Notes under the pieces: model-generated
Told to the model about the DNA's origin: nothing
Databases searched by the model: none
Seen by the model: the letters and a program-made list of their open reading frames with translations, nothing else
Made by a program: the position numbers and the translations under genes
Virus record (IMG/VR): IMGVR_UViG_3300031555_002904
DNA length: 64,000 nucleotides
DNA from: a virus
Lineage: Duplodnaviria > Heunggongvirae > Uroviricota > Caudoviricetes
Reading direction: 5' to 3' (one strand)
In this document: positions 1 through 64,000 of the stretch, one piece after another
Numbering within the stretch: position 1 is the stretch's first letter
How the letters are laid out: each line of letters begins with the position of its first letter

Positions 1-660
1 ATTTACCATGTTAGTAGTGTAGTGGTCACCAACATTGGTCTTGAATACACGAGGAACCATAGTGGTACCTGCGGGCATCATAGCTTCAGGATGCTTAACA
101 GCACGAAGCTTCATAAACAAACGCTTGCGATAATCTTCCTCAATATCGGGATTATTAATATCGCCCATCTCATAGTAATCATATACTTCAGAAGCTACAC
201 TATAGTCAGCAACAGAACCGTCACCCTGAGGATCCTTTACCTCTGCCAACTCAACGAACTTCTCGCCATCCCACTTCTCGCGGCGTCCCTGCAGCAAACG
301 AGTGGGACCATACATCTCCTCAGCGGACTTATTGCCATCCAGAGGGCTGTAAACACGGGCCTGATAGTTGCCCTTAATCATTGCGAACTCGCAATCTAAC
401 TGATGCTCACGATACAGCTTGGTTTCGTTGTAGACCAACATCCATTCGCCTGCACCAGTAAAGTTTACAAGGCCAGCTGCATAGTCATACTTAACAAACT
501 GTCCCTGCTCTAAAATCTCAATAGAGGGATCAGCAGGTAACTGAGCATAAATCTGGGCGGTACGCTGTGCGGACAGATGGTTAGGCTCAACCTGGCCATA
601 GCCAACTTCAACATACTTAGCCTGAGACTTAATATGCTTTTTCAAAATTTCTCTAAGCAT
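1..660 (-). CDS. Putative virion head protein (capsid/decoration), 3'-truncated at window edge
   Basis: ATG at 660 with AAGGAGG RBS; open to the window start (MLREILKKHIKSQAKYVEVGYGQVEPNHLSAQRTAQIYAQLP...); directly downstream of the protease/scaffold gene; absent from the ORF track. Confidence 0.7.
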   Translation of the reverse strand, partial: MLREILKKHIKSQAKYVEVGYGQVEPNHLSAQRTAQIYAQLPADPSIEILEQGQFVKYDYAAGLVNFTGAGEWMLVYNETKLYREHQLDCEFAMIKGNYQARVYSPLDGNKSAEEMYGPTRLLQGRREKWDGEKFVELAEVKDPQGDGSVADYSVASEVYDYYEMGDINNPDIEEDYRKRLFMKLRAVKHPEAMMPAGTTMVPRVFKTNVGDHYTTNMVN

Positions 661-686
661 TTCTATATTTCCTCCTTATTAGTTTT

Positions 687-2234
687 TTACATTTCACTCG
701 CAACAGAACGAAGAACTTTTACCCAAGCAGGTACGGTCTCGTCACCTGGTACGCCACCATTTAAATTGAAAGTGGTTGGGTCTTTCTTTTCGCCCTTATC
801 ATCATCATCAAGGCTGAAACTGACCTTGTTGCGAACACAAATAACTGCTAGCTTAGCTTCAATTTCATCAACAGAATAAGTGTCAATGTTGTCGATAACA
901 TCTTTCTTCTCTTCATCAGAAAGAACAGAGAAGCTATCAATCATCTTCTGCTTTTCAGCACGATCAACCTTATTCTTGAATTCAGTCAAAGCGCTGACCT
1001 GGGCTTCCAGATCGGCAATCTTCTGCTGTGCGGCACTGTAATCAGTTTCCATAGCAGAATATTTTTCGCTTAGCTCTACATATTCTTGAATTTCATCAAG
1101 ATTGTATTTTGCTTTCTTGCCCTTTTTCTTGTCATCATCATCGTCATCATCGCCTTCGTCGTCGCATGTGCACTCGTCCTTAGGCTTGCCGCACTTGGGG
1201 CATTTCTCCTCATCATCGTCATTGTCATCATCGTCGTCGTCGTCCTTCTTGGGAGGATTCTTTTCCTCATCCTTCTTGGCCTTATACTCTGCGACAGCAG
1301 CTGGGTCGAACTGGGGCTCTTCCTCTGGGGCATATTCTTCCAGTAAGGTAGCCTCGGCCGCAAACTCAACTACATTTTCCTCGTTGATGGAGAAGTCTAA
1401 ACGGTAATACTTATCATCGGAAGTCAGAACTGCGAACTTCTGCTCGCCATCCTCACAAACGCTCTCGATGCCGTAAGTACCTTCTACATGGCTATAAAGA
1501 GCGGTCCATAAAGCGTCACCGATTTCAACAGCATATCTAGTAAACACTTTTTTCTCCTCCTTATTCAAATATTCTTTCAATTCGTTCATCATAGAGAATA
1601 ACTGCTCTTTAAAACCATCTTCAAAAGCGAATTGAATAATTGGTGCAGTGATTTGAGATCCCTCGAAACAGGGTTCATTATTTACACCAAGAGTGCAAAG
1701 TTTAGAAATAATTGCTTCATTGATAATAAAAAACTTGGGATTTCCATTACCATCTTTTGTCCAATGAGCGTCAATTGTATCTTCATCCAGCTCCATGGAG
1801 TGATTATTACCCTGGGATAAAATTCTACGGCACTCGGGATACTGACCGATCCATAACCAACCTTCAGTCATCAAATACTCGCGCTCGTTCATTCCATCAT
1901 CCAGGAACTTCTGGAACCAGACCTTCGCATTCAAATCAACAAAACCATAAGGTCTTGTAGTATCCTTGATTTCAAATTTGCCATTTGAAATATCAATAAT
2001 GCGATTATGCTCTTCAAAATCCTTGGTCTCTTCATTATAGAAACCAACGATGGGGCAACCTGGCAAAGAATTTGCCATTTGCTTAGCAGTTTCCTTAGTG
2101 ATGATACTTCTATTTCTATTGGGTTCATCACCTACATAACATACTTTAATTTGACATTTTGAAATCAAAGGATTTAGAGGAGTGATGTTGATAAACTCGA
2201 TAGGAGTATCTAATTTAATACTTGTATGCATCAT
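687..2234 (-). CDS. Prohead protease/scaffold protein
   Basis: 515 aa; N-terminal phage protease-like region (NRNRS, HSMEL, LCTLG..EPCFEGS) followed by an acidic coiled-coil; downstream of portal. Confidence 0.75.
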   Translation of the reverse strand: MMHTSIKLDTPIEFINITPLNPLISKCQIKVCYVGDEPNRNRSIITKETAKQMANSLPGCPIVGFYNEETKDFEEHNRIIDISNGKFEIKDTTRPYGFVDLNAKVWFQKFLDDGMNEREYLMTEGWLWIGQYPECRRILSQGNNHSMELDEDTIDAHWTKDGNGNPKFFIINEAIISKLCTLGVNNEPCFEGSQITAPIIQFAFEDGFKEQLFSMMNELKEYLNKEEKKVFTRYAVEIGDALWTALYSHVEGTYGIESVCEDGEQKFAVLTSDDKYYRLDFSINEENVVEFAAEATLLEEYAPEEEPQFDPAAVAEYKAKKDEEKNPPKKDDDDDDDNDDDEEKCPKCGKPKDECTCDDEGDDDDDDDKKKGKKAKYNLDEIQEYVELSEKYSAMETDYSAAQQKIADLEAQVSALTEFKNKVDRAEKQKMIDSFSVLSDEEKKDVIDNIDTYSVDEIEAKLAVICVRNKVSFSLDDDDKGEKKDPTTFNLNGGVPGDETVPAWVKVLRSVASEM

Positions 2235-2242
2235 TGTCCTCC

Positions 2243-3892
2243 TTAACTCATAGATTCTTTATTTTGGATAGTCTTAGTACTCTTCTGATCGTCGGGTTTC
2301 TCCGGCCGGCCCGCAGGCTTATCACCAGAAGCAACTTTCTATCCTCCTGTATTACTTTGAGTTTTGTTAGTTTGAGTCTGTTGAGAATTGCCCTTCAAAT
2401 CTTCCATTTTCATTGTAGAAGACATAACGGGAGGAATCATAATCTCACTCAGATGTAAAACTTCATTCTCAAAATAAGCAGTATTCAAAATAGAGCTTTG
2501 AGAATGTCCAAGAGCAATCTATGGAAGCATCTTGGAATATCCAATTTGAACTTGCTCCTTATATAACTTTGATAACTCTTTATAGTTATATTGAGTAGTT
2601 TCTAACATATATAATCTGAAATTATATTTCTTTTTATTAGCTCCGCAAGCCTGGGTCAGTCTATCAAAGAACACACCAAATTGTAATAATAGAGTTCGTA
2701 CACTACCCTCATCATTCAAAACAGACTTTTCTAATGATAAGTTACCATCAGTATTGAACATATTACTGGAAACACCAAAAGCATTATATACAGTACGTTC
2801 AACCTTCATCAAGTCGTCTTGGGAAGTAGTAGTATTTTTATCTGACATATCAATGCTATCAATATCCGCAAAAGTAGTCAGTACGTCAACGCCGACCGCA
2901 CGTCTCAACATTTGAACCGCATTATTATGAATATCTCTTGCTTCATCTACGTCAAAAATCAAATCACCATTTTTATCCATTGGCAATTTCTGAACTACAA
3001 TTTTCAATAATTTCTGCATTTGCTTACGACGATCTAGATCTTGAGCAGCATCCAAATCCAAAATAGCAGGAATGGCATTTACAAACAAAGGAATGTCTGC
3101 GCCACCAAAACCACCATTACTAAAACTAAACTTTACAGTTCGCTCAGTTTCCAAAAGATACCATCCAGATTCATCAATCCAACGACGAGCCATAATACCA
3201 CCAGTGCTTGTTGGTTCACCATTGGTACGATAAGGATTTAGCTTACCATTTTTATAAGCGATATATCCTTTCTTAAATTCGTCGGGGAACAAATTCAATA
3301 CTTTGATTCTCTCATTAGTGTCTGGGAACATAACATCAAAAAACTTCATATTGAACTCGACCGCAGGTAAATTACCTACACTAAAACGAGAACGACAGAA
3401 ATTTACTGGCAACTCCTGGATAACAATACCATTTGCAGTTGGAACAATATAACCATAATAAGCGCCATTCTTGATAACGCCAAGAGCCATATCACCACAA
3501 ACTTTCTTGATATACGAATTATCTAAATAATTCAAAACCTTATGGAAATCACCAACAATCTTATCTTCCTTAACTGTTGTATCATAAACCTCTGGTACAA
3601 CATACCAATCATATCTATACATCGTAGCAAAATAATTACATACTCTTTGATAAATACCGCTAGTTTTATAGAAGTAATTAGAAATCTCTCTCAATTTTTC
3701 GACATCATTATCAGCAAGCGCACGATAAATAACTGCCTTATTGATTTGATTTTTACCTTCTCTTTGGATGGAGCCGAGATTTAGGACAGCATCTTCAAGT
3801 TGCTTTGTTCCAATCTTGATCTTACCATAAGTTGTTCCACCCATATCAAAACCTTTGGCACGGATTTCTTCTTGTCTAGTCAATTCTTCCAA
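2243..3892 (-). CDS. Portal protein (549 aa with 2 TAG=Gln)
   Basis: Read-through of TAG at 2519 and 2339 gives KMLPQIALGHSQSSILNTAYFENEVL... ending at TAA next to the downstream RBS; lies between terminase and protease. Confidence 0.75.
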
Positions 3893-3905
3893 AACTCCAC
3901 CTCCT

Positions 3906-4262
3906 TTAATATCCTGCTAAATTCATAATATAATCATAGGAAATTAAATTCTCGTCAGTATATGGAATTTCTATTAATTTGAAATCATGTATAGCACAAA
4001 AACGTCGTTTCATGTTATCATTATACTATTGTTGGAAGAAGCCTTTTTTACCACCGAATTTTGCGCTTGGCTCATAATGCTATTTACCTTGATATTCGAT
4101 AATAAAATCAATTCTTCCATCATCATCAAAAACAACAAAATCAAATCTCAAAGGGCGACCATTTGGACTCCTTAAGTCTTGGAAAGTATACTCCATTTTG
4201 AAAGGGAGTTCTGCTTCCTTCAAGATTTCTTCGATCTTGATTTCGCCTCTCGAAGCTCTCAT
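3906..4262 (-). CDS. PD-(D/E)XK / Vsr-like endonuclease (118 aa, 2 TAG=Gln)
   Basis: LRFDF...IEYQGK*HY: TAG falls on the conserved Q of the EYxGxQH motif. Confidence 0.75.
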
Positions 4263-4274
4263 AATTCACCCTCC

Positions 4275-6014
4275 TTAATTGTAAAACGCATAATCAGCAA
4301 CGTTAAACTTCTTCTTCTTTTTCTTTCTATCTTCTTCTTGTTTGATATAGTATAATCCATATTCAAAAGCGGAAAATTTATCCTTCCTAATACCACGATT
4401 TGCCTGCTTCAAAATGATGTTTATACCTTCATTTTCTTCACGCAAATTCATCATTTCCTCTTTCAATATGGAAGTTAAGGTAAATGGTTTAAGATATTCT
4501 GCCCTTTCCTCAGGCTTCATTTTCTAACCTTTAGCTGTACCTAATAATTTTTCCTTAGCCGCACGTTCATCAATCAAGAATTTTACCTTACCTGCTTGCA
4601 ATTGTACTTGCGCATTGGTGTGACACTCAGTATTGATCGGCGCATTTGCTTTGATAATATACATAGCATCATATTCAGTATTATTAGTTCTATACTTTTT
4701 ATAATAGCCTTCATCATCATTTTCAACACCGAAATCTGCATAGAAATCGCCATTTTCATCTTCTTGAGATTTTACCATATAGTCAACAAGACCTAAACCA
4801 ACACCATTACCATCAATTACAACAGTGCGAGCCTTGTATCTATAATACAACTTCTTTATCATAATAGCTTGTTCTTCCATATGAGTATCAGACATTGTAT
4901 AAATATTTACAAGTGATTTGATTGCGGGTCCTTGCGCCTATGGCGTTACTTTGAAGACACAAATAACTGAATCGCATCCTTTACGGCCTACGTCAACTGA
5001 TAGTATATAGTAAGCACCGGCCGCACTTCGACCAGAATGTTCGTATTCAGGTTGTAATAATTTTCTATTTCTTGTAAAATGTTCTCCGTTAAAGAATGCA
5101 TCTTCAACTGTTCCAGACCACTTACTCTCATACTCTCGATCGAATGAAGCTTCATTGTAAGTACCTTCATTCTTCTGGTCGGTAATAAAGGTTTTACTCT
5201 GTAATCCCATACCAACTGGTGTGCGCCAAGTGCCACCTAAGACCATACAACGGTCAGGCTGAGTAACCATACGCACTAAGAAACCAATTAATCTATCATA
5301 TGGGAATGTTCCCTTATAACCAGCAGTGGTAATATAAATCTGTGATTTATTGAGCGGTTCGCCCTCATTTGTGGTACCATCTTTAGCACGACGAGAAATA
5401 GCCATAACTGGAATAATAACCTCTCGAAGGATTTGGTCATCAATACCAACACATTCCTCCATAACGCCGCCATGACGACGCTGACCACGCGTAGATTCAC
5501 GGGCCGCAAGGTTATCAAGAACAGAGCCATTTTTGAAAACATATCGAACCTTATCTTTACCGGTTAGAGTTTTACCACGACCCCAATCAATCTCACGAGA
5601 GAAGCTTGGAATCAATCTACAGATTTCTTCAACTTTGCTCTATAAGATACTTGCACCCTGTTCCTTACCGCCAGAGGTAACAAACAAGTGTGCATCTGGA
5701 TATAGAATACATCTACACATCAATGCCATAACAGTTAGGAATGATTTAGAATATGCACGAGGGAAAACCGCATATACATACTAATATCTCATAACTGAGC
5801 GCAAGAAAACTCTTTGATAAAAATAAAATTGGAACTCTCCATCTTTGGGTTCAGTGCGAGTTCCACGCACCATAAAATCAACGAATAAGTCAGGATATTC
5901 TCTCCACCAAGCAACATATTTGCGGATCTCTGGCATTACTGCCTCAACACGCTCGGGCGAAAGACCAATCTTTCGCCGTTGCGTGGATAAATTCAATAAG
6001 TCTTGTAGAGCCAT
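4275..6014 (-). CDS. terL: Terminase large subunit (579 aa, 4 TAG=Gln)
   Basis: Four track ORFs join in frame via TAG at 5781, 5640, 4938, 4524; Walker A (FPRAYSKS), RGQR..EE Walker B, YITTAG, nuclease VDVGR and IDGNGVG, KDKFSA. Confidence 0.9.
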
Positions 6015-7210
6015 TATGCTCCGCCTCCATTCAGAAATGAAGCGTCGGCCGCAGCTTCTTCATCTAAGAAATCATCAAAATCAGAGAAATCCTAATCTTT
6101 CAATGTAGCCTCTAAGTCATCTAAGCTGATTTCAACATCATCAATAATATCGGTCTCATCATTAGCCGCGTTATCTTTATCTTCTTTATCAATTTCACGA
6201 AGAGCCTTTTCAACCATGTTTGGTAGATTAGTTTCCTCTTCAATCAGAGTTCTTGTATATCTTTGCATATCCGCGATAGTCAAGTCAACTCTATCTTTTG
6301 GAGAATCAACATAGTATCTTTCAACATATCCTTCTTTTTCACACATTTCAATCAGCTCGCCAATTGAATCAATGAAATCACCAGATTCCGCTTTATTTTG
6401 AGCTGCTGTAAATTTACCAGACTTCATCAAACTGTCATAAACTTTACTCATCTTTTGGAAGCCCTCAATGTCGCCAATGTCGATTAATTGATTCGCCTTT
6501 AAAGATGTCTTACATACTAATTTCAAAGTATCAATGTGTCCGGCACCTTGAATATCATATGAGGCCATCATTTCCTCATATAGCTATTCTAATCTAATCC
6601 ACTCTTCTGGTTTATAGGTTTTACCCCATTTCAAACGAAGATAAGTTTTATCTTCCTCAGTCAAATCATCAACAAAGTCATCTTGACCGCCATTAATTTC
6701 TCCAAAATAATCTTCATTACCTTGAGCTAAGAATGGATTTTCTTCAACATAAACCGGCTCTTGTAACGGAGCCGTAGGTACGGGGATTGTAGATGTGGCG
6801 ATCGCTTGAGCGATTTCCGCAGCTTCATATCCCTAACGCTTCATAGTTTCTTCAATTTTTTTATTTGCAACTTCTTGCAAAAACTCAGTGTCTTTCCAAC
6901 GATAATCACGATATTGTTTTAATTTCATCTTTGATAAATATCTACCAAGAATAGTCATACCAGTTAATTTAGATTTATCTTTCGCATAACTAACTAATAA
7001 TTTATTCCACTCATCTGGTACATATGGGACATCACATTCTTGTAAAATCCATAAATAAGTATCAGGATTGAAATTATCAACATGCATTGTAATACACTTT
7101 TTACATTGTCTTAATTTACCATCAGGATATTTTTCTAAGTTATTTGAACTATAAAACTAAGAAGCGTCCATTGTTCTATTACATTTTTCACAGTAATAAC
7201 TTTCAGCCAT
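6014..7210 (-). CDS. Zn-finger protein upstream of TerL, possible terminase small subunit (398 aa, 4 TAG=Gln)
   Basis: CEKC/CKKC; TAG at 7157, 6833, 6584, 6092 all in frame; TAA stop overlaps the TerL ATG. Confidence 0.65.
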
Positions 7211-7253
7211 AATTTTTCCTCCTTTTTATTTAGATAAAAATAGCAGGCAAGAA

Positions 7254-8306
7254 TTATGAACTTTTGGCCTTAGCATTTCGGCAGCACTTACAGATGCTAT
7301 AAAAACCATCCCGGCTTGTCTTATTCTTGCTAAAGTACTTGTTGTGTGCCAGTTTGACCTGGCCGCATCTACTGCATTTTTTATACTTCCCTTTCATTTC
7401 GTTCAGGAAGTACCAATCTAATAAACGATCTTCAGCTTCAGAAGCAATTAGCTTAGGAATTTTATTTCGCCATAAACTGGAAATATATTCTAAACTATGC
7501 TTGATACCAAATTCCATTTGAATTTTCTCTTGAATGTCAATGTTTTGTAATCCATCAATTTTATATTCTACAATACGCTCATATAAAGGATACTCCTTTA
7601 GTGCGGCGTCCGCAACCCTATCAAAATCATCCATCAAATACCATAGATCTTTTTCAAACTCTCCCCAGCTTTCCTATTTGCATAAGGAATAGTTACATAA
7701 GATTGCTTCTACAACTTTTGGATCACATAAAGAAACTCCCTATGGAATTACAAAACCATCATCGTCAAAATCAAAATCATCATCTAAAGGAATAAAATGT
7801 CTTGAACGAGTAACTTGAGTACATACGATAGGTTTGCGATATGCATTTTTTAATACATACTAATCCTTTCGTAATTCAATAATTGCACTCTTAATAATAT
7901 ACGCTTCACGTCCGGAGGCACTTTTCAATTTTGTTTCCCACATTTTGATGGCTTCTCTTAATTGCTTCATCCCAGGGATTTCTTCTACATCTTGTTTAGT
8001 TATCATTACTTTCGGTTGGAAAATAGTATTCTTATTATTAGTTATCATATTATATATGCCGTCTTCGCCATTCTCCAGTTGGGAAACAAGACCTTCATAG
8101 GATGTTTCACGCTTATTGACGGTAGCCATTCGGTTATCAGTCAGTAGTTTGCGCTCCTTTTTCTCTTGTTTCTCCATACAAAGAACTAAGTAATCAGCGA
8201 GAGTTTCCAAATAAGCTTCGGAAGGATTCTCGACCTCTGCGAGAATTTTCTCAACCAATTCCTTTCTCTCTTCTGGAGATTCTAAAGTGTAATCTAATTT
8301 TATCAT
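7254..8306 (-). CDS. HTH + C-terminal Zn-finger protein, possible late transcription regulator (350 aa, 3 TAG=Gln)
   Basis: GGAGG RBS; TAG at 7860, 7740, 7674 in frame; sigma-region-4-like HTH and CSRC/CKCC. Confidence 0.6.
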
Positions 8307-8334
8307 CACTTTACCTCCAGTCTTTGATACTACT

Positions 8335-8473
8335 ATTATACCAGAAAAATTTTCTTTTGTCAAGTCGTAGCGAAAAAATTTTCCCAACTTATATATAAAA
8401 TTTCTAACAATCGGATAAACCAATTCTGCCCTGGTGCACATCACTTGACAACGAAAAAATTTTTTGGTATAAT
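8335..8473. promoter_or_regulatory. Divergent sigmaA promoters
   Basis: Minus strand TTGACA-17-TATAAT (8363-8335); plus strand TTGACA 8445, TATAAT 8468. Confidence 0.8.
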
Positions 8474-8509
8474 AATTATAAGAAAAAAGAAAGGAATAGA
8501 GTATAGACT

Positions 8510-8938
8510 ATGGGCATTGTTATAGCTATCCTCGCGGTGCTACTACTCGGAGCGGCCGCATTTATTTTTTGGTTATTAAAGGTACTAAAAAATACCTTTG
8601 TAGTTACGGAAAATCTAGTAAATATAGTACAAGGTAAACCTCCTCGCGCAATGAAAGAAGCTTATGATGGAAAATATTATCCAGCAACAGTAATCGCACA
8701 AGTTAAATTTGGTCAACCAAGCGAAGGTAAAGTTGTTGATTGGTCGCTATATGAAAAAAAGAAAATAATCGGATTTTTTATGCTTACAACAGATAAGCCG
8801 GAAGATTATTATGGAAAAGAATTTATTGAAAATTTGGAAGAAGAAGAATTAGAAGAGCTTCTCAAACCTGTAATAATCAAAAATGCATTAGTTTATGCAG
8901 TAAGGGAGGATGATTGGTTTTGGAAATCAGTGGAATAA
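8510..8938 (+). CDS. Hypothetical membrane-anchored protein
   Basis: N-terminal TM helix, RBS, upstream promoter. Confidence 0.75.
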   Translation: MGIVIAILAVLLLGAAAFIFWLLKVLKNTFVVTENLVNIVQGKPPRAMKEAYDGKYYPATVIAQVKFGQPSEGKVVDWSLYEKKKIIGFFMLTTDKPEDYYGKEFIENLEEEELEELLKPVIIKNALVYAVREDDWFWKSVE

Positions 8939-9141
8939 TTATTATAATACTGTGGACTGCAATGTCACTCTTGGTAATGATTGACTATGCACCATATTGT
9001 AAAGATTTAAAGCCAAGCGAACAATTAATTGTTGGTATCATTTTTATAATTGGTGGACCCATTTTTACCATTGCCAATGTCCTTGAAGCTATTCTTAATT
9101 ATTTCTTACCAGAAGGATGGGATGAAAATGGACCAGGTTAA
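8914..9141 (+). CDS. Small membrane protein
   Basis: Two hydrophobic segments; overlaps upstream gene. Confidence 0.6.
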   Translation: MVLEISGIIIIILWTAMSLLVMIDYAPYCKDLKPSEQLIVGIIFIIGGPIFTIANVLEAILNYFLPEGWDENGPG

Positions 9142-9333
9142 AAAAGCATATATAGAAATTGGAGAATATTTTCCACATACAATAAAAGAAAAAGAATATC
9201 ATGTATATTGTTATCCTGAAGATATCTCTGAATGGGAACTCGCAGAAGAGATTATGAACCTCGTTGAGTTCTACGATGAACTGGTCTATCCGATCTACTG
9301 GCCGCCGCATATTAGAAAAGAAAAGGTGATTGC

Positions 9334-9642
9334 ATGGATAAATGGATAAGTATTTTATTGACTGTAGAGCATATGTGGGAAGAGTCGCGTGAGCGCATGG
9401 TGGCCGCAGAATATCCAATGACAGAATAGTATCGCATTGATAGAGATTTTTACAAAGCACAGCGTATTTTTGATTTATATGGATATGAATGGTTCCGCCG
9501 ATTCATTGACCGGTGTCCGCACATCCATCATCTCTTAGATGATTATGTTCCTTGTAAAAAAATATCAGATGATTGTCAATGTACAATGTTTTGCCACAAA
9601 TATGATTTTGAAAAGGGGTGTATGTTAAATGCCACAAAGTAA
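9334..9642 (+). CDS. Hypothetical Cys-rich protein (TAG=Gln at 9427)
   Basis: Open only with TAG read-through; fills the operon gap. Confidence 0.6.
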
Positions 9643-9859
9643 ATGGATTGATAATGCATAGTTAATTCCAGAGGGTAAAACTTATAAAATTGATAGTGCA
9701 AGTCGTATTGCATTACCTGCACATATTCGTGCAAAATTTGGTATTGCCCTTGGAGAAGATATGGATTATTATACTACTTTTGTTGATGGTAAGTGGTTTA
9801 TGTGTGTAACTCAACATATTCCAGTGCCAGGAGAAGAAGCTGAGGATGAAAAAAAATGA
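9629..9859 (+). CDS. AbrB/MraZ-type DNA-binding protein (one TAG=Gln)
   Basis: YKIDSASRIALPAHIRAKFGIALGE swapped-hairpin motif; stop overlaps the next ATG. Confidence 0.7.
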
Positions 9860-10431
9860 GAACTATTTATAAGTATAAACTTCCAAGAGATGGTCAAACA
9901 ATTACAATTGCAGAATATATCATTGAGGTTCTGTACATCGGCACGCAAGATGGATGGCCTACATTATGGGCGGTAGTGGATACTGATAAAGTCCAAGAGA
10001 CTGAAGTCGTGGCATGGGGTACTGGTTGGCCGTTACCTGATGATGTTTATTTTGAAACTGACTACTGGGGCACGGCAGAAGATGGCGCAGGATATGTTTG
10101 GCATTACTTTGCGGCGACCCGGTCTTCCGATCGTTGGACTGAGGACGCTACATTTAAGTATGTGAACCCGGCCGATAAAGTTGCAGCATTGGAAACTACT
10201 GCATAGCCATATAGTCCATACACAATTTCAATTAGCTGTGATGGTAATACAGCGATTGATAATTTAGTAAGTGATAAATTGGCTTATGATCCAACCATTT
10301 CCACTGCATGTACTGGAACAATCAGTACAGATACATATCATAATTATAAAGTTGATTTAGATAGAATCATTGGTATGGTCGAGAAGTACGTAGGAAGTAG
10401 TGATACGGTAACTAATGCGAGCATCCGATAA
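9856..10431 (+). CDS. Hypothetical protein (191 aa with TAG=Gln at 10204)
   Basis: Read-through extends the ORF to a TAA just before a terminator. Confidence 0.65.
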
Positions 10432-10439
10432 AAAAAATT

Positions 10440-10474
10440 ACCGATAGGTCGAAATGGCCTATCGGTTTTATTTT
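10440..10474 (+). terminator. Intrinsic terminator
   Basis: ACCGATAGGTC-GAAAT-GGCCTATCGGT followed by a T tract. Confidence 0.75.
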
Positions 10475-10837
10475 GCCCGTAATCCGAAATCTAAAATCGA
10501 TTCTGGGATTGTTATGCCCAGACAAAAACAATTTGACCAAATAAAAAAATTTTTTTCCCGAAATACACCCCCGGTTTATGTTTTCTATCTGAGGAAAAAC
10601 ACAAAGTCTATAGTCTGTGAAATTTCTGAGAAAACGCTGGTGAAGGCCTCCACCCCCACACAATCAGCGAGCCGCTGACAGGCGGCGAGGCCGTAGTTTG
10701 CATAAATAATCTGCTTACGAAAAAATTTTTGTGCAAAATGACGAAGAAAATAAATAAAAAAATTTCCCAAAACCTCTTGACAACTCGCTGTCTTTGTGCT
10801 ATAATACAGATACAAAGAAGAGAGAGAGGTACACAAA

Positions 10838-11026
10838 ATGTACGAATGGCAGGCAGAGATTGAAAGAGAACACAAGGCACAGAAGAAGAGATGGAATGGT
10901 AAGGTCATCACTACTGGTAGACAGTGGGCAGAGAACGCAGATGGTGCAAGAGAACCTGCCAATTACAGCTATGATAAAATCTGGGATGCAGTGAGAGATT
11001 ACCAAGACAGCAGACAGTGGAATTAA
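10838..11026 (+). CDS. Hypothetical early protein
   Basis: Promoter and GAGG RBS. Confidence 0.7.
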   Translation: MYEWQAEIEREHKAQKKRWNGKVITTGRQWAENADGAREPANYSYDKIWDAVRDYQDSRQWN

Positions 11027-11050
11027 TCCCCACAGAAAGGACACAAGACA

Positions 11051-11233
11051 ATGAAGACTTACGCAAGATACAAGTACACCACAGACTACACAGCCAAGCG
11101 CATTGGCGCAGGCTGGCACATCGTAGAGAGAGAGTATGTGCAATACTATCCTTCTGGCAGACACAATACATTGGTGATCAATGGTTGTGCAGTAAAGGCT
11201 TGCCACTGTGAGATAGTACAAGTCATTGAATAA
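11051..11233 (+). CDS. Hypothetical early protein
   Basis: AAAGG RBS. Confidence 0.65.
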   Translation: MKTYARYKYTTDYTAKRIGAGWHIVEREYVQYYPSGRHNTLVINGCAVKACHCEIVQVIE

Positions 11234-11510
11234 ATAATAAAAAAAAGCTTGACAAATAATCACTCTTGTGCTATAATAAAGGTACAAAGAGAGAGGAGAG
11301 AAACACAATGAATGCTTACTGGATGAATGAACTTGTTTACGAAGGAACTACTTGTCCCGCTTGGCTTGGCTGGACTTTGATTGGTCTGGTAGCGCTTTTT
11401 ATTATTGCCACAATTACTACAATTATTTTAGTAAATAAATAAAAAAAATGCTTGACAAATAAATCTTTGTGTGTTATAATAAAGACACAAAGAGAGAGAG
11501 GTAAGACACA

Positions 11511-11819
11511 ATGATCAATGTAAGAACAATCAAGAAGCTCGCTAACAATGAAGGCTTGACCATTAAGGCAGGCAAAGTCATCACATACAAGAGCGGCTGG
11601 CAGGTCGCTGACTATGGTGTAGAAGCACACACAGCAGAAGAGTGCATCAAGGCAGTGCGTATGATGAAGGGCAACTGCGGTGTATGGTACAGTGATGGCG
11701 TGTACTACATCGACCACAGCTACCGAGTAAACACCAAGAGAGAGGCAATGTCCATTGGTAGAGCACACAATCAGATAAGCGTCCTTTGCTGGAAGACTAT
11801 GGGCTTAGCGTACTGCTAA
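11511..11819 (+). CDS. Hypothetical early protein
   Basis: Promoter, RBS, terminator. Confidence 0.75.
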   Translation: MINVRTIKKLANNEGLTIKAGKVITYKSGWQVADYGVEAHTAEECIKAVRMMKGNCGVWYSDGVYYIDHSYRVNTKREAMSIGRAHNQISVLCWKTMGLAYC

Positions 11820-11979
11820 GCCTTTTTGCTACGCGCGCCCACGGATCTGGCGCGCGTTATTTGCGCTAAATAAAACCTACAGAAAAATAAAATTCTGCAA
11901 AATAATTTATAAAAAGGTATTGACAAATCCCGAAACCTGTGCTATAATACAGATACAAACAAGAAAGGAATTGATTACC

Positions 11980-12180
11980 ATGAAAGAACAGATTAGAGAA
12001 CTCCTCGCCCACCATCCCAACGGACTTCGCCTGCGTGAGATTGCGATGTACCTGCAGGTCAATCGCTTCTCCCTCATCAACCTGCTTGATGAGTTGAAAA
12101 AGGCGGGTGTCATCACTGGTATCGGAGTGAATAACTTCGTACAGGGTGAGAGTTACATCCTCTGGAAACTGGCAAAATAA
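11980..12180 (+). CDS. Small winged-helix protein
   Basis: GLRLREIAMYLQV...LLDELKKAGVI. Confidence 0.7.
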   Translation: MKEQIRELLAHHPNGLRLREIAMYLQVNRFSLINLLDELKKAGVITGIGVNNFVQGESYILWKLAK

Positions 12181-12255
12181 ATTGCCAGTTTCCAAAAAGA
12201 ACTCTTGACAAAATAAAACATCTGTGATACAATTAAGGTACAAAAAGGAAAGGAA

Positions 12256-12444
12256 ATGAATACCATGTACAAGACTTTACAGAACATTTACAAGCAACTG
12301 CGTGAGCAACGCACCGCAATCTACTGCACGGACAATGATGACAATGCCGAGTATGTAGCAAACCACTTCCGCAAAGAGAAGTATAAAGTCGAAGTAAAGA
12401 ACAACTGCTGTGTGACCATCTCCAAAAGATGGTGGATGAAATAA
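12256..12444 (+). CDS. Hypothetical protein
   Basis: Promoter and RBS. Confidence 0.65.
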   Translation: MNTMYKTLQNIYKQLREQRTAIYCTDNDDNAEYVANHFRKEKYKVEVKNNCCVTISKRWWMK

Positions 12445-12457
12445 GGGGGTAAATAAA

Positions 12458-12766
12458 ATGACTACTATGAAAATGAGCTACCACGCAAGAGTTGAGCGAC
12501 TGGACCGACTGGTTGCTTGCATGACCCACATCGGCTACAATGAGTTTGCCTACGAAATCCCCGACCCTCGGTCTCCCAGCCACATCTACACCATCACCGA
12601 CACTGGCATTATTCTTGTGCGGGGGGCAGATGATGGAACAGTGGTAACTGGCTACATGGCTACCATCAAGAAGCTGACCGCAATCTTCAACGGCAATGTT
12701 CCTACTGGTCTGAAAAAGGTTGTTGTCCGCAACGAAAAGAAATACGCATTTCTTCTGAAAATGTAA
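12458..12766 (+). CDS. Hypothetical protein
   Basis: RBS, codon style. Confidence 0.7.
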   Translation: MTTMKMSYHARVERLDRLVACMTHIGYNEFAYEIPDPRSPSHIYTITDTGIILVRGADDGTVVTGYMATIKKLTAIFNGNVPTGLKKVVVRNEKKYAFLLKM

Positions 12767-12836
12767 AAAATGGGGGTTGACAAAACCCCCAACCCATGTT
12801 ATAATTAAGGTACAAAAAAGAAAGAGGTACAGAGCA

Positions 12837-13019
12837 ATGACTGAATTTGAAATCATTAAGAAAGCACTGGCAAGAGTAAGAGCAGATGTAGAAATCTACG
12901 ATTTCCCCACATCCAAAAGCATTCACATCCCTGTCGATACTCTGCTTGACCCCAACGCAGAACTGGAACTGGAATTTGATGGCGAAGGCAAGCTGATAAA
13001 TACTTTTGTTTGGGACTAA
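12837..13019 (+). CDS. Hypothetical protein
   Basis: Promoter and RBS. Confidence 0.65.
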   Translation: MTEFEIIKKALARVRADVEIYDFPTSKSIHIPVDTLLDPNAELELEFDGEGKLINTFVWD

Positions 13020-13086
13020 AAAAGTCCTTGACAAATAGTAAATGTTGTGGTATAATACAAGTACAAAGAACAAGGAGTGATTGAAA

Positions 13087-13239
13087 ATGGCTAAGAAGAA
13101 TAAGAAAGTCGACCGCAGAGCCTTCAAGAAAACTGGTGAAGAATTACAGCAATGGCTTATCTTCACTCGCAGAGGTAGCAAAGTCGAAAGCGGTAAGAAG
13201 TACAACCGCCAAAAGTTCAAGAGAGGTGATAAAGAATGA
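13087..13239 (+). CDS. Small basic protein (50 aa)
   Basis: MAKKNKKVDRRAFKK...KKYNRQKFKRGDKE; promoter and AAGGAG RBS. Confidence 0.65.
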   Translation: MAKKNKKVDRRAFKKTGEELQQWLIFTRRGSKVESGKKYNRQKFKRGDKE

Positions 13240-13514
13240 TGAATGAAGTCCGCTATGCAGACCTACTGGATAAACTGGGAGAAATGAGCCAAGCCCAGTT
13301 GGCAGGTCTGCTAACCGCCACAGAAGACCGAATGACAGAACGGCTCGACCGCTTCAAGTATCTGTGCGGACAGGTCAAGATGTATCTCGATGTAATTTTC
13401 GAAGAGTTCCCCAACTCTAAACTGCCATTGACCAAAACCACCGCAGGCGAAATTGATTTAATGGACTACATCGTGCCAAGCGATTTCGTAGAAAAATGTG
13501 AAATTGGGGATTGA
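13236..13514 (+). CDS. Hypothetical protein
   Basis: ATGA overlap with upstream gene. Confidence 0.7.
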   Translation: MMNEVRYADLLDKLGEMSQAQLAGLLTATEDRMTERLDRFKYLCGQVKMYLDVIFEEFPNSKLPLTKTTAGEIDLMDYIVPSDFVEKCEIGD

Positions 13515-13561
13515 CAAATCCCCAATTCTATGCTATAATCAAGGTACAAAAACGAAAGGAA

Positions 13562-13867
13562 ATGATGAAGATGAAAGCAACTGGTATCATTCGTAGAGTG
13601 GATGACCTCGGCAGAGTGGTTATCCCCAAGGAAATCCGCAGAACTCTGAAAATCAAAGAGGGCGACCCCCTTGAGATTTATACCGAAAGGGATGCGGTTG
13701 TGTTCAAGAAGTACGGGGTTGACCTCGTTGGTGAGGCTAACTCCCTTTTGGAGAATGTGGTCTGCTATCTCGACGCAGACGCACCCTGCCGTGATGAAGT
13801 GCGGATGGCACTTGAACGGGTAGTTCTCCTGCTGAAGAAACAGAAGAAGGAGGAAGAACAATGGTGA
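13562..13867 (+). CDS. AbrB/SpoVT-family transcriptional regulator
   Basis: MKATGIIRRVDDLGRVVIPKEIRRTLKIKEGDPLEIY, near-identical to the SpoVT/AbrB N-terminal domain. Confidence 0.9.
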   Translation: MMKMKATGIIRRVDDLGRVVIPKEIRRTLKIKEGDPLEIYTERDAVVFKKYGVDLVGEANSLLENVVCYLDADAPCRDEVRMALERVVLLLKKQKKEEEQW

Positions 13868-14097
13868 AGATACTCGACCAGCGCCAAGAGCGCGGTATCC
13901 GCTTCAGCGAGATAAGTAAGGGGCAGACCTTTTGGTCTCCTACTTACCTCTGCTTCATGCTGAAAATTGAAGAGTGCGGTTGCGATGAGTGCGACGGCTT
14001 TGTAAATGCGGTCAGCCTGTCCGAGGGCAGTATCTACGGCATTGAGCCGACCGAAATCGTTGAGCCGTGTCACGCAGAAATCAAAATCTTCAACTGA
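13861..14097 (+). CDS. Hypothetical protein
   Basis: GGAGG RBS, terminator downstream. Confidence 0.7.
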   Translation: MVKILDQRQERGIRFSEISKGQTFWSPTYLCFMLKIEECGCDECDGFVNAVSLSEGSIYGIEPTEIVEPCHAEIKIFN

Positions 14098-14873
14098 GCG
14101 AGGGGTCAAACCCTCGCTTTTTCTATTGAATTTTCGGCCGCGCGCCCACGATTGTCATGGGCGCGAATTTCCATTATACCACAGCCCCAGCAATTTGTCA
14201 ATAGGCAATTTCAACAAAATAATCATCCCACAAAATCCCGAATTTGTGCAACATTACCAGTTGACTTTGTGTGCGGTCTGTGGTATACTATCATTGTCAA
14301 GAGGGAACGCAAACTGTGGCGCGAATGTAGCGCCCGATTCAGGAGAAGCGGTACCGACAATAACAGAGCGAAAAAAGTTGAAAAAATTTCAATTTCCCTC
14401 TTGACAAATCACCCAAGTTGTGATACAATAAGGGTGTCAAGGGGGAGGGAAACCCCAATCGAGTATCCTCCCCAGTAGCTCCCTCGCGAAAAGGTGAGAA
14501 AAAGTTGGGAAAACCCCTTGACAAATCCCTTAGAGTGTGATACAATAAGGGTACAAAAGGCGAGGGTAAGGCAACCGCGAAGATGGCGGATTCCCACGAG
14601 AGTATGTAAGACCATTACCCGATGACCCGACCGCAAGGTGTTCCTGTTTGCGGTATACAAATGTGAACCAGACCCCACAGGCTGAAAAAATGTTGGGGAT
14701 ACGCAGGATACAAAAGCCACCACCCCTACTGCGGGAGAAGGAAAACTACCCCGGAAAACCACGAGGTTCTCGCCAAGTATCTTCTCGGAAAAATATAAGA
14801 CTTGGCAAAAAAAATGCTTGACAAACAAATCAAGTTGTGCTATAATTAGAGCATCAAAGGAAGCCGAAAGGAA

Positions 14874-15491
14874 ATGATTGAAATGGTACACGCAATTCAC
14901 CCCACCCCCACCCTCACAATGCAGGACTACCGCAATGGAAATGACCTTGTTGGTGCATACAAGAGATACCAGTCAGCCACTAAGAATTGGCAAGGTCGTT
15001 GGTGGAAAGTAGTCGAGGACATTTTCAATGCCTGCACCGCCTGGGCAAAATACTTCATCCTTGACCCCATCAAGCGAGAGCTGAAAAAGTTGGGCAGAGG
15101 TCGCATCCCAAATCCTGCCACTCTTGTCAATCACAATCTGATTTTTAATGTTCCGGCAGAGGGTTGCGGTGCTTACATCGTTCAGCATTTCAACAAGAAA
15201 GGCAAGCACCTGTGGATTAAATGCGGAAAGGCTGACGATGCAATCCGCAGACTAAATCAGCATTTCACAGTTGACTACGCAAACGAAGCTGACAGCGGTG
15301 TGGTGCTTGGTTGGTATCCCTGCAAAAATAAAAATCACGCACTCGCTATGGAAGATGTTATCCGTGACCACTTCGAGAAAAAAGGTCTGACCCTCTTGGG
15401 CAATGACCGCTTCCCCGAACTGCGAGAAATCACCGCAGAAGATGTGGCAGAACTCAACCGCAAGGCTGAAATTTTGGCAACGATTTTCTAA
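14874..15491 (+). CDS. GIY-YIG-like nuclease domain protein
   Basis: GAYIVQ...WIKCGKADDAIRRLNQH...E pattern. Confidence 0.55.
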   Translation: MIEMVHAIHPTPTLTMQDYRNGNDLVGAYKRYQSATKNWQGRWWKVVEDIFNACTAWAKYFILDPIKRELKKLGRGRIPNPATLVNHNLIFNVPAEGCGAYIVQHFNKKGKHLWIKCGKADDAIRRLNQHFTVDYANEADSGVVLGWYPCKNKNHALAMEDVIRDHFEKKGLTLLGNDRFPELREITAEDVAELNRKAEILATIF

Positions 15492-15560
15492 AAATAAGGC
15501 TTGACAAACTCCCAAATCTATGATACAATAACAGTACCAAAAGGAAAGGAACTGAATACT

Positions 15561-15968
15561 ATGGACAGCTTACAAACTATTCTCTACAATGTTTCCGCAG
15601 GTGTGGAACTCTCTCCCTCGCAGGTGCGTGAACTCTCCGCACTGGTTTCCCTCGGCTTCAACACAAGAGGTCGCATCGACAGAGACTACGAACTGCGCTC
15701 CGACATTCTCGCAACAATGCCCCTCGGTGTGCCTCTGCGTGTAAAGGAAATCCAAGCACGCAACGGCAAAGTTGACGACTACTCGGTGCAGAAAGTCGCC
15801 GCCGCACTCAAGGCTCTGGTGTGGGCTGGTGTGGTCGAACGGCAGAAAACCGATGAAGTCGAAAAGGTTACCATTCAGCGGTGGGTTGGTTGGAAGAGGG
15901 GCGTTTCCTCTCCTTACAAGGACGAAGAAATCCTCGTTCCCATCATCAAGTTTGTGCGGATTATCTGA
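15561..15968 (+). CDS. Winged-helix protein
   Basis: SVQKVAAALKALVWAGVVER; resembles the 19612/23432 proteins. Confidence 0.6.
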   Translation: MDSLQTILYNVSAGVELSPSQVRELSALVSLGFNTRGRIDRDYELRSDILATMPLGVPLRVKEIQARNGKVDDYSVQKVAAALKALVWAGVVERQKTDEVEKVTIQRWVGWKRGVSSPYKDEEILVPIIKFVRII

Positions 15969-16026
15969 AAATGGGGGTTGACAAAACCCCCACAATCTGC
16001 TATAATAATGCCAAGAGGTGAGAACA

Positions 16027-16257
16027 ATGAAAACAGCGGCTCAAATCGCCCAAGAGTGGCAAGCGCAGTTGAGAGACCCGCGCATTCGTTGCCCTAACTG
16101 CGGAAGTAGCGCCCAAGCGGAACTGGTATACCTGGACTCAACAAGCAACCACAAAGACAAAACAGACGAATACATTTGCGGGTGCGGGTGTCGGTTTTCG
16201 GCACGCTTTGCACTCATTCAAACCGACATACTGGAAATCGAAGCGCCCTATCATTAG
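16027..16257 (+). CDS. Zn-ribbon protein
   Basis: CPNCG and CGCGC; ends in TAG. Confidence 0.6.
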   Translation: MKTAAQIAQEWQAQLRDPRIRCPNCGSSAQAELVYLDSTSNHKDKTDEYICGCGCRFSARFALIQTDILEIEAPYH

Positions 16258-16432
16258 GGCGCAATTTTCAGCTCAAAATTCGGCGGCGCGCTATCGGTCC
16301 TGGCGCGCCGATTTTCGTCAGAATAACCAACCCCAGGATTTATTTTGGGGAATAATTTGTGCAAATTGATTATTGACAAATCCCATAATGCGTGTTATAA
16401 TTAAGACACAAAGAACAAAGGAGATGCAAACT

Positions 16433-16588
16433 ATGTGGATTTTCGCAGTAATTAGTGCCATTCTTGGCTTAGGATGCATTAGCTATAATCAAGAGAATAA
16501 TGTCAAGCACAACATTCTGCTTGGCTTCGTTGGCTACACCCTTGCGGTGCTTGTACCAGTTGCAATAATTGGCGGATTTTATTTCTAA
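16433..16588 (+). CDS. Small membrane protein
   Basis: Two TM segments, promoter and RBS. Confidence 0.6.
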   Translation: MWIFAVISAILGLGCISYNQENNVKHNILLGFVGYTLAVLVPVAIIGGFYF

Positions 16589-16646
16589 AAACCCCTTGAC
16601 AAATAGTAAATGATGTGCTATAATTAAGGTACAAAAAGGAAAGGAA

Positions 16647-17105
16647 ATGAAAACTATGAAGACTATGAACATCACCATCAACTTCGATATGGACGGAACA
16701 ATCGCTGACCTGTACGCAAACCCCAACTGGTTGCCCCTGCTCCGAGCCTACGACCCCACTCCCTACGCAACGGCAAAGCCTCTGCTCCGCTTGTGCGACC
16801 TCGCCCGCAAGCTGAATACTCTCCAGAGAAACGGCTACCGCATTGCGGTAATCAGCTGGCTCAGCAAGGAAAGCACTGCCGAGTATGATGAAGCCGTTAC
16901 CAATGCAAAACTGGAATGGCTTGCAAAGCACCTGCCGAGCGTCAACTGGGACGAAATCACAATCGTTCCCTATGGCACTCCGAAAGAAAATTTCTGCCAC
17001 AACCCCCTTGACATTCTGTTTGACGATGAAGAACGCAACAGAAACAACTGGACGGGCAGAGCCTATGGAGTTGAAAACATCTTGGAAATTCTCAGAGAAA
17101 TCTGA
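16647..17105 (+). CDS. HAD-family phosphatase (5'-nucleotidase-like)
   Basis: FDMDGT motif I, K..WL, LFDD motif. Confidence 0.85.
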   Translation: MKTMKTMNITINFDMDGTIADLYANPNWLPLLRAYDPTPYATAKPLLRLCDLARKLNTLQRNGYRIAVISWLSKESTAEYDEAVTNAKLEWLAKHLPSVNWDEITIVPYGTPKENFCHNPLDILFDDEERNRNNWTGRAYGVENILEILREI

Positions 17106-17285
17106 GAATTTTTTTTGTGCATTTTGCCTATTGACTTTTGAGCCGAGCGCGCACGGCCCACGCGCTCGGAATTTGGCATAATAAACAACCCAGGCAATTA
17201 TTTTAGGCAAAACTTTGTGCAATATTCACAATTGACATTTCCCGCAATGTGTGATAGAATACTATCAGAAAGTGAGGCGAGAAGA

Positions 17286-17450
17286 ATGCTGAAACGAGGA
17301 ACTAAGTTCCGCATTGCCCCTTACGGTGTGTGCGTGGTGTCCAGTTACGATGATACCAGCGGTAAATACATTATGAGGGTGTGGAACTCAAGCGAAACTT
17401 TTTACGCAAGTGCGGAAGAAATTGAAAAAAAGTGCTTGACAAACCGTTAA
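17286..17450 (+). CDS. Hypothetical protein
   Basis: Promoter and RBS. Confidence 0.55.
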   Translation: MLKRGTKFRIAPYGVCVVSSYDDTSGKYIMRVWNSSETFYASAEEIEKKCLTNR

Positions 17451-17527
17451 ATCTATGATACAATGTACTCACAGTTGAGGGAGCGACGGCAAACCCACAA
17501 CACACTAATGAAACGAGGTAAAGACCA

Positions 17528-18190
17528 ATGAAAACAATGTACGCAACCCTTGATACCGAAACAGTTGGCGGTATCGACCACCCCAAGGGATTTTACAATG
17601 TGGGTGTGGTTATCCACGATAGAGAGGGCAACATCTGTGCGACCACTTCTCTGTTGGTGATGGAGTTCTATGACGAAATCAAGAACGACGACTACGCAAA
17701 GAAGAATTTCCACATCTATGCCGAGCGACTGGCAAGGGGCGAAATCTCCGCAGTTGCCACCGAAGCCGAAGCACTCAACATCGTGCGAAATCTCCTGCGT
17801 TTTTATAATGTCAAGTACATCTGTGCTTACAATTCCGCTTTTGACCTCTGCAAGACCTGTTGCCGTGAGTTGGCTGACGAGTTCCAGTTCATCGACCTTT
17901 GGTTGATGGCATTGCAGACCATTACTCATCAGAAAGGCTATGCCAAGTTCTGTCGAGAGAATGGCTACAAGTCCAAGGGTGGAAAGACTTGTGCCACCTC
18001 TGCCGAAAGTGTGTACGCATACATCAGCGGAAATGGTGAGTACATCGAGGAACACACCGCACTGGCTGACGCACTGATTGAAATGGCAATCTTTGTGCGG
18101 TGTGTCCGCACCCACAAGCACTATACAAAGAATGTGCATTGTTGGGATTGCACCGAGCGAAACAAGGTATTCCCCAAGTGGGCGGTGTAA
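17528..18190 (+). CDS. DEDD 3'-5' exonuclease
   Basis: LDTET, AYNSAFD, HTALAD motifs. Confidence 0.85.
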   Translation: MKTMYATLDTETVGGIDHPKGFYNVGVVIHDREGNICATTSLLVMEFYDEIKNDDYAKKNFHIYAERLARGEISAVATEAEALNIVRNLLRFYNVKYICAYNSAFDLCKTCCRELADEFQFIDLWLMALQTITHQKGYAKFCRENGYKSKGGKTCATSAESVYAYISGNGEYIEEHTALADALIEMAIFVRCVRTHKHYTKNVHCWDCTERNKVFPKWAV

Positions 18191-18287
18191 CAACCGCCCA
18201 ACCCCCAAAAAAAAGTTGAAAAAACCTCTTGACAAACCGCCAAAAGTGTGCTATAATGAGTTCATCAAAGGAAAGGAACTGATAACT

Positions 18288-18779
18288 ATGAAAAACTTCA
18301 ACTACTCTGTCATCATCACTACCGAGGACAACCGCTTCACCTACGAAACGAATGATGTGCGTGAGGCAATCCGAGCCGTGTTTGAGTGCGACTTCGAGGA
18401 CGCTCACATCTGCATTTGCAACGGCTACACGGGCGAGGTTCTGTACCACAATGGTGAAGAGCCGTGGTGTACCGATGAAATGGCACTGATGATGCTCGGC
18501 TTTGTGGTCGAGCAGGCAGGTGCCGAGGAAGAAGAGGACGAGGACAGCAACCTGCCCACCTGCGGAATGTGCGGTGGTGATGTGGTTAATGGGGTCTGTG
18601 AGTTCTGCGGTCGCAAGGTCGAACCCTACACCGAACGCATCCCCTACATTGGTGAGGTAATGGTTGCTCTTGCCAAGCAGATGGCTGACGAGCTGGGGGT
18701 TGAGGTTATCCCCCTGCCCGGCAGGGACTTGGATGTGTCCCCTTGCTTACTCCCCATTCCCAAGGATCTGCCCTCCTAA
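18288..18779 (+). CDS. Hypothetical Zn-ribbon protein
   Basis: CGMCG/CEFCG; promoter and RBS. Confidence 0.7.
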   Translation: MKNFNYSVIITTEDNRFTYETNDVREAIRAVFECDFEDAHICICNGYTGEVLYHNGEEPWCTDEMALMMLGFVVEQAGAEEEEDEDSNLPTCGMCGGDVVNGVCEFCGRKVEPYTERIPYIGEVMVALAKQMADELGVEVIPLPGRDLDVSPCLLPIPKDLPS

Positions 18780-19611
18780 TGGCTCTTGAGGGGTCGAGCC
18801 AATCGACCCCATCCCACTTGAAAATCCGCTTGGTGGTGCTTGCGGATTAGACAATTCATAATCTCCTTTCTGGCGGTCCGCCACTCCAAAATGGGGTGGC
18901 GGATTGTCGGCTTTTTCGGCGACTCGCTCACGGGCGCGCGAGCCGAAATTTTATTATACCACAGACCCCAGCAATTTGTCAATAGGCAAACCGCACAAAT
19001 AAATCAGCGCAAAATCTCCCATAATTGTGCAACATTACCACTTGCATTTTGGCTCAAGATGTGATAGAATACTATTGTCAAGAGGGGACAGCAACTCCCC
19101 ACAGCCGTGAGGTTGAGCCACAGAATGGCGAAAAAAAGTTGAAAAAACCTCTTGACAAACGGCACAAGATGTGCTATAATGAGTATGTCAAGAGGGGACA
19201 GCAACTCCACTCGGTAGGTCGGGTCAAGTTGATGGACAGACCGAAACGAAAAAAAGTTGAAAAAACCTCTTGACAAACCCCACAAAGTGTGGTATAATGA
19301 GTGTGTCAAGAGGGGAACACATCGAGATACTCCCCTATGGATTGGTGGAAACGGAAACACTGCGGATTGAAACCAAGACCCATTGACCAAGTATGTTCGC
19401 CAAAGGGTAGAACGAACGGCAGAATGGTGCGGTAGACTCAGGGCAAGTAAGGACAGAATACAATCCCAATGACGGCATGAGGTCTGTTGTATAATGAAAA
19501 AAGTCCGGAATTTTTTCAGAAAACCTCTTGACAAATTCAACCACTTGTGGTATAATCTAAATGTAATCAAGGACAGGTTCAAGTCCCTAAAACCGAAAGG
19601 AATTGATAACT

Positions 19612-19986
19612 ATGGCTAACACTACCTCTACCCCCAAGCTGACCAAGACTCAGAAGTTCGCTATCATCGCCGAACTGCCCGAGGTCAAGTCCAATCCCAT
19701 GCTGAGCGAGTTCATCGCCCATGAGGTGGAACTGCTCAACAAGAAGAACTCCGCTGAGAAGAAGCCCACCGCTCAGCAGACTGCCAACGAGGGCATCAAG
19801 ACCGCCATTCTGAACGGCATGGAGAGCGGTAAGGCGTACACCGTCACCGAGATCATCAAGTCCGTTCCCGAGTGTGCCGACCTCACCAACCAGCGTGTTT
19901 CCGCTCTGATGCGTCAGATGGTGGAGAGCGGTGCGGTGGTGCGTACCGAGGACAAGCGGAAAGCCTACTTTACCAAGGTAGGCTAA
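19612..19986 (+). CDS. Winged-helix DNA-binding protein (paralog of 23432)
   Basis: YTVTEI...LTNQRVSALMRQMVESGAVVR. Confidence 0.8.
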   Translation: MANTTSTPKLTKTQKFAIIAELPEVKSNPMLSEFIAHEVELLNKKNSAEKKPTAQQTANEGIKTAILNGMESGKAYTVTEIIKSVPECADLTNQRVSALMRQMVESGAVVRTEDKRKAYFTKVG

Positions 19987-20095
19987 GCCGACCGCCCAAG
20001 GGGGAGAGAAATCTCCCCCACCCACCCCGAAAAAAGTGCTTGACAATCGGGGTAAACTGTGCTATACTGTAAGTACAGAAAGGAAGTGAACCCCG

Positions 20096-20449
20096 ATGGA
20101 AGAGAAAATCCAAAAGCTGATGAAGTCGCTGAACATCAGCCGAGAAGAGGCAATCGACCTCATCGAAGAAGATAAGCGAATCGACAGGGGCGAAAAGTTG
20201 TACGAACTTGACCCCGAACTGGAAAAGGGTGCGAAAAAGGCAAGACAAGCCGACCGCAAGAAGTCCGACACTCCCACCAAGAGAGAGCGAAAGCCGAAAC
20301 CCGAAAAGGCTGAAATCTGCTCCGCTATGATGGCAGGACTTGCGGAACTGGGTGTGGCTGATTTCAACATCACCAACCCCGAGCGAGAGTTCCTATTCAC
20401 CCACAACGGCACGAAGTACAAGGTCACCCTTGCGTGCCCCCGTTCCTAA
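20096..20449 (+). CDS. Hypothetical protein (paralog of 23905)
   Basis: SREEA..EDKRIDRGEK shared. Confidence 0.75.
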   Translation: MEEKIQKLMKSLNISREEAIDLIEEDKRIDRGEKLYELDPELEKGAKKARQADRKKSDTPTKRERKPKPEKAEICSAMMAGLAELGVADFNITNPEREFLFTHNGTKYKVTLACPRS

Positions 20450-20785
20450 GGCTCTCTGAGTGGGGTCGAGCCTATCGACCCCCATCCCAGCGGGGCAGAA
20501 AGAAGACTGCCCAACTGCGGCAAGGGGGTTTTACTGTGGTCGTAGAGCCTAGCCAACCGAATCAAACTCCGAAAAAACTCCCCAGTGTTTGACCACGGCA
20601 CTGGGGAGCGGTTTTGTGCATTTTGACGAAAAATTTGGCCGGGCGCTGACGTGCGTGGCGCCCGGAATTTGCATTATTATACATCCCACACAAATTTTTA
20701 TTCAGAAAAAAAGTTTTACAAAACCCCTTGACAAATCCCGAAAGGTGTGCTATAATTTAGATACAAACCAAGGAGGTAATGACCT

Positions 20786-21001
20786 ATGATGAACTGCTTA
20801 ATCAACCAACTCGACCTGCACCTGCATAACTGCAAAAAGTTCGGTGAGAACCACTTCCCCACCGCCCGCACCTACTTCGACCAAGCTTTTGGTATGTTAC
20901 TGATGGCTTGTGCCTACGACCCCAACAACTGTGCCAAGTATGAACAGCTGTGGAACGAAACCTACAAACCTGCTTTTGAAAAAATAGTTTTCAAAATCTA
21001 A
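20786..21001 (+). CDS. Hypothetical protein
   Basis: Promoter and GGAGG RBS. Confidence 0.7.
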   Translation: MMNCLINQLDLHLHNCKKFGENHFPTARTYFDQAFGMLLMACAYDPNNCAKYEQLWNETYKPAFEKIVFKI

Positions 21002-21101
21002 AAAAAGGGGTTGACAAACCCCACAAAGTATGCTATAATGTAATCACGGTTGGGGGAGCGATGGCAAACCCCCAATACAAAAATGAAATGAGGTAACTAC
21101 T

Positions 21102-21545
21102 ATGTATCGTAACACTTTTTCTCACACTGTCCCCACCATGTTCGCACTGGCAAAGGTAACCGAGCAGTTTCTGCAGAGCCTGCCTGCCGAGTTCACCAAG
21201 AAGCAGTTTGACGAACTGCGTAAGAGTTGCAAGGAACATCCGCTGAGCCTGCAGACCTGCCGCGAGTATGGCTTCATCGTTGTAGCTCGCACCGAGCCTG
21301 CCACCTACACCAAGGAAGAGAGTGTGTGGGTTGACTCCAAGGGTCGCAAGTACAACGAAGAGGAAATGGGTCTGTTTGACCGCAGAGCCATCGCCACTCT
21401 GTTTGACCGCCCGGACTTTGTAGACAGATGGGGTTCTATCTACACTCTGCCTTACCACGAAGAGCCTGTGGAACACGCCTGCGAGCGTAACATCTTCCGT
21501 TTCAATGTGGAAAAGTTCAAGCGTTTTCTCGCAGAAAACGCTTGA
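21102..21545 (+). CDS. Hypothetical protein
   Basis: Promoter, structured leader, RBS. Confidence 0.75.
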   Translation: MYRNTFSHTVPTMFALAKVTEQFLQSLPAEFTKKQFDELRKSCKEHPLSLQTCREYGFIVVARTEPATYTKEESVWVDSKGRKYNEEEMGLFDRRAIATLFDRPDFVDRWGSIYTLPYHEEPVEHACERNIFRFNVEKFKRFLAENA

Positions 21546-21602
21546 CAAATCCCCCAAAGTGTGCTATAATCAAAGTACCAAAAGACGAAAGGAAATGATA
21601 CT

Positions 21603-22028
21603 ATGTTAGAAATCCTGCTCTCTGTACTCATTACTTGGATGGTAATGGGTGCCCTCTACACTTGGAAAGAGGAAACCTGCAACAACACTCTGTGGAACAT
21701 TTTGGACTATGCCATCTCTCTGCCGTGGGTGGTGCTGACGGGTATCTTCATCATCATCTGGTATCCGTTTATGCTGATTTGGAAGTTCATCCGCAACGCA
21801 GTCAAGCCAGTAACCCAAGAGGCTTGGGATAGGGTCAAGATTGAGAAGTATTTCAAGATTGGCAACCTCTACATCTGCTACGACCAAAAGGCAAGAGCAT
21901 TTTGCAACAAGCTGTTCCTTGTGCGAATTGCCAAACCGAGAACCGCAATCGCTCACGACCCTGTGTTGATTGTGATTGATGAGCCGAGTGTTCCCGAGGG
22001 TGAGTTCCGCATTGGCAAGGGGGAGTAA
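21603..22028 (+). CDS. Membrane protein
   Basis: Two TM helices. Confidence 0.7.
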   Translation: MLEILLSVLITWMVMGALYTWKEETCNNTLWNILDYAISLPWVVLTGIFIIIWYPFMLIWKFIRNAVKPVTQEAWDRVKIEKYFKIGNLYICYDQKARAFCNKLFLVRIAKPRTAIAHDPVLIVIDEPSVPEGEFRIGKGE

Positions 22029-22219
22029 CATCCCCCACAACCCCCATCCGTGTTCGCGGGTGGGGGACATTTTTTGGCCGGCCCTTCACGTACGCGCGGG
22101 CCGGTTTTTCGGCAAAATAACCAGTTTCAACAATTTTTTGGGTAAATCTTTTGTGTAAATTGACACTTGACATTTCCCGTATTTGTGGTATAATACTAAC
22201 AGAAAGTGAGGTAAATAGA

Positions 22220-22693
22220 ATGAATACAAAACTGCTCTTAGTGTTCGTTGTACTGAACATCGCCAATGTCATCATTCAAACTGTAAAATCTATCGCCACT
22301 GTCAAGTGCGGAAAGGCAACCGCCGCAGTTGTCAATGCAGTTGCCTACGGTCTGTATACTATCGTCACTGTCTATTTGATGTGTGAACTTGACCTTTATC
22401 TCAAAGCAGGTATTGTTGCCTTGTGTAACCTTGTCGGTGTCTATGTGGTAAAACTGATTGAGGAAAAGGCACGAAAGGATAAACTGTGGAAAGTGGAAGC
22501 AACCGTTCCTGCCAAGTACCAAGGTGCGGTGCATTTCGATTTGAAAGACATTCCCCACAACTACATTGAGGGTGTCGGCAACTACACCTTATTCAACTTC
22601 TACTGTGCGACCCAAGCCGAGAGTGCGAAAGTCCGTGACATTATCAATCAGTACGAAGCCAAGTACTTTGTGAGTGAAAGCAAGACCCTGTAA
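22220..22693 (+). CDS. DUF5698/DUF2179-like membrane protein
   Basis: NVIIQTVKSI...A.VNAVAY...NLVGVY three-TM pattern. Confidence 0.65.
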   Translation: MNTKLLLVFVVLNIANVIIQTVKSIATVKCGKATAAVVNAVAYGLYTIVTVYLMCELDLYLKAGIVALCNLVGVYVVKLIEEKARKDKLWKVEATVPAKYQGAVHFDLKDIPHNYIEGVGNYTLFNFYCATQAESAKVRDIINQYEAKYFVSESKTL

Positions 22694-22754
22694 AAAGGGT
22701 CTTGACAAACTCAATAATCTGTGCTATAATAACCACAGAAAGGAAGTGAATGAA

Positions 22755-22967
22755 ATGATGAATTTCTTATTTGAAGATACCATCGATGGTGGTTTCTTCT
22801 TTGTACAGTGCAACAGTGTAGAAGAGGCTTACGAAATCATTTGGGAAGAAATCGCTTGCGAACATTCCGGCTTGGTGATGGGGTGTTCCGATGTTCCCGA
22901 CTGGTACGACTATCTCGGTGAGTACACCGACGCACAAACGGAAGCAATGGGATACGACACATTTTGA
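22755..22967 (+). CDS. Hypothetical acidic protein
   Basis: Promoter, RBS, terminator. Confidence 0.65.
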   Translation: MMNFLFEDTIDGGFFFVQCNSVEEAYEIIWEEIACEHSGLVMGCSDVPDWYDYLGEYTDAQTEAMGYDTF

Positions 22968-23431
22968 GCGAGGGGAAACCCTCGCTTTTCCCATTAAGAT
23001 TTGGCGGCCCGCGGACGTATGTGCGCGGGCAGAAATTCCATTATAACAGACCCCCAGCAATTTGTCAAGAGGAAATTTTGCACAAATAATCATTCTGTAA
23101 AATCCCGTTATTTGTGCAAATTACTACTTGCAATTTGCGGTGCGATGTGGTACAATTAAGGAGCAATGAGGGTGAGCAACAACGCAGGACAGAGCGAGCC
23201 GAGCGAAAAAAAAGTTGAAAAACCTCTTGACAAATGCCCCAAGATGTGATACAATGTAAGAGCAATGAGGGGAACACCCCAAGCCAAGCGGTTGAAAAAA
23301 AGTTGAAAAAACTTCAAAAAACCTCTTGACAAACCGCACTGAATGTGCTATAATAAGAACACAAAGAGGGAAACCTCTTGTGAATATTACCGACAGGTTC
23401 AAGTCGTAAAAACCGAAAGGAAGTCGATACT

Positions 23432-23806
23432 ATGGCTACTAACACTACCTCTACCCCCAAGCTGACCAAGGCACAGAAGTTTGCTATGCTCCGTGCCATC
23501 CCTGCCGTTGCGGAGAACGCAATGCTGGTCGAGTTTATCGACCACGAGGTCGAGTTGCTGACCAAGAAGAACTCCGCTGACAAGAAGCCCACCGCACAGC
23601 AGGTGCAGAACGCAGGTATCGCCACCGCCATCGTCGAGGGTATGGAACCCAACCGTCTGTACACCGTTACCGAGGTCATCAAGTCCATCCCTGCGTGTGC
23701 TGACCTGACCAATCAGAGGGTGTCCGCCCTGCTCCGCCAGTTGGTCGAGGCTGGCAAGGTCAAGCGTACCGAGGACAAGAGAAAGGCATACTTCTCCCTT
23801 GTCTAA
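23432..23806 (+). CDS. Winged-helix DNA-binding protein (paralog of 19612)
   Basis: High identity to the 19612 protein. Confidence 0.8.
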   Translation: MATNTTSTPKLTKAQKFAMLRAIPAVAENAMLVEFIDHEVELLTKKNSADKKPTAQQVQNAGIATAIVEGMEPNRLYTVTEVIKSIPACADLTNQRVSALLRQLVEAGKVKRTEDKRKAYFSLV

Positions 23807-23904
23807 CCCTGCCGAGGGTCGAGGGGGCAATCGCCCCCTCAAAACTCCCTCTTGACAACCTGCCCCAAGTGTGCTGTACTATGTAATGAAAGGGGGCAAC
23901 CACT

Positions 23905-24273
23905 ATGGAAACGCAAGTTGACCGCATTATGAAAAATCTGCGTTGTAGCCGAGAGGAAGCCGAAGCCGTACTTGCCGAGGACAAGAAGATAGACCGAGGG
24001 GAAAAGGTCGATTTTGACTTGACCGACGAGCAACACAAGCAGGCTATGAAGAACGCCAACGCAGGCACACGCACCGCCAAAGAGGGCAAAACCGCACGAA
24101 AAGCACCAGAAAACCCCACAAAAGAGGGTGTAATTGCTAAAATTGCGGAGTTTTTGACCGAAAATGGCTACAATTCCGTCGAAATCACCAACAAAACACG
24201 GCAAATCGCCTTCAAAATTGGTGAAGATGCCTACGAATTGACGCTAATCGCTAAACGCAAGCCGAAAAGTTGA
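23905..24273 (+). CDS. Hypothetical protein (paralog of 20096)
   Basis: Shared motifs. Confidence 0.75.
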   Translation: METQVDRIMKNLRCSREEAEAVLAEDKKIDRGEKVDFDLTDEQHKQAMKNANAGTRTAKEGKTARKAPENPTKEGVIAKIAEFLTENGYNSVEITNKTRQIAFKIGEDAYELTLIAKRKPKS

Positions 24274-24474
24274 GAAAAACCGCCTAAAATGGGCGGTTTT
24301 TCGCGTTTTTGTGTAATTTTTTGTGCGGTTTACATAATTTTCGGCCGCCCGCAGACAAATGTCGCGGGCGTTATTTAGCATTTTGCACAACCCAGGCATT
24401 TTTTCAAATCGAATTTTTGTGCACTATTACCACTTGCATTGTCCCGCAATTATGGTATAATACTATTGTCCGAT

Positions 24475-24571
24475 GGGGATGGGCTGGCTAGGAAAGTCAG
24501 AGGATGCTTTGGTCTAAGCCTTCATCCTGCCGAGGGTGTGCAAGGGGGTTCGATTCCCCCCATCTCCACCA
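24475..24571 (+). ncRNA. Mini tmRNA-like / tRNA-Ala-like RNA (97 nt)
   Basis: GGGGATG/CATCTCC-ACCA acceptor with G3:U70, T arm GGGGG-TTCGATT-CCCCC, own promoter, no D/anticodon arms or tag ORF. Confidence 0.7.
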
Positions 24572-24640
24572 AAAAAAGTGCTTGACAAATGGCACAAAGT
24601 ATGCTATAATAAGTTCATCAAATGAAGGAGATTGATACCC

Positions 24641-25246
24641 ATGAGAAACATTAAACTTTTCGAGCGTGAGTTGGCGCTCATCGTAAATGAAGACCTGCGC
24701 ATGGCTACCAAGTCTTATCTGGAAGAAGCCACACCTGACTACTTTTGGACGGACGGCGCATCCAGTTCCGGCAAGTATCATCCGAAGTTCGCCCACGGCA
24801 TCGGCGGTACTATTCGCCACACCAAGGCAGTTGTGATGTTTGCAGAAGAGTTGCTCCGCATGAGTTCCTATGCGTACATGAGAGCAGAGTACAAGGATTA
24901 TGTCATTGTCGCCTGCCTTATCCACGACACGAACAAGTACGGCATCAAGGACTTTGACAAGTCCCAGTACGCAGACCATGCACGAAACGCCGCCGAGAGT
25001 TTCACCCATTGGTGCGAGGAACAGTACGGATTTACTCCCCATTTCTTGCTGACAAATGCGGTTGCAAGCCACATGGGGCAGTGGTCTACCGACAGAGAGG
25101 ACAGACCTTTTACTTCCGTAGACAGATGTGTTCACATGGCGGACTACATGGCAAGCCGTTCTTTCATCGACATTCCTGCAATCAGCGAGGAATACAGCAC
25201 GATTGCGTGCGAATGGGCGGCTCAAAACCACGAACTGCCTTTCTAA
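24641..25246 (+). CDS. HD-domain phosphohydrolase
   Basis: ASSSGKYHP, RHTK, LIHD, HMG, HMADY. Confidence 0.85.
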   Translation: MRNIKLFERELALIVNEDLRMATKSYLEEATPDYFWTDGASSSGKYHPKFAHGIGGTIRHTKAVVMFAEELLRMSSYAYMRAEYKDYVIVACLIHDTNKYGIKDFDKSQYADHARNAAESFTHWCEEQYGFTPHFLLTNAVASHMGQWSTDREDRPFTSVDRCVHMADYMASRSFIDIPAISEEYSTIACEWAAQNHELPF

Positions 25247-25436
25247 AAAAAACGAAAAAGGGGGTTGACAAAACCCCCAAGGTATGCTATAATACATTCA
25301 GAAAGTGAGGTGCAGATTATGAACTGCTTGAAGTGCCCTAACTACTGGAAAACCGACATTGACGAAACCAAGTGCGACCAGTGCGGAACGCAAGAACAGC
25401 CGACCGCAGACCCTAAGGAAAGCGAGGACAAGAACA

Positions 25437-25607
25437 ATGGCTAAAAAGCATCTCGGCTGTGCCGATAGCAACTGTGGCTACTACTGGCAAGATGAAGGGG
25501 AAGACCACCCTTCCTGCCACTACCCCAGCGATAGCCCTTTCCCCGCCCCCTGTGAAGAAGATGACTGGGATGCCGAACCTGCAGAGGAGGACGAGGACTA
25601 TGAGTAG
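25437..25607 (+). CDS. Small Cys-rich acidic protein
   Basis: GAGG RBS; coupled to the next ORF. Confidence 0.55.
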   Translation: MAKKHLGCADSNCGYYWQDEGEDHPSCHYPSDSPFPAPCEEDDWDAEPAEEDEDYE

Positions 25608-25770
25608 ATGTTGGCGTTGCTCCCATGTGGGACAGGAAACCACGGACGATGTGGCCTGTTGCAATCTGTGTGAAGAGGGTGACGAGTGTTGGGACTTCTT
25701 CGACCCCGTCGAAGACCCTTACAACGAGGATGACCCCTATGTAGTAACAAACCCCATGGCTCATTATTGA
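25600..25770 (+). CDS. Small Cys-rich acidic protein
   Basis: CWRC/CCNLC; terminator downstream. Confidence 0.55.
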   Translation: MSRCWRCSHVGQETTDDVACCNLCEEGDECWDFFDPVEDPYNEDDPYVVTNPMAHY

Positions 25771-26266
25771 GTCATGGGGTCATTTTTTGGCGGGCCGTAC
25801 ACTAGCGCTTCCGGCCCGAATTTCGATTTGTCAAGTGATTTCAAGTATTTTTTCACAAAATGCGGCCGGGGCGAACATCCGTTCGGATTCCCGAAACTCG
25901 ACGGGCCGAGGACGCCAGTACTGGCCCGATTTTCCGATCGGTACACCCCATATGCAAATTTTCTGCTACTTCTAGCGACCTCTATATGGCCTCAATTTTT
26001 CCCGAAAACCAAGTCCCCGCAGGGCCGATCGGGAATCCGCATATGGCCGATCTATTTGTATAAAGCCGATCGGCTTATTATTATTCTCTTCCATTATAAT
26101 TATAACATATTTTTTTATAAAAATCAACCCGATCGGGAAATTTAGTTTTTTTTAATATTATACCAAAAAAATTCTTATTTGTCAAGGCCGCACCGACCGC
26201 AATTGACTTTATAAAAAAAATATGATATAATAATAATACAATAAAGAAGAAATGAGGTATATACCA

Positions 26267-26704
26267 ATGATTAGTGAAAAGGATATCCTGGCCCGTCTGC
26301 GCAACGGTGAGTCTATGGATACTATCGGGCAGTCTATTGCCGACGTGCTGAACGCCGCTCAGAGTGCCTATGATGCTGAGGTTGAGGCCACCAAGAAGGC
26401 CGAGGCCGCAAACGCTCTGGCTACCCAGAAGCGCGAGCTGGCCGAGGAGTTTATTCATCTTATGCAGAGATACGGTGACCTGGTTTGTCCCGGCAGTCGT
26501 GACATTCTGTCTGAGTACACCGATGAAGACCTGGACGAAATGATCGCCGCAATCGATCAGATGTTCAATCTACTTCAGTTTGCAATTCAGATGCGCGCCG
26601 CCTTGGAAGAGAAGCCCCAGACCAAGAGCCACATTACTCCCGCCACCCACGCTTCCAAGAGCGATGATGAAGTATTAGCCAATTTCATCAAGAGTTTGGT
26701 CTAA
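26267..26704 (+). CDS. Hypothetical protein
   Basis: Promoter, RBS, biased codons. Confidence 0.8.
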   Translation: MISEKDILARLRNGESMDTIGQSIADVLNAAQSAYDAEVEATKKAEAANALATQKRELAEEFIHLMQRYGDLVCPGSRDILSEYTDEDLDEMIAAIDQMFNLLQFAIQMRAALEEKPQTKSHITPATHASKSDDEVLANFIKSLV

Positions 26705-27017
26705 GTGAAGAAACTCTCACAAGAAGGCTATAACTAAGAGCGTAGCTACCAAGAGAAGAGCTAGCGCAATATGATTTCAATCCCGAGGACTTTCCATGGT
26801 CCCCGGGATTTTTTATGTTTGGAAACTGATAGGGTGACGATAACGATGACGGGCAAATTGATCGATGAGTCTAGGCCCCGATCGGCCACCACACTCCACT
26901 AACTTTGTACCATATAAAACAAAAAAAAGGAGAGGTTTTACCCTCTCCTTCTCAATATTAAATGTATTGCCACAATGCCAAGAGCATAACCAATGCACCA
27001 GCCAATTATGAATTCAA

Positions 27018-27482
27018 TCATCCCTTAGCTTCCAGTCCATAGTTGAATCCATCCAAGAGAGAGTCAACGGTCATCTCTCTCGCATTCTTCAATACGGCAT
27101 CTACATCAATGCCAATCTTGACATCTCCAATAGGCCCACAATCTGCGGCCGCTGCTGTTCCGTCACACTGACTTGCAGTCTTTCCGCATACTGCATGAGC
27201 CTGTTCCTTGTAATACTGCGGACTCTGGTATTCCTGCACGTAAGATCTGGGACTGCGATACTCGTCCACATTGCCGGCTTCACTTACAGTACCATATTCA
27301 AACCAGTCGCCATTCTTGTAACGTACAATCTTATTATTGTCATCATAGACAATATAATAGACTCCGCTACTCTTATTCTTCAGTCCATGCTGAGAAGAAG
27401 CGAACACCGGCACTCCGTGCCAGTTGCCGACTCTATTTCCACCTTGATCTGCACTTTTCAAATTACTATATGAAAATTTCAT
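27018..27482 (-). CDS. Hypothetical protein
   Basis: AAAGGA RBS, minus-strand promoter at 27571-27600. Confidence 0.7.
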   Translation of the reverse strand: MKFSYSNLKSADQGGNRVGNWHGVPVFASSQHGLKNKSSGVYYIVYDDNNKIVRYKNGDWFEYGTVSEAGNVDEYRSPRSYVQEYQSPQYYKEQAHAVCGKTASQCDGTAAAADCGPIGDVKIGIDVDAVLKNAREMTVDSLLDGFNYGLEAKG

Positions 27483-27588
27483 TTCAATTTTCCTTTCGTT
27501 TTTCATTTCATTTTTTCAAATGAAAAATCATTTTTTCAATTCATTTTTTCATTTCATTTTTTCCTACAATTATTATATCAAAAAATAA

Positions 27589-27789
27589 TTAAAAAATCAA
27601 ATGGGAATTTTCTTCGCCCTCTTCTTTAACTTTAGTATAGTCATAAGGTATTTCAGAAACTGGTACTATATAAATAGCAGGATCTCCACTTACCATATAT
27701 AATTTAATCTCTTCAGCATCATATGGTAAATCCTCTATACTACCTATCTTAAATTTTACATCGCCCTTAGGCGCTTTAAAATATCTCAT
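27589..27789 (-). CDS. Hypothetical protein
   Basis: AAGGAG RBS. Confidence 0.6.
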   Translation of the reverse strand: MRYFKAPKGDVKFKIGSIEDLPYDAEEIKLYMVSGDPAIYIVPVSEIPYDYTKVKEEGEENSHLIF

Positions 27790-27860
27790 AATCGCACTCC
27801 TTTATCACTTCATCGCCGGTAGGCGCAAGCGGATTGGTGCCAACGGCACCAAACGCACCT

Positions 27861-28176
27861 ATTATCATTTACATTATCATTATCATTAACATTATCATAC
27901 ATTTGTAAGTTTTGTATTATTTGTATTTTTGTAATCATTTGGTAAAATCGTTTGTAAAATCTACTTTTATTTGTAAAATGTTTGTAAAAATTTTAGAAAT
28001 TCCACGGTTTTTGGCCGTCAACAAGCGCAGATGTTTCATCTACTTTACAAACTTCACCAATTTTACCAAACTCACCATCAGTACAAACTTTTGTATTTTT
28101 TGTAACTTTTGTATCATTTGTATTTTTGTAATTATTTGGTAAATTTGTTTGTAAATTTTGTGAATCTTTTTGTAAA
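27861..28176. repeat. AT-rich TTTGTA / ATTATC short direct repeats, iteron/origin-like
   Basis: More than 12 TTTGTA copies within and downstream of the Rep-like gene 3' end. Confidence 0.6.
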
Positions 28177-28577
28177 AGTTCTGGATAAGTAGAACGGATA
28201 ACCCCCAGCCGATAGCTCACTATTTGCTGCGTCAAGCCCAGTCTCTCCGCAATTTCACGCTGGCGCATGCCTCGCAGATGCAAGTCCGCAATCTGATCCA
28301 ATTTTTGATCCAAAATTTTCTTTTGTCTCTGCGTTTCCACTTTCTAATCATACTTAACATGATCCTTCCCCGCCACAACCTTTGTAGGTTCTAACATCAA
28401 TTCAACAATCATATCATCACTGCTAATCTATCCACATAAAACCATTTCAATGGCACTAATAGCCAACTCTCCGGCTTTCTCTGGATCAACAGCATATAAT
28501 TTCTTTATCTATTCAAAAGTGCTCTAATAAATAACACCACTTTGTCTAACTTCTAAATCTTTGAAATTCTCAATCAC
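27993..28577 (-). CDS. Putative replication initiator-like HTH protein (194 aa, 4 TAG=Gln)
   Basis: GTG with GGGAGG RBS; SGVIYQSTFEQIKKL N-terminus, HTH RGMRQREIAERLGLTQQIVS, repeat-encoded tail. Confidence 0.55.
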
Positions 28578-28761
28578 TGCGGCCGACCTCCCCCATAAGC
28601 GCCTCAAAGGCAGCTGTAAAGCGCGGAGTAGCCTCGTATACCCAACAATTTAGGTGCGGATTTTGCGGATTTTTCATTTCCGTAATATGTACGAATCCCT
28701 ATTGCTATAGCGCAACATGGAGTCGCAATGAATAAACTATTTTAGTCTTCGTATTTAGCAT
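28570..28761 (-). CDS. Small protein, DUF5659-like (63 aa, 2 TAG=Gln)
   Basis: IVYSLRLHVALQQQGF...KNPQNPHLNCWVY; AAGGAG RBS. Confidence 0.55.
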
Positions 28762-28774
28762 TAATATTGGCTCC

Positions 28775-28912
28775 TTATCTATCAAATTTTTCGTCTAATA
28801 ACTCTTTAATTAGACGGCGAATAACCTAAGATATGGTGAGATCATTATCTTCAGCATATTCTTGTAATAACTGTTTCTCAATATCATCAATTTTTATAGT
28901 AATTGAGGTCAC
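28775..28912 (-). CDS. Ribbon-helix-helix (CopG-like) protein (45 aa, TAG=Gln)
   Basis: TSITIKIDD...YAEDNDLTISQVIRRLI; GGAGG RBS. Confidence 0.7.
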
Positions 28913-29175
28913 AGAATCACCTCCTATACTTATTATAAAAATCTAACTAATAAAATTGTCTTACCCTGTCCTACGCTGTCTTACCTTTCTTATTGTAAAT
29001 AAGCCCAACTAAATCTATCTAATTGATTTTATAAAAAAAATATGATATAATATATATGTAAGATAAAGAAAAAGAAAAAGACAAGTAACCGTCAGAATTA
29101 TCAAAATCCGTTTTTCGGAAATGTCTGACAACGTCCGACAAACCCACAAAAAAAGCCATTTGGAGGTAAAAGATT

Positions 29176-29436
29176 ATGAACGGCGTTGGCAATGATTTTC
29201 ACCCCTCAGCAATCGAAAATCACATCTATGATATAATCAACACTGAAGAGCATACCGTGTCGTCCAGTGAATACGATCGTACTATCGGTCCTGCAATTAT
29301 GGAATATCTTGAGGACTGTTCCGTACAGTTCAATATGATCGAAGATCCTTATCCCGATATGACGGGTGCATCCCTTTCCATTTGCTGGATTGAGACCGGC
29401 TACCTCCATCACATTGTACTCAATCTCAAGTACTAA
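29176..29436 (+). CDS. Hypothetical protein
   Basis: GGAGG RBS. Confidence 0.7.
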   Translation: MNGVGNDFHPSAIENHIYDIINTEEHTVSSSEYDRTIGPAIMEYLEDCSVQFNMIEDPYPDMTGASLSICWIETGYLHHIVLNLKY

Positions 29437-29448
29437 GGAGACCAACCC

Positions 29449-29733
29449 ATGAACTATATTCGTATCAATCACGATTTTATCAACCTGCGGCAGGCCTTGC
29501 ATATACGCGTCCTACAACCCAGTAACTCTGAGATCGCTATCCAGGTCATTTACCCGGATCGAGTAGAAACTATTCGCCTCGATACCCATGCCAGTGAGAT
29601 TTCTGAGCTTCCTGTTCTCACCCGAGAGGCCATCTCCGCAAGCATCCAAGATGCTATCGCCAGTTGCGCTGATGCGGACTGCGAGAATGTTGCATCATAT
29701 GTGGAGGACAATCTCGATGACGAAGATTACTAA
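29449..29733 (+). CDS. Hypothetical protein
   Basis: RBS, operon context. Confidence 0.7.
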   Translation: MNYIRINHDFINLRQALHIRVLQPSNSEIAIQVIYPDRVETIRLDTHASEISELPVLTREAISASIQDAIASCADADCENVASYVEDNLDDEDY

Positions 29734-30184
29734 TAAGCACGAAGTTGTCCTCAACTTCATCGAACAGTTCCGCGCATTCGGCGACGCAGTCAAAGATTGT
29801 TTCAGCAACGGTATGTGCTGGCATTTCACAATGGTTCTGCGCGGACGCTTCGGCATGGAAAACCAGGTCATGTACGATCCAGTAGTCAACCATTTCGCCA
29901 CGAAGATCGGCGATCATATCTATGACATTACTGGCGACATTACTGATAATCCTGCTTACAAGTTTGAATACTGGGCCTCGTATTGGCTGAACGACCTCAA
30001 GGAAACCGCACGCATTCGCAGAGATTGTATATGGAAAATTCCCCACGATTTGTTGACCTGTGGGATTTGTCCCTATGGCTACGAAGATGATTTTGGCAAT
30101 TTAATCTGCGACATAGATAACTCTCCCGTCGACTGGGACGACCCCTGCAAGTGCGGCTACCACCCCGTGGAGGTGGCACAGTGA
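29717..30184 (+). CDS. Hypothetical protein
   Basis: FSNGMCWHF...HF...IYDITG; operon context. Confidence 0.7.
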   Translation: MTKITNKHEVVLNFIEQFRAFGDAVKDCFSNGMCWHFTMVLRGRFGMENQVMYDPVVNHFATKIGDHIYDITGDITDNPAYKFEYWASYWLNDLKETARIRRDCIWKIPHDLLTCGICPYGYEDDFGNLICDIDNSPVDWDDPCKCGYHPVEVAQ

Positions 30185-30393
30185 TGTTTGTAAGAGTTAA
30201 CGGTCGATGGATTATCAATTTATCTAAGGTCAAATATCTTGGCCTATCCAATGAAAATCAAAGTAAGATCGAAGTCAAATATGAAGATGGCGAGTCAGTC
30301 ACATTCTCCTGCGACAGCGAAGAAACTGCACTGCGTAACATTCAACATATTCTTGATTTGTTCGATCCCGATGATGGAGGTGCAATCAAATAA
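30184..30393 (+). CDS. Hypothetical protein
   Basis: Translational coupling. Confidence 0.65.
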   Translation: MFVRVNGRWIINLSKVKYLGLSNENQSKIEVKYEDGESVTFSCDSEETALRNIQHILDLFDPDDGGAIK

Positions 30394-30629
30394 TGGACGG
30401 AACTTATATCTGTTTATATTCCGTTATCTATCACGATGATAGCGGAGAGAATAAAGAGGACTTCGGTATGATTTTTGCCGACTCCTTTGCCAGCGCAGCT
30501 GAGTACCTGGAAAAGGTTCTCTATGGCGAGGATCTGGTTGAAATTACTCATATGGAATTGCTCGACACCTGCCCCATCTTCACCAAGGAAACTTGGGAAA
30601 TTATGAAGAAGGAGCTGAATAATAACTAA
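30393..30629 (+). CDS. Hypothetical protein
   Basis: TAATG coupling. Confidence 0.7.
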   Translation: MDGTYICLYSVIYHDDSGENKEDFGMIFADSFASAAEYLEKVLYGEDLVEITHMELLDTCPIFTKETWEIMKKELNNN

Positions 30630-30973
30630 TGGGCGTAGATATCACTGCTCGTATTGGTATCGGATGGATAGTCACAGCCGAGCAGAGAGAAGAAATGATT
30701 GAGGCCGCCCTAGCCAATGCTTCAGAAGATGTATATGTGGAAGACGAATTCCATTTTATCAATGGCTATACCGATGATTCCGACTATTTCCTCGGCGAAT
30801 GGCTGAGTTCAGTCGATGCTGGCGAGTGGGAGGATTTGGAAGGCTTTTCTGATAACTTCGATGATGAAGATTTTATGCGAAAATATACAGAAATTCTTCG
30901 TGTTTGCGGCCAGGCCCTCAATCTCGATGACTGGGGACCACCTAAACTATATCTGATAAATCAACTATGGTGA
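30629..30973 (+). CDS. Hypothetical acidic protein
   Basis: TAATG coupling. Confidence 0.7.
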   Translation: MGVDITARIGIGWIVTAEQREEMIEAALANASEDVYVEDEFHFINGYTDDSDYFLGEWLSSVDAGEWEDLEGFSDNFDDEDFMRKYTEILRVCGQALNLDDWGPPKLYLINQLW

Positions 30974-30982
30974 GGTAAGCAT

Positions 30983-31459
30983 ATGGAACATAAATGCGGC
31001 CAGTGCGCCCTAAAGGCGCTAAAAGGTGGGATGTGCCCGATCTTCAATGCTGATATGAGTGAGAAAGACGGTTGTCCCTACTTCACCACTGAACTGCGGA
31101 CCTGCCATATCTGCGGGTCTGTGATACTCGGCGCAGGGGTTCTTGAAGCCGATGGAGATATCTGGCATGAAATGTGTCAGAAATGCGCTGCTGCATCACC
31201 CTGCAATGTATGTCAGCGCAAAGAGTGCAGATTCAATAACGATCAATCCTGCACCGAGCCGCCTTACGTAATGGTTCAACAAAGGCAAGGTAATGCAATT
31301 ATTCAAACGCAAGCACTGAACCCCAAGCGCGTTGAAGCCACCTGCGCGCAAGGTTGTCCCTGTTACAATCCAGAGGGTCTGGAAGATGGATTCTTCTGTT
31401 TGAGTACAGTGGGATGTGGCTGTAAAAACTATAAAACAAATTGGAGGAACACGAAATGA
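30983..31459 (+). CDS. Cys-rich hypothetical protein
   Basis: Multiple CxxC. Confidence 0.7.
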   Translation: MEHKCGQCALKALKGGMCPIFNADMSEKDGCPYFTTELRTCHICGSVILGAGVLEADGDIWHEMCQKCAAASPCNVCQRKECRFNNDQSCTEPPYVMVQQRQGNAIIQTQALNPKRVEATCAQGCPCYNPEGLEDGFFCLSTVGCGCKNYKTNWRNTK

Positions 31460-31869
31460 TTTTGATTACTGTACTTTTGATCGCACTCATTCTGACCGCC
31501 GCAGCCATCATCGTCCCCGCACTGTTCCATTACAGATCTAAGTGGCTGCACTGTGCTGTATGCGTTGGCTTGGCTATCTGCATTGTCTTCGGTGCGAGCT
31601 GCGTATGCGTTGGTAATGGTGCTCGTAATGACGCCGCTTGGCTGAAGAATGAGTCTGCTGACATCCAACTTTATTACAATACCATCGTATATTCTGATAA
31701 CGAATATGTGCGCTATGACTTCTACGACAGGGTAAAAGAATACAACCATTTCTATGCAGCCTACCAGGAAGCCATTGAGAATCCTTGGACCAGTTGGCTG
31801 TATGATGAAACTGTATTGACTGAGTGCGCGCCCATCGACTTCACGCTGCATACCGGCACATATGGCTAA
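31456..31869 (+). CDS. Membrane protein
   Basis: Two N-terminal TMs. Confidence 0.7.
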   Translation: MILITVLLIALILTAAAIIVPALFHYRSKWLHCAVCVGLAICIVFGASCVCVGNGARNDAAWLKNESADIQLYYNTIVYSDNEYVRYDFYDRVKEYNHFYAAYQEAIENPWTSWLYDETVLTECAPIDFTLHTGTYG

Positions 31870-32021
31870 GGTAACAGCACCCTGTCAATATTGCGGCAGC
31901 TGCTCCATATGGCTGGCCGCATTTGAAGAGGGCTCTGGCCTCGACACAATGGAGCAGGTTGTCGAGGCCTGCAAGAAATATATGAATTGCCCTTATGTGG
32001 GCACAGAAATGGAGATTCCCG

Positions 32022-32414
32022 ATGCTGAAGAGACTGTATAAAATCTACGCAGGTTTGAATGGCTCCTTCGGTGGCGCCATCTTCCAAGGCGTATATGAAT
32101 TCGCCAGCCAAAAGGAAGCAGATAAATTTGCGTATGATTTGGCGGTCGAGGAGTATGAGTCCTATGGTGGCAATCATGGATTGCTGGATTGGGATGGTGT
32201 TTATGAGGACCTGTTGGAATCTGAGTGGATTGAGCCTGGCGCTCAAAGTGAAGCTGAAATCGAGGGCATTGTTGATGATGCCTATATCGAACAAATGGAA
32301 GGTTGGCTAGAATACAAAGCAGTACCTATACCATTTGGGCGAATGTGCGACTCAGATTGTGATGAAGACGATGCTTATGATGACGATGACGCTGACTGTT
32401 ATACCGATGACTAA
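32022..32414 (+). CDS. Hypothetical acidic protein
   Basis: GGAG RBS. Confidence 0.7.
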   Translation: MLKRLYKIYAGLNGSFGGAIFQGVYEFASQKEADKFAYDLAVEEYESYGGNHGLLDWDGVYEDLLESEWIEPGAQSEAEIEGIVDDAYIEQMEGWLEYKAVPIPFGRMCDSDCDEDDAYDDDDADCYTDD

Positions 32415-32575
32415 ACATTGAATCACTCCTTTCTACATATATTATAACAAAATAAATCAGAAAAATCAAGTCATCGCGGCGACTGATCGACCGAGCCTCC
32501 TAGTCCCTAGGAGGCTTCTTTGATTTTTATAAAAAAATATGATATAATATATATAGAAAGTGAGAGAGAAAGGAA

Positions 32576-32779
32576 ATGAGAAATATGGATAAAGTCGAGA
32601 TTATGCGTAAAGCCTTTCTCAAGACATGTAAATACCTGCGAGAACATCCACCTGCTGATGCTGGCTGGGATGGAGATATGGATATTATTGCTCTGTTAGT
32701 TGATGCCAAGAGCGATCCCGATGGAAAGCGCTGGATGAGCTACTTTTTAAGAGAAGCTATGAAAGAGGAGGAAGAATAA
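32576..32779 (+). CDS. Hypothetical protein
   Basis: Promoter and RBS. Confidence 0.65.
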   Translation: MRNMDKVEIMRKAFLKTCKYLREHPPADAGWDGDMDIIALLVDAKSDPDGKRWMSYFLREAMKEEEE

Positions 32780-33129
32780 TGGTATCTGTCAAACTGAAAA
32801 ATATTACCTATATCGACACTGAAGATGTGGATCAGCTGATTGCGCCGGCCCGTTGGAACGACTGTGAGTTCGCACAGATGGCTGAGAATGACAGCTATGT
32901 GCGTCTGGACTGCTCTGACTATGGCCTGGAAGAGCTGTATGAGTATCTGGACTGGGAGGTTCGCAAGGGCAATGAACCTCGTCCCGAGGATTATGATGAT
33001 CCCGAAGAATACGAATGGAAGGCTAAGCATTGTTACGCCGCTCGTTTGCGGAATCAGATCAAGCTGGTTGAGCGTCTGCGGAAAGAATATGGTATCCGCT
33101 ACGAAATCCTAGTCTGGGTCAGCTGGTAA
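32779..33129 (+). CDS. Hypothetical protein
   Basis: Translational coupling. Confidence 0.7.
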   Translation: MVSVKLKNITYIDTEDVDQLIAPARWNDCEFAQMAENDSYVRLDCSDYGLEELYEYLDWEVRKGNEPRPEDYDDPEEYEWKAKHCYAARLRNQIKLVERLRKEYGIRYEILVWVSW

Positions 33130-33138
33130 GGAGGATAT

Positions 33139-33417
33139 ATGGATATCTATGAGGCTTTGGAAAAGCTCGACGGTTTTTTCGATGCACTTGCTAATTATGG
33201 CGAGTGTAGTGATGAGGACCTGGAGCTAATGGGCGAAATTGAAGATGTTATCTATCAGTTCGCCAAAAAGTATGAGCCAAGACCAGAAGATCTACCTATG
33301 GAGTACACTTGTGATTGCGGCACTCATATGACCCGCAATCGTATTACTGATAGTGGAGATGCAGAATTTATTTGTTCTGGATGTAATGCTATCTGGTATT
33401 TGGGACCATCTTTCTAA
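33139..33417 (+). CDS. Zn-ribbon protein
   Basis: CDCG/CSGC. Confidence 0.65.
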   Translation: MDIYEALEKLDGFFDALANYGECSDEDLELMGEIEDVIYQFAKKYEPRPEDLPMEYTCDCGTHMTRNRITDSGDAEFICSGCNAIWYLGPSF

Positions 33418-33428
33418 GGAGGCAGTTT

Positions 33429-33701
33429 ATGAAATATACAATGATGCCAGTGGTTTCGCTGGCAACTTTGGTTGAAGAGCTGAAACTTCAATATGACATT
33501 GATGTTGGCTTCAAGCAGCTCAGAAATATTCTGTGGTATGAACCGCCTGGTAATGATTGCCACAAAGAATACTTCTATGGTGACGGTCCGATAGTTGCGG
33601 ACTCCGAGGATCCCGATCGTACCATCGAAAACTGTGTCATCACAATGCTGGAAGATTGCTTCCCCGACTGGGAGAGCATTCTCATTGATGTAACCTACTA
33701 A
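33429..33701 (+). CDS. Hypothetical protein
   Basis: AGGAGG RBS. Confidence 0.7.
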   Translation: MKYTMMPVVSLATLVEELKLQYDIDVGFKQLRNILWYEPPGNDCHKEYFYGDGPIVADSEDPDRTIENCVITMLEDCFPDWESILIDVTY

Positions 33702-33711
33702 GGAGGTTTCT

Positions 33712-34128
33712 ATGGTAAAATTATTTTTCCGCAATCTACTGTATATTCTATCTGTCTTAGGTGCGGCGTTTGGCATCTTTGCAGTGCTGGTGGGATGTCT
33801 CAAACTCCTTGCTTTGTCTGGAACCTGGGGCGCCATTATTCTGATAATAGTAGGTATACTTCTGGTTACATATATCACTGCCCGCAAAGACTTCAACGAA
33901 GCTATGGAAATGGAATATCAACTGTCGTGCCGTACACTCGAACAGTCTTATGACGATATGGTATGGACGCTCTCTCATAATGATGGTAAGGGCGCTGAAA
34001 CTCAGATCGAATCATTCAAGAAGATCCTTGCGGAACATATAATCAAATTTACCGCCGATGACTCCTACGCCCAAGGATATAGTGAGAGATACAAAGCCTT
34101 GACGGTGTTTTATAACCTTCCTATCTAA
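33712..34128 (+). CDS. Membrane protein
   Basis: Two TMs. Confidence 0.7.
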   Translation: MVKLFFRNLLYILSVLGAAFGIFAVLVGCLKLLALSGTWGAIILIIVGILLVTYITARKDFNEAMEMEYQLSCRTLEQSYDDMVWTLSHNDGKGAETQIESFKKILAEHIIKFTADDSYAQGYSERYKALTVFYNLPI

Positions 34129-34219
34129 CGACAGGAAGGTTTTTTGATTTTTATAAAAAAATATGATATAATATATATGTAAGGTAAAGAGAAAAGAAAA
34201 AACGGAATGGAGTGTTGAT

Positions 34220-34678
34220 ATGAGTACGAATGTTATCATTATGGGAGATATTCCTAAGAGTGGCTATGTCGCTATCGCCTGCGGACAGGGTTCCGCTCTC
34301 TCTGACGCGGTCAAAGAAGCAGTAGAGAAGTGTTTTGCTCCTAAAGAGAGCGACGAGCCGGAATCCTCCACTCCGGTCAAATATTATCGCGTTACTGCCT
34401 ATACTCCTTACTGCGGCGAGCATCTGGAAGACTTCATTGCCACCAGTAGTAAAGATGAACTGGAAGCCTTCAAGCAGAACCTCATTGAGGACTGCGCGGC
34501 TGAGTGGGAACCCTGTTGGGTGGACTACGAAGAAGAGGGCTATGAATCTGAGGACGAGTGGCAGGAAGCTTATTATGGCGGCTGCGGTGCTACCGTTGAA
34601 GAAATTTCCGAGGCTGAATACAAGGAAGAAACTAAACCTCGATGGCCATATGAACTGGTGAAAAAGGAGGCAGACTAA
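34220..34678 (+). CDS. Hypothetical acidic protein
   Basis: Promoter and RBS. Confidence 0.7.
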   Translation: MSTNVIIMGDIPKSGYVAIACGQGSALSDAVKEAVEKCFAPKESDEPESSTPVKYYRVTAYTPYCGEHLEDFIATSSKDELEAFKQNLIEDCAAEWEPCWVDYEEEGYESEDEWQEAYYGGCGATVEEISEAEYKEETKPRWPYELVKKEAD

Positions 34679-34974
34679 TGCCGAAATATGAAAAAACTGC
34701 CAAGGATAAAGCATGGGATCGCGAGCGCACTCGCTTACAAAGCGAAGTTCAAAACTGGATTGGCAAGTGTGCTGAAAAAGAAATTACTATCCAAGAGCAG
34801 AAGCGTCAAAATCTGGTTCTGGCAAATCGAGTCCATGAGCTGGAAGAGGTTATTACAAAGCTCACTGACGGTAAAATGACTCCCGATGAAGCTATTGCAA
34901 ATTTGCGGTCTGCCGCTAAAATCGGCGAGATGGCCAGCTTCATTATGGGATGGGAGAGAGGGGGTTATTTCTAA
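34678..34974 (+). CDS. Coiled-coil hypothetical protein
   Basis: Translational coupling. Confidence 0.7.
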   Translation: MPKYEKTAKDKAWDRERTRLQSEVQNWIGKCAEKEITIQEQKRQNLVLANRVHELEEVITKLTDGKMTPDEAIANLRSAAKIGEMASFIMGWERGGYF

Positions 34975-35240
34975 TGAGTAGATATGCTTTTATCCCCGAT
35001 GTGTTCTATGTAATCTGCGTCTGGGACGACGAGGGTATAAATTTTGAAACCATTGATGCAACAATCAATGAAGAGGTCGCCCAGGAGCAAGTAATGGCAT
35101 ACGCCTTTGAAGATGCCTATGAGAGCGCAATGGAAACATTACAATCTCGTAATATGACTCTGGCAAAGATCAAATATCAAGTGCGGCTAGAGTGCCCGCG
35201 CTACTTCTATAAGAAAGTTGATTTGAGAAAGGAAAAGTAA
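34974..35240 (+). CDS. Hypothetical protein
   Basis: TAATG coupling. Confidence 0.65.
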   Translation: MSRYAFIPDVFYVICVWDDEGINFETIDATINEEVAQEQVMAYAFEDAYESAMETLQSRNMTLAKIKYQVRLECPRYFYKKVDLRKEK

Positions 35241-35241
35241 T

Positions 35242-35769
35242 ATGCTGTTTGTAATTATTCCCGCAATCGTATTCTTCGCAGTATTCCTGGGTATTGGCAT
35301 CTCTGAAGGTGAATGGGGCTATGGTTTCCTGTTTGGTCTGTTGGGTGGTGCGGTTGCGGCTTTGGTCGTTTTGTTAGCCAGTATGTGCTTCGTTGGCGCG
35401 CCCGCTGGTGTAATTGATACTGAGACTCATGAAATTCACGCCCTAGTTGACAATATGCAGTTTGAGGGCAAGGTTTCCGGTAGTGTATTCCTGGTTCAGA
35501 GTCGCGTTGATGAAGAGCTAAAGTACAACTATATGTATAATGTTGAGGGCAAAGGTTTTGGATTCAAGAGTGCTAAGGCGACTTCCTGCTATTTGAATTA
35601 TTTGGAAGATCCTGCGGCCACCCCCTATGTAAAGATTTTGCACTATGACTGGGAGAGCCCGATCCTACGCTGGTGTTTTGGCGAGGGTTGGCTTACTAAG
35701 ACAGAATATGTGTTTTATCTGCCCGAGGGCGCCAATATCATTGATGACTTTACCATTGATTTTCAGTAA
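35242..35769 (+). CDS. Membrane protein
   Basis: Two N-terminal TMs. Confidence 0.75.
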   Translation: MLFVIIPAIVFFAVFLGIGISEGEWGYGFLFGLLGGAVAALVVLLASMCFVGAPAGVIDTETHEIHALVDNMQFEGKVSGSVFLVQSRVDEELKYNYMYNVEGKGFGFKSAKATSCYLNYLEDPAATPYVKILHYDWESPILRWCFGEGWLTKTEYVFYLPEGANIIDDFTIDFQ

Positions 35770-35778
35770 GGAGGATAT

Positions 35779-35970
35779 ATGCTAAAATACTTCTTAAAAG
35801 TATTCGGCATTATGGTTGCGATTCTCGCTGGGTTGGGAGTAGCAATTTTTGGCACAATCCTATCATTTGCCATCAATGTTGCACTCGGCATAGTCGTTTT
35901 GATTGTCGTAATCGCTGCAATAATTGCAATCATAGTTACCGTTATCGAATTTAGTTCCCCATGGGATTGA
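35779..35970 (+). CDS. Small membrane protein
   Basis: Two TMs, AGGAGG RBS. Confidence 0.7.
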   Translation: MLKYFLKVFGIMVAILAGLGVAIFGTILSFAINVALGIVVLIVVIAAIIAIIVTVIEFSSPWD

Positions 35971-36070
35971 AGATAGAAGCCTCTCTGTTTAGCGCAGAGA
36001 GGCTTCTTTGATTTTTATAAAAAAATATGATATAATATATATAGAAAGTAAAGGAAAGGAAATGATAGGT

Positions 36071-36262
36071 ATGACACGAGAGAAGGCGAACATCGTCGCA
36101 AGAACTCTGCAAGATATTGACGATTTTGAGTTGTTTATGGATGAGATCGAGAAAGTTATCGTCAACTTTGAGGGCGATGTCAATTTCTTCTATGAGAAGC
36201 AGATGTTACCTGCGATGCAGGCGGAATTAGCTCGTCGTAAAAGCGTATTGGAGGGACTGTAA
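36071..36262 (+). CDS. Hypothetical protein
   Basis: Promoter and RBS. Confidence 0.65.
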   Translation: MTREKANIVARTLQDIDDFELFMDEIEKVIVNFEGDVNFFYEKQMLPAMQAELARRKSVLEGL

Positions 36263-36263
36263 T

Positions 36264-36479
36264 ATGATCGGAACAAAAGATGGACGCCAGAGAGGTGAAA
36301 CCGCATACTGCTCTGTAACTTATTTGTGGAGCTTTACTCGTGCGGATCTCGGTCTGCCGGACGACGCAACGAATGAAGAATTGGAAGCTGCTGCTGAAGC
36401 GAAGATGGAAGAGATCACCGACCATATCACTCATATGGCCGATATTTATCATAACGACCTGGAAATCTCTGTTGCATAA
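36264..36479 (+). CDS. Hypothetical protein
   Basis: RBS. Confidence 0.65.
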   Translation: MIGTKDGRQRGETAYCSVTYLWSFTRADLGLPDDATNEELEAAAEAKMEEITDHITHMADIYHNDLEISVA

Positions 36480-36493
36480 GGAGAGGTATAGCT

Positions 36494-36766
36494 ATGCCTA
36501 TTATGTATGTTTTATGCGAAATCGACTACGATGATTCGTGGTATGATTTCATTATGGCAAGCCCTGATTTGGGCTTACTGCAAGATATTTGCCTGGCTCT
36601 TTTCCAAGAGCAAGATTATGAGAGTTATTTGAATGATGTTTTTTATTACGGTTTCAGTAATGAAGATGGCATCTATCATATCTCTCCCGCAGACTGTAAT
36701 TATTTCATCAAGGAGGTGCCGTTAGTTGGTTGCGAAATCGTATCAAAAGCTGAAAATGTTGTCTGA
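36494..36766 (+). CDS. Hypothetical protein
   Basis: RBS; resembles the 34974 protein. Confidence 0.65.
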   Translation: MPIMYVLCEIDYDDSWYDFIMASPDLGLLQDICLALFQEQDYESYLNDVFYYGFSNEDGIYHISPADCNYFIKEVPLVGCEIVSKAENVV

Positions 36767-37442
36767 TGAACCCTATGCCAAGGCTAACGGTAAGCTCTAT
36801 GTCAAGGTTCTGATGAAAGGCGGCAGCGAGCGAGAAGTTCGCTGGTATAATGCCGAAGAATATGCAAAAATGTATCCCGGTGAATTCGTTGAACCCGAAA
36901 TGTTCGTCAATCAGAAGAATATTCTCGGTTTCCAGGAGGGATACATAACTATCTTCAAAGGCAACCAAGAGGAACATGAAGACTGGTTCGGTCGCTCCAT
37001 CGCAAGATATTGCCGCCATTGGGGTTGGTATGTAGTATCTGAGGATACTATCCCATTTGATTTACCTGCTGGATTAGAGCCAGTAGAGTTGAAGTGGGAA
37101 ATGGTTGGTTGCGGTACCACTCTGAAAAATGATGAGGAAGTGCGGGCGGCGGTAAGTTCGCTGCTATATGGCACGCATCCAAGTGTTTTCCAGGGTCATA
37201 TCGGCGATCGTCTCGAGCTGAAAATCACAGTTATCAAGTCTCATCAAACTGAAAATCATTTCGGTAAGACTGCCCATCATATCTTTGAAGATGCCAATGG
37301 TAATCATTATGCATGGGATACCGGCGCCAAGTTCTGGGCTGAGGGTTCCATTAAGACTATCCGTGGTTCTGTCAAGGAACATAAAATCATCAACAATATT
37401 CAAACCACTGTGCTTACACGGTGTTTGGAGCAAATGAAATAA
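36726..37442 (+). CDS. Hypothetical protein with possible C-terminal OB-fold
   Basis: G.IGDRLELKITV...FG...H.F.D.NGN...W, KTIRGSVKEH...QTTVLTRC. Confidence 0.65.
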   Translation: MVAKSYQKLKMLSDEPYAKANGKLYVKVLMKGGSEREVRWYNAEEYAKMYPGEFVEPEMFVNQKNILGFQEGYITIFKGNQEEHEDWFGRSIARYCRHWGWYVVSEDTIPFDLPAGLEPVELKWEMVGCGTTLKNDEEVRAAVSSLLYGTHPSVFQGHIGDRLELKITVIKSHQTENHFGKTAHHIFEDANGNHYAWDTGAKFWAEGSIKTIRGSVKEHKIINNIQTTVLTRCLEQMK

Positions 37443-37454
37443 TGGAGGAAAAAT

Positions 37455-38141
37455 ATGAAACGACTTTATGCAATTCTGTTAGCTTTGGCTCTGCTTCTGT
37501 CCCTGTGTGCGTGCGGCGCCCCTTATCCGAGCGGTGGTATGAATGTTGCCACAACTGATGAAAATGGTGAACCCATCAAGATTTCATATGTCGCCGAGTT
37601 TTATGATAACTACGGCGCTCAGTGGCTCTCTGTTGAGGGTACTAGCTTCAATATCGAACCGAACAAGGTCAAGGAATACGCATATGACAGTGATGGTTCC
37701 TGGGTTTCCAAGTGGACGACTTCTTCGGTTATGTCTATTACCATTGACGACCAGCATATTGAGTCCTGTGGTTCTACCGTATTGTTCTATGATACCCGTC
37801 TGACACCGCTGGAAATTGATATTCCAAAGGAAATTACATCTTCTACCGGTGATTCTGCTACTATTGAAACACCCTATGATGGCTATAGCTGGTCCAATGA
37901 TCGCTGGGGTTTGATGTATTGGTATTGGCAGACTGAGAAACAGGCAAATACTACTCCGGCATCTAGAGTTGTGGTTATTCAGTCTCAGAATGGCGATCCG
38001 ATTTGTATGTTTGCCGGCGAGGAAGTTACCTGGTCGGTATCTCGTAACTTACCTAAAACCACCGAATTGATGATTGATGGTAAGGTTATATATATCCACA
38101 GATCCAATTTCTCTATCATAGATACATCTATCCTCAAATAA
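37455..38141 (+). CDS. Lipoprotein (DUF5052-like)
   Basis: Lipobox LCAC; VVVIQSQNGDPI, LPKTT.LMIDGK.IYIHR.NF. Confidence 0.7.
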   Translation: MKRLYAILLALALLLSLCACGAPYPSGGMNVATTDENGEPIKISYVAEFYDNYGAQWLSVEGTSFNIEPNKVKEYAYDSDGSWVSKWTTSSVMSITIDDQHIESCGSTVLFYDTRLTPLEIDIPKEITSSTGDSATIETPYDGYSWSNDRWGLMYWYWQTEKQANTTPASRVVVIQSQNGDPICMFAGEEVTWSVSRNLPKTTELMIDGKVIYIHRSNFSIIDTSILK

Positions 38142-38241
38142 GACAGAAGCCTCTCTGCATGGACGCAGAGAGGCTTCTTTGATTTTTATAAAAAAATATG
38201 ATATAATATATATAGAAAGTGAAAGAAAGGAAATGATAAAT

Positions 38242-38532
38242 ATGAAAGTTGTTCGAGTGAAAGCAAAGGTTTCTTCTCCTAAGTTATATACTCAAGAGCA
38301 GATGGACTCTATGTCTGCGGAGTTGGTCTCACTACGCGACCAGGTGATGGAGTTAAAGCAGAAAAATGCTAAGCTCGATACTGAGCTGGATATTGAGAGA
38401 AAAAATCATGCGCTTGTCCTTGCCGGCGTGCAGTTGTGGCAGCGAGAGTGTGAAAAGCTGCGTCAGGAAGTAAGAACTCGTGATAGTCGCATCACTCTGT
38501 TAGAACAATGTAATCGCATCTTGAAACTGTGA
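38242..38532 (+). CDS. Coiled-coil protein
   Basis: Promoter and RBS. Confidence 0.65.
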   Translation: MKVVRVKAKVSSPKLYTQEQMDSMSAELVSLRDQVMELKQKNAKLDTELDIERKNHALVLAGVQLWQRECEKLRQEVRTRDSRITLLEQCNRILKL

Positions 38533-38634
38533 AAGCTACTCTCCTGGCGCCATAAGACTTATTTGATTTTTATAAAAAAATATGATATAATATATATGTA
38601 AGATAAAGAAAGAGGAAAGGACTGATACTGATTT

Positions 38635-38940
38635 ATGGAAAAGGTTCGCGTTCTTTGTATGGACGACGATAATCACGACGCCCAATTTGTAACCGAGGAC
38701 TGGCATACCTACTCTAATGCCTGCTCTTTCATTACCCACCGCTTGGCTCAGCCGCATACGGACAGTTATGAAGTCCGTGGTTTTCACATTTGCGACCACG
38801 ATGAGATTCCCGGCATTAGCGAAGATGATGTTATTCGTCTGTTTGATATTGCTTTGGGCTTTATCACAGTTCCCGAAAACGAATGGCGAGCTGTGTTTGA
38901 AACTCTGTGGCAGTACAGTTCTGAGTGGTGGCACGCATGA
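38635..38940 (+). CDS. Hypothetical protein
   Basis: Promoter and RBS. Confidence 0.65.
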   Translation: MEKVRVLCMDDDNHDAQFVTEDWHTYSNACSFITHRLAQPHTDSYEVRGFHICDHDEIPGISEDDVIRLFDIALGFITVPENEWRAVFETLWQYSSEWWHA

Positions 38941-39176
38941 TCGGAATTACTCCTCCCTGGTATCAAGATCCAGTAGAGCATACAGCATTCAATGCATATG
39001 CTTATTCTCAGCAGAGAATTGAAAATTTTATCAACGCACTTGCGGCCGCCGATGATCCGAACGATATATCGGCACAGGCAGATGCTGCCTTGGCCGCCAA
39101 TCTAAATATAAGTTCCCTTACTCGCGATGAGCGAGAATATGTTGAAAGAGAGGTTGCCAAAAGGTGGCGAGGATAA
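38937..39176 (+). CDS. Hypothetical protein
   Basis: ATGA coupling. Confidence 0.6.
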   Translation: MIGITPPWYQDPVEHTAFNAYAYSQQRIENFINALAAADDPNDISAQADAALAANLNISSLTRDEREYVEREVAKRWRG

Positions 39177-40417
39177 AAAAGCGTTATAGCCACGTCATCG
39201 ATTACAAAGAACTGCATGATTTGCTAACAGACTTCCAGAATCGCGTATATGAAGATAAGGCAAAGAAAATGCCTTATGCCTATTGGCGCGATATGATTAG
39301 GGCTACAGCAGATGATTGGGCTCTGTTTGAAATCGAATGGGAAAGCGATGGATATGAAACTATCATCGACATTTTCTATGACAGTAATCGAGTAGCGTGG
39401 TCGTTTAATACCGGAGACAACTCCTTTGGTGATTTCATTTATAAAAATCTACTATTTGGAGTTGAAGATGAAATGCGTCGTGAGTATCCCTCCGATTATT
39501 ACACCGACCAAGAAGGTCGTCAGTATTACGAGTACTATGATTCTCGTACTGGTAAATCTACCATCTACGAAGAACTGGCTCACAGAACTAAGTCAGAGTA
39601 TGAAAGTGCACTGGCTACCAAGGCTGAGGCTTATGACCTCGAGCGTACAAATGATACCATCAGTAAGCTATGCGAGTCTGCGGCTCTCGCAGCCCCGCTG
39701 AAAAATGAAAACAACAACAATAAAACTAATAAGGAGAGTTTTGCTATGAAGTTCAATTTCGATTTCGGCCCCGTCAATTCCTCTATGGTTCGTATGTCCC
39801 TGTATGGTCTGGCTGTGAAGAACAAGGCCGGCACCTGGGTTTCCTATGACGCCAAGGCTGGCGACATTATGGATGTCGACATCCTCAACTTCGACGGCGC
39901 CAAGTTCCTGTACAAGATGCCTGTTGCCATCAAGGATATCGCTATCGGCGATGTTGTAATCCACAATGGTATCCCCATGTTCGTCATCGCCATCGCTACC
40001 AGCGGCGCCTACATCACTGCGGTCGACCCCATCAACGGCGAGCGTAAGGACATTATGCTGCCCAAGTCTCCCTTCGGCTTCAACTTCGCTACCAAGGTTG
40101 TCAACTTCCTGGGTAACGCCTTCAATACCAGCGCCACCGCCGAGAATCCCTTCGGCAATATGTGGATGCTGATGGCTATGTCCGGTGAGAACAAGGATAT
40201 GAATGACATTCTGCCCTTCCTGATGCTGAACAATGCCACCCCCGGCATTGACAACAATGTACTGATGTTTATGGCACTGTCCAATACCAAGGACGGCAGC
40301 AAGGATAATATCCTGCCTATGCTGATGATGCTGAACGCTCAGCATCCCGTTCCCAATGTTCCTTCCCAGGGTTGCACCTGCGGCGGTCACTGCACCGATA
40401 ACCACACCCAGGGCTAA
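39164..40417 (+). CDS. Hypothetical protein (417 aa) with Met/Asn-rich C-terminus
   Basis: Long ORF, terminator downstream. Confidence 0.75.
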   Translation: MARIKKRYSHVIDYKELHDLLTDFQNRVYEDKAKKMPYAYWRDMIRATADDWALFEIEWESDGYETIIDIFYDSNRVAWSFNTGDNSFGDFIYKNLLFGVEDEMRREYPSDYYTDQEGRQYYEYYDSRTGKSTIYEELAHRTKSEYESALATKAEAYDLERTNDTISKLCESAALAAPLKNENNNNKTNKESFAMKFNFDFGPVNSSMVRMSLYGLAVKNKAGTWVSYDAKAGDIMDVDILNFDGAKFLYKMPVAIKDIAIGDVVIHNGIPMFVIAIATSGAYITAVDPINGERKDIMLPKSPFGFNFATKVVNFLGNAFNTSATAENPFGNMWMLMAMSGENKDMNDILPFLMLNNATPGIDNNVLMFMALSNTKDGSKDNILPMLMMLNAQHPVPNVPSQGCTCGGHCTDNHTQG

Positions 40418-40533
40418 TAACTGATCCGCAATAAGGCTCTCTTGCTGAGAGCAGAGAGCCTTATTTGATTTTTCATAAAAAATATTGTATAATATATATA
40501 CAAGATATGAAAAGAATGTGAGGTAGTAGTCCA

Positions 40534-42291
40534 ATGGATTTATTGGCAAGACTTCCGGAAGAAGATAAGGATTTGATTCACCGCTATATTGCCTGGTATG
40601 GCGGCGGTGATTGTGAGACCGACTATTGCGTAATCAATCGCAACCGTATGGACTACTTCCTCCGGTATTGGGCGACCGCCAAGGCACCCTTCTACAAAAT
40701 GTTCGGTGAGAAGTTTATTCTCAAGAGAGAAATCTCCTTCACCAAAAATACCGACGACCTCGAAGAGGAAATGGATGATATCCTGCGTCGGAGTGCAGAT
40801 GTTCCTACTCTGACTTTCCGCCGTGAGTATATCGCTTTCATCGAGAATCATTACGATATGTCTTTTGAACTGCGCTATCAACTGAAGCGTTTCGTCAATG
40901 ATACCTCTATGCTCGTCAGAAATGTATATGACGGCGATCCCATCGTAATTCCGAGTCAGTTTACCAAGAATGGACATCCTCTGCAAATCAATTCTGGTGC
41001 CAAGGCTATCAAGATGCTTGGCAAGATTTGCTCTGCTTTGGATTTTTCCGTCAAGATGTACTACTGTGAGGATTGCGGTTACTGGGATCTGTACCGCCAG
41101 CCCGGTAAATGCCATTGCGGTAGTGACAAGCCGTTGAAAGAATTTGATGGCTATGAGTCATTCCGCCGAGCCCATTCTCTGGCATTGAACCAGAAGACCG
41201 TTCGTGGCAATCTGTGTCTGAGTATCCATCCGCTGGACTTTATCACTATGTCCGACAATGAGTGCGGCTGGAGCTCCTGTATGAGCTGGATGGAAGAGGC
41301 GGGTGATTACCGCCTTGGCACTATCGAAATGATGAACTCTGAAAGTGTCATCATCGCCTATATTGAGGCGAAAGAAGATATGTGTATTTGCAACGCTGAC
41401 GATAAGTGGAACAATAAACGCTGGCGTCAGTTAATCATTGTTACCCCCGAACTCGTTCTCGGCAACAAGCAGTATCCATACTTCAATGATGTGGTGCAGG
41501 GCACCGCACTTAGATGGATCAGAGATCTTGCGGCCGGCACCGATTTCTCTGGCACTCCTTATATGAGCTACGGCCCCTATGATGAGGAGAGCGTCCAGAT
41601 TAGCAACCAGAATACCAATACCATCGGCAATCGTCGTGTGCGTTTCAACCTGTATATGGGTGGTTATATGTATAACGACATTTATGATTTGCGGATGGGC
41701 TTTATGAAGAGCAACTGGGATGGCACTGATCTGAGTATTGATCTGTGCGGACCTGCCGTGTGTACTTCCTGCGGCGACATTATTCCCAGTCAAGATGTCG
41801 AATCCAGCTGGACCACTTGCCGCGACTGTAATGGTATGTGGCAGTGTGCCAAATGTGGTGACTGGCATTATGGAGAACCCTACTATGCGGCAGATACTGA
41901 CCGCAACTACTGTGAATATTGTTATTCACACGAACTGCACGAATGTGAAGTCTGCGGAGACCGAGTGGAGCACATCAACAATGTATTTATCGAGCTGATT
42001 CCCGCAGGTAAGTGCCCCGAAGATCTGGTTTGTTATAACTGGACTTATAAAATCCCGATGTGTGACTGTTGTATGCGTCGCCCCGAAGACTATGAGGTTA
42101 CTCTCGGCGAGTTGAAAGAAACTGCCGATATGTGGGGTCGCATTAGAGTCGTTGCCCGAATTGAAAATATCAATGATGAGGGACTTAGTCGTGGAGACCT
42201 TCCCGACGATGTCTTCAATGTACTCACCAAAATCAGAGATGCAAAGAGCATCGAAGAGAGGATTGCCTTGATTCGGCAGTACATTGATTGA
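40534..42291 (+). CDS. Large Zn-ribbon-containing phage protein (paralog of 44828)
   Basis: LSIHPLDF..S.N...WSSC...GDYRLG; C-terminal CxxC repeats. Confidence 0.75.
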   Translation: MDLLARLPEEDKDLIHRYIAWYGGGDCETDYCVINRNRMDYFLRYWATAKAPFYKMFGEKFILKREISFTKNTDDLEEEMDDILRRSADVPTLTFRREYIAFIENHYDMSFELRYQLKRFVNDTSMLVRNVYDGDPIVIPSQFTKNGHPLQINSGAKAIKMLGKICSALDFSVKMYYCEDCGYWDLYRQPGKCHCGSDKPLKEFDGYESFRRAHSLALNQKTVRGNLCLSIHPLDFITMSDNECGWSSCMSWMEEAGDYRLGTIEMMNSESVIIAYIEAKEDMCICNADDKWNNKRWRQLIIVTPELVLGNKQYPYFNDVVQGTALRWIRDLAAGTDFSGTPYMSYGPYDEESVQISNQNTNTIGNRRVRFNLYMGGYMYNDIYDLRMGFMKSNWDGTDLSIDLCGPAVCTSCGDIIPSQDVESSWTTCRDCNGMWQCAKCGDWHYGEPYYAADTDRNYCEYCYSHELHECEVCGDRVEHINNVFIELIPAGKCPEDLVCYNWTYKIPMCDCCMRRPEDYEVTLGELKETADMWGRIRVVARIENINDEGLSRGDLPDDVFNVLTKIRDAKSIEERIALIRQYID

Positions 42292-42394
42292 TTTTTCAAA
42301 AAAAATATGTTATAATATATATGTAAGGTAAAGAGAGAAAAACCTTGCAGAAAAAAAATAAAAAAAGAATTTTTGAAAGGTATAGGTGCAAACT

Positions 42395-42802
42395 ATGGAA
42401 AAGATTACCAAGCGTGAAATGTATGAAGCTATCAAGGAGACTTTCGAGACCGGTTCCTGCAAGTACGATGCTGCCACTGTGACTGCGTTCTGCGACAAGG
42501 AGATCGCCGCCCTGGACGCCAAGGCTGCCAAGGCTAAGGAGCGCGCTGCTGCCAAGAAGGCTGAAGCCGATATTCTGATGGGCCAGGTTGAGGACGCTCT
42601 GACCGATGAGTACCAGGTCATCGCCGATATCGCCGCTACTGTCGCCGGCGTGAATCCCGACGCTACCGTATCCAAGGTTACCTACCGTCTGGGTAAGCTG
42701 GTCGAAGCCGGTGTTGCCGAGAAGACCCAGGTCACCATTCCCGCTACCGAGACTTCCAAGGCTCGTAAGGTTCAGGCCTACCGTGCCGTTGTGACTGACT
42801 AA
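42395..42802 (+). CDS. Winged-helix protein, distant paralog of 19612/23432
   Basis: KITKREMY...FCDKEI...KVTYRLGKLVEAG; strongly biased codons. Confidence 0.7.
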   Translation: MEKITKREMYEAIKETFETGSCKYDAATVTAFCDKEIAALDAKAAKAKERAAAKKAEADILMGQVEDALTDEYQVIADIAATVAGVNPDATVSKVTYRLGKLVEAGVAEKTQVTIPATETSKARKVQAYRAVVTD

Positions 42803-43015
42803 TCTCGGTCTGATGTAATACTTCCCGCCCCTCTCACAAGCGCTGAGAGGGGCGGCTTTTTTATTGTCTAACATAATGTTCCACAAGCCTGCTCCGGCCG
42901 GCGACGCGCGCAAAGTCCGAAACGCCCAAATAGAAAATCGGTTTAGAAATTTTTTGTTCCAAAAGTTGAAAAACTTGAAAAAAAATGTTATAATATAATA
43001 AAGGAGTGTGATTAT

Positions 43016-43825
43016 ATGCGTTACTGTGTATCTGGTAGACAACCTTATTCAGTTCTCAAACGAGCTGATGAAATCAAGGTTGCATATGCCGATCGGGACC
43101 GCATTCTCGACTTTGTTGAGAAGTTACCCGATAAAGTAATTATTTTGGAATTGCCAGGAGATGCTGAATATGAGTGGTCTACCTGGGAAATGTATAGTGA
43201 GAAGTTTAGTGAATTTTACATCGCTTCTCACAGACTTGACCGCTTCAAGGATTTCCAAGAGCACAATATCAAATGGTATTGGCCTTATCCCATTACCTCA
43301 TTCTATGAATTAGGTATGATTATGGATTTGGATCCTTCATATGTGATGGTTGGTCCACCTTTGAGCTTTGATTTAGATCAGGTGTTTAATAATACCTATT
43401 ATGACGGTAGTACCGATCAGTGTCCTGTGCGTATGGTAGTCAATAATGCAAAGCCTTCATATTTGGCCGCCCAGGGAGTAGGCACTGGATTACGCGGTCA
43501 ATGGGTGCGTCCAGAAGATGCAAAGTTGTATTCTACCCGCGTACAATGTTTTGAATTTGAAAATGTAGATTTGAAGCAAGAAGAAGTATTGCTTCATGTT
43601 TACAAGGAAAATCAAACATGGCCTGGCAACCTGAACTTATTGATTCAAAACCTGAATTTCAATGTAGACAACAGAGCAATTCCAGAAGAGCTGGGAGAAG
43701 CTCGAATGGATTGCGGCCAGCGGTGCTGGTCTACCTCAGGGTGCCGTTTGTGCGAGAGCGCCTTCCGCTTCGCCGACAATGTGCGTAAAGAGAAGCTTCG
43801 CCGCAACCAAGAAGATAAAGATTGA
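43016..43825 (+). CDS. Hypothetical protein with C-terminal Cys cluster
   Basis: CGQRC....CRLC; promoter and RBS. Confidence 0.7.
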   Translation: MRYCVSGRQPYSVLKRADEIKVAYADRDRILDFVEKLPDKVIILELPGDAEYEWSTWEMYSEKFSEFYIASHRLDRFKDFQEHNIKWYWPYPITSFYELGMIMDLDPSYVMVGPPLSFDLDQVFNNTYYDGSTDQCPVRMVVNNAKPSYLAAQGVGTGLRGQWVRPEDAKLYSTRVQCFEFENVDLKQEEVLLHVYKENQTWPGNLNLLIQNLNFNVDNRAIPEELGEARMDCGQRCWSTSGCRLCESAFRFADNVRKEKLRRNQEDKD

Positions 43826-43880
43826 TTTTTATAAAAAAAAATGGTATAATATAATATAAGAAATAAAAGGAGGAAACTTT

Positions 43881-44864
43881 GTGCGAGTCTTGAGTGAAAA
43901 AGATTATAGACTATTTGAACGATTAGTATCTCTGACTGAGAAAGAAATGGTTCGAGCGATGTCTCAATATCTCAAAGATAAGTATGACAAGAATGTAATT
44001 ATCACAAAGGATTACATTATTGCTATTGGAGATATTCCCATTGCCTTGGTCGCTCATATGGATACTGTATTCAAAACTCCTGTATCTGATTTATATTATG
44101 ACCAGCGTAAAGGTGTATTGTGGAGTCCGGAGGGTCTTGGTGCCGATGACCGGGCTGGCATTTTCGCCATTATTAAAATATTGCAGGAGGGCTTGCGGCC
44201 GTCCATTATCCTCACCACAGGTGAAGAAGATGGCGGCGTAGGCGCTTGCGCTATCTGTGATAAATATCCCGATTGTCCGATTCCAGGACTTAAATATATG
44301 ATTCAGTTAGATCGTCGAGGCACAAATGATTGTGTGTTCTATGATTGTTATTGCCCCGAATTTGTGGATTATGTTGAGAGTTTTGGGTTCTGTGAACGAT
44401 GGGGTTCTTTTACCGACATTAGTTTCTTGATGCCGGAATGGCAGATCGTCGGTGTGAATCTGTCTGTTGGCTATGAAGACGAACATAGTCATACTGAAAT
44501 TTTGAATGTCAATCCGCTTTTTGATACTATCCGTAAAGTCAAAAAGATGTTATCTGAGAAAGATATTCCAGATTTTGTATATGACGAAGTGGTTGCTTCT
44601 ACCTCTGCTTGGTGGAGACAGAGTATCTTCGGTCAGCATTGCAGCAAATGCAAGAAACTTCATTCTGAATATGAACTATTCCCCGTGATGGGAATTGATG
44701 GAAAAGTAAAATACTACTGCCCCGATTGCATTGTTGGCAACGTGGAGTGGTGCGAAGAGTGCGGCGAGGCCTTCGAAATCGCTTCTCCGACTACTACGAA
44801 ATTATGCAAGGAGTGCGAAAAAGAAGTATGTATGAAGACATCAAATCCCAATTCCGAGAAGTAA
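43881..44864 (+). CDS. M28/M20-family Zn peptidase-like protein with Zn ribbons
   Basis: AHMDTV, LGADDRAG, GEEDG, QLDRRG, FTDIS, EHSHTE. Confidence 0.8.
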   Translation: MRVLSEKDYRLFERLVSLTEKEMVRAMSQYLKDKYDKNVIITKDYIIAIGDIPIALVAHMDTVFKTPVSDLYYDQRKGVLWSPEGLGADDRAGIFAIIKILQEGLRPSIILTTGEEDGGVGACAICDKYPDCPIPGLKYMIQLDRRGTNDCVFYDCYCPEFVDYVESFGFCERWGSFTDISFLMPEWQIVGVNLSVGYEDEHSHTEILNVNPLFDTIRKVKKMLSEKDIPDFVYDEVVASTSAWWRQSIFGQHCSKCKKLHSEYELFPVMGIDGKVKYYCPDCIVGNVEWCEECGEAFEIASPTTTKLCKECEKEVCMKTSNPNSEK

Positions 44865-46222
44865 TCGCTTATTCTCAGTGTATTTCCAGTCCTTAGATTG
44901 ATGATTTATTTACTCTTTGGGAATCGTCTAAGGCAAAGTTTATTGAGCGATTTGGCGGTTTGATTTATGAATGGCCCAATCCTATTGAGTTCCATTTGGA
45001 CTCTCAAACGAAAAAATATCGCATTATGGAGTTTGCGAATCAGGTAAATGATACATATCATAATCCCGATTTGGCGCACTTTATTGATGAAAATTTAGAC
45101 TCATTTTTTGATAATCGAGTTTCTAATACTACTGGTAGACAGATTCCAGAAGGTATGAAGCTCATCAAGGCTTTCAAGTTTTTTGAGGATGATAAGAAAG
45201 TATTGCGTAATCTGCAAGATATGGCAAGTATTCTTATCCAAGAGAATAAGGTTGTTGGTACTTTGTGTTTCTCCGTTCATCCGCTCGATTTTCTGAGTAG
45301 TAGTGAGAATACATATAACTGGCGCAGTTGTCACGCTCTCGATGGAGAATATCGAGCTGGCAATTTAAGCTATATGGTTGATACTACCACATTTATGGTA
45401 TATCTCAAAGGCGCAGATGATGTTATTCTTGCGGGCTTCGGTCCAGAAGTGAAATGGAACTCGAAGAAATGGCGTATGTTGATTCATACTGCTGAAGATG
45501 ATAAGATTATGTTTGCGGGACGCCAGTATCCATTCTCTTCATTTGATGGTATTACGCAAGTCCTCAATATTTATAATAATCTAATGCAACAGCCTTCCGA
45601 TAATCCTTTTGGAGGATATAGTCGATTTAGGTATAATAATTGGCGAGCTGATTATGTCAATGGTTATGTGCCTTATGATGCTGCATATGATACAGAACCT
45701 GTACCTCTTGATGATAAGTATATCGTTTTCAATAATCAATTAGTCGGATTGCATGATGTAGTGAAACAGGGTCCAGGAGCAATGAATTACAATGATATTC
45801 TTTGTTCCACTTGTTACGAATTTCCATACTATGCTGTTTATGATACTTGGTGCTATGAAAGTCCCGAACGACTGAGACATAATCCAATTGTTGTAGGCGG
45901 TGAAATCACTTGTTTGCACTGCGGCCAGGCTGTCGTTCGGAATCCTGAAACAATGCGCTGCGATGATTGTGAAATGGAATATGGGTATGAAGAAAATGAT
46001 GTATACGGCTCATGCTCTTGTTGCGGTCGACGCATCTATTTAGACGATGCTCCATATGTCGGTCGATATGATGAACCCGTATGTGACAGCTGTTTCCAAG
46101 AAAGATGTTTTGTCTGTGATAGTTGCGGCAGTGCATATTTCAAAGAAGATGCAAATTATATAACATATGAAGATGGGGATGATGCAATGGTGTGTCCTCA
46201 TTGTTACGAACAATATAAGTGA
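44828..46222 (+). CDS. Large Zn-ribbon-containing protein (464 aa, TAG=Gln at 44894; paralog of 40534)
   Basis: FSVHPLDFLSSSEN..NWRSC...GEYRAG; N-terminus recovered by read-through. Confidence 0.75.
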
Positions 46223-46239
46223 TAAAGGAGAAAAATGAA

Positions 46240-46554
46240 ATGGCAAAGGGTGCTAATGCAAAGATCGAAGTCCAGAAGCGAATTGCACAGGCTTTTGGAG
46301 ATAATTATATCGGTGAATACGATAAGAAAATTTATGTATGGGCTAATGATGGTGGTGAAACCGTTCAGATCGCCATTTCTTTGACCTGCCCTAAAGTCCC
46401 CGTTGAAGTAAGTGCGGCCCCCGTGACCGGCGACTTCAATTTTGAAGATGATACACCCAATGTGGTGGTTGCGGCTGGTGCTTATCAGCCTGCAGAGATT
46501 TCACCTGAAGAGCGCGCGAGAGTCAATGATCTGATGAAGATGCTTGACCTATAA
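46240..46554 (+). CDS. Hypothetical protein
   Basis: AAGGAG RBS. Confidence 0.75.
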   Translation: MAKGANAKIEVQKRIAQAFGDNYIGEYDKKIYVWANDGGETVQIAISLTCPKVPVEVSAAPVTGDFNFEDDTPNVVVAAGAYQPAEISPEERARVNDLMKMLDL

Positions 46555-46685
46555 GATCGGCTGGGCGAATCTATTCAATATGGGGAATGTAATTTTTAGA
46601 ATAATTACATTCCCCATTTTTTACGCATTTGATTTTTATAAAAAAATATGATATAATATATATGTAAAGAATGAAAGATAAATAT

Positions 46686-46760
46686 AGGGGAGTCGTCTAA
46701 CGGCTAGGACTACAGTCTCCAAAACTGTGTATTGGGGTTCGAATCCCTACTCCCCTGCCA
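46686..46760 (+). tRNA. tRNA-Trp(CCA)
   Basis: Cloverleaf, CCA end. Confidence 0.9.
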
Positions 46761-46761
46761 C

Positions 46762-46880
46762 CGGTAGTTAGTTTAAGGTAAAACCACCTCCGTGGATCGA
46801 GGAGGAAGTAATTGAACGAGTAGTCCTTTGTAGGGTGAAACACTCAATGAAAGATGTCGTTCGGAGCGACACTATCGCCA
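46762..46880 (+). ncRNA. Expanded tRNA-like RNA
   Basis: Acceptor CGGTAGT/ACTATCG plus CCA, D and T arms, enlarged middle region. Confidence 0.5.
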
Positions 46881-46948
46881 TTAAAAAGTCTTTCTTGATT
46901 TTTATAAAAAAATATGTTATAATATTTATGTAAGATAAAGGAAAGGAA

Positions 46949-47344
46949 ATGATAGCGATGGAAAAACGATATTACTTCGATAAACCAAAGCAAGTTGTTT
47001 TTGCCGACCCGGAAAATCCGGGAGATTGGCTGTGTGGTATCGCATACCGTGATGAGGTAATTTGCTCCTGTTGTGGTGGCGTATTCGAGATCGATGAAGT
47101 GGTGAAGACCGCTGCGGAAGACGGCGTCGTCAATCCTTTTTATCTGTATGAGGATTGGAGCGATCTGACCGATGATATTTGCGGCGGCGTGCTTCCGGAA
47201 GGATTACAGTTCAGCGACAGCGAAGAGAATCCTGGGATCGTGGAGACCGTAAAAGTCGTTGGTTACGAGCAGATGATGTTCGAAGACGAGATTGATAAGG
47301 TCGGCGCATTTTTGACTGAGGCTTCTGAAAATCCTGCTGAATAA
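46949..47344 (+). CDS. Hypothetical protein
   Basis: Promoter and RBS; GIAY..VICSCCG. Confidence 0.75.
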   Translation: MIAMEKRYYFDKPKQVVFADPENPGDWLCGIAYRDEVICSCCGGVFEIDEVVKTAAEDGVVNPFYLYEDWSDLTDDICGGVLPEGLQFSDSEENPGIVETVKVVGYEQMMFEDEIDKVGAFLTEASENPAE

Positions 47345-47456
47345 AAAAATCTTTCTTGATTTTTCAAAAAAAATATGTTATAATATATATGTAAGGTAAA
47401 GAAAGTGATATGCACGGATTGCTTTCTTTCTCCATACAACCTTTTCCATTGTAAAA

Positions 47457-47633
47457 AAGACGGTAACAGCAATTATGACGAGCTTGTGGTGCCGCAGGTC
47501 GTTGGTTCGAGTCCAACCGTCCCTCCCATCACCTGGCAAGGTGGCGTAGGTGAACTACTAAGGGGACCTTCGGGTCCCTGATATGAGGGGCGTAGCTCAG
47601 CTGGATAGAGCAGCGTATGTCAAATTCCGTCTT
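47457..47633 (+). tRNA. Circularly permuted tRNA-His(GTG) within an ACAGCAA element
   Basis: 3' half 47482-47528 precedes 5' half 47585-47615; joining gives a 78-nt tRNA with G-1:C73. Confidence 0.7.
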
Positions 47634-48015
47634 GGCAAAATAAAAATCAAGGGCAAAAGTGCTTATTTGATTTTTATAAAAAAATATGATATAATATATA
47701 TGTAAGGTAAAGGAAATGTGAAAACTCTCCTCAAGAGAAATGACTCGACATTCTGCTAATGCCTCGAGGGTGAAGTACTTGAGAATAAGATCCATTTCTG
47801 AGAAGCTCTCATCAAGTTGACGCAGGTAGCAGCTGGTCCGGGACTTCGATCATCTTCTCACCTTACATATGTGTTATATCAACACAGAAAGGTAGAATCT
47901 CGTATACCTTGGGTGGGACCAAAAGTACGACGGCAGATGCAAGCGAGAAGTATCCGGGTCTAGCCATGGACTCATGTAACCGGGGAATACCCATCCCAAA
48001 ATGGCAACTAAATAT

Positions 48016-48091
48016 TGCCCTGTAGCTCAGTCGGTAGAGCGCCAGACTGTTAATCTGGATGTCGTGGGTTCGAGCCCCACCGGGGCAGCCA
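48016..48091 (+). tRNA. tRNA-Asn(GTT)
   Basis: Cloverleaf, CCA. Confidence 0.92.
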
Positions 48092-48359
48092 AGGTCGAGT
48101 TTGTTGGAGTGACGAGAGACCTTAAACTAAACCAACCTCCAGAGGTTCCAGTTATGTAGCTTCTCTGTATAATATAAGCCATAACTATTGGAAAAGCAAA
48201 AATTCCAGCAATCAACAAATGTGCGGTTAGCTGACCCAAAGCTAAACACTACTCCTTTCATTCGCATGGAGTAGATGGTGGGTTATCATCTGAGAAAAAT
48301 CCCTTAAAAGCCACTGTGGTAGATGTGGGCCTGTGGCTGCCATAATCACAGTTCCATCT

Positions 48360-48442
48360 CCGGGTATGGTGGAATTGGTAGACACGTCGGATTTAGGTTC
48401 CGATGCTCCGCGTGATGGGTTCGAGTCCCTCTACCCGGACCA
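48360..48442 (+). tRNA. tRNA-Leu(TAG)
   Basis: Class II cloverleaf, CCA. Confidence 0.9.
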
Positions 48443-48656
48443 CAGGTTTGTAGGTTTTTCCTGTGCGAAGAAAAAAATCACTAAACAGCTCTACGGGCAT
48501 ATAGCACGAGCTTGAGTCAAAAAAATATGATGTATGCGGGTGGTTGGCAACTCCATCAGTACATAAATAAGTTGCATTTCCATATGGCTGTCCGGGTGGC
48601 AGGGGCAATGGCGCCCCGTAAGAAACAGGAGTTCAACTCTCCAGACGGTCGTCTAT

Positions 48657-48734
48657 GGGGTCATAGCTCCAACTGGAGAGAGCGACTGCCTTGCAAGCAG
48701 TAGGTTGTGGGTTCGAGTCCCACTGGCTCCACCA
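48657..48734 (+). tRNA. tRNA-Ala(TGC)
   Basis: G3:U70, CCA. Confidence 0.9.
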
Positions 48735-48737
48735 TAT

Positions 48738-48811
48738 GCTGATGTAGCTCAGTCGGGAGAGCGGTCCCTGTAGGAGGGGACAGGCCGGCGGTTCGAGTCC
48801 GTCCATTGGCT
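48738..48811 (+). pseudogene. Atypical tRNA with 8-nt anticodon loop, no CCA
   Basis: D and T arms intact; loop TGTAGGAG. Confidence 0.55.
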
Positions 48812-49275
48812 TATTACTAAAAGATCCGGTAGTTCAACAAGGCAAGAACGCTCGCAGTAATAGGAGTGATGCAGGTTCGATTCCTGTCCGGAAAAAGTCC
48901 TCGTACTCTAGGGGTTTCGAGAATCGGGGCCAGAGCCATACTAATAAGTGGCCTGTTACATACAAAGAAGCCCACTAAATAGGTCTTTTTGTGAGATGGT
49001 TTTTCCCTTACTGACTCCCGAGGTTTGACCGATAACTACAATCTCAAGACGAGAAAGGGAAGTTTGCTGGTAAAGCTAGAAAAACCAGACGATTGGAGAC
49101 TAGTCGGATTGAGTTGACGGCCTTGTGTGGGGCGCTAAGAATGCACGGGTGTATGATGGTGACAACGACCAGCCGTAAGTGAGAGTTGTTCGGTGAAGCT
49201 GCCGGAGAGGGAGTGCACGCCCTCGAAATGCGTTTTAGATCGAGGTTTCGCGGAGCCTCTAAAAAACCGCCATAT

Positions 49276-49362
49276 GGGGATATGGTGGAATCGGTAGACG
49301 CGCTAGACTCAAAATCTGGTGACCGAGAGGTCGTGTGGGTTCGAGTCCCACTATCCCCACCA
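49276..49362 (+). tRNA. tRNA-Leu(CAA)
   Basis: Cloverleaf, CCA. Confidence 0.92.
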
Positions 49363-49493
49363 AAAGGTAACTAAGGAAATTGAAAACGCAATCGTAAGTG
49401 CGTGAGTCCTAAGAGCGAGACACCGAAAGTAGGGCTTTATGCCGCGGCACACTGACACGACCAGTCCCTAGCCGATTAGTTACTTTTATATTT

Positions 49494-49580
49494 GCCTTTG
49501 TGATGGAATTGGTAGACATCCCAGACTAAGAATCTGGTATCCGCAAGGGTGTGCGAGTTCGAGTCTCGCCAGAGGCACCA
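49494..49580 (+). tRNA. tRNA-Leu(AAG)
   Basis: CCAGA-CTAAGAA-TCTGG, long variable arm, CCA. Confidence 0.88.
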
Positions 49581-49711
49581 TAAGAGGAATCCGAAAAATA
49601 AAGAATGTGGAGCGACAGTAGGCGACCTGTGAGTGTAGCTACCAATACCAGGCAACGCGCGTACGGCAGCAGGCAGATGCGGATTAGTTGCAACCCTCTT
49701 TTTTCACTCGC

Positions 49712-49781
49712 ACCAAGAGAGACGGAGGTTCAAATCCTTCCTTCGGCCGAGTAGTTTAGGCAGGTCCAGAACGCTCTTGGT
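49712..49781 (+). ncRNA. Permuted tRNA-like RNA (T arm before D arm)
   Basis: ACCAAGAG/CTCTTGGT stem enclosing T arm, closed acceptor hairpin and D arm. Confidence 0.55.
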
Positions 49782-49787
49782 TCATAT

Positions 49788-49874
49788 GCCCTTGTGATGG
49801 AACTGGTAGACTTCTTAGACTCAGAATCTAAGGTCCGAAAGGGCGTGCGGGTTCAAGTCCCGCCGAGGGCACCA
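49788..49874 (+). tRNA. tRNA-Leu(CAG)
   Basis: Cloverleaf, CCA. Confidence 0.9.
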
Positions 49875-50391
49875 TAGTATAATATCCGGTAGCTAACTCC
49901 TGGCTGGCCTATAAAAAACTGAGAGCTCGTAAAAAATGCATGAGGGTTCGGGAACGGTATTATACTAACCACCGTGGTATGCACGGCAAAAACCGAGGTA
50001 TAAGAGTGATATAAAGTGTGTGAGTAAAGCGGAAAGGCTCAATCACCGCCTAGCTGAGGGGCACACGCAGAGTTTGGTCCGGTTCTCTGATTTTTTATCA
50101 AAACAAGATGGCAGGAAAGTAGAGTCCTGGATATGCGGAGTTCGGTACGCCCCTACTCGCGACATATAAACCTGTGAAGCGCAAGCAGGACTTGTTGAGG
50201 TATGTGTGATTTATCACAGAGTGTGTGGCGAAAAATAAAACTAAACGCGCTCCGGACAACGGGGTGCCGGGCCTGGACGCTTGGCTTGCGGGGGAGGATC
50301 CCGTCGCACTCACCAATATAGTTGTGGGCGTATAAGACTCAAAACCCTCATCCTCCAATAATACTGCGCAGACTATTGGAGGGCAATATTT

Positions 50392-50470
50392 GGGCTGTGG
50401 GACTGCTTGGGGTGGTCACCTGTCTGGCAGACAGGACGGCAGATCGGTTCAAATCCGATACGGTCCACCA
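50392..50470 (+). tRNA. tRNA-Ala(GGC)
   Basis: G3:U70, CCA. Confidence 0.8.
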
Positions 50471-50529
50471 GGTCTATTTAGACCTCCTTTTCCAAACCAT
50501 TTAGACATCGACCGCAAGAAATTGTGATT

Positions 50530-50640
50530 CGCAGACTAGCTTAACTGGATATAGACCCGAGATCGCTTTACCGGTCAACAAAGGGTGAGAGCATCTCCCT
50601 TCAAAGGAGAAGATTGGGGTTCGAGTCCCCAGTCCGTGCC
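50530..50640 (+). tRNA. tRNA-like gene with TCA anticodon and ~36-nt D-loop insertion
   Basis: TCTCC-CTTCAAA-GGAGA arm, T arm, imperfect acceptor. Confidence 0.5.
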
Positions 50641-50738
50641 GTAGCAAAAATGGTGTCTAGTAAAAAAAATCTTCCTTGATTTTTATAAAAAAATATGTTA
50701 TAATATATATGTAAGATAAAGGAAGAGAGGTAATCAAA

Positions 50739-50846
50739 ATGAAAAAGATTGATGATTTCGATACTCAAATCCAATCCGATGAATTGGCAGAGATTATCAA
50801 CTACAATGACCAGTTTGAAGATCCTCGCTACCAAGACGAAGAGTAA
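50739..50846 (+). CDS. 35-aa acidic peptide
   Basis: Promoter and GAGG RBS; MKKIDDFDTQIQSDE... Confidence 0.55.
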   Translation: MKKIDDFDTQIQSDELAEIINYNDQFEDPRYQDEE

Positions 50847-50849
50847 TTT

Positions 50850-50926
50850 GGCCCCATCGTCTAATAGGTCAGTGACAACAGCCTTTCACGCTGTAAATGG
50901 GAGTTCGAGCCTCCCTGGGGTCACCA
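50850..50926 (+). tRNA. tRNA-Glu(TTC)
   Basis: Cloverleaf, CCA. Confidence 0.9.
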
Positions 50927-51551
50927 TTGAGGTTGCGGTTAGCCTGACTAACAACAGACCGGCAGGAGCGATTACCTGCACAATGAGTCGTGGGTTTCAG
51001 TGCATGGTCCTTATTATGCGCCGGGTGCGAAAACAATTATAAAGCAGACCCGTTAGAGCGATAATCGCGAGTATCGCCTGCATTCCCATCTGGGCTGGCT
51101 CCGCAACTGGAAAGAGGAGATTGACTATGAGATCGCTACTCATAGGACGGGTCCACCAAGGAGGATCGGGGATATTCCCCGTAGCTGGTTGTGTCAGCTG
51201 AAATCACAACTACCGGCAGGTTAAGGTAGAATCCTGCAGATATGGGACATCGTAAAAAGCTGGGTCCTCGTTCCCTTGTCCCGGACTTTGGGTAGCCAAC
51301 TGCCCTTTGACAAAAAGGCTTTAGATAGTAAAGTGGATAAGTTGGAATAGTCCATATTTCTTCTCCCCTCAAGCAAGAGGGCTACGTGGGTAGATACAAC
51401 AGTACCTAAGCGCAGAATTCCGGCTATAATGAAGTAGGAAGCCGTAGAAGATGAAGAAGCTGTCGAAAAACATTTTTATAGAGGGAATCGTGGGTTGAAA
51501 TCCCACCGGAGTCGCGCTCCGAGGACAGAAGACAAAGTCGCCCTCCTTTAT

Positions 51552-51627
51552 GGCCCCGTCGTCTAGCGGTCTAGGACGCGAGCCTCTCAAGCTCGAAACC
51601 GGAGTTCGATTCTCCGTGGGGTCACCA
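51552..51627 (+). tRNA. tRNA-Glu(CTC)
   Basis: Cloverleaf, CCA. Confidence 0.9.
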
Positions 51628-51905
51628 GCAGCCCTCTTGGGCGGCATTGATAAAAGCGTTAACATGGATTTGTAAGTTAAACTACCACCGGCAAAACAAT
51701 GTGCGTCATAGACAAACAGCGTTAGATATGTGGCTTAGTGGAAAACGCTATATAAAGAAGCAAAGTAAACTTACACTAAAAAGATACTGAAACGGGTCAG
51801 GTCCAATCGCCCGGCTAAGTAGGTGAGGTAAGTGAGGTTGGGTTTCCTACGCCTTTAAAGTGGTTCTGAAAAATGTATCCGCTTAGCCTTTAGTATCTTA
51901 CATAT

Positions 51906-51981
51906 AGCTTCGTGGAGCAGCGGAGTGCTCGCCAGTTTGTCACACTGGAGATCGCGGGTTCGATCCCCGTCGAAGCTGCCA
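51906..51981 (+). tRNA. tRNA-Asp(GTC)
   Basis: Cloverleaf, CCA. Confidence 0.88.
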
Positions 51982-52049
51982 ATACCTCCGTGGTATATAA
52001 CCCATACTGGGGCTTGGTGAGAGCCTTGCACCAATCTCACCACTTATAT

Positions 52050-52126
<77 letters not shown>

Positions 52127-52296
52127 TAAAGGTATGTTCCCGATACCTCGTAGCGGAAAAATCGGGCGTGGAAGAGGAGACGAAAGAATCGCTTTGTTTG
52201 GCAACGGTTTTTTGGTTATAAACTGTTGTAGGTACTCAATGTGTGCCTTAGCCGACGTACCGTGCTTACAAGGGCAGCTACCCAACATTTTCATAT

Positions 52297-52373
52297 CCCT
52301 ATGTAGCTCAGTTGGTCAGAGCGGCCGGTTCATACCCGGCAGGTCAGTGGTTCGAGCCCACTCAGAGGGACCA
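52297..52373 (+). tRNA. tRNA-Met/Ile2(CAT)
   Basis: Cloverleaf, CCA. Confidence 0.85.
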
Positions 52374-52637
52374 GAATAATTACAATGAGATACCGTGGGT
52401 TCTATGTTCTGTGGTGGGGCATAGACTAAGAGCGATGAGGCAGTAGAGAGCTGAAGTGGATCGCGACAATCTCTATACACACTTCTTCCAAAAGGCTGAC
52501 CACCGAGTAGGTATTTTTCCAATCAGCTGTAACGGAAAAATATTTGTAATTATTTACCAACCGCTGATTGCGGTTTTCATTTCCTTTCATGTGCGGTCGT
52601 GGGGGCTCCGACCGGAAAAATATTCCCCCTTGTATAT

Positions 52638-52714
52638 TGCAGAGTAGAGAAGAGGCCGATCTCGCTAGCCTCATAAGCTGGAGAACGGTGGTTCGAATCC
52701 ACCCTCTGCATCCA
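52638..52714 (+). tRNA. tRNA-Met(CAT)
   Basis: Cloverleaf, CCA. Confidence 0.85.
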
Positions 52715-52715
52715 T

Positions 52716-52792
52716 TGCGGGGTAGACAAGTGGCTAAGTCGCCAGCCTCATAAGCTGGAAATCGTGGGTTCGAGTCCCACCCACCGCAACCA
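52716..52792 (+). tRNA. tRNA-Met(CAT)
   Basis: Cloverleaf, CCA. Confidence 0.85.
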
Positions 52793-52830
52793 GGGTTGTG
52801 CATAGGCAACTCTCCTTTAGGTGATATATT

Positions 52831-52945
52831 TAGGCGCACACAGCAATTTTTCTTTTAGAAAAAATTTAGCTCATTTGGTAGAGCAATTGTCTGTTAAACA
52901 ATGTGTAGTGGGTTCAATTCCCTCAATCTTTTCTTTATGCGCCTA
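52831..52945 (+). ncRNA. ACAGCAA element enclosing degenerate tRNA-Asn(GTT) arms
   Basis: TAGGCGCA/TGCGCCTA stem, CACAGCAA, D/anticodon/T arms inside. Confidence 0.65.
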
Positions 52946-52951
52946 GTTTAT

Positions 52952-53027
52952 GCCCCGGTAGCTCAGTTGGTAGAGCGTAGGATTGAAGCTCCTAGCGTCG
53001 GCGGTTCGAACCCGTCCTGGGGCACCA
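52952..53027 (+). tRNA. tRNA-Phe(GAA)
   Basis: Cloverleaf, CCA. Confidence 0.92.
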
Positions 53028-53332
53028 TCAGTTGGATAGGAAACTGTTACAAAAACCCTATCACTTGGATTGGTAAACCTAATTTACCGAAAGACCCACA
53101 CCAGAGGATCCATACCACCCTTCATTTTGGTTTTCTGCCTTTGTTGTTTGTTTTCATATTGTTATGCCTCCTCATAATGTATAAAGCAGGTATGGCTGTG
53201 GGAAATGTACTCTTTCTATATATTCCGAAATATATAGAAACAAAAACTACCTTCGCGGGAGAGAGTTTTTACATCTAGGCTCGGTCGAGTTTGTTTTTTA
53301 CTCTCCCGCTTCTTGTTTATTGAATATTATTC

Positions 53333-53420
53333 GGAGCGGTGGGGTAATGGTATCCCAGAGGATTGCTAATCCTCCCTACCTGCGAGGGTAGTCTGGGTTC
53401 GAGTCCCGGTCGCTCCGCCA
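53333..53420 (+). tRNA. tRNA-Ser(GCT)
   Basis: Class II, G73, CCA. Confidence 0.88.
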
Positions 53421-53590
53421 AAATAAACGAAGTACAAGTTTATCAGTGATGTATCGTATAAGATGAGGAATACACCGAAAAAGAGGTCATATGCTTGAGT
53501 AGGAAATCTAGGACGCCTAAGAAGCCAACCTGGTACATTGCGTATAAGACATTTTGGAGACCACATAGGCCAAAGTCTCCGATCTTATAT

Positions 53591-53678
53591 GGAGGGGTAA
53601 GCATAATTGGCACTGCTCCGGTCTAGAAAACCGGTCACGGGCAACCGTGTGTGGGTTCGAGTCCCACCCCCTCCGCCA
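53591..53678 (+). tRNA. tRNA-Ser(AGA)
   Basis: CCGGT-CTAGAAA-ACCGG, class II, CCA. Confidence 0.88.
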
Positions 53679-53885
53679 GTATGCGGCCGATCACCGCTCG
53701 GTTTTTGGTAACTCCGTAGGCTTTGGTATGATGCGTTCGCCAAGGCATTGAAACCATCAATGGGGTTCGAAGGTTTTCCCCATAAGGGCAGAGTAACGAA
53801 CTGTTCCTAAAAGTCGAACACTCGTAACACTTGAGCAGTCGTTACCTCAATGCGGTTATTAGTTAGTAAACAAACCCTCTCCAAT

Positions 53886-53962
53886 GGCCCGATAGCTCAG
53901 TTGGTCAGAGCAGCTGATTAGTAATCAGCAGGTCGTCGGTTCGAATCCGACTCGGGCCTCCA
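53886..53962 (+). tRNA. tRNA-Thr(AGT)
   Basis: GCTGA-TTAGTAA-TCAGC, CCA. Confidence 0.9.
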
Positions 53963-54238
53963 GCGACTTCTTGAATGAAGTGAGCCGACTACAAGATAGG
54001 TTCGGCGCGACGTTGAAGCAATACATTGGACTGTTTTCAGTAGTGTTGTGGAGTCTAATCTAGGGTTGTGCGGTTTCCACAAGACAGAGTAGGAGAAATC
54101 TGAAAGAAAACGCTCATATGCAGTTGATGGTCCGAGTGGGTTCGAGCCCCACAAACTGCATCGAGTGCGGTATACACGCACAAAATCTATATAGAGTGTC
54201 ATAGTGAAAGAATTAGCTACTCAATCACTATGATATAT

Positions 54239-54315
54239 GCGGGATTAGCTCAGCTGGTTAGAGCATATGCCTTACAAGCATGGGGTCAGCGGTTCGAATC
54301 CGTTATCCCGCACCA
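54239..54315 (+). tRNA. tRNA-Val(TAC)
   Basis: Cloverleaf, CCA. Confidence 0.92.
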
Positions 54316-54450
54316 CTCTCCGTAGTTGGTTCCATTTGCCAACATAGATAAAAAGTTCCCACACTGTAGATGCCCGGAAATTTGGGTGGAGGTGCATATT
54401 GGGTGAGGCACAAGCGCACTGGACCTGCGCTGGCTACGGAGATACCATAT

Positions 54451-54526
54451 GCGGCTGTGGCTCAGCTGGTAGAGCATCTGATTGCCATTCAGAAGGTCGC
54501 GGGTTCGAACCCCGTCAGCCGCTCCA
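54451..54526 (+). tRNA. tRNA-Gly(GCC)
   Basis: Cloverleaf, U73, CCA. Confidence 0.92.
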
Positions 54527-54527
54527 T

Positions 54528-54604
54528 GTGAGTGTAGCTTAGTTGGTTAAAGCGCCAGATTGTGGCTCTGGAGATCGGCGGTTCAAGTCCGCTCACTCAC
54601 CCCA
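54528..54604 (+). tRNA. tRNA-His(GTG)
   Basis: Cloverleaf, C73; G-1 not encoded. Confidence 0.9.
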
Positions 54605-54607
54605 TAT

Positions 54608-54684
54608 TAGACAGACACAGCAAATTACTTTTTACACAAAACGCTTATATTGGGTTTAAGAAATGTTTAATGTAATTCTGTCTA
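54608..54684 (+). ncRNA. ACAGCAA element (short cargo)
   Basis: TAGACAGA/TCTGTCTA stem plus CACAGCAA. Confidence 0.6.
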
Positions 54685-54694
54685 GTTTTTTTAC

Positions 54695-54771
54695 GCCCCA
54701 GTAGCTCAGTTGGATAGAGCATGGGATTTCTAATCCCAGTGTCAGGGGTTCGAGTCCCTTCTGGGGTACCA
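54695..54771 (+). tRNA. tRNA-Arg(TCT)
   Basis: Cloverleaf, CCA. Confidence 0.92.
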
Positions 54772-54785
54772 ATAGATGAAAAGGG

Positions 54786-55022
54786 GTGAGTTTTGTGATT
54801 CAGCCTGTAAAGTTTGAAACTCAAGAGGATTTATTCCGTTTTAGCGAATTGGCAAGTAAGGAAGATTTCCCTATTTACATCAGTACCTCATATGGTCAGC
54901 TTGATGCTCGAAGCCTGCTTGGTTTATTTACCATTTTAGGCAAGGATGTCAATATCGTTGTTGGCGACCACGCTAATGCTGATAAGTTCTCTGCTTTTTT
55001 ACAGAAATACGCAAATTCCTAA
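54786..55022 (+). CDS. HPr/Crh-like protein
   Basis: F..LAS....I......LDARSLLGLF (Ser46-equivalent motif); lacks the His15 motif. Confidence 0.7.
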   Translation: MSFVIQPVKFETQEDLFRFSELASKEDFPIYISTSYGQLDARSLLGLFTILGKDVNIVVGDHANADKFSAFLQKYANS

Positions 55023-55043
55023 GTGCGGAAAACCGCACCATAT

Positions 55044-55120
55044 GCGGGTTTAGCTCAGTTGGATAGAGTAACTGGCTACGAACCAGTAGGCCGGGGGTTC
55101 GAGTCCCTCAACCCGTACCA
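55044..55120 (+). tRNA. tRNA-Arg(ACG)
   Basis: Cloverleaf, CCA. Confidence 0.92.
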
Positions 55121-55308
55121 TCGAGGTCTTTCGGAACCTCTGCGGATGACCGCTAATCCGAATACGGGGATGGGCCCAATAGGATCGGAATAAGGTGGGC
55201 TCGTTGTTATGGTTGAGGTGGCCCATAACGACAATTTGACAATTTTCAAAAAATTTGTTATAATATATATACAAGTAAAGGAACTATCGGATATAGTTTC
55301 TCATACTA

Positions 55309-55420
55309 AAGGCTCTTACAGCAAACTTCGCTTAGAAGAATAGTCTAATGCTAGGACATTTCCCTTCCACGGAAAAATCGCGGGTTGGATTCCCGCTTCT
55401 TTAGTAAAAGCTTGAGCCTT
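55309..55420 (+). ncRNA. ACAGCAA element enclosing degenerate tRNA-Gly(TCC)
   Basis: AAGGCTC/GAGCCTT stem; TTTCC-CTTCCAC-GGAAA arm. Confidence 0.65.
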
Positions 55421-55426
55421 GAATAA

Positions 55427-55503
55427 CGGGATATAGCTCAGATGGTTAGAGCGTACGACTGATAATCGTAAGGTCGGTGGTTCGATCCCACCTATCCCGA
55501 CCA
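55427..55503 (+). tRNA. tRNA-Ile(GAT)
   Basis: Cloverleaf, CCA. Confidence 0.92.
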
Positions 55504-55510
55504 ATTATAT

Positions 55511-55588
55511 CCGGGTGTAGCTCAGTTTGGCTAGAGCGCGTGATTTGGGATCACGAGGCCGAGAGTTCGAGTCTCTCCACTCGGACCA
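55511..55588 (+). tRNA. tRNA-Pro(TGG)
   Basis: Cloverleaf, CCA. Confidence 0.92.
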
Positions 55589-55703
55589 GCCTCAATGAGG
55601 TTTGCTATCGCTAAGTCATAGGGTTGTCCGACCCAATCGCATATACTAACAACTTCGGAGTTATGCCCGACCGGCAGGGAGTAGTTTTCAGCCTGCCATA
55701 TAT

Positions 55704-55781
55704 CTGGATGTAGCTCAGTTTGGCTAGAGCGCTACCTTGGGGTGGTAGAGGCCGAAGGTTCAAGTCCTTTCATTCAGACCA
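55704..55781 (+). tRNA. tRNA-Pro(GGG)
   Basis: Cloverleaf, CCA. Confidence 0.9.
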
Positions 55782-55850
55782 GATCATACTCAGATGGGTA
55801 GACATATGCTACCTTCGCCTACGGGACTCTGGGTTTTATATCAAATTACA

Positions 55851-55987
55851 TAGGCACACACAGCAATTTTATTCTATTAAAGAATAATTGTAGGTTCGAG
55901 TCCTACTCCGCCCACTCGGGCAGATTGAGAAATGGTAAACTCACTTGTCTCCAAAACAAGCATAAAAAAGTCTTTTAGATGTGCCTA
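55851..55987 (+). ncRNA. ACAGCAA element enclosing permuted tRNA-Trp(CCA)-like RNA opened at the variable loop
   Basis: Order is T arm, acceptor closed by ACTC loop, D arm, then CTTGT-CTCCAAA-ACAAG. Confidence 0.65.
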
Positions 55988-56065
55988 GTCCTTTATATCT
56001 TATTTGATTTTTATAAAAAAATATGATATAATATATCTATAAGATAAAGAAAGGAATGAAATTCA

Positions 56066-56371
56066 ATGCCTAAGTTAGTAGCGGCCGCAATCAAGTTTAA
56101 ACCACTTGATTCTGATTACTATCAGATTATGTGCGGCAAGCGCCATTGCAATATACTGGAATTGATGTATAAGCACGGCTTAGAATATCACAAGGTTGGC
56201 GCCATTCAAGGTTTCTTAACCGATGATGATCAGTTCGTTGATCGCTATGACGCCGCGCAGATGGCATTTCGTTCCGGTCAGATGTTAAAAGATTCTGACA
56301 TTTATAAGAAGATGTCTGAAGACCAAGAGCATATCAATGCTTATCCATTATATTCGGAGGATTTGTGGTGA
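56066..56371 (+). CDS. Conserved-looking phage hypothetical protein
   Basis: AAAIK...GKRH...QGFLT...FVDR..A...LYSEDLW. Confidence 0.8.
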   Translation: MPKLVAAAIKFKPLDSDYYQIMCGKRHCNILELMYKHGLEYHKVGAIQGFLTDDDQFVDRYDAAQMAFRSGQMLKDSDIYKKMSEDQEHINAYPLYSEDLW

Positions 56372-56577
56372 CTTACGAAGTCCAAATTCAAATGACTGAT
56401 GATCTCATTAAGGAGATCGGCAATGCCATCGCCGCCTACGGATTAGTTTTGAGTGCGGCCTGGACTGGTACACAAGTTCCTAAACAGTTTGAGGCATTCA
56501 AATATCTTCCCGATGAAGATTTGCATCGTCGGATGCAGTTACTCAAAGATTTCTATGAGGAGATTACCAATCAATGA
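56365..56577 (+). CDS. Hypothetical protein
   Basis: GGAGG RBS, coupling. Confidence 0.6.
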   Translation: MVTYEVQIQMTDDLIKEIGNAIAAYGLVLSAAWTGTQVPKQFEAFKYLPDEDLHRRMQLLKDFYEEITNQ

Positions 56578-56760
56578 GTGATACACATAAGTTCAAAATC
56601 GCACATTCCCAATACTTCGGTAGGGATATTATGTGCGTAAAGTACCATTCTGATGATGATTGGTATTTTTGTTTCGTAGATAAGCAGAAACAACCTACTT
56701 CTGGAATTTATAAAGCGCAGTCGAAGCATTCTTACTTCTTCTGGCACTCGTAATATAAAT

Positions 56761-56869
56761 AAGGCACACACAGCAAATATACATTTAGTATGTTATGGGT
56801 TCAAGTCCCATTTTTCGAGCCATTTTTTTCGAGAATCGCACAATAGGTAGTGCAACTAAAAGGTGCCTT
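56761..56869 (+). ncRNA. ACAGCAA element enclosing permuted tRNA-like RNA
   Basis: AAGGCAC/GTGCCTT stem; T arm plus acceptor-CCA precede 5' acceptor plus D arm. Confidence 0.65.
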
Positions 56870-56875
56870 GTATAT

Positions 56876-56951
56876 TGGGGGTTCTGAATAACGGTCAATT
56901 CGCCAGACTTTGACTCTGGAGATGGGAGTTCGATTCTCTCACCCCCAGCCA
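56876..56951 (+). tRNA. tRNA-Gln(TTG)
   Basis: Cloverleaf, G73, CCA. Confidence 0.88.
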
Positions 56952-56974
56952 CAGTTTCTTCATGCGTTCACAAC

Positions 56975-57035
56975 AGACGCAACCAGCAATCTTTTTTCTT
57001 CCCCGCTCATTTTAGAGGAATTTGAAAGTGCGTCT
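56975..57035 (+). ncRNA. ACAGCAA-family element (short; CCAGCAA variant)
   Basis: AGACGCA/TGCGTCT stem. Confidence 0.55.
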
Positions 57036-57128
57036 AGTATATATTCCCCTTTAGTCTATCCGATCTTTGGTCAGAAAAGATTTATGACTCACTCTTATTT
57101 TTCATATATAAATGAAAGGAGTGGTTAT

Positions 57129-57533
57129 ATGACTACTAAGGTTTGTACTAAATGTAAATTAGAATTGCCAATAGAAGAATTTCATTGGCGTAATAAGGCT
57201 GCTGGAACACGCAGATCAGAATGTAAAAAATGCCATAATGCAACAATGCGAAAAGATTATGATAAAAAACGAGAATAGGTTGATGCTATGAAATTTTCTT
57301 TTGGTGGTTGTTAGAAATGTGGCTATAATAAATGCATTGAAGCATTAGATTTTCATCATCGAAACCCCGATGAAAAAGAATATGATATTGCTCAAATGAT
57401 TAGAAATCATAGAACACAAGAAGCTATTGCCCAAGAGATGCAAAAATGTGTTATTTTATGTGCTAATTGTCATCGAGAATTTCATTTTTTAGAAAGAAAT
57501 AAGGGTATTTCTATTGATGAATATTTATTATAA
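57129..57533 (+). CDS. HNH endonuclease (134 aa, 2 TAG=Gln)
   Basis: GGC*KCGY.KC..ALDFHH...CVILCANCHRE; AAAGGAG RBS. Confidence 0.85.
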
Positions 57534-57539
57534 AAATAT

Positions 57540-57615
57540 TGGGGGTTAGTTCAATTGGCAGAGCGTCAGATTCTGACTCTGAAAGTTAAAGGTTCAAGTC
57601 CTTTACCCCCAGCCA
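57540..57615 (+). tRNA. tRNA-Gln(CTG)
   Basis: Cloverleaf, CCA. Confidence 0.9.
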
Positions 57616-57745
57616 AACTCATAGTGGGCTAAGGCGTTACGTCCCTAATCGGCTCCTGTCCCAGAAATGCGAAAAGACGTCGAACCTATGAGTTACCATA
57701 AGTAAGAGTGCTCTTGGACGGAACCAAGAGGTAAATCTCTGAAAA

Positions 57746-57829
57746 CCTCAAAGGTGGGCTTAGAAGTAGCAATCCTATAATGAGTGGTGCGGTGCGCGCG
57801 ACGGACCTTTGGTGTAATAACACATGAGG
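57746..57829 (+). ncRNA. 23S rRNA H43-H44 (L11-binding, GTPase centre) mimic
   Basis: GGTGGGCTTAGAAGTAGCAATCCTATAATGAGT...GTGTAATAACACA closed by CCTCA/TGAGG. Confidence 0.7.
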
Positions 57830-57982
57830 CTGGTTTGCGGTCAACCAGACCAAAAACCGAAATGTGATCGAGCGACCGGATGGAGAGGCAACGGGATACA
57901 ATGACTCTCCACCAAAAATCTTTTTTGACTTTTATAAAAAAATATGATATAATATTTATATAAAGTCAAAGGAGAAATTCAA

Positions 57983-58165
57983 ATGTTTATTTGTCCTATT
58001 TGTTTGCGGGAATTTGAAAAAGAAAGTGATATTGTGAAACATCTTGCCAGTTGTTGGGGAGAGAAGAATCCATATCGTAAATCCAAGCCCGCTCCTCGTA
58101 GCGAAGATGTCAATACGAGAGAGGATAATCAAGACATACTGGATTTCTTTGACTCATTCAAGTGA
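57983..58165 (+). CDS. C2H2/C2HC Zn-finger protein
   Basis: CPICLREF......KHLASC. Confidence 0.7.
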   Translation: MFICPICLREFEKESDIVKHLASCWGEKNPYRKSKPAPRSEDVNTREDNQDILDFFDSFK

Positions 58166-58168
58166 GGT

Positions 58169-58528
58169 GTGCATATGGAAGAAATTTCAATCAAAACTCA
58201 TTTGATTATCACTGATATTCACGATGAATATCATATGAATTGGTGTGGTAAGATCGCTGATGCTAAGCCACTTCTCCAAGATGGTTTACCCTTATTTGTT
58301 ATCATTGGTAGCCAAGGTCGATTAGAATTGAATACTATTGATATGAAACGCCTCGAACATTCTGCAAAGTTGTTGACGCGTCCAAAAGGTCGTTCCGCAG
58401 TAACTGTTGATACCTCTCGTATTTATATCAAAGAGGTTGACGGCAATGATTTTCTCTTGGGCGTTATGACGCATAAGAATATCAAAACCTTTGCTCCCAT
58501 GCACGATAAAGTTGGGTTTATGAAATAA
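58169..58528 (+). CDS. Hypothetical protein
   Basis: Operon context, RBS. Confidence 0.7.
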   Translation: MHMEEISIKTHLIITDIHDEYHMNWCGKIADAKPLLQDGLPLFVIIGSQGRLELNTIDMKRLEHSAKLLTRPKGRSAVTVDTSRIYIKEVDGNDFLLGVMTHKNIKTFAPMHDKVGFMK

Positions 58529-58577
58529 ACTTGATTTTATAAAAAAAATATGATATAATATATATGTAAGATAAAGA

Positions 58578-58644
58578 AAGGCAGACACAGCAATCATAAT
58601 CCATTTCTTGACGCTCCATTCTAGAAAACGATTAAACCTGCCTT
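58578..58644 (+). ncRNA. ACAGCAA element (short)
   Basis: AAGGCAG/CTGCCTT stem directly after a promoter. Confidence 0.6.
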
Positions 58645-58714
58645 GAAGCAACCGATAACTGATAACCCTCCGCTGAGTAAGCCTGGTGGTTGCGATTTCG
58701 ACTAATATCAGTTT

Positions 58715-59325
58715 GAACCTTGAAAAGTTTTGCACCTCGGTGAAGAACGAATACCATCGTGCCGAGATCCTCATCCTGCCCGTGGGCGCCAGGAGTCCGA
58801 AAAGCAATTTACTGACGATAGCCAGTAATAGGTAGATCTGCATACAGTGATGTGTGCGGGCCGCCCTCCGAACGGAGGGGCCTGGATGGAGAGGAGTGCA
58901 AAGATAATCGCATCTAAAGATACCGTCTTATCGCTCTCGCAATAGACGCCCCTGTGGGGAATAAGCTATGTTAGGGATTAGCTGGTGACTGTTTCAAACC
59001 ATAGTATACCAATAAGAGAGTCTGCGTTGATGTCCGAGTAATCGGGCTATAAGGTAAGGTCGGGGTACGAGTAGCCCTATCGCAATGACGAGAAGAAAGA
59101 AATTGCTGTTTAGTGTATTTGGGTAATAGCAAAAATTATCAAATAATTCTGAATGGCGGGTGAAAGTTACAGGTAAACAACCCTGTGTAGGACTTGGCTC
59201 CAGTAGGAGCTGGGGCAAGAAGTTTAAGGGTCGCTCCCTTGAGCTCAGACTTGTCTCCCTAGTGATCGAATATAGGTGAAGGTTATAGAGAGTATGTCGA
59301 AGGACAGCAAAACTTTTCAAAGTTC
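58715..59325 (+). ncRNA. Large structured ncRNA, ROOL/GOLLD-like (~610 nt)
   Basis: 18/19-bp terminal helix GAACCTTGAAAAGTTTTGC / GCAAAACTTTTCAAAGTTC, many internal hairpins, no credible ORF, inside the tRNA array. Confidence 0.6.
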
Positions 59326-59332
59326 TCAATAT

Positions 59333-59472
59333 GAGTGGACTGGCGGAATTGGTAGACGCACCGGACCGGAAACGAATAGTGTCTTGGTCTAAAGCCGCTA
59401 ACAGCAATTCAAATCGGACAGTAAATCCGGCGCCTTATTGGCTTCTTGGTTCAAGTCCAAGGTCCCTCACCA
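59333..59472 (+). tRNA. tRNA-Tyr(GTA)-like gene with a 53-nt ACAGCAA insert (intron-like)
   Basis: Removing 59364-59416 gives an 87-nt class II tRNA with CCGGA-CAGTAAA-TCCGG and ACCA. Confidence 0.65.
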
Positions 59473-59806
59473 CGGCCCAAGGTTATTGTTGTAGTAGAGT
59501 TAGCCGCTACTGCGTATAAATAACTTTTTTGTTGAACAAGGCTATAGCGAAAGTCCTCGCGTGACGTATTGAGCCTCCAAGGACCGGTGCCTGCACCGGA
59601 CCCGTTTTCACGATGCGTCGGGAAGTGTCTAAGCGATCTGGGTTCCACCCGGGACGAGCGCAGACCGGTAGGTAGTCAAAGCTGAGGTTAGACATATACT
59701 TTGACAAGGCATTATATATTTCGGCGGACACCGTGGCCGGCGTTGGATAATTTATTTGATTTGGTTTTGAAGTATAGTAGAAACTAAAAGAAAAGAGGTT
59801 TTTATT

Positions 59807-60214
59807 ATGTTATTTGAAACTAATCGTGATAAGGGTCGCGCTGGTATGGCGATAGCAATCGCTTATTTTGGAGCCAATGGATATACAGTAAATGTGCCTC
59901 TAAATGATACTCAATGGTATGATTTAGTTATTGAAAAAGACGGTGAGTTCAAAACCGTTCAATGTAAAGCAACTGGCAGTGCTGATAATGTAGTTTCTAT
60001 GAAGAGTGCGGGTGGCACAAAAGGTAGTGTTTATGATTCTGTACTAAATCATCCTGTTGATTATTTGTTCTGCTTAGATGGCGAAATGCATATGTATGTT
60101 ATTCCAGTGCAAGATTTGCGAGATTATGGAGTAAGTAAACAAATTTCTTTGCGTACTCAAAAATCTGCAAATGGACAAGGTTTCCAAACTTATCAATATA
60201 TGGTGTCTTTGTAA
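59807..60214 (+). CDS. PD-(D/E)XK homing-type endonuclease (group I intron-associated family)
   Basis: KGRAG...GYTV.VP.ND...YDLVIEK...TVQCK. Confidence 0.8.
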   Translation: MLFETNRDKGRAGMAIAIAYFGANGYTVNVPLNDTQWYDLVIEKDGEFKTVQCKATGSADNVVSMKSAGGTKGSVYDSVLNHPVDYLFCLDGEMHMYVIPVQDLRDYGVSKQISLRTQKSANGQGFQTYQYMVSL

Positions 60215-60222
60215 TACCATAT

Positions 60223-60308
60223 GGGTCAGTAGAGTGTAATTGGTACCACCCCCGACTGTAAATCGGGTTCGTATGACATTGTAGGTTCAAGTCCTACCTG
60301 GCCCACCA
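60223..60308 (+). tRNA. tRNA-Tyr(GTA)
   Basis: Class II cloverleaf, CCA. Confidence 0.88.
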
Positions 60309-61299
60309 TAGGCTCCATGCCTAGACATAGTTATGCGTACAAGTCAAAATGAAACGCTTAGAGTTATCGTTCTCTTCCAAAAACTTCTACAATCAAATAG
60401 AATGCCATTCGCTGCGAATATAGGCGGGGTACGATGCAAAGCTCAGAAATGAGTTCCCAAATCCTCGTTAGGGTAATGACGTGAGAACTGCTCCTATGGC
60501 TGAAGGTTCTTGGTGGCATTTGGATTAGGTGAGGTTTTTTCCTTTCGCCTGGTGACTGTGGTGAAACGATACATCCCGGCCCGTGCTGATACGTATCAGA
60601 CATCTAATTCAACGCTCCTTATTGCGTTAGATAAGGTAAGAGTTTGCTGATTTCTCTTTTGACCGGTCTGGTTGAATAATCAGATTGCAGTAGTTGTATG
60701 AATTGATATTACGATAATTTCTTCTTCATAGTCTACGGTCTATGTTGTAAGCAAATTATCCCTCTGCTGTAAGGTCCCTGGAGCATAAACTGAGTCGGGT
60801 TCCGAATATGAAGATTAAGTCCAGGCGCCCCTACTGCGAAATAAGTAGGTGAGATTGGGTAGCGATAATGATACAGACTCGCAACTGCTATATGATTACA
60901 TAAAAGTATAAAAATCTCATTCTTGATTGAGTAGCGCTCGGTAATATAGCCCAATACTGAGGTAAGGCGATGAAAAGCGAAAGATTGATTTTGAGTGGAA
61001 AATCCATATTGGATCGAAAACAATACCGATGGAAAGTAAAAATACCTCAATTTTGTCACAACACGGATACAAACCCGACAAAGTATGAGCGTTAGGTGGT
61101 AGCATATGGCGACGGAAAGACCGTTAGCGCATATGGAGTAGGTAGAGTTTGAAATTCAATATGGGTTTTTTCTTGCGGCCGCCCGTCCGTAAAGCGCGCA
61201 ATAGTGTGCTTGTCAGCGGATTTGGGCGACCCGTCCGCACTTGATTTTTATAAAATTTTTTTGTATAATATATACATAAGAAATGAAAATAAATAAAAA

Positions 61300-61394
61300 A
61301 AGACCCTTCCTGCAATCTTTTTTCTTGGATAATAATTTTTACTTCAAATGAAAATTTAGCGGTTCGAATCCGCGTAATAAATGAAAAGGGTCTT
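61300..61394 (+). ncRNA. ACAGCAA-family element (CCTGCAA variant) with degenerate tRNA arms
   Basis: AAGACCCTT/AAGGGTCTT stem; T arm GCGG-TTCGAAT-CCGC. Confidence 0.55.
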
Positions 61395-61400
61395 GTTTAT

Positions 61401-61475
61401 GCCCCGATAGTTCAATCGGTAAAACAGTGGATTTGTAATCCTCCGTTCTCGGTTCAAGTCCGGGTCGGGGCTCCA
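61401..61475 (+). tRNA. tRNA-Thr(TGT)
   Basis: Cloverleaf, CCA. Confidence 0.85.
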
Positions 61476-61560
61476 ATGGTGAAAACTCGTTCTGGGAGCA
61501 AACTTACGAGTTACCCTTTTTGACACTCCCACAAATAAAAAAGAGTAAAAGGTGAAGAAA

Positions 61561-61914
61561 ATGAGATATCCAGTTGAAAAGTACAATATTGTTGTGCATC
61601 AGCATAAGGACTACAAGACCACTGAAATCATCGCTTATTCCACTTACGCCGGTAAGGTTGTAAAGGGAAATGCAATCGTTCACGAGAATGATACCTACGA
61701 TGAAGAGAAGGGCAAGAAGTTGGCTATTGCCCGCTGCGCTGAGAAGATCGCCCGCAAGCGTCAGGCTCGTTCCGCTCGCTTGCTGAAGAAGGCTCATGAG
61801 CAGCTGAAGATGGCCCAGAAGTATGTTGATGATATGGCTCAATACAATGCTGATGCCTGTGCTGAGGTTTGTGAAGCTCAGAGTGATCTCCAGAAGATTC
61901 TGGCAAAGATGTAA
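61561..61914 (+). CDS. Phage hypothetical protein
   Basis: G.A..H.ND.YDEEKGKKLA..R motif; terminator downstream. Confidence 0.75.
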   Translation: MRYPVEKYNIVVHQHKDYKTTEIIAYSTYAGKVVKGNAIVHENDTYDEEKGKKLAIARCAEKIARKRQARSARLLKKAHEQLKMAQKYVDDMAQYNADACAEVCEAQSDLQKILAKM

Positions 61915-61951
61915 TTCGATAGAAGGGGCGCTATGCCCCTTCAATAGAGAT

Positions 61952-62040
61952 GGACAGGTGGTAGAGTCTGGCTTATTACACCGGTCTTGAAAACCGGCGG
62001 GCGTAATGCTCCGGGGGTTCGAATCCCTCCCTGTCCGCCA
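61952..62040 (+). tRNA. tRNA-Ser(TGA)
   Basis: Class II, CCA. Confidence 0.92.
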
Positions 62041-62147
62041 TCAGTTGTAGTTCAAGAAGAAGAATACCTTCGTCGACGTCGAGGAGATGTTTGGTGCTAC
62101 CCGCCCAAACCGACTGAGCCTAAACTAAATAGAGAGGATGATGTGAT

Positions 62148-62477
62148 TTGATTGGTGCTTATAATAGAGATGTATCAATTCGTAAAGCCAAGAGAAAGCG
62201 TAGAATTGACATTCAGCACAAAACCAGTTATAATGATGGAAAACCTGTTCCTTGGTATAATAATCTCCATCAGTATTCAAAAAACAAAATCCATTGTTCT
62301 TGTCCCGATTGCAATACCAAAACTCGCAACAAGGGTTCCAAGAGACACAGAAGCGGAAACTATAATCAAGCAATTCTTTATCGTGCCTCCGATTTGCGGA
62401 AGGTAGTTGCTATGGATGAAGATTTGCGCGAAGCCGGTTATTTTGCGCCTAAACACAAGCGCAATCGTTACGCATAA
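62148..62477 (+). CDS. Basic hypothetical protein
   Basis: YSKNKIHCSCPDC motif; GAGG RBS. Confidence 0.65.
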   Translation: MIGAYNRDVSIRKAKRKRRIDIQHKTSYNDGKPVPWYNNLHQYSKNKIHCSCPDCNTKTRNKGSKRHRSGNYNQAILYRASDLRKVVAMDEDLREAGYFAPKHKRNRYA

Positions 62478-62672
62478 TGGGGCACCGCAAGATGCGGCCG
62501 CAGCCTCCTCGTTACTTTTGGCCCGACACAGATGGTTGTTGGTGTTGTAAAAATCGAAATGGTTGTTCGGGGTGTAAATTTTTGAAACGCTATATTGCTG
62601 AAGGTAAAGGTCGCAATAAAAGAAAAATTTAGCGAAATGAAAAAATTTTTATAGAAAGGAAAATGAGAAAAT

Positions 62673-62939
62673 ATGGCTAGTATTAAAGTTTTTTAGAATA
62701 ATCGCTACCAATCTCATTATGTTCAATTTGTAGCAGACACTGCAGATGATGTAAAACTTTTAAAGGTAGCAGAACTCGCTATGGGTAGTGAAGTATATGT
62801 TATTCAAGAAAAAAGAACTTATATTCTTGGTAGCGACAAACTCTGGTATTCTAAGGCGGTAAATGATGACGCAATTATTGAGTGTGATTGCGTTGAAGAA
62901 TCTACTATCTGGGAAGATTTGCCTCAACCCAATAATTGA
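62673..62939 (+). CDS. Hypothetical protein (88 aa, TAG=Gln)
   Basis: FVADTADD...AMGSEVYVI....YIL; needs read-through at codon 8. Confidence 0.6.
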
Positions 62940-62977
62940 CTTTATAAAAAATTTTTGATATAATATAATATAAGATA

Positions 62978-63106
62978 AAGGCATAAACAGCAATTTATTG
63001 ATTAAGCCTGCCAAGCCGGAAGTCGTAGGTTCGAATCCTACCGCCCCTGCCATATAGGGGTCGTAGCTCAGATGGTAGAGCGCCGTTAAATATCAAATTG
63101 TGCCTT
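62978..63106 (+). tRNA. Circularly permuted tRNA-Gly(GCC)-like gene within an ACAGCAA element
   Basis: 3' half 63006-63052 (with CCA) precedes 5' half 63056-63085; join gives CCGGC-CTGCCAA-GCCGG. Confidence 0.7.
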
Positions 63107-63115
63107 GTGGAATAT

Positions 63116-63190
63116 TCCGGTGTCGTTCAATGGCTAGGACGGCGGGCTCTAACCCCGCATATCTCTGTTCGAGTCAGAGCGCCGGTGCCA
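63116..63190 (+). tRNA. Amber suppressor tRNA (CTA), probably Gln
   Basis: GCGGG-CTCTAAC-CCCGC; mismatched 1:72, G73, CCA. Confidence 0.88.
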
Positions 63191-63265
63191 TGGGGGTTAG
63201 CGTAGCGGTAGCGCGGCGGTCTCTAAAACCGTTGTGGCTGGGTTCGAATCCCAGGCCCCCCGCCA
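63191..63265 (+). tRNA. Amber suppressor tRNA (CTA), probably Gln
   Basis: GCGGT-CTCTAAA-ACCGT; TGGGGGT acceptor as in the two tRNA-Gln genes; G73. Confidence 0.9.
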
Positions 63266-63324
63266 TTGTGCGGAAAGTTGATTTTTATAAAAAAATATGA
63301 TATAATATATATAGAAGATAAAGA

Positions 63325-63400
63325 AAGGCTCATACAGCAAATTTCACTTTTTCTAACCGACATAAAATTGGTAATGCTTGAGAGAAAAAAAATGAGCCTT
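63325..63400 (+). ncRNA. ACAGCAA element (short)
   Basis: AAGGCTCA/TGAGCCTT stem after a promoter. Confidence 0.6.
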
Positions 63401-63408
63401 GTAAATCT

Positions 63409-63495
63409 GCCGGCGTGGTGGAATAGGTAGACACCAGGGACTTAAAATCCCTTGGGCCTGTGCCCGTACCGGTTCGAGTCCGGTCGCCGGCACCA
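63409..63495 (+). tRNA. tRNA-Leu(TAA)
   Basis: Class II, CCA. Confidence 0.92.
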
Positions 63496-63572
63496 CTTAT
63501 CTTTATTGAAAGGATGTGTTTCCAATGTGGAGGTTGAGTGTCTTCTAACTACCGTAAAGGAGGTTAGAAGTA

Positions 63573-63869
63573 ATGAGTAGATCATTCAAACACACCCCTC
63601 GCTCGGGTGATACAAAAGACAAATTCTTTAAAAGATATGCTAATCGCAAAGTGCGCCGTCTTCCCATCGACGAGCATCCTAAAGGTAATACATACAAAAA
63701 GGTGTTTTGCCAATATGATATTTGCGACTATGAAACAGTCGGCACTTCTTTCGAGCAATATTGGGAGAGTCTCGTCAAAAGATGGTACGAGTGGGATTGG
63801 AGATATTCCGAATTTCCCGATCGCGAAGAAGCATATCAAGAATATCGTCGTTGGTTCATTAGAAAATGA
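63573..63869 (+). CDS. Phage hypothetical protein
   Basis: MSRSFKHTP...KRYANRKVRR...YKK....DICDY; AGGAGG RBS. Confidence 0.75.
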   Translation: MSRSFKHTPRSGDTKDKFFKRYANRKVRRLPIDEHPKGNTYKKVFCQYDICDYETVGTSFEQYWESLVKRWYEWDWRYSEFPDREEAYQEYRRWFIRK

Positions 63870-64000
63870 GTTGATTTTTCAAAAATTTTTTGGTATAATA
63901 ATAGTACAGGAAATAAAGAAAAAATCTTCTCCCCTTTCTTTAAAGTTCCTATCTTCTCGGGGGCATTCCTCGGAGTGCCCCATTCTTTGCGGGTGTAGTA

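What the first reader, a model, noticed from the sequence alone, without database searches (positions are those of the whole stretch)
47457..47633. Circularly permuted tRNA-His with intact identity elements
The 3' half (47482-47528, ending CCCA) lies upstream of the 5' half (47585-47615), separated by a 56-nt two-hairpin spacer. Joining ...AGAGCAGCG to GCTTGTGGTGCCGC... gives a perfect GCGGC/GCCGC stem, a TTGTGGT loop and an 8-bp acceptor with G-1:C73, the HisRS determinant. The ordinary tRNA-His at 54528 does not encode G-1. Permuted tRNA genes are established in some algae and an archaeon, where they use BHB splicing; I know of none in phages.
Basis: partly seen in the sequence, partly recalled or inferred. 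Interest (0 to 1): 0.9.

Follow-up and report, generated by a model that had tools for sequence, protein, structure and literature searches.

The report
Phage Y-RNA-like tRNA mimic, His-shaped
The "inside-out tRNA-His" is really in the sequence, but it is one copy of a widespread, uncatalogued phage family of tRNA-shaped small RNAs that share an ACAGCAA "handle" and travel with a Ro60-like ring protein, so it is most likely a Y-RNA-type tRNA mimic and not a tRNA gene that is spliced back together.

Summary
Observation confirmed. The 3' half (47482-47528, ending C73-CCA), a 56-nt spacer and the 5' half (47585-47615, starting G-1) are there. ARAGORN calls the rejoined 78-mer tRNA-His(GTG) and finds nothing on the native order.

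The element is closed by a 7-bp stem followed by ACAGCAA. About 11 RNAs in this tRNA array and dozens in other phages share this handle, and they carry many different "anticodons" and mostly sealed acceptor stems.

Records holding such RNAs carry a DUF2828 gene in 15 of 20 cases, against 0 of 50 controls, often directly beside the RNAs. The predicted fold of DUF2828 matches Ro60/TROVE over its full length. Rfam gives a sub-threshold YrlA hit.

The positional orthologue in the sister genome has a GGG loop, T73, CCG and a 9-nt closing loop. Two other GTG-loop members lack G-1:C73. There is no BHB motif, and the phage record encodes no EndA or RtcB.

Best reading: a YrlA-like tRNA mimic bound by a Ro60-like protein. 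This copy is possibly cut by RNase P to expose a CCA end.

Other follow-ups in this scan found the same family on other DNA, in at least 24 genomes. Two points remain open: this genome's ordinary tRNA-His lacks G-1, and 12 of 31 family members keep N73-CCA.

The parts
47356..47384 (+). Promoter-like site (TTGATT, 17 nt, TG-TATAAT) that starts this element's own transcription unit
   Evidence: It is one of 11-14 near-identical copies in the array. The next copy is at 47667-47695.
47398..47429 (+). Leader hairpin (AAAGAAAG ... CTTTCTTT) between the promoter and the handle
   Evidence: Read from the sequence. Similar leaders follow other copies of the promoter.
47457..47463 (+). Handle, 5' strand (AAGACGG)
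   Evidence: Pairs with 47627-47633. All 7 pairs covary across 26 relatives.
47466..47472 (+). ACAGCAA box, the conserved single-stranded signature of the family
   Evidence: It is invariant in alignment A2, though it was part of the search pattern. There are 11 plus-strand copies in the 18-kb array.
47476..47479 (+). Inner handle helix, 5' strand (TGAC), pairing with GTCA at 47619-47622
   Evidence: RNAfold. Specific to this copy; covariation not tested.
47482..47492 (+). Anticodon-arm look-alike: G30 C31, loop TTGTGGT (GTG), G39 C40
   Evidence: In 32 distinct loops of relatives, position 33 is T in 28, position 37 is a purine in 29, position 38 is A in 28, and 34-36 vary freely.
47493..47528 (+). 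Positions 41-43 (CGC), variable loop, T arm, acceptor 3' strand, C73 and CCA
47529..47584 (+). 56-nt spacer with three small hairpins that closes the acceptor end
   Evidence: It recurs at 94% over 53 nt in a different mimic (TCC loop, G73-CCA) of the sister genome, with a compensatory change in hairpin 3. Not found in other IMG/VR records.
47585..47615 (+). G-1, acceptor 5' strand, U8 A9, D arm, A26, positions 27-29 (GCG)
47616..47634 (+). Trailer, inner helix GTCA, handle 3' strand (CCGTCTT, 47627-47633) and the conserved G at 47634
62978..63106 (+). Paralogue in the same array: same handle and same break at 29/30, loop CTGCCAA, G73-CCA, acceptor sealed by a short loop
54528..54604 (+). Ordinary tRNA-His(GTG) with T at -1, one base after tRNA-Gly
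   Evidence: The sister-genome copy has G at -1.

Best explanation
The element is a Y-RNA-like small RNA of the YrlA type and a member of an uncatalogued phage family.

**Transcription (shown).** It is transcribed from its own promoter.

**Fold (shown).** Its two ends pair into a 7-bp stem that is followed by the single-stranded box ACAGCAA; this is the 'handle'. The rest folds into a full tRNA shape wired in rotated order. The handle leaves the body between positions 29 and 30 of the anticodon stem. The anticodon loop is kept on a 2-bp hairpin that can stack on the 3-bp stem 27-29/41-43. The acceptor end is closed by a spacer.

**Partner and function (inferred).** The handle is the docking site for the phage's Ro60-like ring protein (DUF2828). 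The tRNA-shaped body then presents a tRNA look-alike to some tRNA-binding factor of the host or phage, as a decoy or an adaptor.

**This copy (inferred).** It has an 8-bp acceptor with G-1:C73, an encoded CCA and a 56-nt structured spacer. It is therefore a plausible RNase P and 3'-trimming substrate, which would leave a two-piece RNA with a free CCA end held together by base pairing, as reported for Mycobacterium smegmatis YrlA. It is not spliced into a ribosome-competent tRNA-His.
For: **Family**
- There are 11 plus-strand 'stem + ACAGCAA' RNAs in the array, with covarying stems and varied cargo.
- A handle-plus-hairpin-plus-T-arm pattern finds 44 IMG/VR stretches.
- The permuted cloverleaf and the handle covary strongly on 26 members.
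- The loop keeps U33, R37 and A38 while 34-36 vary freely.

**Rfam**
- A YrlA hit spans 47475-47641 at 38.6 bits, E = 9e-7, below the gathering score of 69. No catalogued family reaches its threshold.

**Protein partner**
- DUF2828 is present in 15 of 20 records with such RNAs and in 5 of 5 near-complete ones, against 0 of 50 unrelated viral records.
- One to four handle RNAs lie directly upstream of the DUF2828 gene on the same strand in seven loci.
- In this record a DUF2828 gene lies downstream of each of the two tRNA arrays.
- The AlphaFold model of DUF2828 (pLDDT 76.7) has Ro60/TROVE structures as its top 13 PDB matches over the full length. These include the Ro60 of a Thermus phage, Xenopus and human Ro60, and Deinococcus Rsr.

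**Orthologue and identity**
- The sister-genome orthologue has a GGG loop, T73, CCG and a sealed acceptor.
- Discriminator and -1 bases do not track the triplet across members.

**Precedent**
- YrlA RNAs are Rsr-bound tRNA mimics of permuted topology, found in bacteria and phages. M. smegmatis YrlA is cut by RNase P and receives CCA in vivo (PMC4201824).
- A phage Ro60 binds phage Y-like RNAs (PMC12135203).
Against: - No binding or expression experiment exists for this RNA or this protein family.
- ACAGCAA differs from the GNCGAA box of YrlA, and the Pfam TROVE model does not match in this genome.
- In the half of the record that holds this element, the DUF2828 gene has lost its vWA domain in frame, and it lies about 22 kb from the element.
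- N73-CCA follows the 7-bp acceptor in 12 of 31 distinct members, where chance gives fewer than 1. A pure sealed decoy does not need it.
- Here the full His set (GTG, G-1:C73, CCA) coincides with an ordinary tRNA-His that lacks G-1. That fits a working His acceptor better than a coincidence would.
Confidence: 0.75

Rival explanations
1. **Handle-tethered, two-piece tRNA-His mimic that is charged.** RNase P cuts before G-1 and exonucleases trim back to CCA. The two pieces stay paired through the acceptor, the 27-29/41-43 stem and the handle, and HisRS charges the RNA. The charged RNA acts off the ribosome, for example as a HisRS or sensor decoy, or it brings the Ro60-like protein to tRNA-handling enzymes. 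This refines the best explanation; it does not contradict it.
For: - G-1:C73, a 7-bp acceptor and an encoded CCA are followed by a long spacer that leaves room for RNase P.
- The same spacer follows G73-CCA in another mimic of the sister genome and shows a compensatory change.
- N73-CCA is enriched in the family, in 12 of 31 members.
- M. smegmatis YrlA is cut by RNase P and gains CCA in vivo.
- The ordinary tRNA-His lacks G-1.
Against: - Discriminator bases do not match the triplets in most CCA-bearing members. G73 goes with Gly-, His- and Trp-like loops, and A73 with Ser- and His-like loops.
- Most members are sealed and cannot be charged.
- An RNA-library contig (X19) at 100% identity runs from the handle through CCA into the spacer in genomic order. 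It is weak, being one contig that could be DNA carry-over.
Confidence: 0.12
2. **Genuine permuted tRNA-His gene.** The handle is cut out, positions 29 and 30 are ligated (a circular intermediate or direct joining), the spacer is removed by RNase P and 3' processing, and the product decodes His codons. It would make up for the ordinary tRNA-His that lacks G-1.
For: - The rejoined 78-mer is a textbook tRNA-His for ARAGORN.
- The full bacterial His identity set is present, and the ordinary tRNA-His has T at -1 whereas the sister genome's copy has G at -1.
- The anticodon loop shape is conserved in the family.
Against: - There is no BHB motif, and the phage has no EndA and no RtcB. Bacteria are not known to have the splicing endonuclease (established knowledge).
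- The same handle encloses non-permuted tRNA look-alikes and non-tRNA cargo, where excision and ligation would make no sense.
- The orthologue has a Pro-like GGG loop with no Pro identity and a sealed acceptor.
- Other GTG members lack G-1:C73.
- No back-joint from 47615 to 47482 was listed in two RNA and two DNA runs. These were contigs only, so this is not a real test.
Confidence: 0.06
3. **Evolutionary by-product.** The element is a chimera made by gene conversion between paralogous mimics, and its His-like features are accidental and unselected.
For: - The handle is identical to that of the sister orthologue, while the body and spacer resemble the Gly-like paralogues.
- With dozens of members and 64 triplets, one apparent identity match is expected by chance.
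Against: - All helices are intact, with compensatory differences from the paralogues.
- It has its own promoter.
- DNA contigs of two runs from different studies (X1, X9) that span the element show no change inside it.
Confidence: 0.05

Closest known systems
YrlA-type bacterial and phage Y RNAs bound by Rsr/Ro60 (Rfam RF02553; Chen et al. 2014, PMC4201824)
   Same: - The 5' and 3' ends pair into a terminal stem with a conserved box on the 5' strand.
- The inner domain is a tRNA look-alike in rotated order (T arm, closed acceptor stem, D arm).
- The gene travels with a Ro60-shaped protein gene and occurs in phages.
- One member (M. smegmatis) is cut by RNase P and gains CCA.
   Different: - The box is ACAGCAA, not GNCGAA.
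- The protein partner is DUF2828, which the TROVE profile does not detect.
- The Rfam score is 38.6 against a threshold of 69.
- A complete anticodon-loop look-alike is retained on a 2-bp hairpin, with the handle leaving at 29/30. In YrlA the Ro-binding stem replaces the anticodon arm.
- There are up to about 14 copies per genome, embedded in a tRNA array, instead of 1-2 beside rsr.
Circularly permuted tRNA genes of Cyanidioschyzon merolae and other algae, and of Thermofilum pendens
   Same: The 3' half lies upstream of the 5' half in one unit, with CCA and the 5' end linked by an intervening sequence. The rejoined sequence is a canonical cloverleaf.
   Different: - There is no BHB at the termini and no splicing endonuclease.
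- The junction is closed by a conserved protein-type handle that non-tRNA cargo also shares.
- The orthologue does not keep the isoacceptor.
- Most family members have sealed acceptor ends.
Thermus phage phiLo Ro60 with Yrl1/Yrl2 (PMC12135203; PDB 9KOP, 9L5Y)
   Same: It is a phage-encoded Ro60-fold ring protein with phage-encoded partner RNAs just upstream of its gene. It is the best structural match of the DUF2828 model.
   Different: - Its RNAs carry the CGAA box and are not described as carrying a full tRNA body.
- Sequence identity to DUF2828 is about 16% in the structural alignment.
Class I RNAs of dictyostelid social amoebae (PMC7919456)
   Same: A short terminal stem is followed directly by a conserved 11-nt box on the 5' side, with variable cargo. 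The invariant positions reported (T3, C6, C9, A10, A11) fit GGTAACAGCAA here.
   Different: - They are eukaryotic, 42-65 nt long and have no tRNA body.
- The box letters are given only in a figure, so identity is not verified here.
- This lead came from earlier notes of this scan.

Membership tests
Permuted tRNA genes (algal/archaeal type) | The 3' half lies upstream of the 5' half on one strand, and the rejoined RNA is a canonical cloverleaf | tested here: met
   ARAGORN calls tRNA-His(GTG) on the rejoined 78-mer and finds none on the native order.
Permuted tRNA genes (algal/archaeal type) | A bulge-helix-bulge motif is formed by leader and trailer at the junction | tested here: not met
   over all registers the best central helix has 2 of 4 pairs. 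Instead there is a 7-bp stem, a 7-nt ACAGCAA bulge and a 4-bp helix.
Permuted tRNA genes (algal/archaeal type) | Splicing endonuclease and RtcB-type ligase are available | tested here: inconclusive
   The phage record has neither. The host is unknown, and a host RtcB cannot be excluded.
Permuted tRNA genes (algal/archaeal type) | Orthologues keep the same isoacceptor and a processable acceptor end | tested here: not met
   the sister orthologue has a GGG loop, T73, CCG and a 9-nt closing loop.
Permuted tRNA genes (algal/archaeal type) | A mature, ligated, aminoacylated tRNA exists | not testable with these tools
   Only contigs of RNA runs were available.
YrlA / Y RNA (RF02553) | Reaches the Rfam gathering score | tested here: not met
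   38.6 bits against 69, with E = 9e-7. The tRNA-like core aligns, but the Ro-binding stem columns do not.
YrlA / Y RNA (RF02553) | Terminal stem made by the 5' and 3' ends, with the tRNA-like T, acceptor and D domain in rotated order | tested here: met
YrlA / Y RNA (RF02553) | GNCGAA(N0-1)G box near the 5' end | tested here: not met
   The box here is ACAGCAA. The YrlA motif is as described in PMC4201824.
YrlA / Y RNA (RF02553) | Encoded beside a Ro60 orthologue | tested here: inconclusive
   The Pfam TROVE model finds nothing. DUF2828, with a predicted Ro60 fold, co-occurs in 15 of 20 records against 0 of 50 controls and often abuts the RNAs. Here it lies about 22 kb downstream, after the array.
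YrlA / Y RNA (RF02553) | Bound by the Ro60 protein | not testable with these tools
   Needs EMSA or RIP.
ACAGCAA-handle RNAs with DUF2828 (uncatalogued; defined in this scan) | A covarying 7-9-bp terminal stem, ACAGCAA 0-2 nt after its 5' strand, and G after its 3' strand | tested here: met
ACAGCAA-handle RNAs with DUF2828 (uncatalogued; defined in this scan) | A DUF2828 gene in the same genome | tested here: met
   The copy next to this array has an in-frame loss of the vWA domain.

The most novel reading that the evidence does not exclude
The CCA-bearing minority of these mimics, this one above all, are opened by RNase P and trimmed to CCA. The result is a tRNA in two pieces that stays clamped by the handle and is charged, here with histidine through G-1:C73. 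A Ro60-like particle would then carry an aminoacylated tRNA look-alike. Alternatively, after removal of the handle by an unknown phage or host activity, the RNA would supply the His acceptor that the phage's own G-1-less tRNA-His cannot. Either way, this would be the first permuted or split tRNA working in a bacterial virus.
Probability: 0.12. Interest if true: 0.9.

Novelty: new variant of a known kind. Interest (0 to 1): 0.6.

Why it matters
Ro60 and its Y RNAs are an old puzzle in RNA quality control and autoimmunity, and the bacterial YrlA tRNA mimics still have no known target. This work shows the following:
- A second, sequence-unrelated-looking Ro60-fold family (DUF2828) in large gut and rumen phages has its own partner RNAs.
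- These RNAs are multiplied up to about 14-fold inside tRNA arrays.
- One subfamily displays a complete tRNA, including a correctly shaped anticodon loop with freely varying triplets.

This points to a function that reads anticodon loops, such as decoys or adaptors for anticodon nucleases, modification enzymes or synthetases, in the phage-host conflict over tRNAs.

There is also a practical consequence. tRNA finders miss the permuted copies and count the non-permuted, CCA-less copies as tRNAs, so phage tRNA inventories are distorted.

This particular copy is the best candidate for testing whether such mimics are opened and charged.

Tried and rejected
- **RNA evidence.** Only Logan contigs were available for two metatranscriptome runs (X19, X20) and two DNA runs. 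No back-joint from 47615 to 47482 was listed. One X19 contig (47465-47556, 100% identity) follows the genomic order across CCA into the spacer. Contigs cannot show ends, strand or rare joined forms, and DNA carry-over is possible, so this gives no verdict either way.
- **Spacer.** An exact 26-nt scan of IMG/VR found nothing. The spacer's role stays unknown, and no Rfam ribozyme or other family matches it at E up to 10.
- **Loose GTG-loop pattern.** It returned more than 117 mostly chance stretches. After filtering for a T arm, only L124 was real. I reused the chance hits as a control set.
- **DUF2828 against PDB by sequence.** No hit. Only the fold search showed the Ro60 likeness.
- **Pfam TROVE, RtcB and tRNA_int_endo in the genome.** None found.
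- **BHB search.** Negative.
- **Literature.** Searches for 'permuted tRNA' with 'phage', and for DUF2828, gave nothing on this system.
- **Bias to note.** The invariance of GC/GC/CCG around the loop in alignment A2 comes from the search pattern and is not evidence. The five copies in this record, found by the handle alone, do share it.

Full report
**What is there.** The window is the minus strand of G000:C1:205292-269291, part of a 402,311-bp IMG/VR virus record. From about 46.6 kb onward it holds a plus-strand array of 38 ARAGORN tRNA calls, a ROOL RNA and a drum RNA.

At 47482-47528 lies a perfect tRNA 3' part. It runs from position 30 through the loop TTGTGGT, the variable loop, the T arm and the acceptor 3' strand to C73 and CCA. 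After 56 nt comes the 5' part (47585-47615): G-1, the acceptor 5' strand, U8 A9, the D arm and positions 26-29.

ARAGORN calls the rejoined 78-mer tRNA-His(GTG), with one G-U in the acceptor, and finds nothing on the native order. The ordinary tRNA-His at 54528 has T at -1 and sits one base after tRNA-Gly.

**The element is not alone.** Its ends pair as AAGACGG (47457-47463) with CCGTCTT (47627-47633), and the 5' strand is followed by ACAGCAA. The same arrangement occurs 11 times on the plus strand of the 18-kb array: a 7-9-bp stem whose letters covary, ACAGCAA or a near variant 0-2 nt later, and a G after the 3' strand.

The cargo differs between copies:
- another permuted tRNA look-alike (62978-63106, loop CTGCCAA, acceptor sealed by a short loop after G73-CCA);
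- non-permuted tRNA look-alikes without CCA (52831-52945 and 55309-55420, which ARAGORN and Rfam count as tRNA-Asn and tRNA-Gly);
- a T/acceptor/D body with a different hairpin (56761-56869);
- short inserts with no tRNA features.

The unit has its own promoter-like site (47356-47384), one of 11-14 near-identical copies in the array.

**An internal orthologue.** The record consists of two collinear halves of about 201 kb at about 79% nucleotide identity. Each half has the same tRNA array followed by a DUF2828 gene. It looks like two related phages joined head to tail.

The positional orthologue of the element in the other half (C1:17109-17238, minus strand) has the identical handle and box and the same break at 29/30. 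Its body differs by compensatory changes in every helix. Its loop is TTGGGGT, its discriminator is T, CCG replaces CCA, and a 9-nt loop seals the acceptor.

The 56-nt spacer recurs in that half inside a different mimic (loop CTTCCAA, G73-CCA), with a compensatory change in its third hairpin. The ordinary tRNA-His of that half does have G at -1.

**Relatives elsewhere.** A pattern made of the box, a 2-bp hairpin with a 7-nt loop, CCG and the T arm finds 44 stretches in IMG/VR.

In 32 distinct loops, position 33 is T in 28, position 37 is a purine in 29 and position 38 is A in 28, while 34-36 take about 20 different triplets. The loop therefore has the shape of an anticodon loop but no fixed anticodon.

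Most acceptor stems are sealed by 1-14 nt without CCA. Even so, 12 of 31 distinct members keep N73-CCA right after the 7-bp stem, where chance gives fewer than one. Discriminator and -1 bases do not follow the triplet:
- The two other GTG members have G73 (L059) and A73 (L124), with T at -1.
- A G-1:C73 eighth pair also occurs with a TCT loop (L009).

On an alignment of 26 members the proposed structure has 94.9% of cells paired, against 72.3% in shuffles and 39-48% when slid. Double changes occur in 7 of 7 handle pairs, 7 of 7 acceptor pairs, 3 of 5 T-arm pairs and 3 of 4 D-arm pairs. The invariance of the GC/GC/CCG letters comes from the search pattern and is not counted as evidence.

**The protein partner.** DUF2828 (PF11443) is present in 15 of 20 records that hold such RNAs and in all 5 that are at least 90% complete. 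It is present in none of 50 unrelated viral records, which were chance hits of a loose pattern; that set includes 13 near-complete records but is shorter on average.

In seven loci, one to four handle RNAs lie directly upstream of the DUF2828 gene on the same strand. The protein also matches DUF7788 and, weakly, a vWA domain.

An AlphaFold model from ten homologues (pLDDT 76.7, pTM 0.66) has Ro60/TROVE structures as its 13 best PDB matches over the whole length, with E from 4e-7 to 3e-4 and TM 0.4-0.59. They include the Ro60 of Thermus phage phiLo, Xenopus and human Ro60 and Deinococcus Rsr. Sequence methods do not see this relationship.

**Comparison with what is known.** Rfam gives a sub-threshold YrlA match across the element: 38.6 bits against a gathering score of 69, E = 9e-7.

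- YrlA RNAs are Rsr/Ro60-bound tRNA mimics of just this rotated topology. They occur in more than 250 bacteria and phages, and the M. smegmatis YrlA is cut by RNase P and receives CCA in vivo (PMC4201824).
- A phage Ro60 binds phage Y-like RNAs encoded upstream of its gene (PMC12135203).
- Jumbo-phage ROT/TROVE proteins with a tRNA-like partner have been noted (PMC7824862).

Against the algal and archaeal permuted tRNA genes, the defining processing features fail. No bulge-helix-bulge can be drawn, and the record has no EndA or RtcB.

**Verdict on mechanism.**
- *Shown:* the fold, the family, the synteny with DUF2828 and the Ro60-like predicted fold.
- *Inferred:* the handle docks the Ro60-like protein, and the tRNA-shaped body acts as a decoy or adaptor.
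- *Open:* why a large minority keep CCA, what the spacer does, and whether this copy is opened and charged. It has G-1:C73, CCA and room for RNase P, and it sits in a genome whose ordinary tRNA-His lacks G-1.

I put 0.75 on the Y-like mimic reading. About 0.12 goes to the refinement that it is cut and charged, 0.06 to a true permuted tRNA-His, and 0.05 to an unselected chimera.

**Earlier notes.** Earlier notes of this scan report the same handle-plus-DUF2828 pairing in at least 24 other genomes. I reached the same reading from my own tests on this window. Those notes also point to the Class I RNAs of social amoebae. The published description of their 11-nt box fits the letters here, but I could not verify the box sequence itself.

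Noticed in passing
G000:C1 whole record (window = C1:205292-269291, minus strand): The 402-kb record is two collinear halves of about 201 kb at about 79% nt identity, each with the same tRNA array and a DUF2828 gene. It is probably two related phages joined in assembly and not one genome.
   Followed up: partly
G000:C1:198791-199741 (minus), about 5.6 kb past the window's end: The DUF2828 gene beside this array encodes 316 aa. It is 90% identical to the sister copy but has lost about 209 aa in frame, the vWA/DUF7788 domain. A GmrSD-HNH nuclease gene lies between it and the array.
   Followed up: partly
window 54451-54604: The ordinary tRNA-His(GTG) has T at -1 and starts one base after the CCA of tRNA-Gly(GCC). 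The sister genome has a 115-nt gap and G at -1. Without G-1 a bacterial HisRS should charge it poorly.
   Followed up: partly
window 52831-52945 and 55309-55420: Two 'tRNAs' counted by ARAGORN and Rfam (Asn GTT, Gly TCC) lie inside ACAGCAA handles, lack CCA and have extended acceptor helices. They are probably mimics, so the tRNA count of the array is inflated.
   Followed up: partly
window 10000-26000, especially 15332-18779 (+): There are no long ORFs under code 11, and the plus strand shows strong A-over-T skew. With TGA read as sense, three abutting plus-strand ORFs appear, and one matches NT5C just above the Pfam cut-off (26.5 bits against 24.8). TAG is rare on this strand.
   Followed up: partly
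window 63116-63265: Two tandem tRNAs with anticodon CTA (amber suppressors, labelled Pyl by ARAGORN). The pair is also present in the sister half.
   Followed up: no
window 58712-59325 and 54008-54118: A full-length ROOL RNA (327.8 bits) and a drum RNA (78.1 bits) lie inside the tRNA array, with ACAGCAA boxes at 58587 and 59304.
   Followed up: no
window 46629-63902: A promoter cassette, TTGATTTTTATAAAAAAATATGATATAAT, is repeated 11-14 times. It cuts the array into many short transcription units and is highly multiplied in rumen metagenome contigs.
   Followed up: partly
window 47529-47573: An 822-nt contig of a bovine metatranscriptome run (X20) matches only the spacer, with 2 differences. 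The spacer sequence therefore also exists in another context in rumen samples.
   Followed up: no
L005-L060 (IMG/VR loci): N73-CCA directly follows the 7-bp acceptor stem in 12 of 31 distinct sealed mimics, in several unrelated lineages. That is far above chance and is not explained by a pure decoy model.
   Followed up: partly

What the first reader, a model, noticed from the sequence alone, without database searches (positions are those of the whole stretch)
59333..59472. tRNA-Tyr interrupted by a 53-nt insert too small for a group I/II intron
The insert (about 59364-59416; boundary ambiguous because CGGAC is repeated at both ends) contains the hairpin TAGTGTCTT-G-GTCT-A-AAGCCGCTA followed by ACAGCAA, the non-permuted form of the element. 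Removal gives an 87-nt tRNA-Tyr with an atypical A33. Known bacterial tRNA introns are self-splicing and much larger.
Basis: partly seen in the sequence, partly recalled or inferred. Interest (0 to 1): 0.8.

Follow-up and report, generated by a model that had tools for sequence, protein, structure and literature searches.

The report
tRNA carrying a Ro60-type RNA handle
A giant phage's tRNA-shaped gene really is interrupted by 53 bases, but the insert is most likely not an intron: it is a conserved "handle" hairpin that this phage family grafts onto tRNA-like RNAs encoded beside a Ro60-like RNA-binding ring protein.

Summary
Window 59333-59472 is a type-II tRNA body split by 53 nt (59364-59416). 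Removing them gives a cloverleaf that ARAGORN calls tRNA-Tyr(GTA), with A33 and a bulged acceptor stem.

It is not decay. A paralogue in the phage's second tRNA array has the same insert, a canonical Leu(UAA) loop and four compensatory acceptor pairs. Relatives in other phages (L023, L051, L053, L056) carry the same design with GAA, GUA or UAA loops.

The insert is the capped form of a "handle": a covarying helix followed by unpaired ACAGCAA. Elsewhere in these arrays the open form clamps circularly permuted tRNA-His and tRNA-Gly mimics and other small RNAs. Both arrays end at a DUF2828+vWA gene whose predicted fold matches Ro60/TROVE.

Best reading (about 0.5): an undescribed Y-RNA-like tRNA mimic that keeps its handle. 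A protein-spliced intron stays open (about 0.22). No RtcB or splicing endonuclease is encoded, but an RNA ligase is.

No expression data could be obtained. This scan has met the same handle family repeatedly on other DNA. I found no publication describing it.

The parts
59333..59363 (+). tRNA-like body, 5' part. It holds the acceptor 5' strand GAG(T)GGAC, a Leu-type D arm and anticodon-stem nt 27-29 (CCG).
   Evidence: The D arm is identical in the paralogue, and the acceptor strand changes in step with its partner.
59364..59376 (+). 5' linker of the insert (GACCGGAAACGAA). Its CCGG (59366-69) can pair with TCGG (59414-17), extending the anticodon stem.
   Evidence: Reading of the sequence. 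CC/GG at these places is kept in all six type-II homologues. The pairing itself is inferred.
59377..59400 (+). Capped handle helix: TAGTGTCTT, loop GGTCTA, AAGCCGCTA (8 of 9 pairs).
   Evidence: The same helix type has covarying sequence in 13 capped copies. Its top (..CTT-loop-AAG..) matches the ends of the open handles (AAG../..CTTG).
59401..59407 (+). Unpaired handle word ACAGCAA, directly 3' of the helix.
   Evidence: In 80 related loci it occurs 291 times on the gene strand and 82 on the other. Variants NC(A/T)GCAA were counted.
59408..59416 (+). 3' linker of the insert (TTCAAATCG).
   Evidence: It is less conserved in the paralogue.
59417..59472 (+). tRNA-like body, 3' part. It holds nt 30-31, loop CAGTAAA (GTA anticodon, A33), anticodon-stem 3' strand, long variable arm, T arm, acceptor 3' strand GTCCCTC, A73 and an encoded CCA.
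58712..59325 (+). ROOL RNA. It ends 7 nt before the tRNA-like body and is probably in the same transcript.
   Evidence: Rfam RF03087, 327.8 bits. The best promoter-like site is at 58531-58559.
58575..58652 (+). Open-form handle RNA at the start of the same transcription unit: AAGGCAG..ACAGCAA..CTGCCTT-G around a short AT-rich cargo.
59807..60214 (+). Free-standing PD-(D/E)XK endonuclease gene of the I-Ssp6803I family (135 aa), 335 nt downstream. It is a neighbour and possibly linked; it is not shown to be part of the RNA's function.
   Evidence: Pfam PDDEXK_5, E = 3.5e-16. It is 93% identical in the paralogous array.

Best explanation
The locus encodes a tRNA-shaped small RNA of the long-variable-arm Leu/Tyr lineage. 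A protein-binding 'handle' branches from the 5' strand of its anticodon stem, at about position 29/30.

The handle is a roughly 9-bp helix followed by unpaired ACAGCAA. The same module closes the 5' and 3' ends of about two dozen other small RNAs in the phage's two tRNA arrays. Here it is capped by a loop, so the tRNA body keeps its natural order and a free, encoded CCA end.

The RNA is probably made with ROOL from the promoter at 58531-58559. RNase P would then release it at 59333.

The handle is most likely kept, not removed. It is most likely bound by the phage's Ro60-like ring protein (DUF2828 + vWA), encoded at the end of each array. That would make a Y-RNA-like particle whose tRNA-shaped part docks to, or decoys, something that recognises tRNAs.

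Shown: the anatomy, the conservation and covariation, the kinship with the permuted forms, and the Ro60-like fold and position of the protein gene.

Inferred: protein binding, retention of the handle, RNase P release, and the cellular role.
For: 1. The gene is under selection, not decaying. The paralogue at rc-genome 396073-396211 has the same insert, identical D and T arms, and four acceptor pairs changed on both sides.
2. Homologues with the same design occur in phages whose Ro60-like proteins are only 60-70% identical (L023, L051, L053, L056). A second, Pro-like tRNA body carries the same capped handle at 29/30 in L016, L018, L019, L027, L055, L056, L062, L063 and L075.
3. The handle helix covaries: 11 distinct sequences, 87 of 96 positions paired.
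4. The handle also encloses cargo for which splicing has no obvious use. Examples are a tRNA-Asn-like RNA without CCA at 52.8 kb and short AT-rich hairpins at 54.6, 58.6 and 63.3 kb.
5. Open-handle siblings have the YrlA layout (T arm, sealed acceptor, D arm). The best one scores 38.6 bits with Rfam YrlA, E = 1.8e-5 over the 18-kb array scan (3.2e-7 on the 321-nt rescan).
6. Published Y RNAs are described as a 5'-3' stem flanking a bulge with a short conserved motif (PMC12135203). M. smegmatis YrlA is cut by RNase P and gains CCA while bound to Rsr (PMC4201824).
7. A DUF2828+DUF7788 protein (phrog_850, 'RNA-binding protein') follows both arrays. The 13 best PDB matches of its model are all Ro60/TROVE structures, aligned at full length, E = 9e-6 to 2e-3.
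8. In 80 loci fetched around relatives of this protein, the strict handle pattern occurs 118 times on the gene strand and once on the other.
9. The anticodon loop changes between homologues on a conserved body (UAA, GUA, GAA), and A33 recurs in the permuted relative in L065. Every handle-bearing tRNA whose anticodon I could read in this genome duplicates an anticodon that an ordinary gene also supplies. Both points fit a non-decoding paralogue.
Against: - No binding or expression data exist.
- The motif is ACAGCAA, not the CGAA/GNCGAA of known Y RNAs. Pfam's TROVE model does not hit the genome. The locus itself gets no YrlA match.
- The Ro60-like gene lies about 10 kb away, not next door.
- The 80 loci were chosen through that protein, so co-occurrence was not tested against a control here.
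- Joining the exons gives flawless cloverleaves in the paralogue, L051 and L055, and in the permuted His and Gly genes. They have U33, a purine at 37, matching identity elements and an encoded CCA. That is also what real split tRNA genes would look like.
- The phage encodes an RNA ligase.
Confidence: 0.5

Rival explanations
1. A protein-spliced tRNA intron. An unidentified endonuclease would recognise the helix+ACAGCAA module and cut at its base. That would leave a nick in the anticodon stem at 29/30, splinted by the 3' strand, for an RNA ligase to seal. The product would be a working tRNA. The permuted genes would mature through the same cuts plus RNase P and 3' trimming.
For: - In-silico joining gives canonical tRNAs: Leu(UAA), Tyr(GUA), Pro(UGG), His(GUG) with an extra 5' G opposite C73, and Gly(GCC).
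- The break sits at the same place, 29/30, in unrelated tRNA bodies.
- U33 and a purine at 37 are kept in 8 of 9 capped homologues although the anticodon varies.
- The phage encodes an RNA ligase: phrog_968, with a PHA02142 OB fold plus an RNA_ligase domain.
- Related phages carry many other tRNA inserts without a ribozyme. Phage tRNA introns of unknown mechanism are in print (PMC6784885).
Against: - The genome has no splicing endonuclease (PF01974) and no RtcB.
- I could draw no bulge-helix-bulge at the junctions.
- The module also flanks RNAs that need no joining.
- The window copy would give a tRNA with A33 and an irregular acceptor stem.
- A Leu-type body with a GUA or GAA anticodon risks mistranslation.
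- All these genes are redundant with ordinary ones.
- The duplicated GGAC at the 3' junction, conserved in all six type-II homologues, has no role in a simple cut-and-join.
Confidence: 0.22
2. A selfish insertion that disables a spare tRNA copy. The 53-nt module would be a mobile mini-element, perhaps spreading with the neighbouring homing endonuclease by protecting its own gene from cleavage, as in 'collaborative homing'. The interrupted tRNA itself would have no function.
For: - The CGGAC repeats at both ends resemble a target-site duplication.
- A PDDEXK_5 homing-endonuclease gene lies 335 nt downstream. A 57%-identical homologue lies 337 nt downstream of a capped-handle tRNA in L062.
- The tRNA is redundant.
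- The window copy has A33 and a bulged acceptor stem.
Against: - Four compensatory acceptor pairs, and invariant D and T arms, between the paralogues.
- The interrupted gene persists across distant phages.
- The helix covaries instead of being copied.
- The insert has no terminal inverted repeats.
- The spacer between tRNA and endonuclease is not conserved between G000 and L062. Most capped copies have no endonuclease gene nearby.
Confidence: 0.12
3. Mainly a processing signal. The tRNA-shaped fold would serve only as an RNase P site that sets the 3' end of the ROOL RNA ending 7 nt upstream. The insert would then be tolerated because the anticodon arm is irrelevant.
For: - ROOL ends at 59325 and the tRNA body starts at 59333, in both paralogous arrays.
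- ROOL and GOLLD are known to lie near tRNAs (PMC5737381).
- The acceptor and T arms are the best-kept parts.
Against: - None of seven related loci with capped or permuted homologues has a ROOL match.
- This reading does not explain why the handle is conserved.
Confidence: 0.08

Closest known systems
YrlA-type Y RNAs with Rsr/Ro60 (Rfam RF02553; Chen et al. 2014, PMC4201824), including M. smegmatis YrlA, which is cut by RNase P and receives CCA
   Same: Both are small RNAs that join a tRNA-like domain (T arm, D arm, acceptor) to a stem-bulge-stem module carrying a short conserved word. Both are encoded near a Ro60-family gene and occur in phages. The permuted siblings of this locus give weak YrlA matches.
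   Different: Here the module is an internal capped hairpin, so the tRNA keeps its natural order, a whole anticodon loop and an encoded open CCA end. The word is ACAGCAA, not GNCGAA. The protein is DUF2828, not detectable with Pfam TROVE. There are dozens of such RNAs per genome instead of one to four. The locus gets no RF02553 match.
Ro60 of Thermus phage phiLo with Yrl1/Yrl2 (PMC12135203; PDB 9KOP, 9L5Y)
   Same: A phage-encoded Ro60 ring with phage-encoded partner RNAs upstream of its gene. It is the best structural match of the DUF2828 model.
   Different: Those RNAs carry the CGAA motif and no complete tRNA. Sequence identity to the protein is about 16%.
Circularly permuted and split tRNA genes of Cyanidioschyzon merolae and Nanoarchaeum, and archaeal bulge-helix-bulge introns at non-canonical positions (from general knowledge; reviews found)
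   Same: tRNA genes occur in rotated or interrupted order with a helix at the break. Joining restores a canonical tRNA.
   Different: Those depend on a bulge-helix-bulge motif, the EndA endonuclease and RtcB. None of the three was found here. No such system is known in bacteria or phages.
Group I intron of tRNA-Leu(UAA) in cyanobacteria, plastids and phages
   Same: The same tRNA species is interrupted in the anticodon arm. Classical large inserts (735-896 nt) in tRNA-Leu(UAA) do occur in related loci.
   Different: Those are self-splicing, several hundred nt long, and inserted between U34 and A35. This insert is 53 nt, lies at 29/30 to 32/33, and has no ribozyme core.
'Enigmatic' tRNA introns of Lak megaphages (Devoto et al. 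2019, PMC6784885)
   Same: Published case of non-group-I inserts in tRNA genes of huge, stop-codon-recoded gut phages, including a tRNA-Tyr(GTA).
   Different: The Lak Tyr insert is 93 nt and follows the anticodon. No CAGCAA word occurs in their intron table.
Class I RNAs of dictyostelid amoebae (Kjellin et al. 2021, PMC7919456)
   Same: A short stem joins the 5' and 3' ends, an unpaired conserved word lies next to the 5' strand, and the cargo is variable. The paper's invariant positions (C6, C9, A10, A11 of an 11-mer) fit ..ACAGCAA.
   Different: These are eukaryotic RNAs of 42-65 nt with no tRNA cargo, and their reported partner is an RRM protein. The full 11-mer is recalled from memory, because the paper's text does not print it. 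Kinship is untested.

Membership tests
Y RNA / YrlA (RF02553) with Ro60 | A Ro60-family (TROVE + vWA) protein gene in the neighbourhood | tested here: met
   A DUF2828+DUF7788 gene follows both arrays, about 10 kb from this locus. The top 13 PDB matches of its model are Ro60/TROVE. Pfam TROVE itself gives no hit.
Y RNA / YrlA (RF02553) with Ro60 | A tRNA-like domain with T arm, D arm and acceptor stem | tested here: met
   The cloverleaf parts are present and conserved.
Y RNA / YrlA (RF02553) with Ro60 | A stem formed by the RNA's own 5' and 3' ends, with a bulge carrying GNCGAA/CGAA | tested here: not met
   The helix is an internal capped hairpin and the word is ACAGCAA. Sibling RNAs do have the terminal stem, but with the same different word.
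Y RNA / YrlA (RF02553) with Ro60 | A score at or above the Rfam gathering threshold (69 bits) | tested here: not met
   The locus gets no match at E<=10. The best sibling scores 38.6 bits.
Y RNA / YrlA (RF02553) with Ro60 | Physical binding to the Ro60-family protein | not testable with these tools
   This needs a gel-shift, pull-down or structure.
Elongator tRNA (RF00005) | A contiguous cloverleaf recognised by tRNA finders | tested here: not met
   Default ARAGORN and the Rfam tRNA model miss it. It is called only after the insert is removed or in intron mode.
Elongator tRNA (RF00005) | U33 and a regular 7-bp acceptor stem | tested here: not met
   The window copy has A33, against 79 of 80 T33 in this genome. 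Its acceptor stem needs a bulged T or has two mismatches. The paralogue meets both criteria.
Group I / group II intron | A ribozyme core of hundreds of nt; for tRNA-Leu(UAA), insertion between U34 and A35 | tested here: not met
   The insert is 53 nt, no Rfam intron or ribozyme model matches at E<=10, and the position is 29/30 to 32/33.
Archaeal/eukaryal protein-spliced tRNA intron | A bulge-helix-bulge at the junctions, an EndA-family endonuclease, and RtcB or a Trl1-type ligase | tested here: not met
   No bulge-helix-bulge could be drawn by inspection. PF01974 and PF01139 are absent from the 402-kb genome. Host enzymes are unknown. A different RNA ligase is present.
Dictyostelid Class I RNA | A terminal stem plus an 11-nt unpaired motif next to the 5' strand | tested here: inconclusive
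   The invariant positions given in PMC7919456 fit ACAGCAA. The motif letters are from memory and no model was available to score.

The most novel reading that the evidence does not exclude
Phages of this family run a protein-based tRNA splicing and permutation system, the first outside archaea and eukaryotes. The helix+ACAGCAA module, perhaps held by the Ro60-like ring, would mark where the RNA is cut. The anticodon-stem 3' strand would splint the resulting nick at 29/30. A phage RNA ligase would seal it, turning interrupted and circularly permuted genes into working tRNAs.
Probability: 0.2. Interest if true: 0.95.

Novelty: new variant of a known kind. Interest (0 to 1): 0.62.

Why it matters
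Y RNAs and Ro60 are conserved from bacteria to humans, yet their roles in microbes are poorly understood. This locus shows the putative Ro60-type binding module placed inside an otherwise complete tRNA. The same module occurs in open form around rotated tRNAs in the same genome.

That supplies a natural series: capped, permuted, and non-tRNA cargo. The series can be used to define what the protein recognises and what the tRNA part does.

It also warns annotators that short "introns" in phage tRNA genes may be protein handles instead.

If the rival reading holds, it would be the first ribozyme-free tRNA splicing in the bacterial world. Either result is directly testable with one RNA and one protein.

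Tried and rejected
- **ROOL docking.** ROOL has TTGCTGT (59103-09), complementary to ACAGCAA. It lies in ROOL's variable loop and is absent from the paralogous ROOL, so I rejected this idea.
- **Small self-cleaving ribozyme or group I remnant.** No Rfam match at E<=10. Only about six bases are conserved.
- **Bulge-helix-bulge intron.** I could not draw one, and EndA and RtcB are absent.
- **Transposon-like insertion with a target duplication.** There are no terminal inverted repeats, the helix covaries instead of being copied, and the GGAC repeat is conserved over long distances.
- **Integron attC-like cassette ends (TAGGC..GCCTA).** The variable covarying part of each stem argues for RNA pairing.
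- **Thermodynamic support.** The insert's folding energy is ordinary (z = -0.6), so the case rests on comparison.
- **Exact-word search of IMG/VR.** The hairpin gave four chance hits, and the exon-insert junction gave none.
- **Insert-less allele.** None was found among the genome and the 80 loci. The nearest relatives are the paralogue and the permuted L022 copy.
- **Conserved ROOL-tRNA synteny.** Not found in seven related loci.
- **Automatic alignment.** The MAFFT alignment of the six type-II homologues was poor inside the insert, so I counted helix pairs with my own script.

Full report
**Setting.** The window is part of a 402,311-bp IMG/VR virus record (G000:C1:205292-269291, minus strand). 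From 46.6 kb to its end it holds an array of 38 tRNA genes, nearly all with an encoded CCA. The array includes two CTA suppressor tRNAs, a drum RNA and a ROOL RNA at 58712-59325. The finding begins 7 nt after ROOL.

**Observation.** The sequence is as described. It has a type-II tRNA body whose D arm is typical of tRNA-Leu, a 53-nt insert, then the rest of the anticodon arm, a long variable arm, the T arm and ACCA.
- CGGAC occurs at both junctions, so the break can be placed anywhere from 27/28 to 32/33.
- Standard tRNA finders miss the locus.
- With the insert removed, ARAGORN calls tRNA-Tyr(gta).
- Two features are irregular. A33 is one: 79 of 80 ordinary tRNAs in this genome have T33. The other is an acceptor stem that needs a bulged T to form seven pairs.

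**A paralogue shows the gene is maintained.** The genome holds a second, diverged copy of the whole array (70-85% identity, same gene order).
- Its copy of this gene has the same insert, with the identical helix 5' strand and loop and the same ACAGCAA.
- Its loop is CTTAAAA, a canonical Leu(UAA) loop with U33. Its acceptor stem GAGCCGT/GCGGCTC is regular.
- That pattern excludes simple decay. It also shows that the window's GTA loop arose on a Leu-type body through three changes inside the loop.

**The insert is one form of a repeated module.** ACAGCAA is concentrated on the gene strand of the arrays.
- In most copies it follows the 5' strand of a 7-10-bp helix. The 3' strand of that helix lies 40-250 nt downstream and is followed by G. 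The consensus is (A/T)AG(G/A)C..N / N..G(C/T)CT(T/A)-G, and the middle of each helix covaries.
- Many copies start a few bases after a sigma-70-type promoter.
- The enclosed cargo varies. At 47.4 kb and 63.0 kb it is a circularly permuted tRNA: T arm, acceptor 3' strand, CCA, a short linker, acceptor 5' strand, then D arm.
- Joining the two halves gives tRNA-His(GTG), with the extra 5' G opposite C73, and tRNA-Gly(GCC). In both the break lies between 29 and 30. Earlier notes of this scan pointed me to these two genes, and I checked them myself.
- Other cargo is a tRNA-Asn-like RNA without CCA, or a short AT-rich hairpin.
- In the finding, the two helix strands are joined by the loop GGTCTA.
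- A tandem duplication of either form contains the other form in its middle, which gives a simple evolutionary route between the two. This is my inference.

**Relatives elsewhere.** A DUF2828 protein gene follows both arrays. Using it as a probe, I fetched 80 loci from IMG/VR out of 232 matches, at 59-84% protein identity.
- ACAGCAA occurs 291 times on the gene strand of these loci and 82 times on the other. The strict pattern (helix start plus word) occurs 118 times against 1.
- Capped handles inside tRNA bodies recur. Type-II homologues of the finding are in L023 (loop CTGAAAA), L051 and L053 (CTGTAAA, a canonical Tyr loop) and L056 (CTTAAAA).
- A Pro-like body is split at 29/30 in nine further loci, with word variants TCAGCAA, TCTGCAA and ACTGCAA.
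- Permuted versions of the same Tyr-like body occur in L022, L044 and L065. L065 again has CAGTAAA with A33.
- Across 13 capped copies the helix uses 11 different sequences, with 87 of 96 positions paired.
- I found no insert-less allele.

**The partner protein.**
- The 482-aa protein combines DUF2828 with a vWA-type DUF7788 domain and belongs to phrog_850, 'RNA-binding protein'.
- I built a model from 22 homologues (mean pLDDT 77). The 13 best PDB matches are all Ro60/TROVE proteins, aligned over the full length. They include Thermus phage phiLo Ro60, Deinococcus Rsr, and Xenopus and human Ro60.
- TM-scores are moderate (0.32-0.46), and sequence-level TROVE is not detected.
- Ro60 proteins are known to bind Y RNAs through a stem-bulge-stem with a short conserved motif. 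Bacterial and phage Y RNAs carry a tRNA-like domain, and one of them is cut by RNase P and receives CCA (PMC4201824, PMC12135203).
- The permuted siblings here give weak matches to the Rfam YrlA model.

**Weighing the readings.** The retained-handle reading explains several things:
- why one module serves such different cargo;
- why it sits at the ends of primary transcripts;
- why the anticodon is free to change on a conserved body;
- why every handle-bearing tRNA whose anticodon I could read in this genome is redundant with an ordinary gene;
- why a Ro60-like gene closes each array.

The intron reading is kept alive by three points. The cloverleaves obtained on joining are flawless. The break position is constant. 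The phage also encodes an RNA ligase. A nick at 29/30 would be splinted by the opposite strand, which suits a nick-sealing ligase; that point is my inference. Against the intron reading, the genome has no EndA or RtcB, I could draw no bulge-helix-bulge, and the window copy has A33.

A selfish-insertion reading is weakened by the compensatory changes. It does gain a little from the PD-(D/E)XK homing-endonuclease gene 335 nt downstream. A pure role as an RNase P signal for ROOL does not generalise, because related loci lack ROOL.

**Limits.**
- The related loci were selected through the protein, so the association between handle and protein is not independently controlled here.

**Novelty.** This scan has met the ACAGCAA handle many times on other DNA, including two other capped cases in tRNA-Ile and tRNA-Arg. 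Those notes agree with my reading but are not independent evidence. My literature searches found no description of the handle, of permuted tRNA genes in phages, or of DUF2828 as a Ro60 relative. The nearest published phage tRNA inserts, in Lak megaphages, are of a different kind.

Noticed in passing
G000 rc-strand 384148-402311 (outside the window); array A continues to about window coordinate 66.6 kb: The genome carries two paralogous tRNA arrays in the same gene order (70-85% identity). Array B runs to the end of the record, and its Ro60-like gene sits at the other end. The record is therefore probably circularly permuted, or the two arrays were joined in assembly.
   Followed up: partly
window 59807-60214 (+); L062:3156-3557: A free-standing PDDEXK_5 (I-Ssp6803I-family) endonuclease gene lies 335 nt after the capped-handle tRNA. 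A 57%-identical homologue lies 337 nt after a capped-handle Pro-like tRNA in L062, although the spacer between them is not conserved. Other tRNAs of this genome (Lys, Met) are split by 450-470-nt inserts that hold such genes.
   Followed up: partly
window 59473-59530: The 58 nt right after the CCA end are 100% identical between the two paralogous arrays, while the tRNA itself differs. This could be a gene-conversion boundary or a functional 3' element. It contains a hairpin GTAGTAG..CTACTGC, seen by eye. The terminator scan did not call it.
   Followed up: partly
window 59560-59800: A GC-rich stretch between the tRNA and the endonuclease gene has blocks conserved with the paralogue (for example CCAAGGACCGGTGCCTGCACCGGACCCGTTTTCA). 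It has no ORF and no Rfam match, so it may be another structured RNA.
   Followed up: no
window 47.4 kb, 52.8 kb, 59.4 kb; rc-genome 373898: Several handle-bearing tRNA mimics carry GUN anticodons: His GTG, Asn GTT, Tyr GTA and Asp GTC. This is the set modified with queuosine and cut by colicin E5-type nucleases. The window copy acquired GTA from TAA.
   Followed up: no
window 59417-59425; L065 around 6178: The A33 loop makes ACAGTAA, one base away from the handle word ACAGCAA. Loops with U33 (ACTGTAA) resemble the variant word ACTGCAA. The handle word itself looks like a Cys-type anticodon loop (CUGCAA).
   Followed up: no
G000:C1 about 186,280-187,700 (L089:1369-2787, minus strand): An RNA ligase gene (phrog_968; PHA02142 OB fold plus RNA_ligase domain) lies about 16 kb beyond the end of array A.
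   Followed up: partly
window 19060-19260: Two tandem units outside the array have a strong promoter followed by GTCAAGAGGGG-ACAGCAA-CTCC. The word ACAGCAA therefore also sits near the start of non-array transcripts.
   Followed up: no
L033:6104-6239, L064:6254-6389, L071:2567-2692; L038/L041/L047/L050; L040, L066, L068, L069, L080: Related phages hold other kinds of interrupted tRNAs. These include 49-nt inserts with GGCAGCAC after position 32, 112-121-nt inserts, and classical-size (735-896 nt) inserts in tRNA-Leu(UAA) that look like group I introns.
   Followed up: no
window 1-46000: None of the eight largest ORFs matches any Pfam family under table 11. With two CTA suppressor tRNAs present, the phage probably reads TAG as an amino acid.
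   Followed up: partly

What the first reader, a model, noticed from the sequence alone, without database searches (positions are those of the whole stretch)
62978..63106. Second permuted tRNA (Gly-GCC) split at the same position, upstream of the amber suppressors
The 3' half (63006-63052) precedes the 5' half (63056-63085) with only 3 nt between them. Joining CCG to GCCTGCCAAGCCGG restores the anticodon arm, again after the third stem base. The flanks TTGAT/ATCAA pair, like TGAC/GTCA in the His copy. The same breakpoint in two unrelated tRNAs argues for a mechanism. The acceptor has a bulged U and G73, so charging is uncertain. It is the first unit after the promoter that also precedes both suppressor tRNAs.
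Basis: partly seen in the sequence, partly recalled or inferred. Interest (0 to 1): 0.8.

Follow-up and report, generated by a model that had tools for sequence, protein, structure and literature searches.

The report
Handle-clamped inside-out tRNA mimic (Gly)
The "inside-out glycine tRNA" is really in the sequence, but it is one member of a widespread phage family of tRNA-shaped small RNAs closed by an ACAGCAA "handle" and encoded beside a Ro60-like ring protein, so it is most likely a Y-RNA-type tRNA mimic and not a tRNA gene that is spliced back together.

Summary
Observation confirmed. At 63006-63052 the 3' part of a tRNA (positions 30-76, CCA included) lies 3 nt upstream of its 5' part (63056-63085). 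Joined, ARAGORN calls tRNA-Gly(GCC); in native order or after shuffling it calls nothing.

The 29/30 break is not a coincidence between unrelated tRNAs. It is the fixed architecture of one RNA family: terminal stem, unpaired ACAGCAA, second stem, then a whole tRNA body opened between 29 and 30. I parsed 38 distinct units from many phages. Their helices and the 15-48 tertiary pair co-vary. 34 of 38 close the acceptor stem with a short loop and no CCA.

A gene whose product folds like Ro60 (TROVE plus vWA) occurs in all 13 near-complete phage records carrying such units. Where it lies in the same fetched stretch, it is on the same strand, as close as 172 nt.

This unit lacks bacterial tRNA-Gly identity marks and duplicates an ordinary phage tRNA-Gly(GCC). 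The phage has no RtcB or splicing endonuclease.

Best reading: a Y-RNA-like tRNA mimic, perhaps cut by RNase P into two paired pieces. This scan noted the same family in at least 35 other genomes.

The parts
62936..62964 (+). sigma-70-type promoter: TTGACT (62936-62941), 17-nt spacer with TG, TATAAT (62959-62964). The inferred start is about 62971-62973.
   Evidence: 11 of 12 matches, extended -10; sequence. The start site is inferred.
62978..62986 (+). Handle, outer stem P1, 5' strand (AAGGCAUAA). It pairs with 63098-63106.
   Evidence: P1 co-varies across the family: 24 distinct sequences in 38 units, always 7-10 bp.
62987..62993 (+). Unpaired ACAGCAA, the invariant word of the handle. It sits as a 7-nt bulge between P1 and P2.
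   Evidence: invariant in all 30 aligned units.
62994..63005 (+). Handle, inner stem P2, 5' strand and junction (UUUA UUGAU UAA).
   Evidence: TTGAT/ATCAA and TAA/TTA are complementary. The exact P2 register is inferred.
63006..63016 (+). Anticodon mini-hairpin: G30 C31, loop CUGCCAA (anticodon GCC at 63010-63012), G39 C40.
63017..63052 (+). Rest of the 3' part: C41-G43, variable loop AAGUC, T arm (63025-63041), acceptor 3' strand CGCCCCU (63042-63048), G73, CCA (63050-63052).
63053..63055 (+). 3-nt linker UAU. Together with G73 and CCA it closes the acceptor stem as a loop.
   Evidence: The paralogue in the other array has a 58-nt three-hairpin linker ending in the same UAU.
63056..63085 (+). 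5' part: acceptor 5' strand A-GGGG(U)CG, U8 A9, D arm (63066-63081), G26, C27 C28 G29.
63086..63097 (+). Handle, P2 3' strand (UUA AAU AUCAA A).
63098..63107 (+). Handle, P1 3' strand (UUGUGCCUU) plus the G that usually follows it.
   Evidence: 'G' follows P1 in 27 of 38 units.
63116..63265 (+). Two CUA-anticodon (amber suppressor) tRNAs, apparently co-transcribed downstream. RNase P cleavage at 63115/63116 would set the 3' end of the unit.
   Evidence: Co-transcription and the 3' end are inferred, since no promoter or terminator lies between them.

Best explanation
The unit is a small non-coding RNA of the Y-RNA kind, not a tRNA gene awaiting repair. It is transcribed from the promoter at 62936-62964 as the first RNA of the suppressor-tRNA operon. 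Its two ends pair into a 'handle': a 9-bp stem, an unpaired ACAGCAA, then a short second stem. Between the handle strands the RNA folds into a complete L-shaped tRNA body whose chain is opened between positions 29 and 30. The handle therefore leaves the anticodon stem as the third arm of a three-way junction. The anticodon loop (Gly, GCC), T arm, D arm and acceptor stem are displayed as in a tRNA.

The handle is the likely docking site of the phage's Ro60-like ring protein (DUF2828 + DUF7788, a TROVE-plus-vWA fold), encoded 6.5 kb downstream on the same strand. The tRNA-shaped part is the likely effector or bait for host or phage proteins that recognise tRNA, including ones that read the anticodon loop.

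In this phage lineage the acceptor end carries CCA. RNase P probably cuts before the 5' part, as it does in Mycobacterium smegmatis YrlA. That would give a two-piece RNA held together by the acceptor stem and the handle. It is not rejoined and does not decode.

Shown: the anatomy, family membership, co-variation, the Ro60-like fold of the neighbouring protein, and its co-occurrence and synteny with such units. Inferred: binding of the protein to the handle, RNase P cleavage, and the bait function.
For: 1. Family. A pattern scan of IMG/VR and parsing gave 38 distinct units with the same layout from many phage contigs. ACAGCAA is invariant.

2. Co-variation. Acceptor 97% paired with six standard pair types at six of the seven positions (31 distinct stems). 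T stem 99.5%, D stem 100%. Pair 27-43 switches A-U / C-G / G-C. The tertiary pair 15-48 switches A-U (18 units) / G-C (17 units), so a tRNA L-shape is under selection.

3. Closed acceptor. 34 of 38 units have no CCA, and the acceptor loop (discriminator plus linker) is 4-7 nt in 30 of them.

4. The same handle also encloses cargo with no anticodon arm, unpermuted tRNAs, or short AT-rich RNA. This fits a docking handle and does not fit a splice signal.

5. Partner protein. DUF2828/DUF7788 genes follow both tRNA arrays. The AlphaFold model has pLDDT 91.7 and pTM 0.92. Its 13 best PDB matches are all Ro60/TROVE structures over the full length, TM 0.33-0.59, probability 1.00.

6. Co-occurrence. 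All 13 phage records at least 90% complete that hold such units encode a homologue. None of 5 unrelated records does. In 11 of 33 loci found by the RNA pattern alone the gene is within 5 kb, always on the same strand, and 172-329 nt away in four.

7. This unit specifically. It has A1-U72 and G73, whereas the phage's ordinary tRNA-Gly has GCGG... and U73. It has a bulged U. It duplicates the ordinary tRNA-Gly(GCC) at 54451-54526.

8. Precedent. YrlA Y RNAs have the same T arm, closed acceptor, D arm order. M. smegmatis YrlA is cut by RNase P and receives CCA (PMC4201824). The Ro60 of Thermus phage phiLo binds stem-bulge-stem RNAs encoded next to its gene (PMC12135203).
Against: No RNA or binding data were available.

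The unit does not reach Rfam's YrlA threshold (33.5 bits against 69). The same model scores 29 bits on two ordinary adjacent tRNAs, so that hit is weak evidence. The handle word differs from the Ro60-binding motif of known bacterial Y RNAs (GNCGAAN0-1G). Pfam TROVE itself does not match in this genome.

Some features look designed for a real tRNA. The break leaves exactly 3 + 2 stem pairs with no spare base in every unit. The loops obey tRNA rules: U33 and a purine at 37 were required by my pattern, but G37 goes with G36 and A37 with all others in 38 of 38 units. Within clades the anticodon loop is conserved while acceptor stems change. The His unit has G-1:C73, and the Asp unit has G73 and C38. 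The two paralogous units here keep glycine anticodons (GCC and UCC). An Rnl2-like RNA ligase candidate exists at borderline score.
Confidence: 0.6

Rival explanations
1. It is a true permuted tRNA gene. The handle acts as a split intron. Both junctions are cut, C29 is ligated to G30 (through a circle or directly), and RNase P plus 3' trimming release a functional tRNA-Gly(GCC). The Ro60-like protein might serve as a chaperone, with a host RtcB or phage ligase doing the joining.
For: The halves restore a perfect 5-bp anticodon stem and 7-nt loop. Every unit breaks at the same bond with no extra base. The loops follow tRNA rules for positions 36 and 37 and are conserved within clades. CCA is encoded here. 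The His unit has G-1:C73. A class II tRNA-like gene at 59333-59472 carries the handle as a roughly 53-nt insert at the same site, which resembles the co-occurrence of intron-bearing and permuted tRNA genes in Cyanidioschyzon. There is a borderline RNA-ligase-like ORF.
Against: No tRNA splicing endonuclease or RtcB is encoded, and no protein-dependent tRNA splicing is known in bacteria. 34 of 38 family members lack CCA and close the acceptor with a short loop. Acceptor stems and discriminators vary freely within one anticodon group, which is unlike chargeable isoacceptors. This unit lacks G1-C72, C2-G71 and U73 and has a bulged U, and its paralogue has a defective T stem. All four units of this record duplicate ordinary phage tRNAs. 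Two loops carry A34 anticodons for two-codon boxes (ATG, ATT), which are poor decoders. The same handle holds cargo that could never become a tRNA.
Confidence: 0.12
2. The handle is a generic leader or processing module of the phage's tRNA operons, for example a 5' stabiliser or an RNase III-type or other nuclease site. The tRNA-like cargo then serves only as a stable fold or an RNase P entry point. The link to the Ro60-like gene reflects shared ancestry of the phages, not binding.
For: Handles often start within a few bases of a promoter's start site and precede tRNAs. In relatives, the place ahead of the suppressor tRNA nearly always holds a handle module, whatever its cargo. Cargo is very variable. 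Many of the co-occurring records are related phages, so the counts are not independent.
Against: A leader needs neither a selected Levitt pair nor authentic anticodon loops. Gene and unit lie 172-329 nt apart on the same strand in four contigs found by the RNA pattern alone, the signature used to define Y RNAs. A stem, unpaired motif, stem layout next to the 5' end is how known Ro60 ligands are built.
Confidence: 0.18
3. It is a decaying remnant: two truncated tandem tRNA genes or a rearranged pseudogene without function.
For: The acceptor stem has a bulged U. The paralogue has a defective T stem and a TCAGCAA handle variant. The Rfam YrlA model also scores ordinary adjacent tRNAs.
Against: The 5' strand pairs with the acceptor strand of the preceding half and not with a separate gene. 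The layout recurs in 38 distinct units with compensatory changes in every helix. It has its own promoter. Shuffled halves never give a tRNA (0 of 2000).
Confidence: 0.05

Closest known systems
YrlA-type Y RNAs of bacteria and mycobacteriophages, bound by Rsr/Ro60 (Rfam RF02553; Chen et al. 2014, PMC4201824)
   Same: The 5' and 3' ends pair into a stem with a conserved unpaired motif near the 5' end. Inside lies a tRNA-like module in the order T arm, acceptor-like hairpin, D arm, with a co-varying 15-48 pair. The RNA is encoded on the same strand near a Ro60-type gene, often among tRNAs. M. smegmatis YrlA has a 7-bp acceptor, is cut by RNase P and gains CCA, giving two paired pieces.
   Different: The score is below Rfam's threshold (33.5 against 69 bits). 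The handle word is ACAGCAA, not GNCGAAN0-1G. The partner is a DUF2828/DUF7788 protein that matches Ro60 by fold only. This unit also keeps a full 7-nt anticodon loop and all five anticodon-stem pairs, with the handle leaving between 29 and 30. In YrlA the Ro-binding stem simply replaces the anticodon arm.
Ro60 of Thermus phage phiLo with its Yrl1/Yrl2 RNAs (PMC12135203; PDB 9KOP, 9L5Y)
   Same: A phage-encoded Ro60-fold protein with stem-bulge-stem RNAs encoded beside its gene. PDB 9KOP and 9L5Y are among the best structural matches of the protein here.
   Different: The phiLo RNAs carry a CGAA bulge, and no tRNA-like or anticodon-bearing module is reported for them. The proteins share only 12-14% identity in the structural alignment.
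Circularly permuted tRNA genes of Cyanidioschyzon merolae, other algae and Thermofilum (named from my own knowledge: Soma et al. 2007; Chan et al. 2011)
   Same: The 3' half lies upstream of the 5' half with a short linker after CCA, the flanks pair, and intron-bearing relatives break at the same site.
   Different: Those genes are matured by the bulge-helix-bulge endonuclease and a ligase through a circular intermediate, in eukaryotes and archaea. Here the host-type promoters are bacterial, no such enzymes are encoded, most relatives lack CCA, and the flanks carry a conserved protein-type handle.
Two-piece (permuted) tmRNA of alpha-proteobacteria and cyanobacteria (from my own knowledge: Keiler et al. 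2000)
   Same: It is a bacterial precedent for a permuted tRNA-like gene whose transcript is cut at the acceptor and functions as two base-paired pieces without ligation.
   Different: There is no tag reading frame or pseudoknots. ARAGORN reports no tmRNA.
Class I RNAs of dictyostelid amoebae (Rfam RF01414; PMC7919456)
   Same: A short co-varying stem joins the 5' and 3' ends, an unpaired conserved 11-nt motif lies next to the 5' strand, and the rest is variable. The paper gives T, C, C, A, A at motif positions 3, 6, 9, 10 and 11. That fits the consensus CTTACAGCAA seen here. The full amoebal motif is from my memory only.
   Different: The RF01414 model gave only 16 bits (E 3.9) on the neighbouring short-cargo handle RNA at 63326-63401 and nothing on this unit. 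No tRNA cargo is described for Class I RNAs. This is a lead, not a demonstrated relationship.

Membership tests
Permuted tRNA genes (BHB-dependent, Cyanidioschyzon/archaeal type) | The 3' half lies upstream of the 5' half, and the joined halves give a full cloverleaf. | tested here: met
   ARAGORN tRNA-Gly GCC on the joined halves; none in native order, 0 of 2000 shuffles.
Permuted tRNA genes (BHB-dependent, Cyanidioschyzon/archaeal type) | A splicing endonuclease and an RNA ligase are available to cut and join the junction. | tested here: not met
   No PF01974, RtcB or T4 Rnl1 in the 402-kb record. The Rnl1 search rang in no control genome either, so it is uninformative. There is only a borderline Rnl2-like ORF. 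The host genome is unknown.
Permuted tRNA genes (BHB-dependent, Cyanidioschyzon/archaeal type) | A bulge-helix-bulge motif lies at the junction. | not tested
   The flanks form stem, 7-nt bulge, stem instead. No formal BHB scan was run.
Permuted tRNA genes (BHB-dependent, Cyanidioschyzon/archaeal type) | A circular intermediate or a mature joined tRNA is seen in RNA. | not testable with these tools
YrlA Y RNA (Rfam RF02553) | The covariance-model score reaches the gathering threshold (69 bits). | tested here: not met
   33.5 bits, model positions 23-86 only. Two ordinary adjacent tRNAs score 29 bits.
YrlA Y RNA (Rfam RF02553) | A terminal stem formed by the 5' and 3' ends encloses T arm, closed acceptor-like hairpin and D arm, with tRNA tertiary pairs. 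| tested here: met
   (15-48 co-variation: 18 A-U, 17 G-C).
YrlA Y RNA (Rfam RF02553) | The motif GNCGAAN0-1G lies near the 5' end. | tested here: not met
   ACAGCAA occupies that place.
YrlA Y RNA (Rfam RF02553) | The RNA is encoded within about 4 kb of a Ro60 (TROVE) gene on the same strand. | tested here: inconclusive
   Pfam TROVE is absent. A protein with a Ro60 fold lies 6.5 kb downstream on the same strand. In other phages it lies 172 nt to 4.7 kb away on the same strand in 11 of 11 loci that hold it.
Functional bacterial tRNA-Gly | A contiguous gene with Gly identity elements: G1-C72, C2-G71, G3-C70, U73, C35, C36 (E. coli rules, from established knowledge). | tested here: not met
   The gene is not contiguous. 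It has A1-U72 (or G1-U72 with a U5-C68 mismatch), G2-C71 and G73. Only C35, C36 and G3-C70 fit. The phage's ordinary tRNA-Gly genes do carry GCGG... and U73.
Two-piece tmRNA | A permuted tRNA-like domain together with a tag reading frame. | tested here: not met
   ARAGORN reports no tmRNA in the window. There is no frame within the 130-nt unit.
Dictyostelid Class I RNA (Rfam RF01414) | The covariance-model score reaches the gathering threshold (41.5 bits). | tested here: not met
   There was no hit on this unit. The neighbouring handle RNA at 63326-63401 scored 16.1 bits, E 3.9.

The most novel reading that the evidence does not exclude
These are genuine permuted (and, at 59333-59472, interrupted) tRNA genes of bacterial viruses. 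The stem-ACAGCAA-stem handle would be a new kind of protein-recognised tRNA intron. A Ro60-like RNP would hold the two ends while the chain is cut at 29/30 and sealed, by a host RtcB or the phage's Rnl2-like ligase. This would yield extra decoding tRNAs, or anticodon-nuclease baits that can be repaired. It would be the first protein-dependent tRNA splicing and first permuted tRNA maturation outside archaea and eukaryotes.
Probability: 0.1. Interest if true: 0.95.

Novelty: new variant of a known kind. Interest (0 to 1): 0.62.

Why it matters
Y RNAs with a tRNA-like module are known from bacteria and a few phages, but what the module does is unknown. This family has three new features. Its partner is Ro60-like by fold only (DUF2828/DUF7788). 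Its docking word, ACAGCAA, differs from the known one. And it displays a whole tRNA with an authentic, clade-conserved anticodon loop, while the acceptor end is free to vary and is usually closed.

That combination points to recognition of the anticodon end by something other than the ribosome, such as a modification enzyme, a synthetase or an anticodon nuclease. The question is directly testable with many natural variants: Thr, Pro, Lys, Asp, His, Gly, Asn and Arg loops. It also bears on how phages with large tRNA sets and stop-codon recoding manage or protect tRNAs.

For annotation, it explains a class of 'broken' or 'inside-out' tRNA-like sequences that tRNA finders miss. It also warns against calling them permuted tRNA genes.

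Tried and rejected

2. Exhaustive rotation with ARAGORN to find permuted tRNAs. ARAGORN is too tolerant and gave hundreds of solutions per site. I replaced it with explicit stem rules.

3. GenBank phages (INPHARED), distant blastn of 62940-63500. Only the ordinary tRNA-Leu matched, and there was no relative of the unit.

4. Rfam at gathering thresholds gave only tRNA, ROOL and drum. At E-value thresholds there were YrlA sub-threshold hits, one of them on two ordinary adjacent tRNAs, so I treat them as weak.

5. Pfam TROVE, RtcB, T4 Rnl1 and tRNA-intron endonuclease in the record: none found. The Rnl1 search rang in no control genome, so it shows nothing.

6. PDB by sequence for the DUF2828 protein: nothing. 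Only the fold search found Ro60.

7. Literature. 'permuted tRNA' + phage and 'DUF2828' gave nothing relevant. The three-families tRNA-mimic preprint describes other motifs.

8. A search for the 56-nt linker element elsewhere found it only in the His unit and the array-1 Gly unit.

9. Considered and rejected: a group I or II intron (flanks too short, no core); a tmRNA; chance (shuffles); tandem tRNA remnants (the acceptor strands of the two halves pair and co-vary family-wide).

Full report
WHAT IS THERE

The window is the minus strand of positions 205292-269291 of a 402,311-bp IMG/VR virus record. It holds 38 ARAGORN tRNAs, a ROOL RNA and a drum RNA.

At the finding's coordinates the sequence reads, 5' to 3':
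- a strong sigma-70-type promoter (TTGACT, 17 nt, TG-n-TATAAT; 62936-62964);
- AAGGCAUAA (62978-86), then ACAGCAA (62987-93), then UUUAUUGAUUAA (62994-63005);
- tRNA positions 30-76 including CCA (63006-63052);
- UAU (63053-55);
- tRNA positions 1-29 (63056-63085);
- UUAAAUAUCAAA (63086-97), then UUGUGCCUU (63098-63106).

Nine bases further on, two CUA-anticodon tRNAs begin (63116-63265).

Joining the halves gives a 76-nt tRNA-Gly(GCC) by ARAGORN. Its 5-bp anticodon stem has three pairs from the 5' part and two from the 3' part. Nothing is called in native order or in 2000 shuffles. RNAfold pairs the outer nine bases.

IT IS ONE OF A FAMILY, AND THAT EXPLAINS THE COMMON BREAK

A scan for T arms outside annotated tRNAs, a scan for ACAGCAA with a closing stem and a rule-based scan gave three results.

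(a) The record contains two diverged, syntenic tRNA arrays.

(b) About thirty 'stem + ACAGCAA ... stem' modules lie on the transcribed strand. Their cargo is of several kinds:
- whole tRNA bodies broken at 29/30 (Gly here, His at 47457-47634, and Asp and Pro in the other array);
- bodies broken after the anticodon arm (55851 region);
- T arm, acceptor and D arm with no anticodon arm (56761 region);
- unpermuted tRNAs (52840, 55318);
- short AT-rich RNA (54617, 58587, 63334).
A class II tRNA-like gene at about 59333-59472 has the handle as an insert at the same 29/30 site.

(c) The four 29/30 units are 71-87% identical to each other. That is as close as, or closer than, their likeness to the phage's ordinary tRNAs of the same anticodon. 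The shared breakpoint is therefore inherited, not an independent event in unrelated tRNAs.

The paralogue of this unit in the other array (genome 3095-2900; L004:1389-1584, minus strand) has these features:
- the same break;
- a UCC (also glycine) loop;
- the handle variant UCAGCAA;
- an imperfect T stem;
- an acceptor AGGGGAG/CUCCCCU, which shows that the window copy carries a one-base insertion (the bulged U);
- a 58-nt three-hairpin linker where the window copy has only UAU.
That linker is nearly identical to the one in the His unit and shows a compensatory C-G to A-U change in its UUCG hairpin.

THE FAMILY IS WIDESPREAD AND STRUCTURALLY CONSTRAINED

A pattern requiring ACAGCAA, a 2-bp/7-nt/2-bp hairpin, CG and a T arm found 69 stretches in IMG/VR. 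Parsing gave 38 distinct complete units.

Helix statistics:
- Acceptor: 97% paired, with six standard pair types at six of the seven positions and 31 distinct stems.
- T stem: 99.5% paired.
- D stem: 100% paired.
- Pair 27-43: A-U, C-G or G-C.
- Tertiary pair 15-48: A-U in 18 units, G-C in 17.

P1 is 7-10 bp with 24 distinct sequences, and ACAGCAA lies 0-2 nt after it. In a MAFFT alignment ACAGCAA, U8 A9, the T-loop and the D-loop GG are invariant.

Two further regularities matter. First, 34 of 38 units have no CCA, and the acceptor loop (discriminator plus linker) is 4-7 nt in 30 of them. CCA occurs only in this phage's lineage. Second, the loops look like real anticodon loops. G36 always goes with G37 and all other units have A37, in 38 of 38. 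Within clades the loop is constant (UGU 13 units, UGG 5, CGG 4) while acceptor stems and discriminators change freely.

One caveat applies. My pattern fixed the 29/30 layout, U33 and R37, so those features are not independent findings.

THE PARTNER PROTEIN

Pfam TROVE and RtcB are absent from the record. Following a lead from earlier notes of this scan, I found DUF2828 genes just downstream of both tRNA arrays on the same strand. The protein also matches DUF7788 and, weakly, vWA, and it has a DxSxS motif.

With 100 diverse homologues AlphaFold gave pLDDT 91.7 and pTM 0.92. Foldseek's 13 best PDB matches are all Ro60/TROVE structures over the whole length, with probability 1.00 and TM 0.33-0.59. 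They include Xenopus Ro, human Ro60, Deinococcus Rsr and Thermus phage phiLo Ro60.

Among the records that carry 29/30 units:
- All 13 that are at least 90% complete encode a homologue. Eight match Pfam DUF2828, and the other five match the family profile at E 1e-27 to 1e-56.
- Five unrelated records that matched the DNA pattern by chance have none.
- In 11 of 33 loci fetched by the RNA pattern alone, the gene lies within 5 kb and always on the same strand. In four it is only 172-329 nt away.

This is the criterion by which Y RNAs were first assigned to Ro60 (PMC4201824). Many of these phages are related, so the counts overstate independence.

HOW IT MOST LIKELY WORKS

Known Y RNAs consist of a terminal stem with an unpaired conserved motif on the 5' strand, which docks Ro60, and a variable effector module. 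In bacterial YrlA that module is a tRNA mimic in exactly the order seen here. YrlA is modified by tRNA enzymes. In M. smegmatis it is cut by RNase P and given CCA, leaving two paired halves. A phage Ro60 binds stem-bulge-stem RNAs encoded beside its gene and recruits host PNPase.

The simplest reading follows. The unit at 62978-63106 is such an RNA. The handle docks the Ro60-like protein. The tRNA body, complete with a glycine anticodon loop, is the effector or bait. In this lineage the CCA and 7-bp acceptor make RNase P opening likely.

Several facts argue against decoding by this unit. It lacks the bacterial Gly identity set and has a bulged U. An ordinary tRNA-Gly(GCC) exists at 54451-54526. 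A helix branching from the anticodon stem at 29/30 would clash with the ribosomal decoding sites. That last point is an inference from established ribosome structure.

WHAT KEEPS THE SPLICING IDEA ALIVE

- The 3 + 2 restoration is exact.
- The anticodon loops are authentic and conserved.
- The His unit has G-1:C73, and the Asp unit has G73 and C38.
- An insert-type relative breaks at the same bond.
- There is a borderline Rnl2-like ligase ORF.

All of these are also what a full-length tRNA mimic aimed at anticodon-reading proteins would need. None shows joining. I put the rejoining model at about 0.12.

CAUTIONS

The Rfam YrlA hit on this unit (33.5 bits, E 1.5e-5 in a 521-nt search) is well below threshold. 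The model gives 29 bits to the ordinary adjacent tRNA-Gly/tRNA-His pair at 54469-54587. It therefore shows topology, not membership.

No RNA data could be obtained. Protein-RNA binding is inferred from fold, synteny and analogy only.

RELATION TO EARLIER NOTES OF THIS SCAN

The same handle family, with the same Ro60-like reading, was noted for the His unit and other stretches of this genome and in at least 35 other genomes. I re-derived the family, the fold and the synteny here independently.

One of those notes links the handle to dictyostelid Class I RNAs. The published description fits: a short terminal stem plus an 11-nt unpaired motif with T, C, C, A, A at positions 3, 6, 9, 10 and 11. 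That matches the consensus CTTACAGCAA found here. But the Rfam model gives only 16 bits on a neighbouring module, so this remains a lead.

VERDICT

The interpretation as a tRNA to be rejoined is not supported. The unit is a member of an uncatalogued Y-RNA-like family: a new variant of a known kind, notable for displaying a complete tRNA with an authentic anticodon loop.

Noticed in passing
whole record G000 (genome 199-18164 and 202648-222606; DUF2828 genes at 401507-402307 and 198941-199690): The 402-kb record holds two syntenic but diverged (about 75-90% identical) tRNA arrays, each followed by a DUF2828 gene about 202.5 kb apart. Relatives are about 180-205 kb. The record looks like two related ~200-kb phage genomes joined head to tail (an assembly chimera or concatemer), not one 400-kb genome.
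   Followed up: partly
window 47521-47576 (inside the His unit) and genome 3009-2952 (array-1 Gly-UCC unit; inside L004:1389-1584): A 56-58-nt element of three small hairpins (one with a UUCG loop and a compensatory C-G to A-U change between copies) sits between CCA and the 5' part in two different units. It occurs nowhere else in the record or in the fetched loci. In the window's Gly unit it is exactly absent, leaving only its last three bases, UAU.
   Followed up: partly
window 54469-54587: The Rfam YrlA model scores 29 bits on the 3' part of the ordinary tRNA-Gly plus the 5' part of the adjacent tRNA-His. Sub-threshold YrlA hits inside tRNA arrays can therefore be artefacts.
   Followed up: yes
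genome 186296-187714, minus strand (L162:1369-2787:-): A 472-aa ORF has a PHA02142 OB-fold domain (30.4 bits) and a borderline RNA_ligase (Rnl2-type) match (26.5 bits against a cut-off of 27). It is a possible phage RNA ligase, and I found it in only one half of the record.
   Followed up: partly
L027, about 200 nt upstream of the CUA tRNA at 6171: In a related phage the handle module ahead of the suppressor tRNA (variant CTGCAA) holds only an anticodon-like arm with the loop CUUCCAA plus a T arm, with no acceptor or D arm. That loop is the same Gly-UCC loop as in the array-1 paralogue. In other relatives the same position holds a GUC-loop 29/30 unit (L016), a unit without an anticodon arm (L085) or short AT-rich cargo.
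   Followed up: partly
window 63325-63401: The next promoter (63278-63306) drives another handle RNA (AAGGCUCAU ACAGCAA ... AUGAGCCUU) with a 52-nt AT-rich cargo, just before tRNA-Leu(UAA). It gave a weak Rfam hit to Dictyostelium Class I RNA (16.1 bits, E 3.9).
   Followed up: partly
window 53886, 53591, 49494, 55044 (tRNA genes): The phage encodes several tRNAs with A at position 34 (Thr-AGU, Ser-AGA, Leu-AAG, Arg-ACG). Some family units in other phages have A34 loops (AGG, AGU, AUG, AUU). This suggests inosine-type decoding or an unusual tRNA set in this phage group.
   Followed up: no
window 54008-54152: The drum RNA match (54008-54118) is followed at once by an orphan T-arm-like hairpin (54136-54152) that belongs to no called tRNA.
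   Followed up: no
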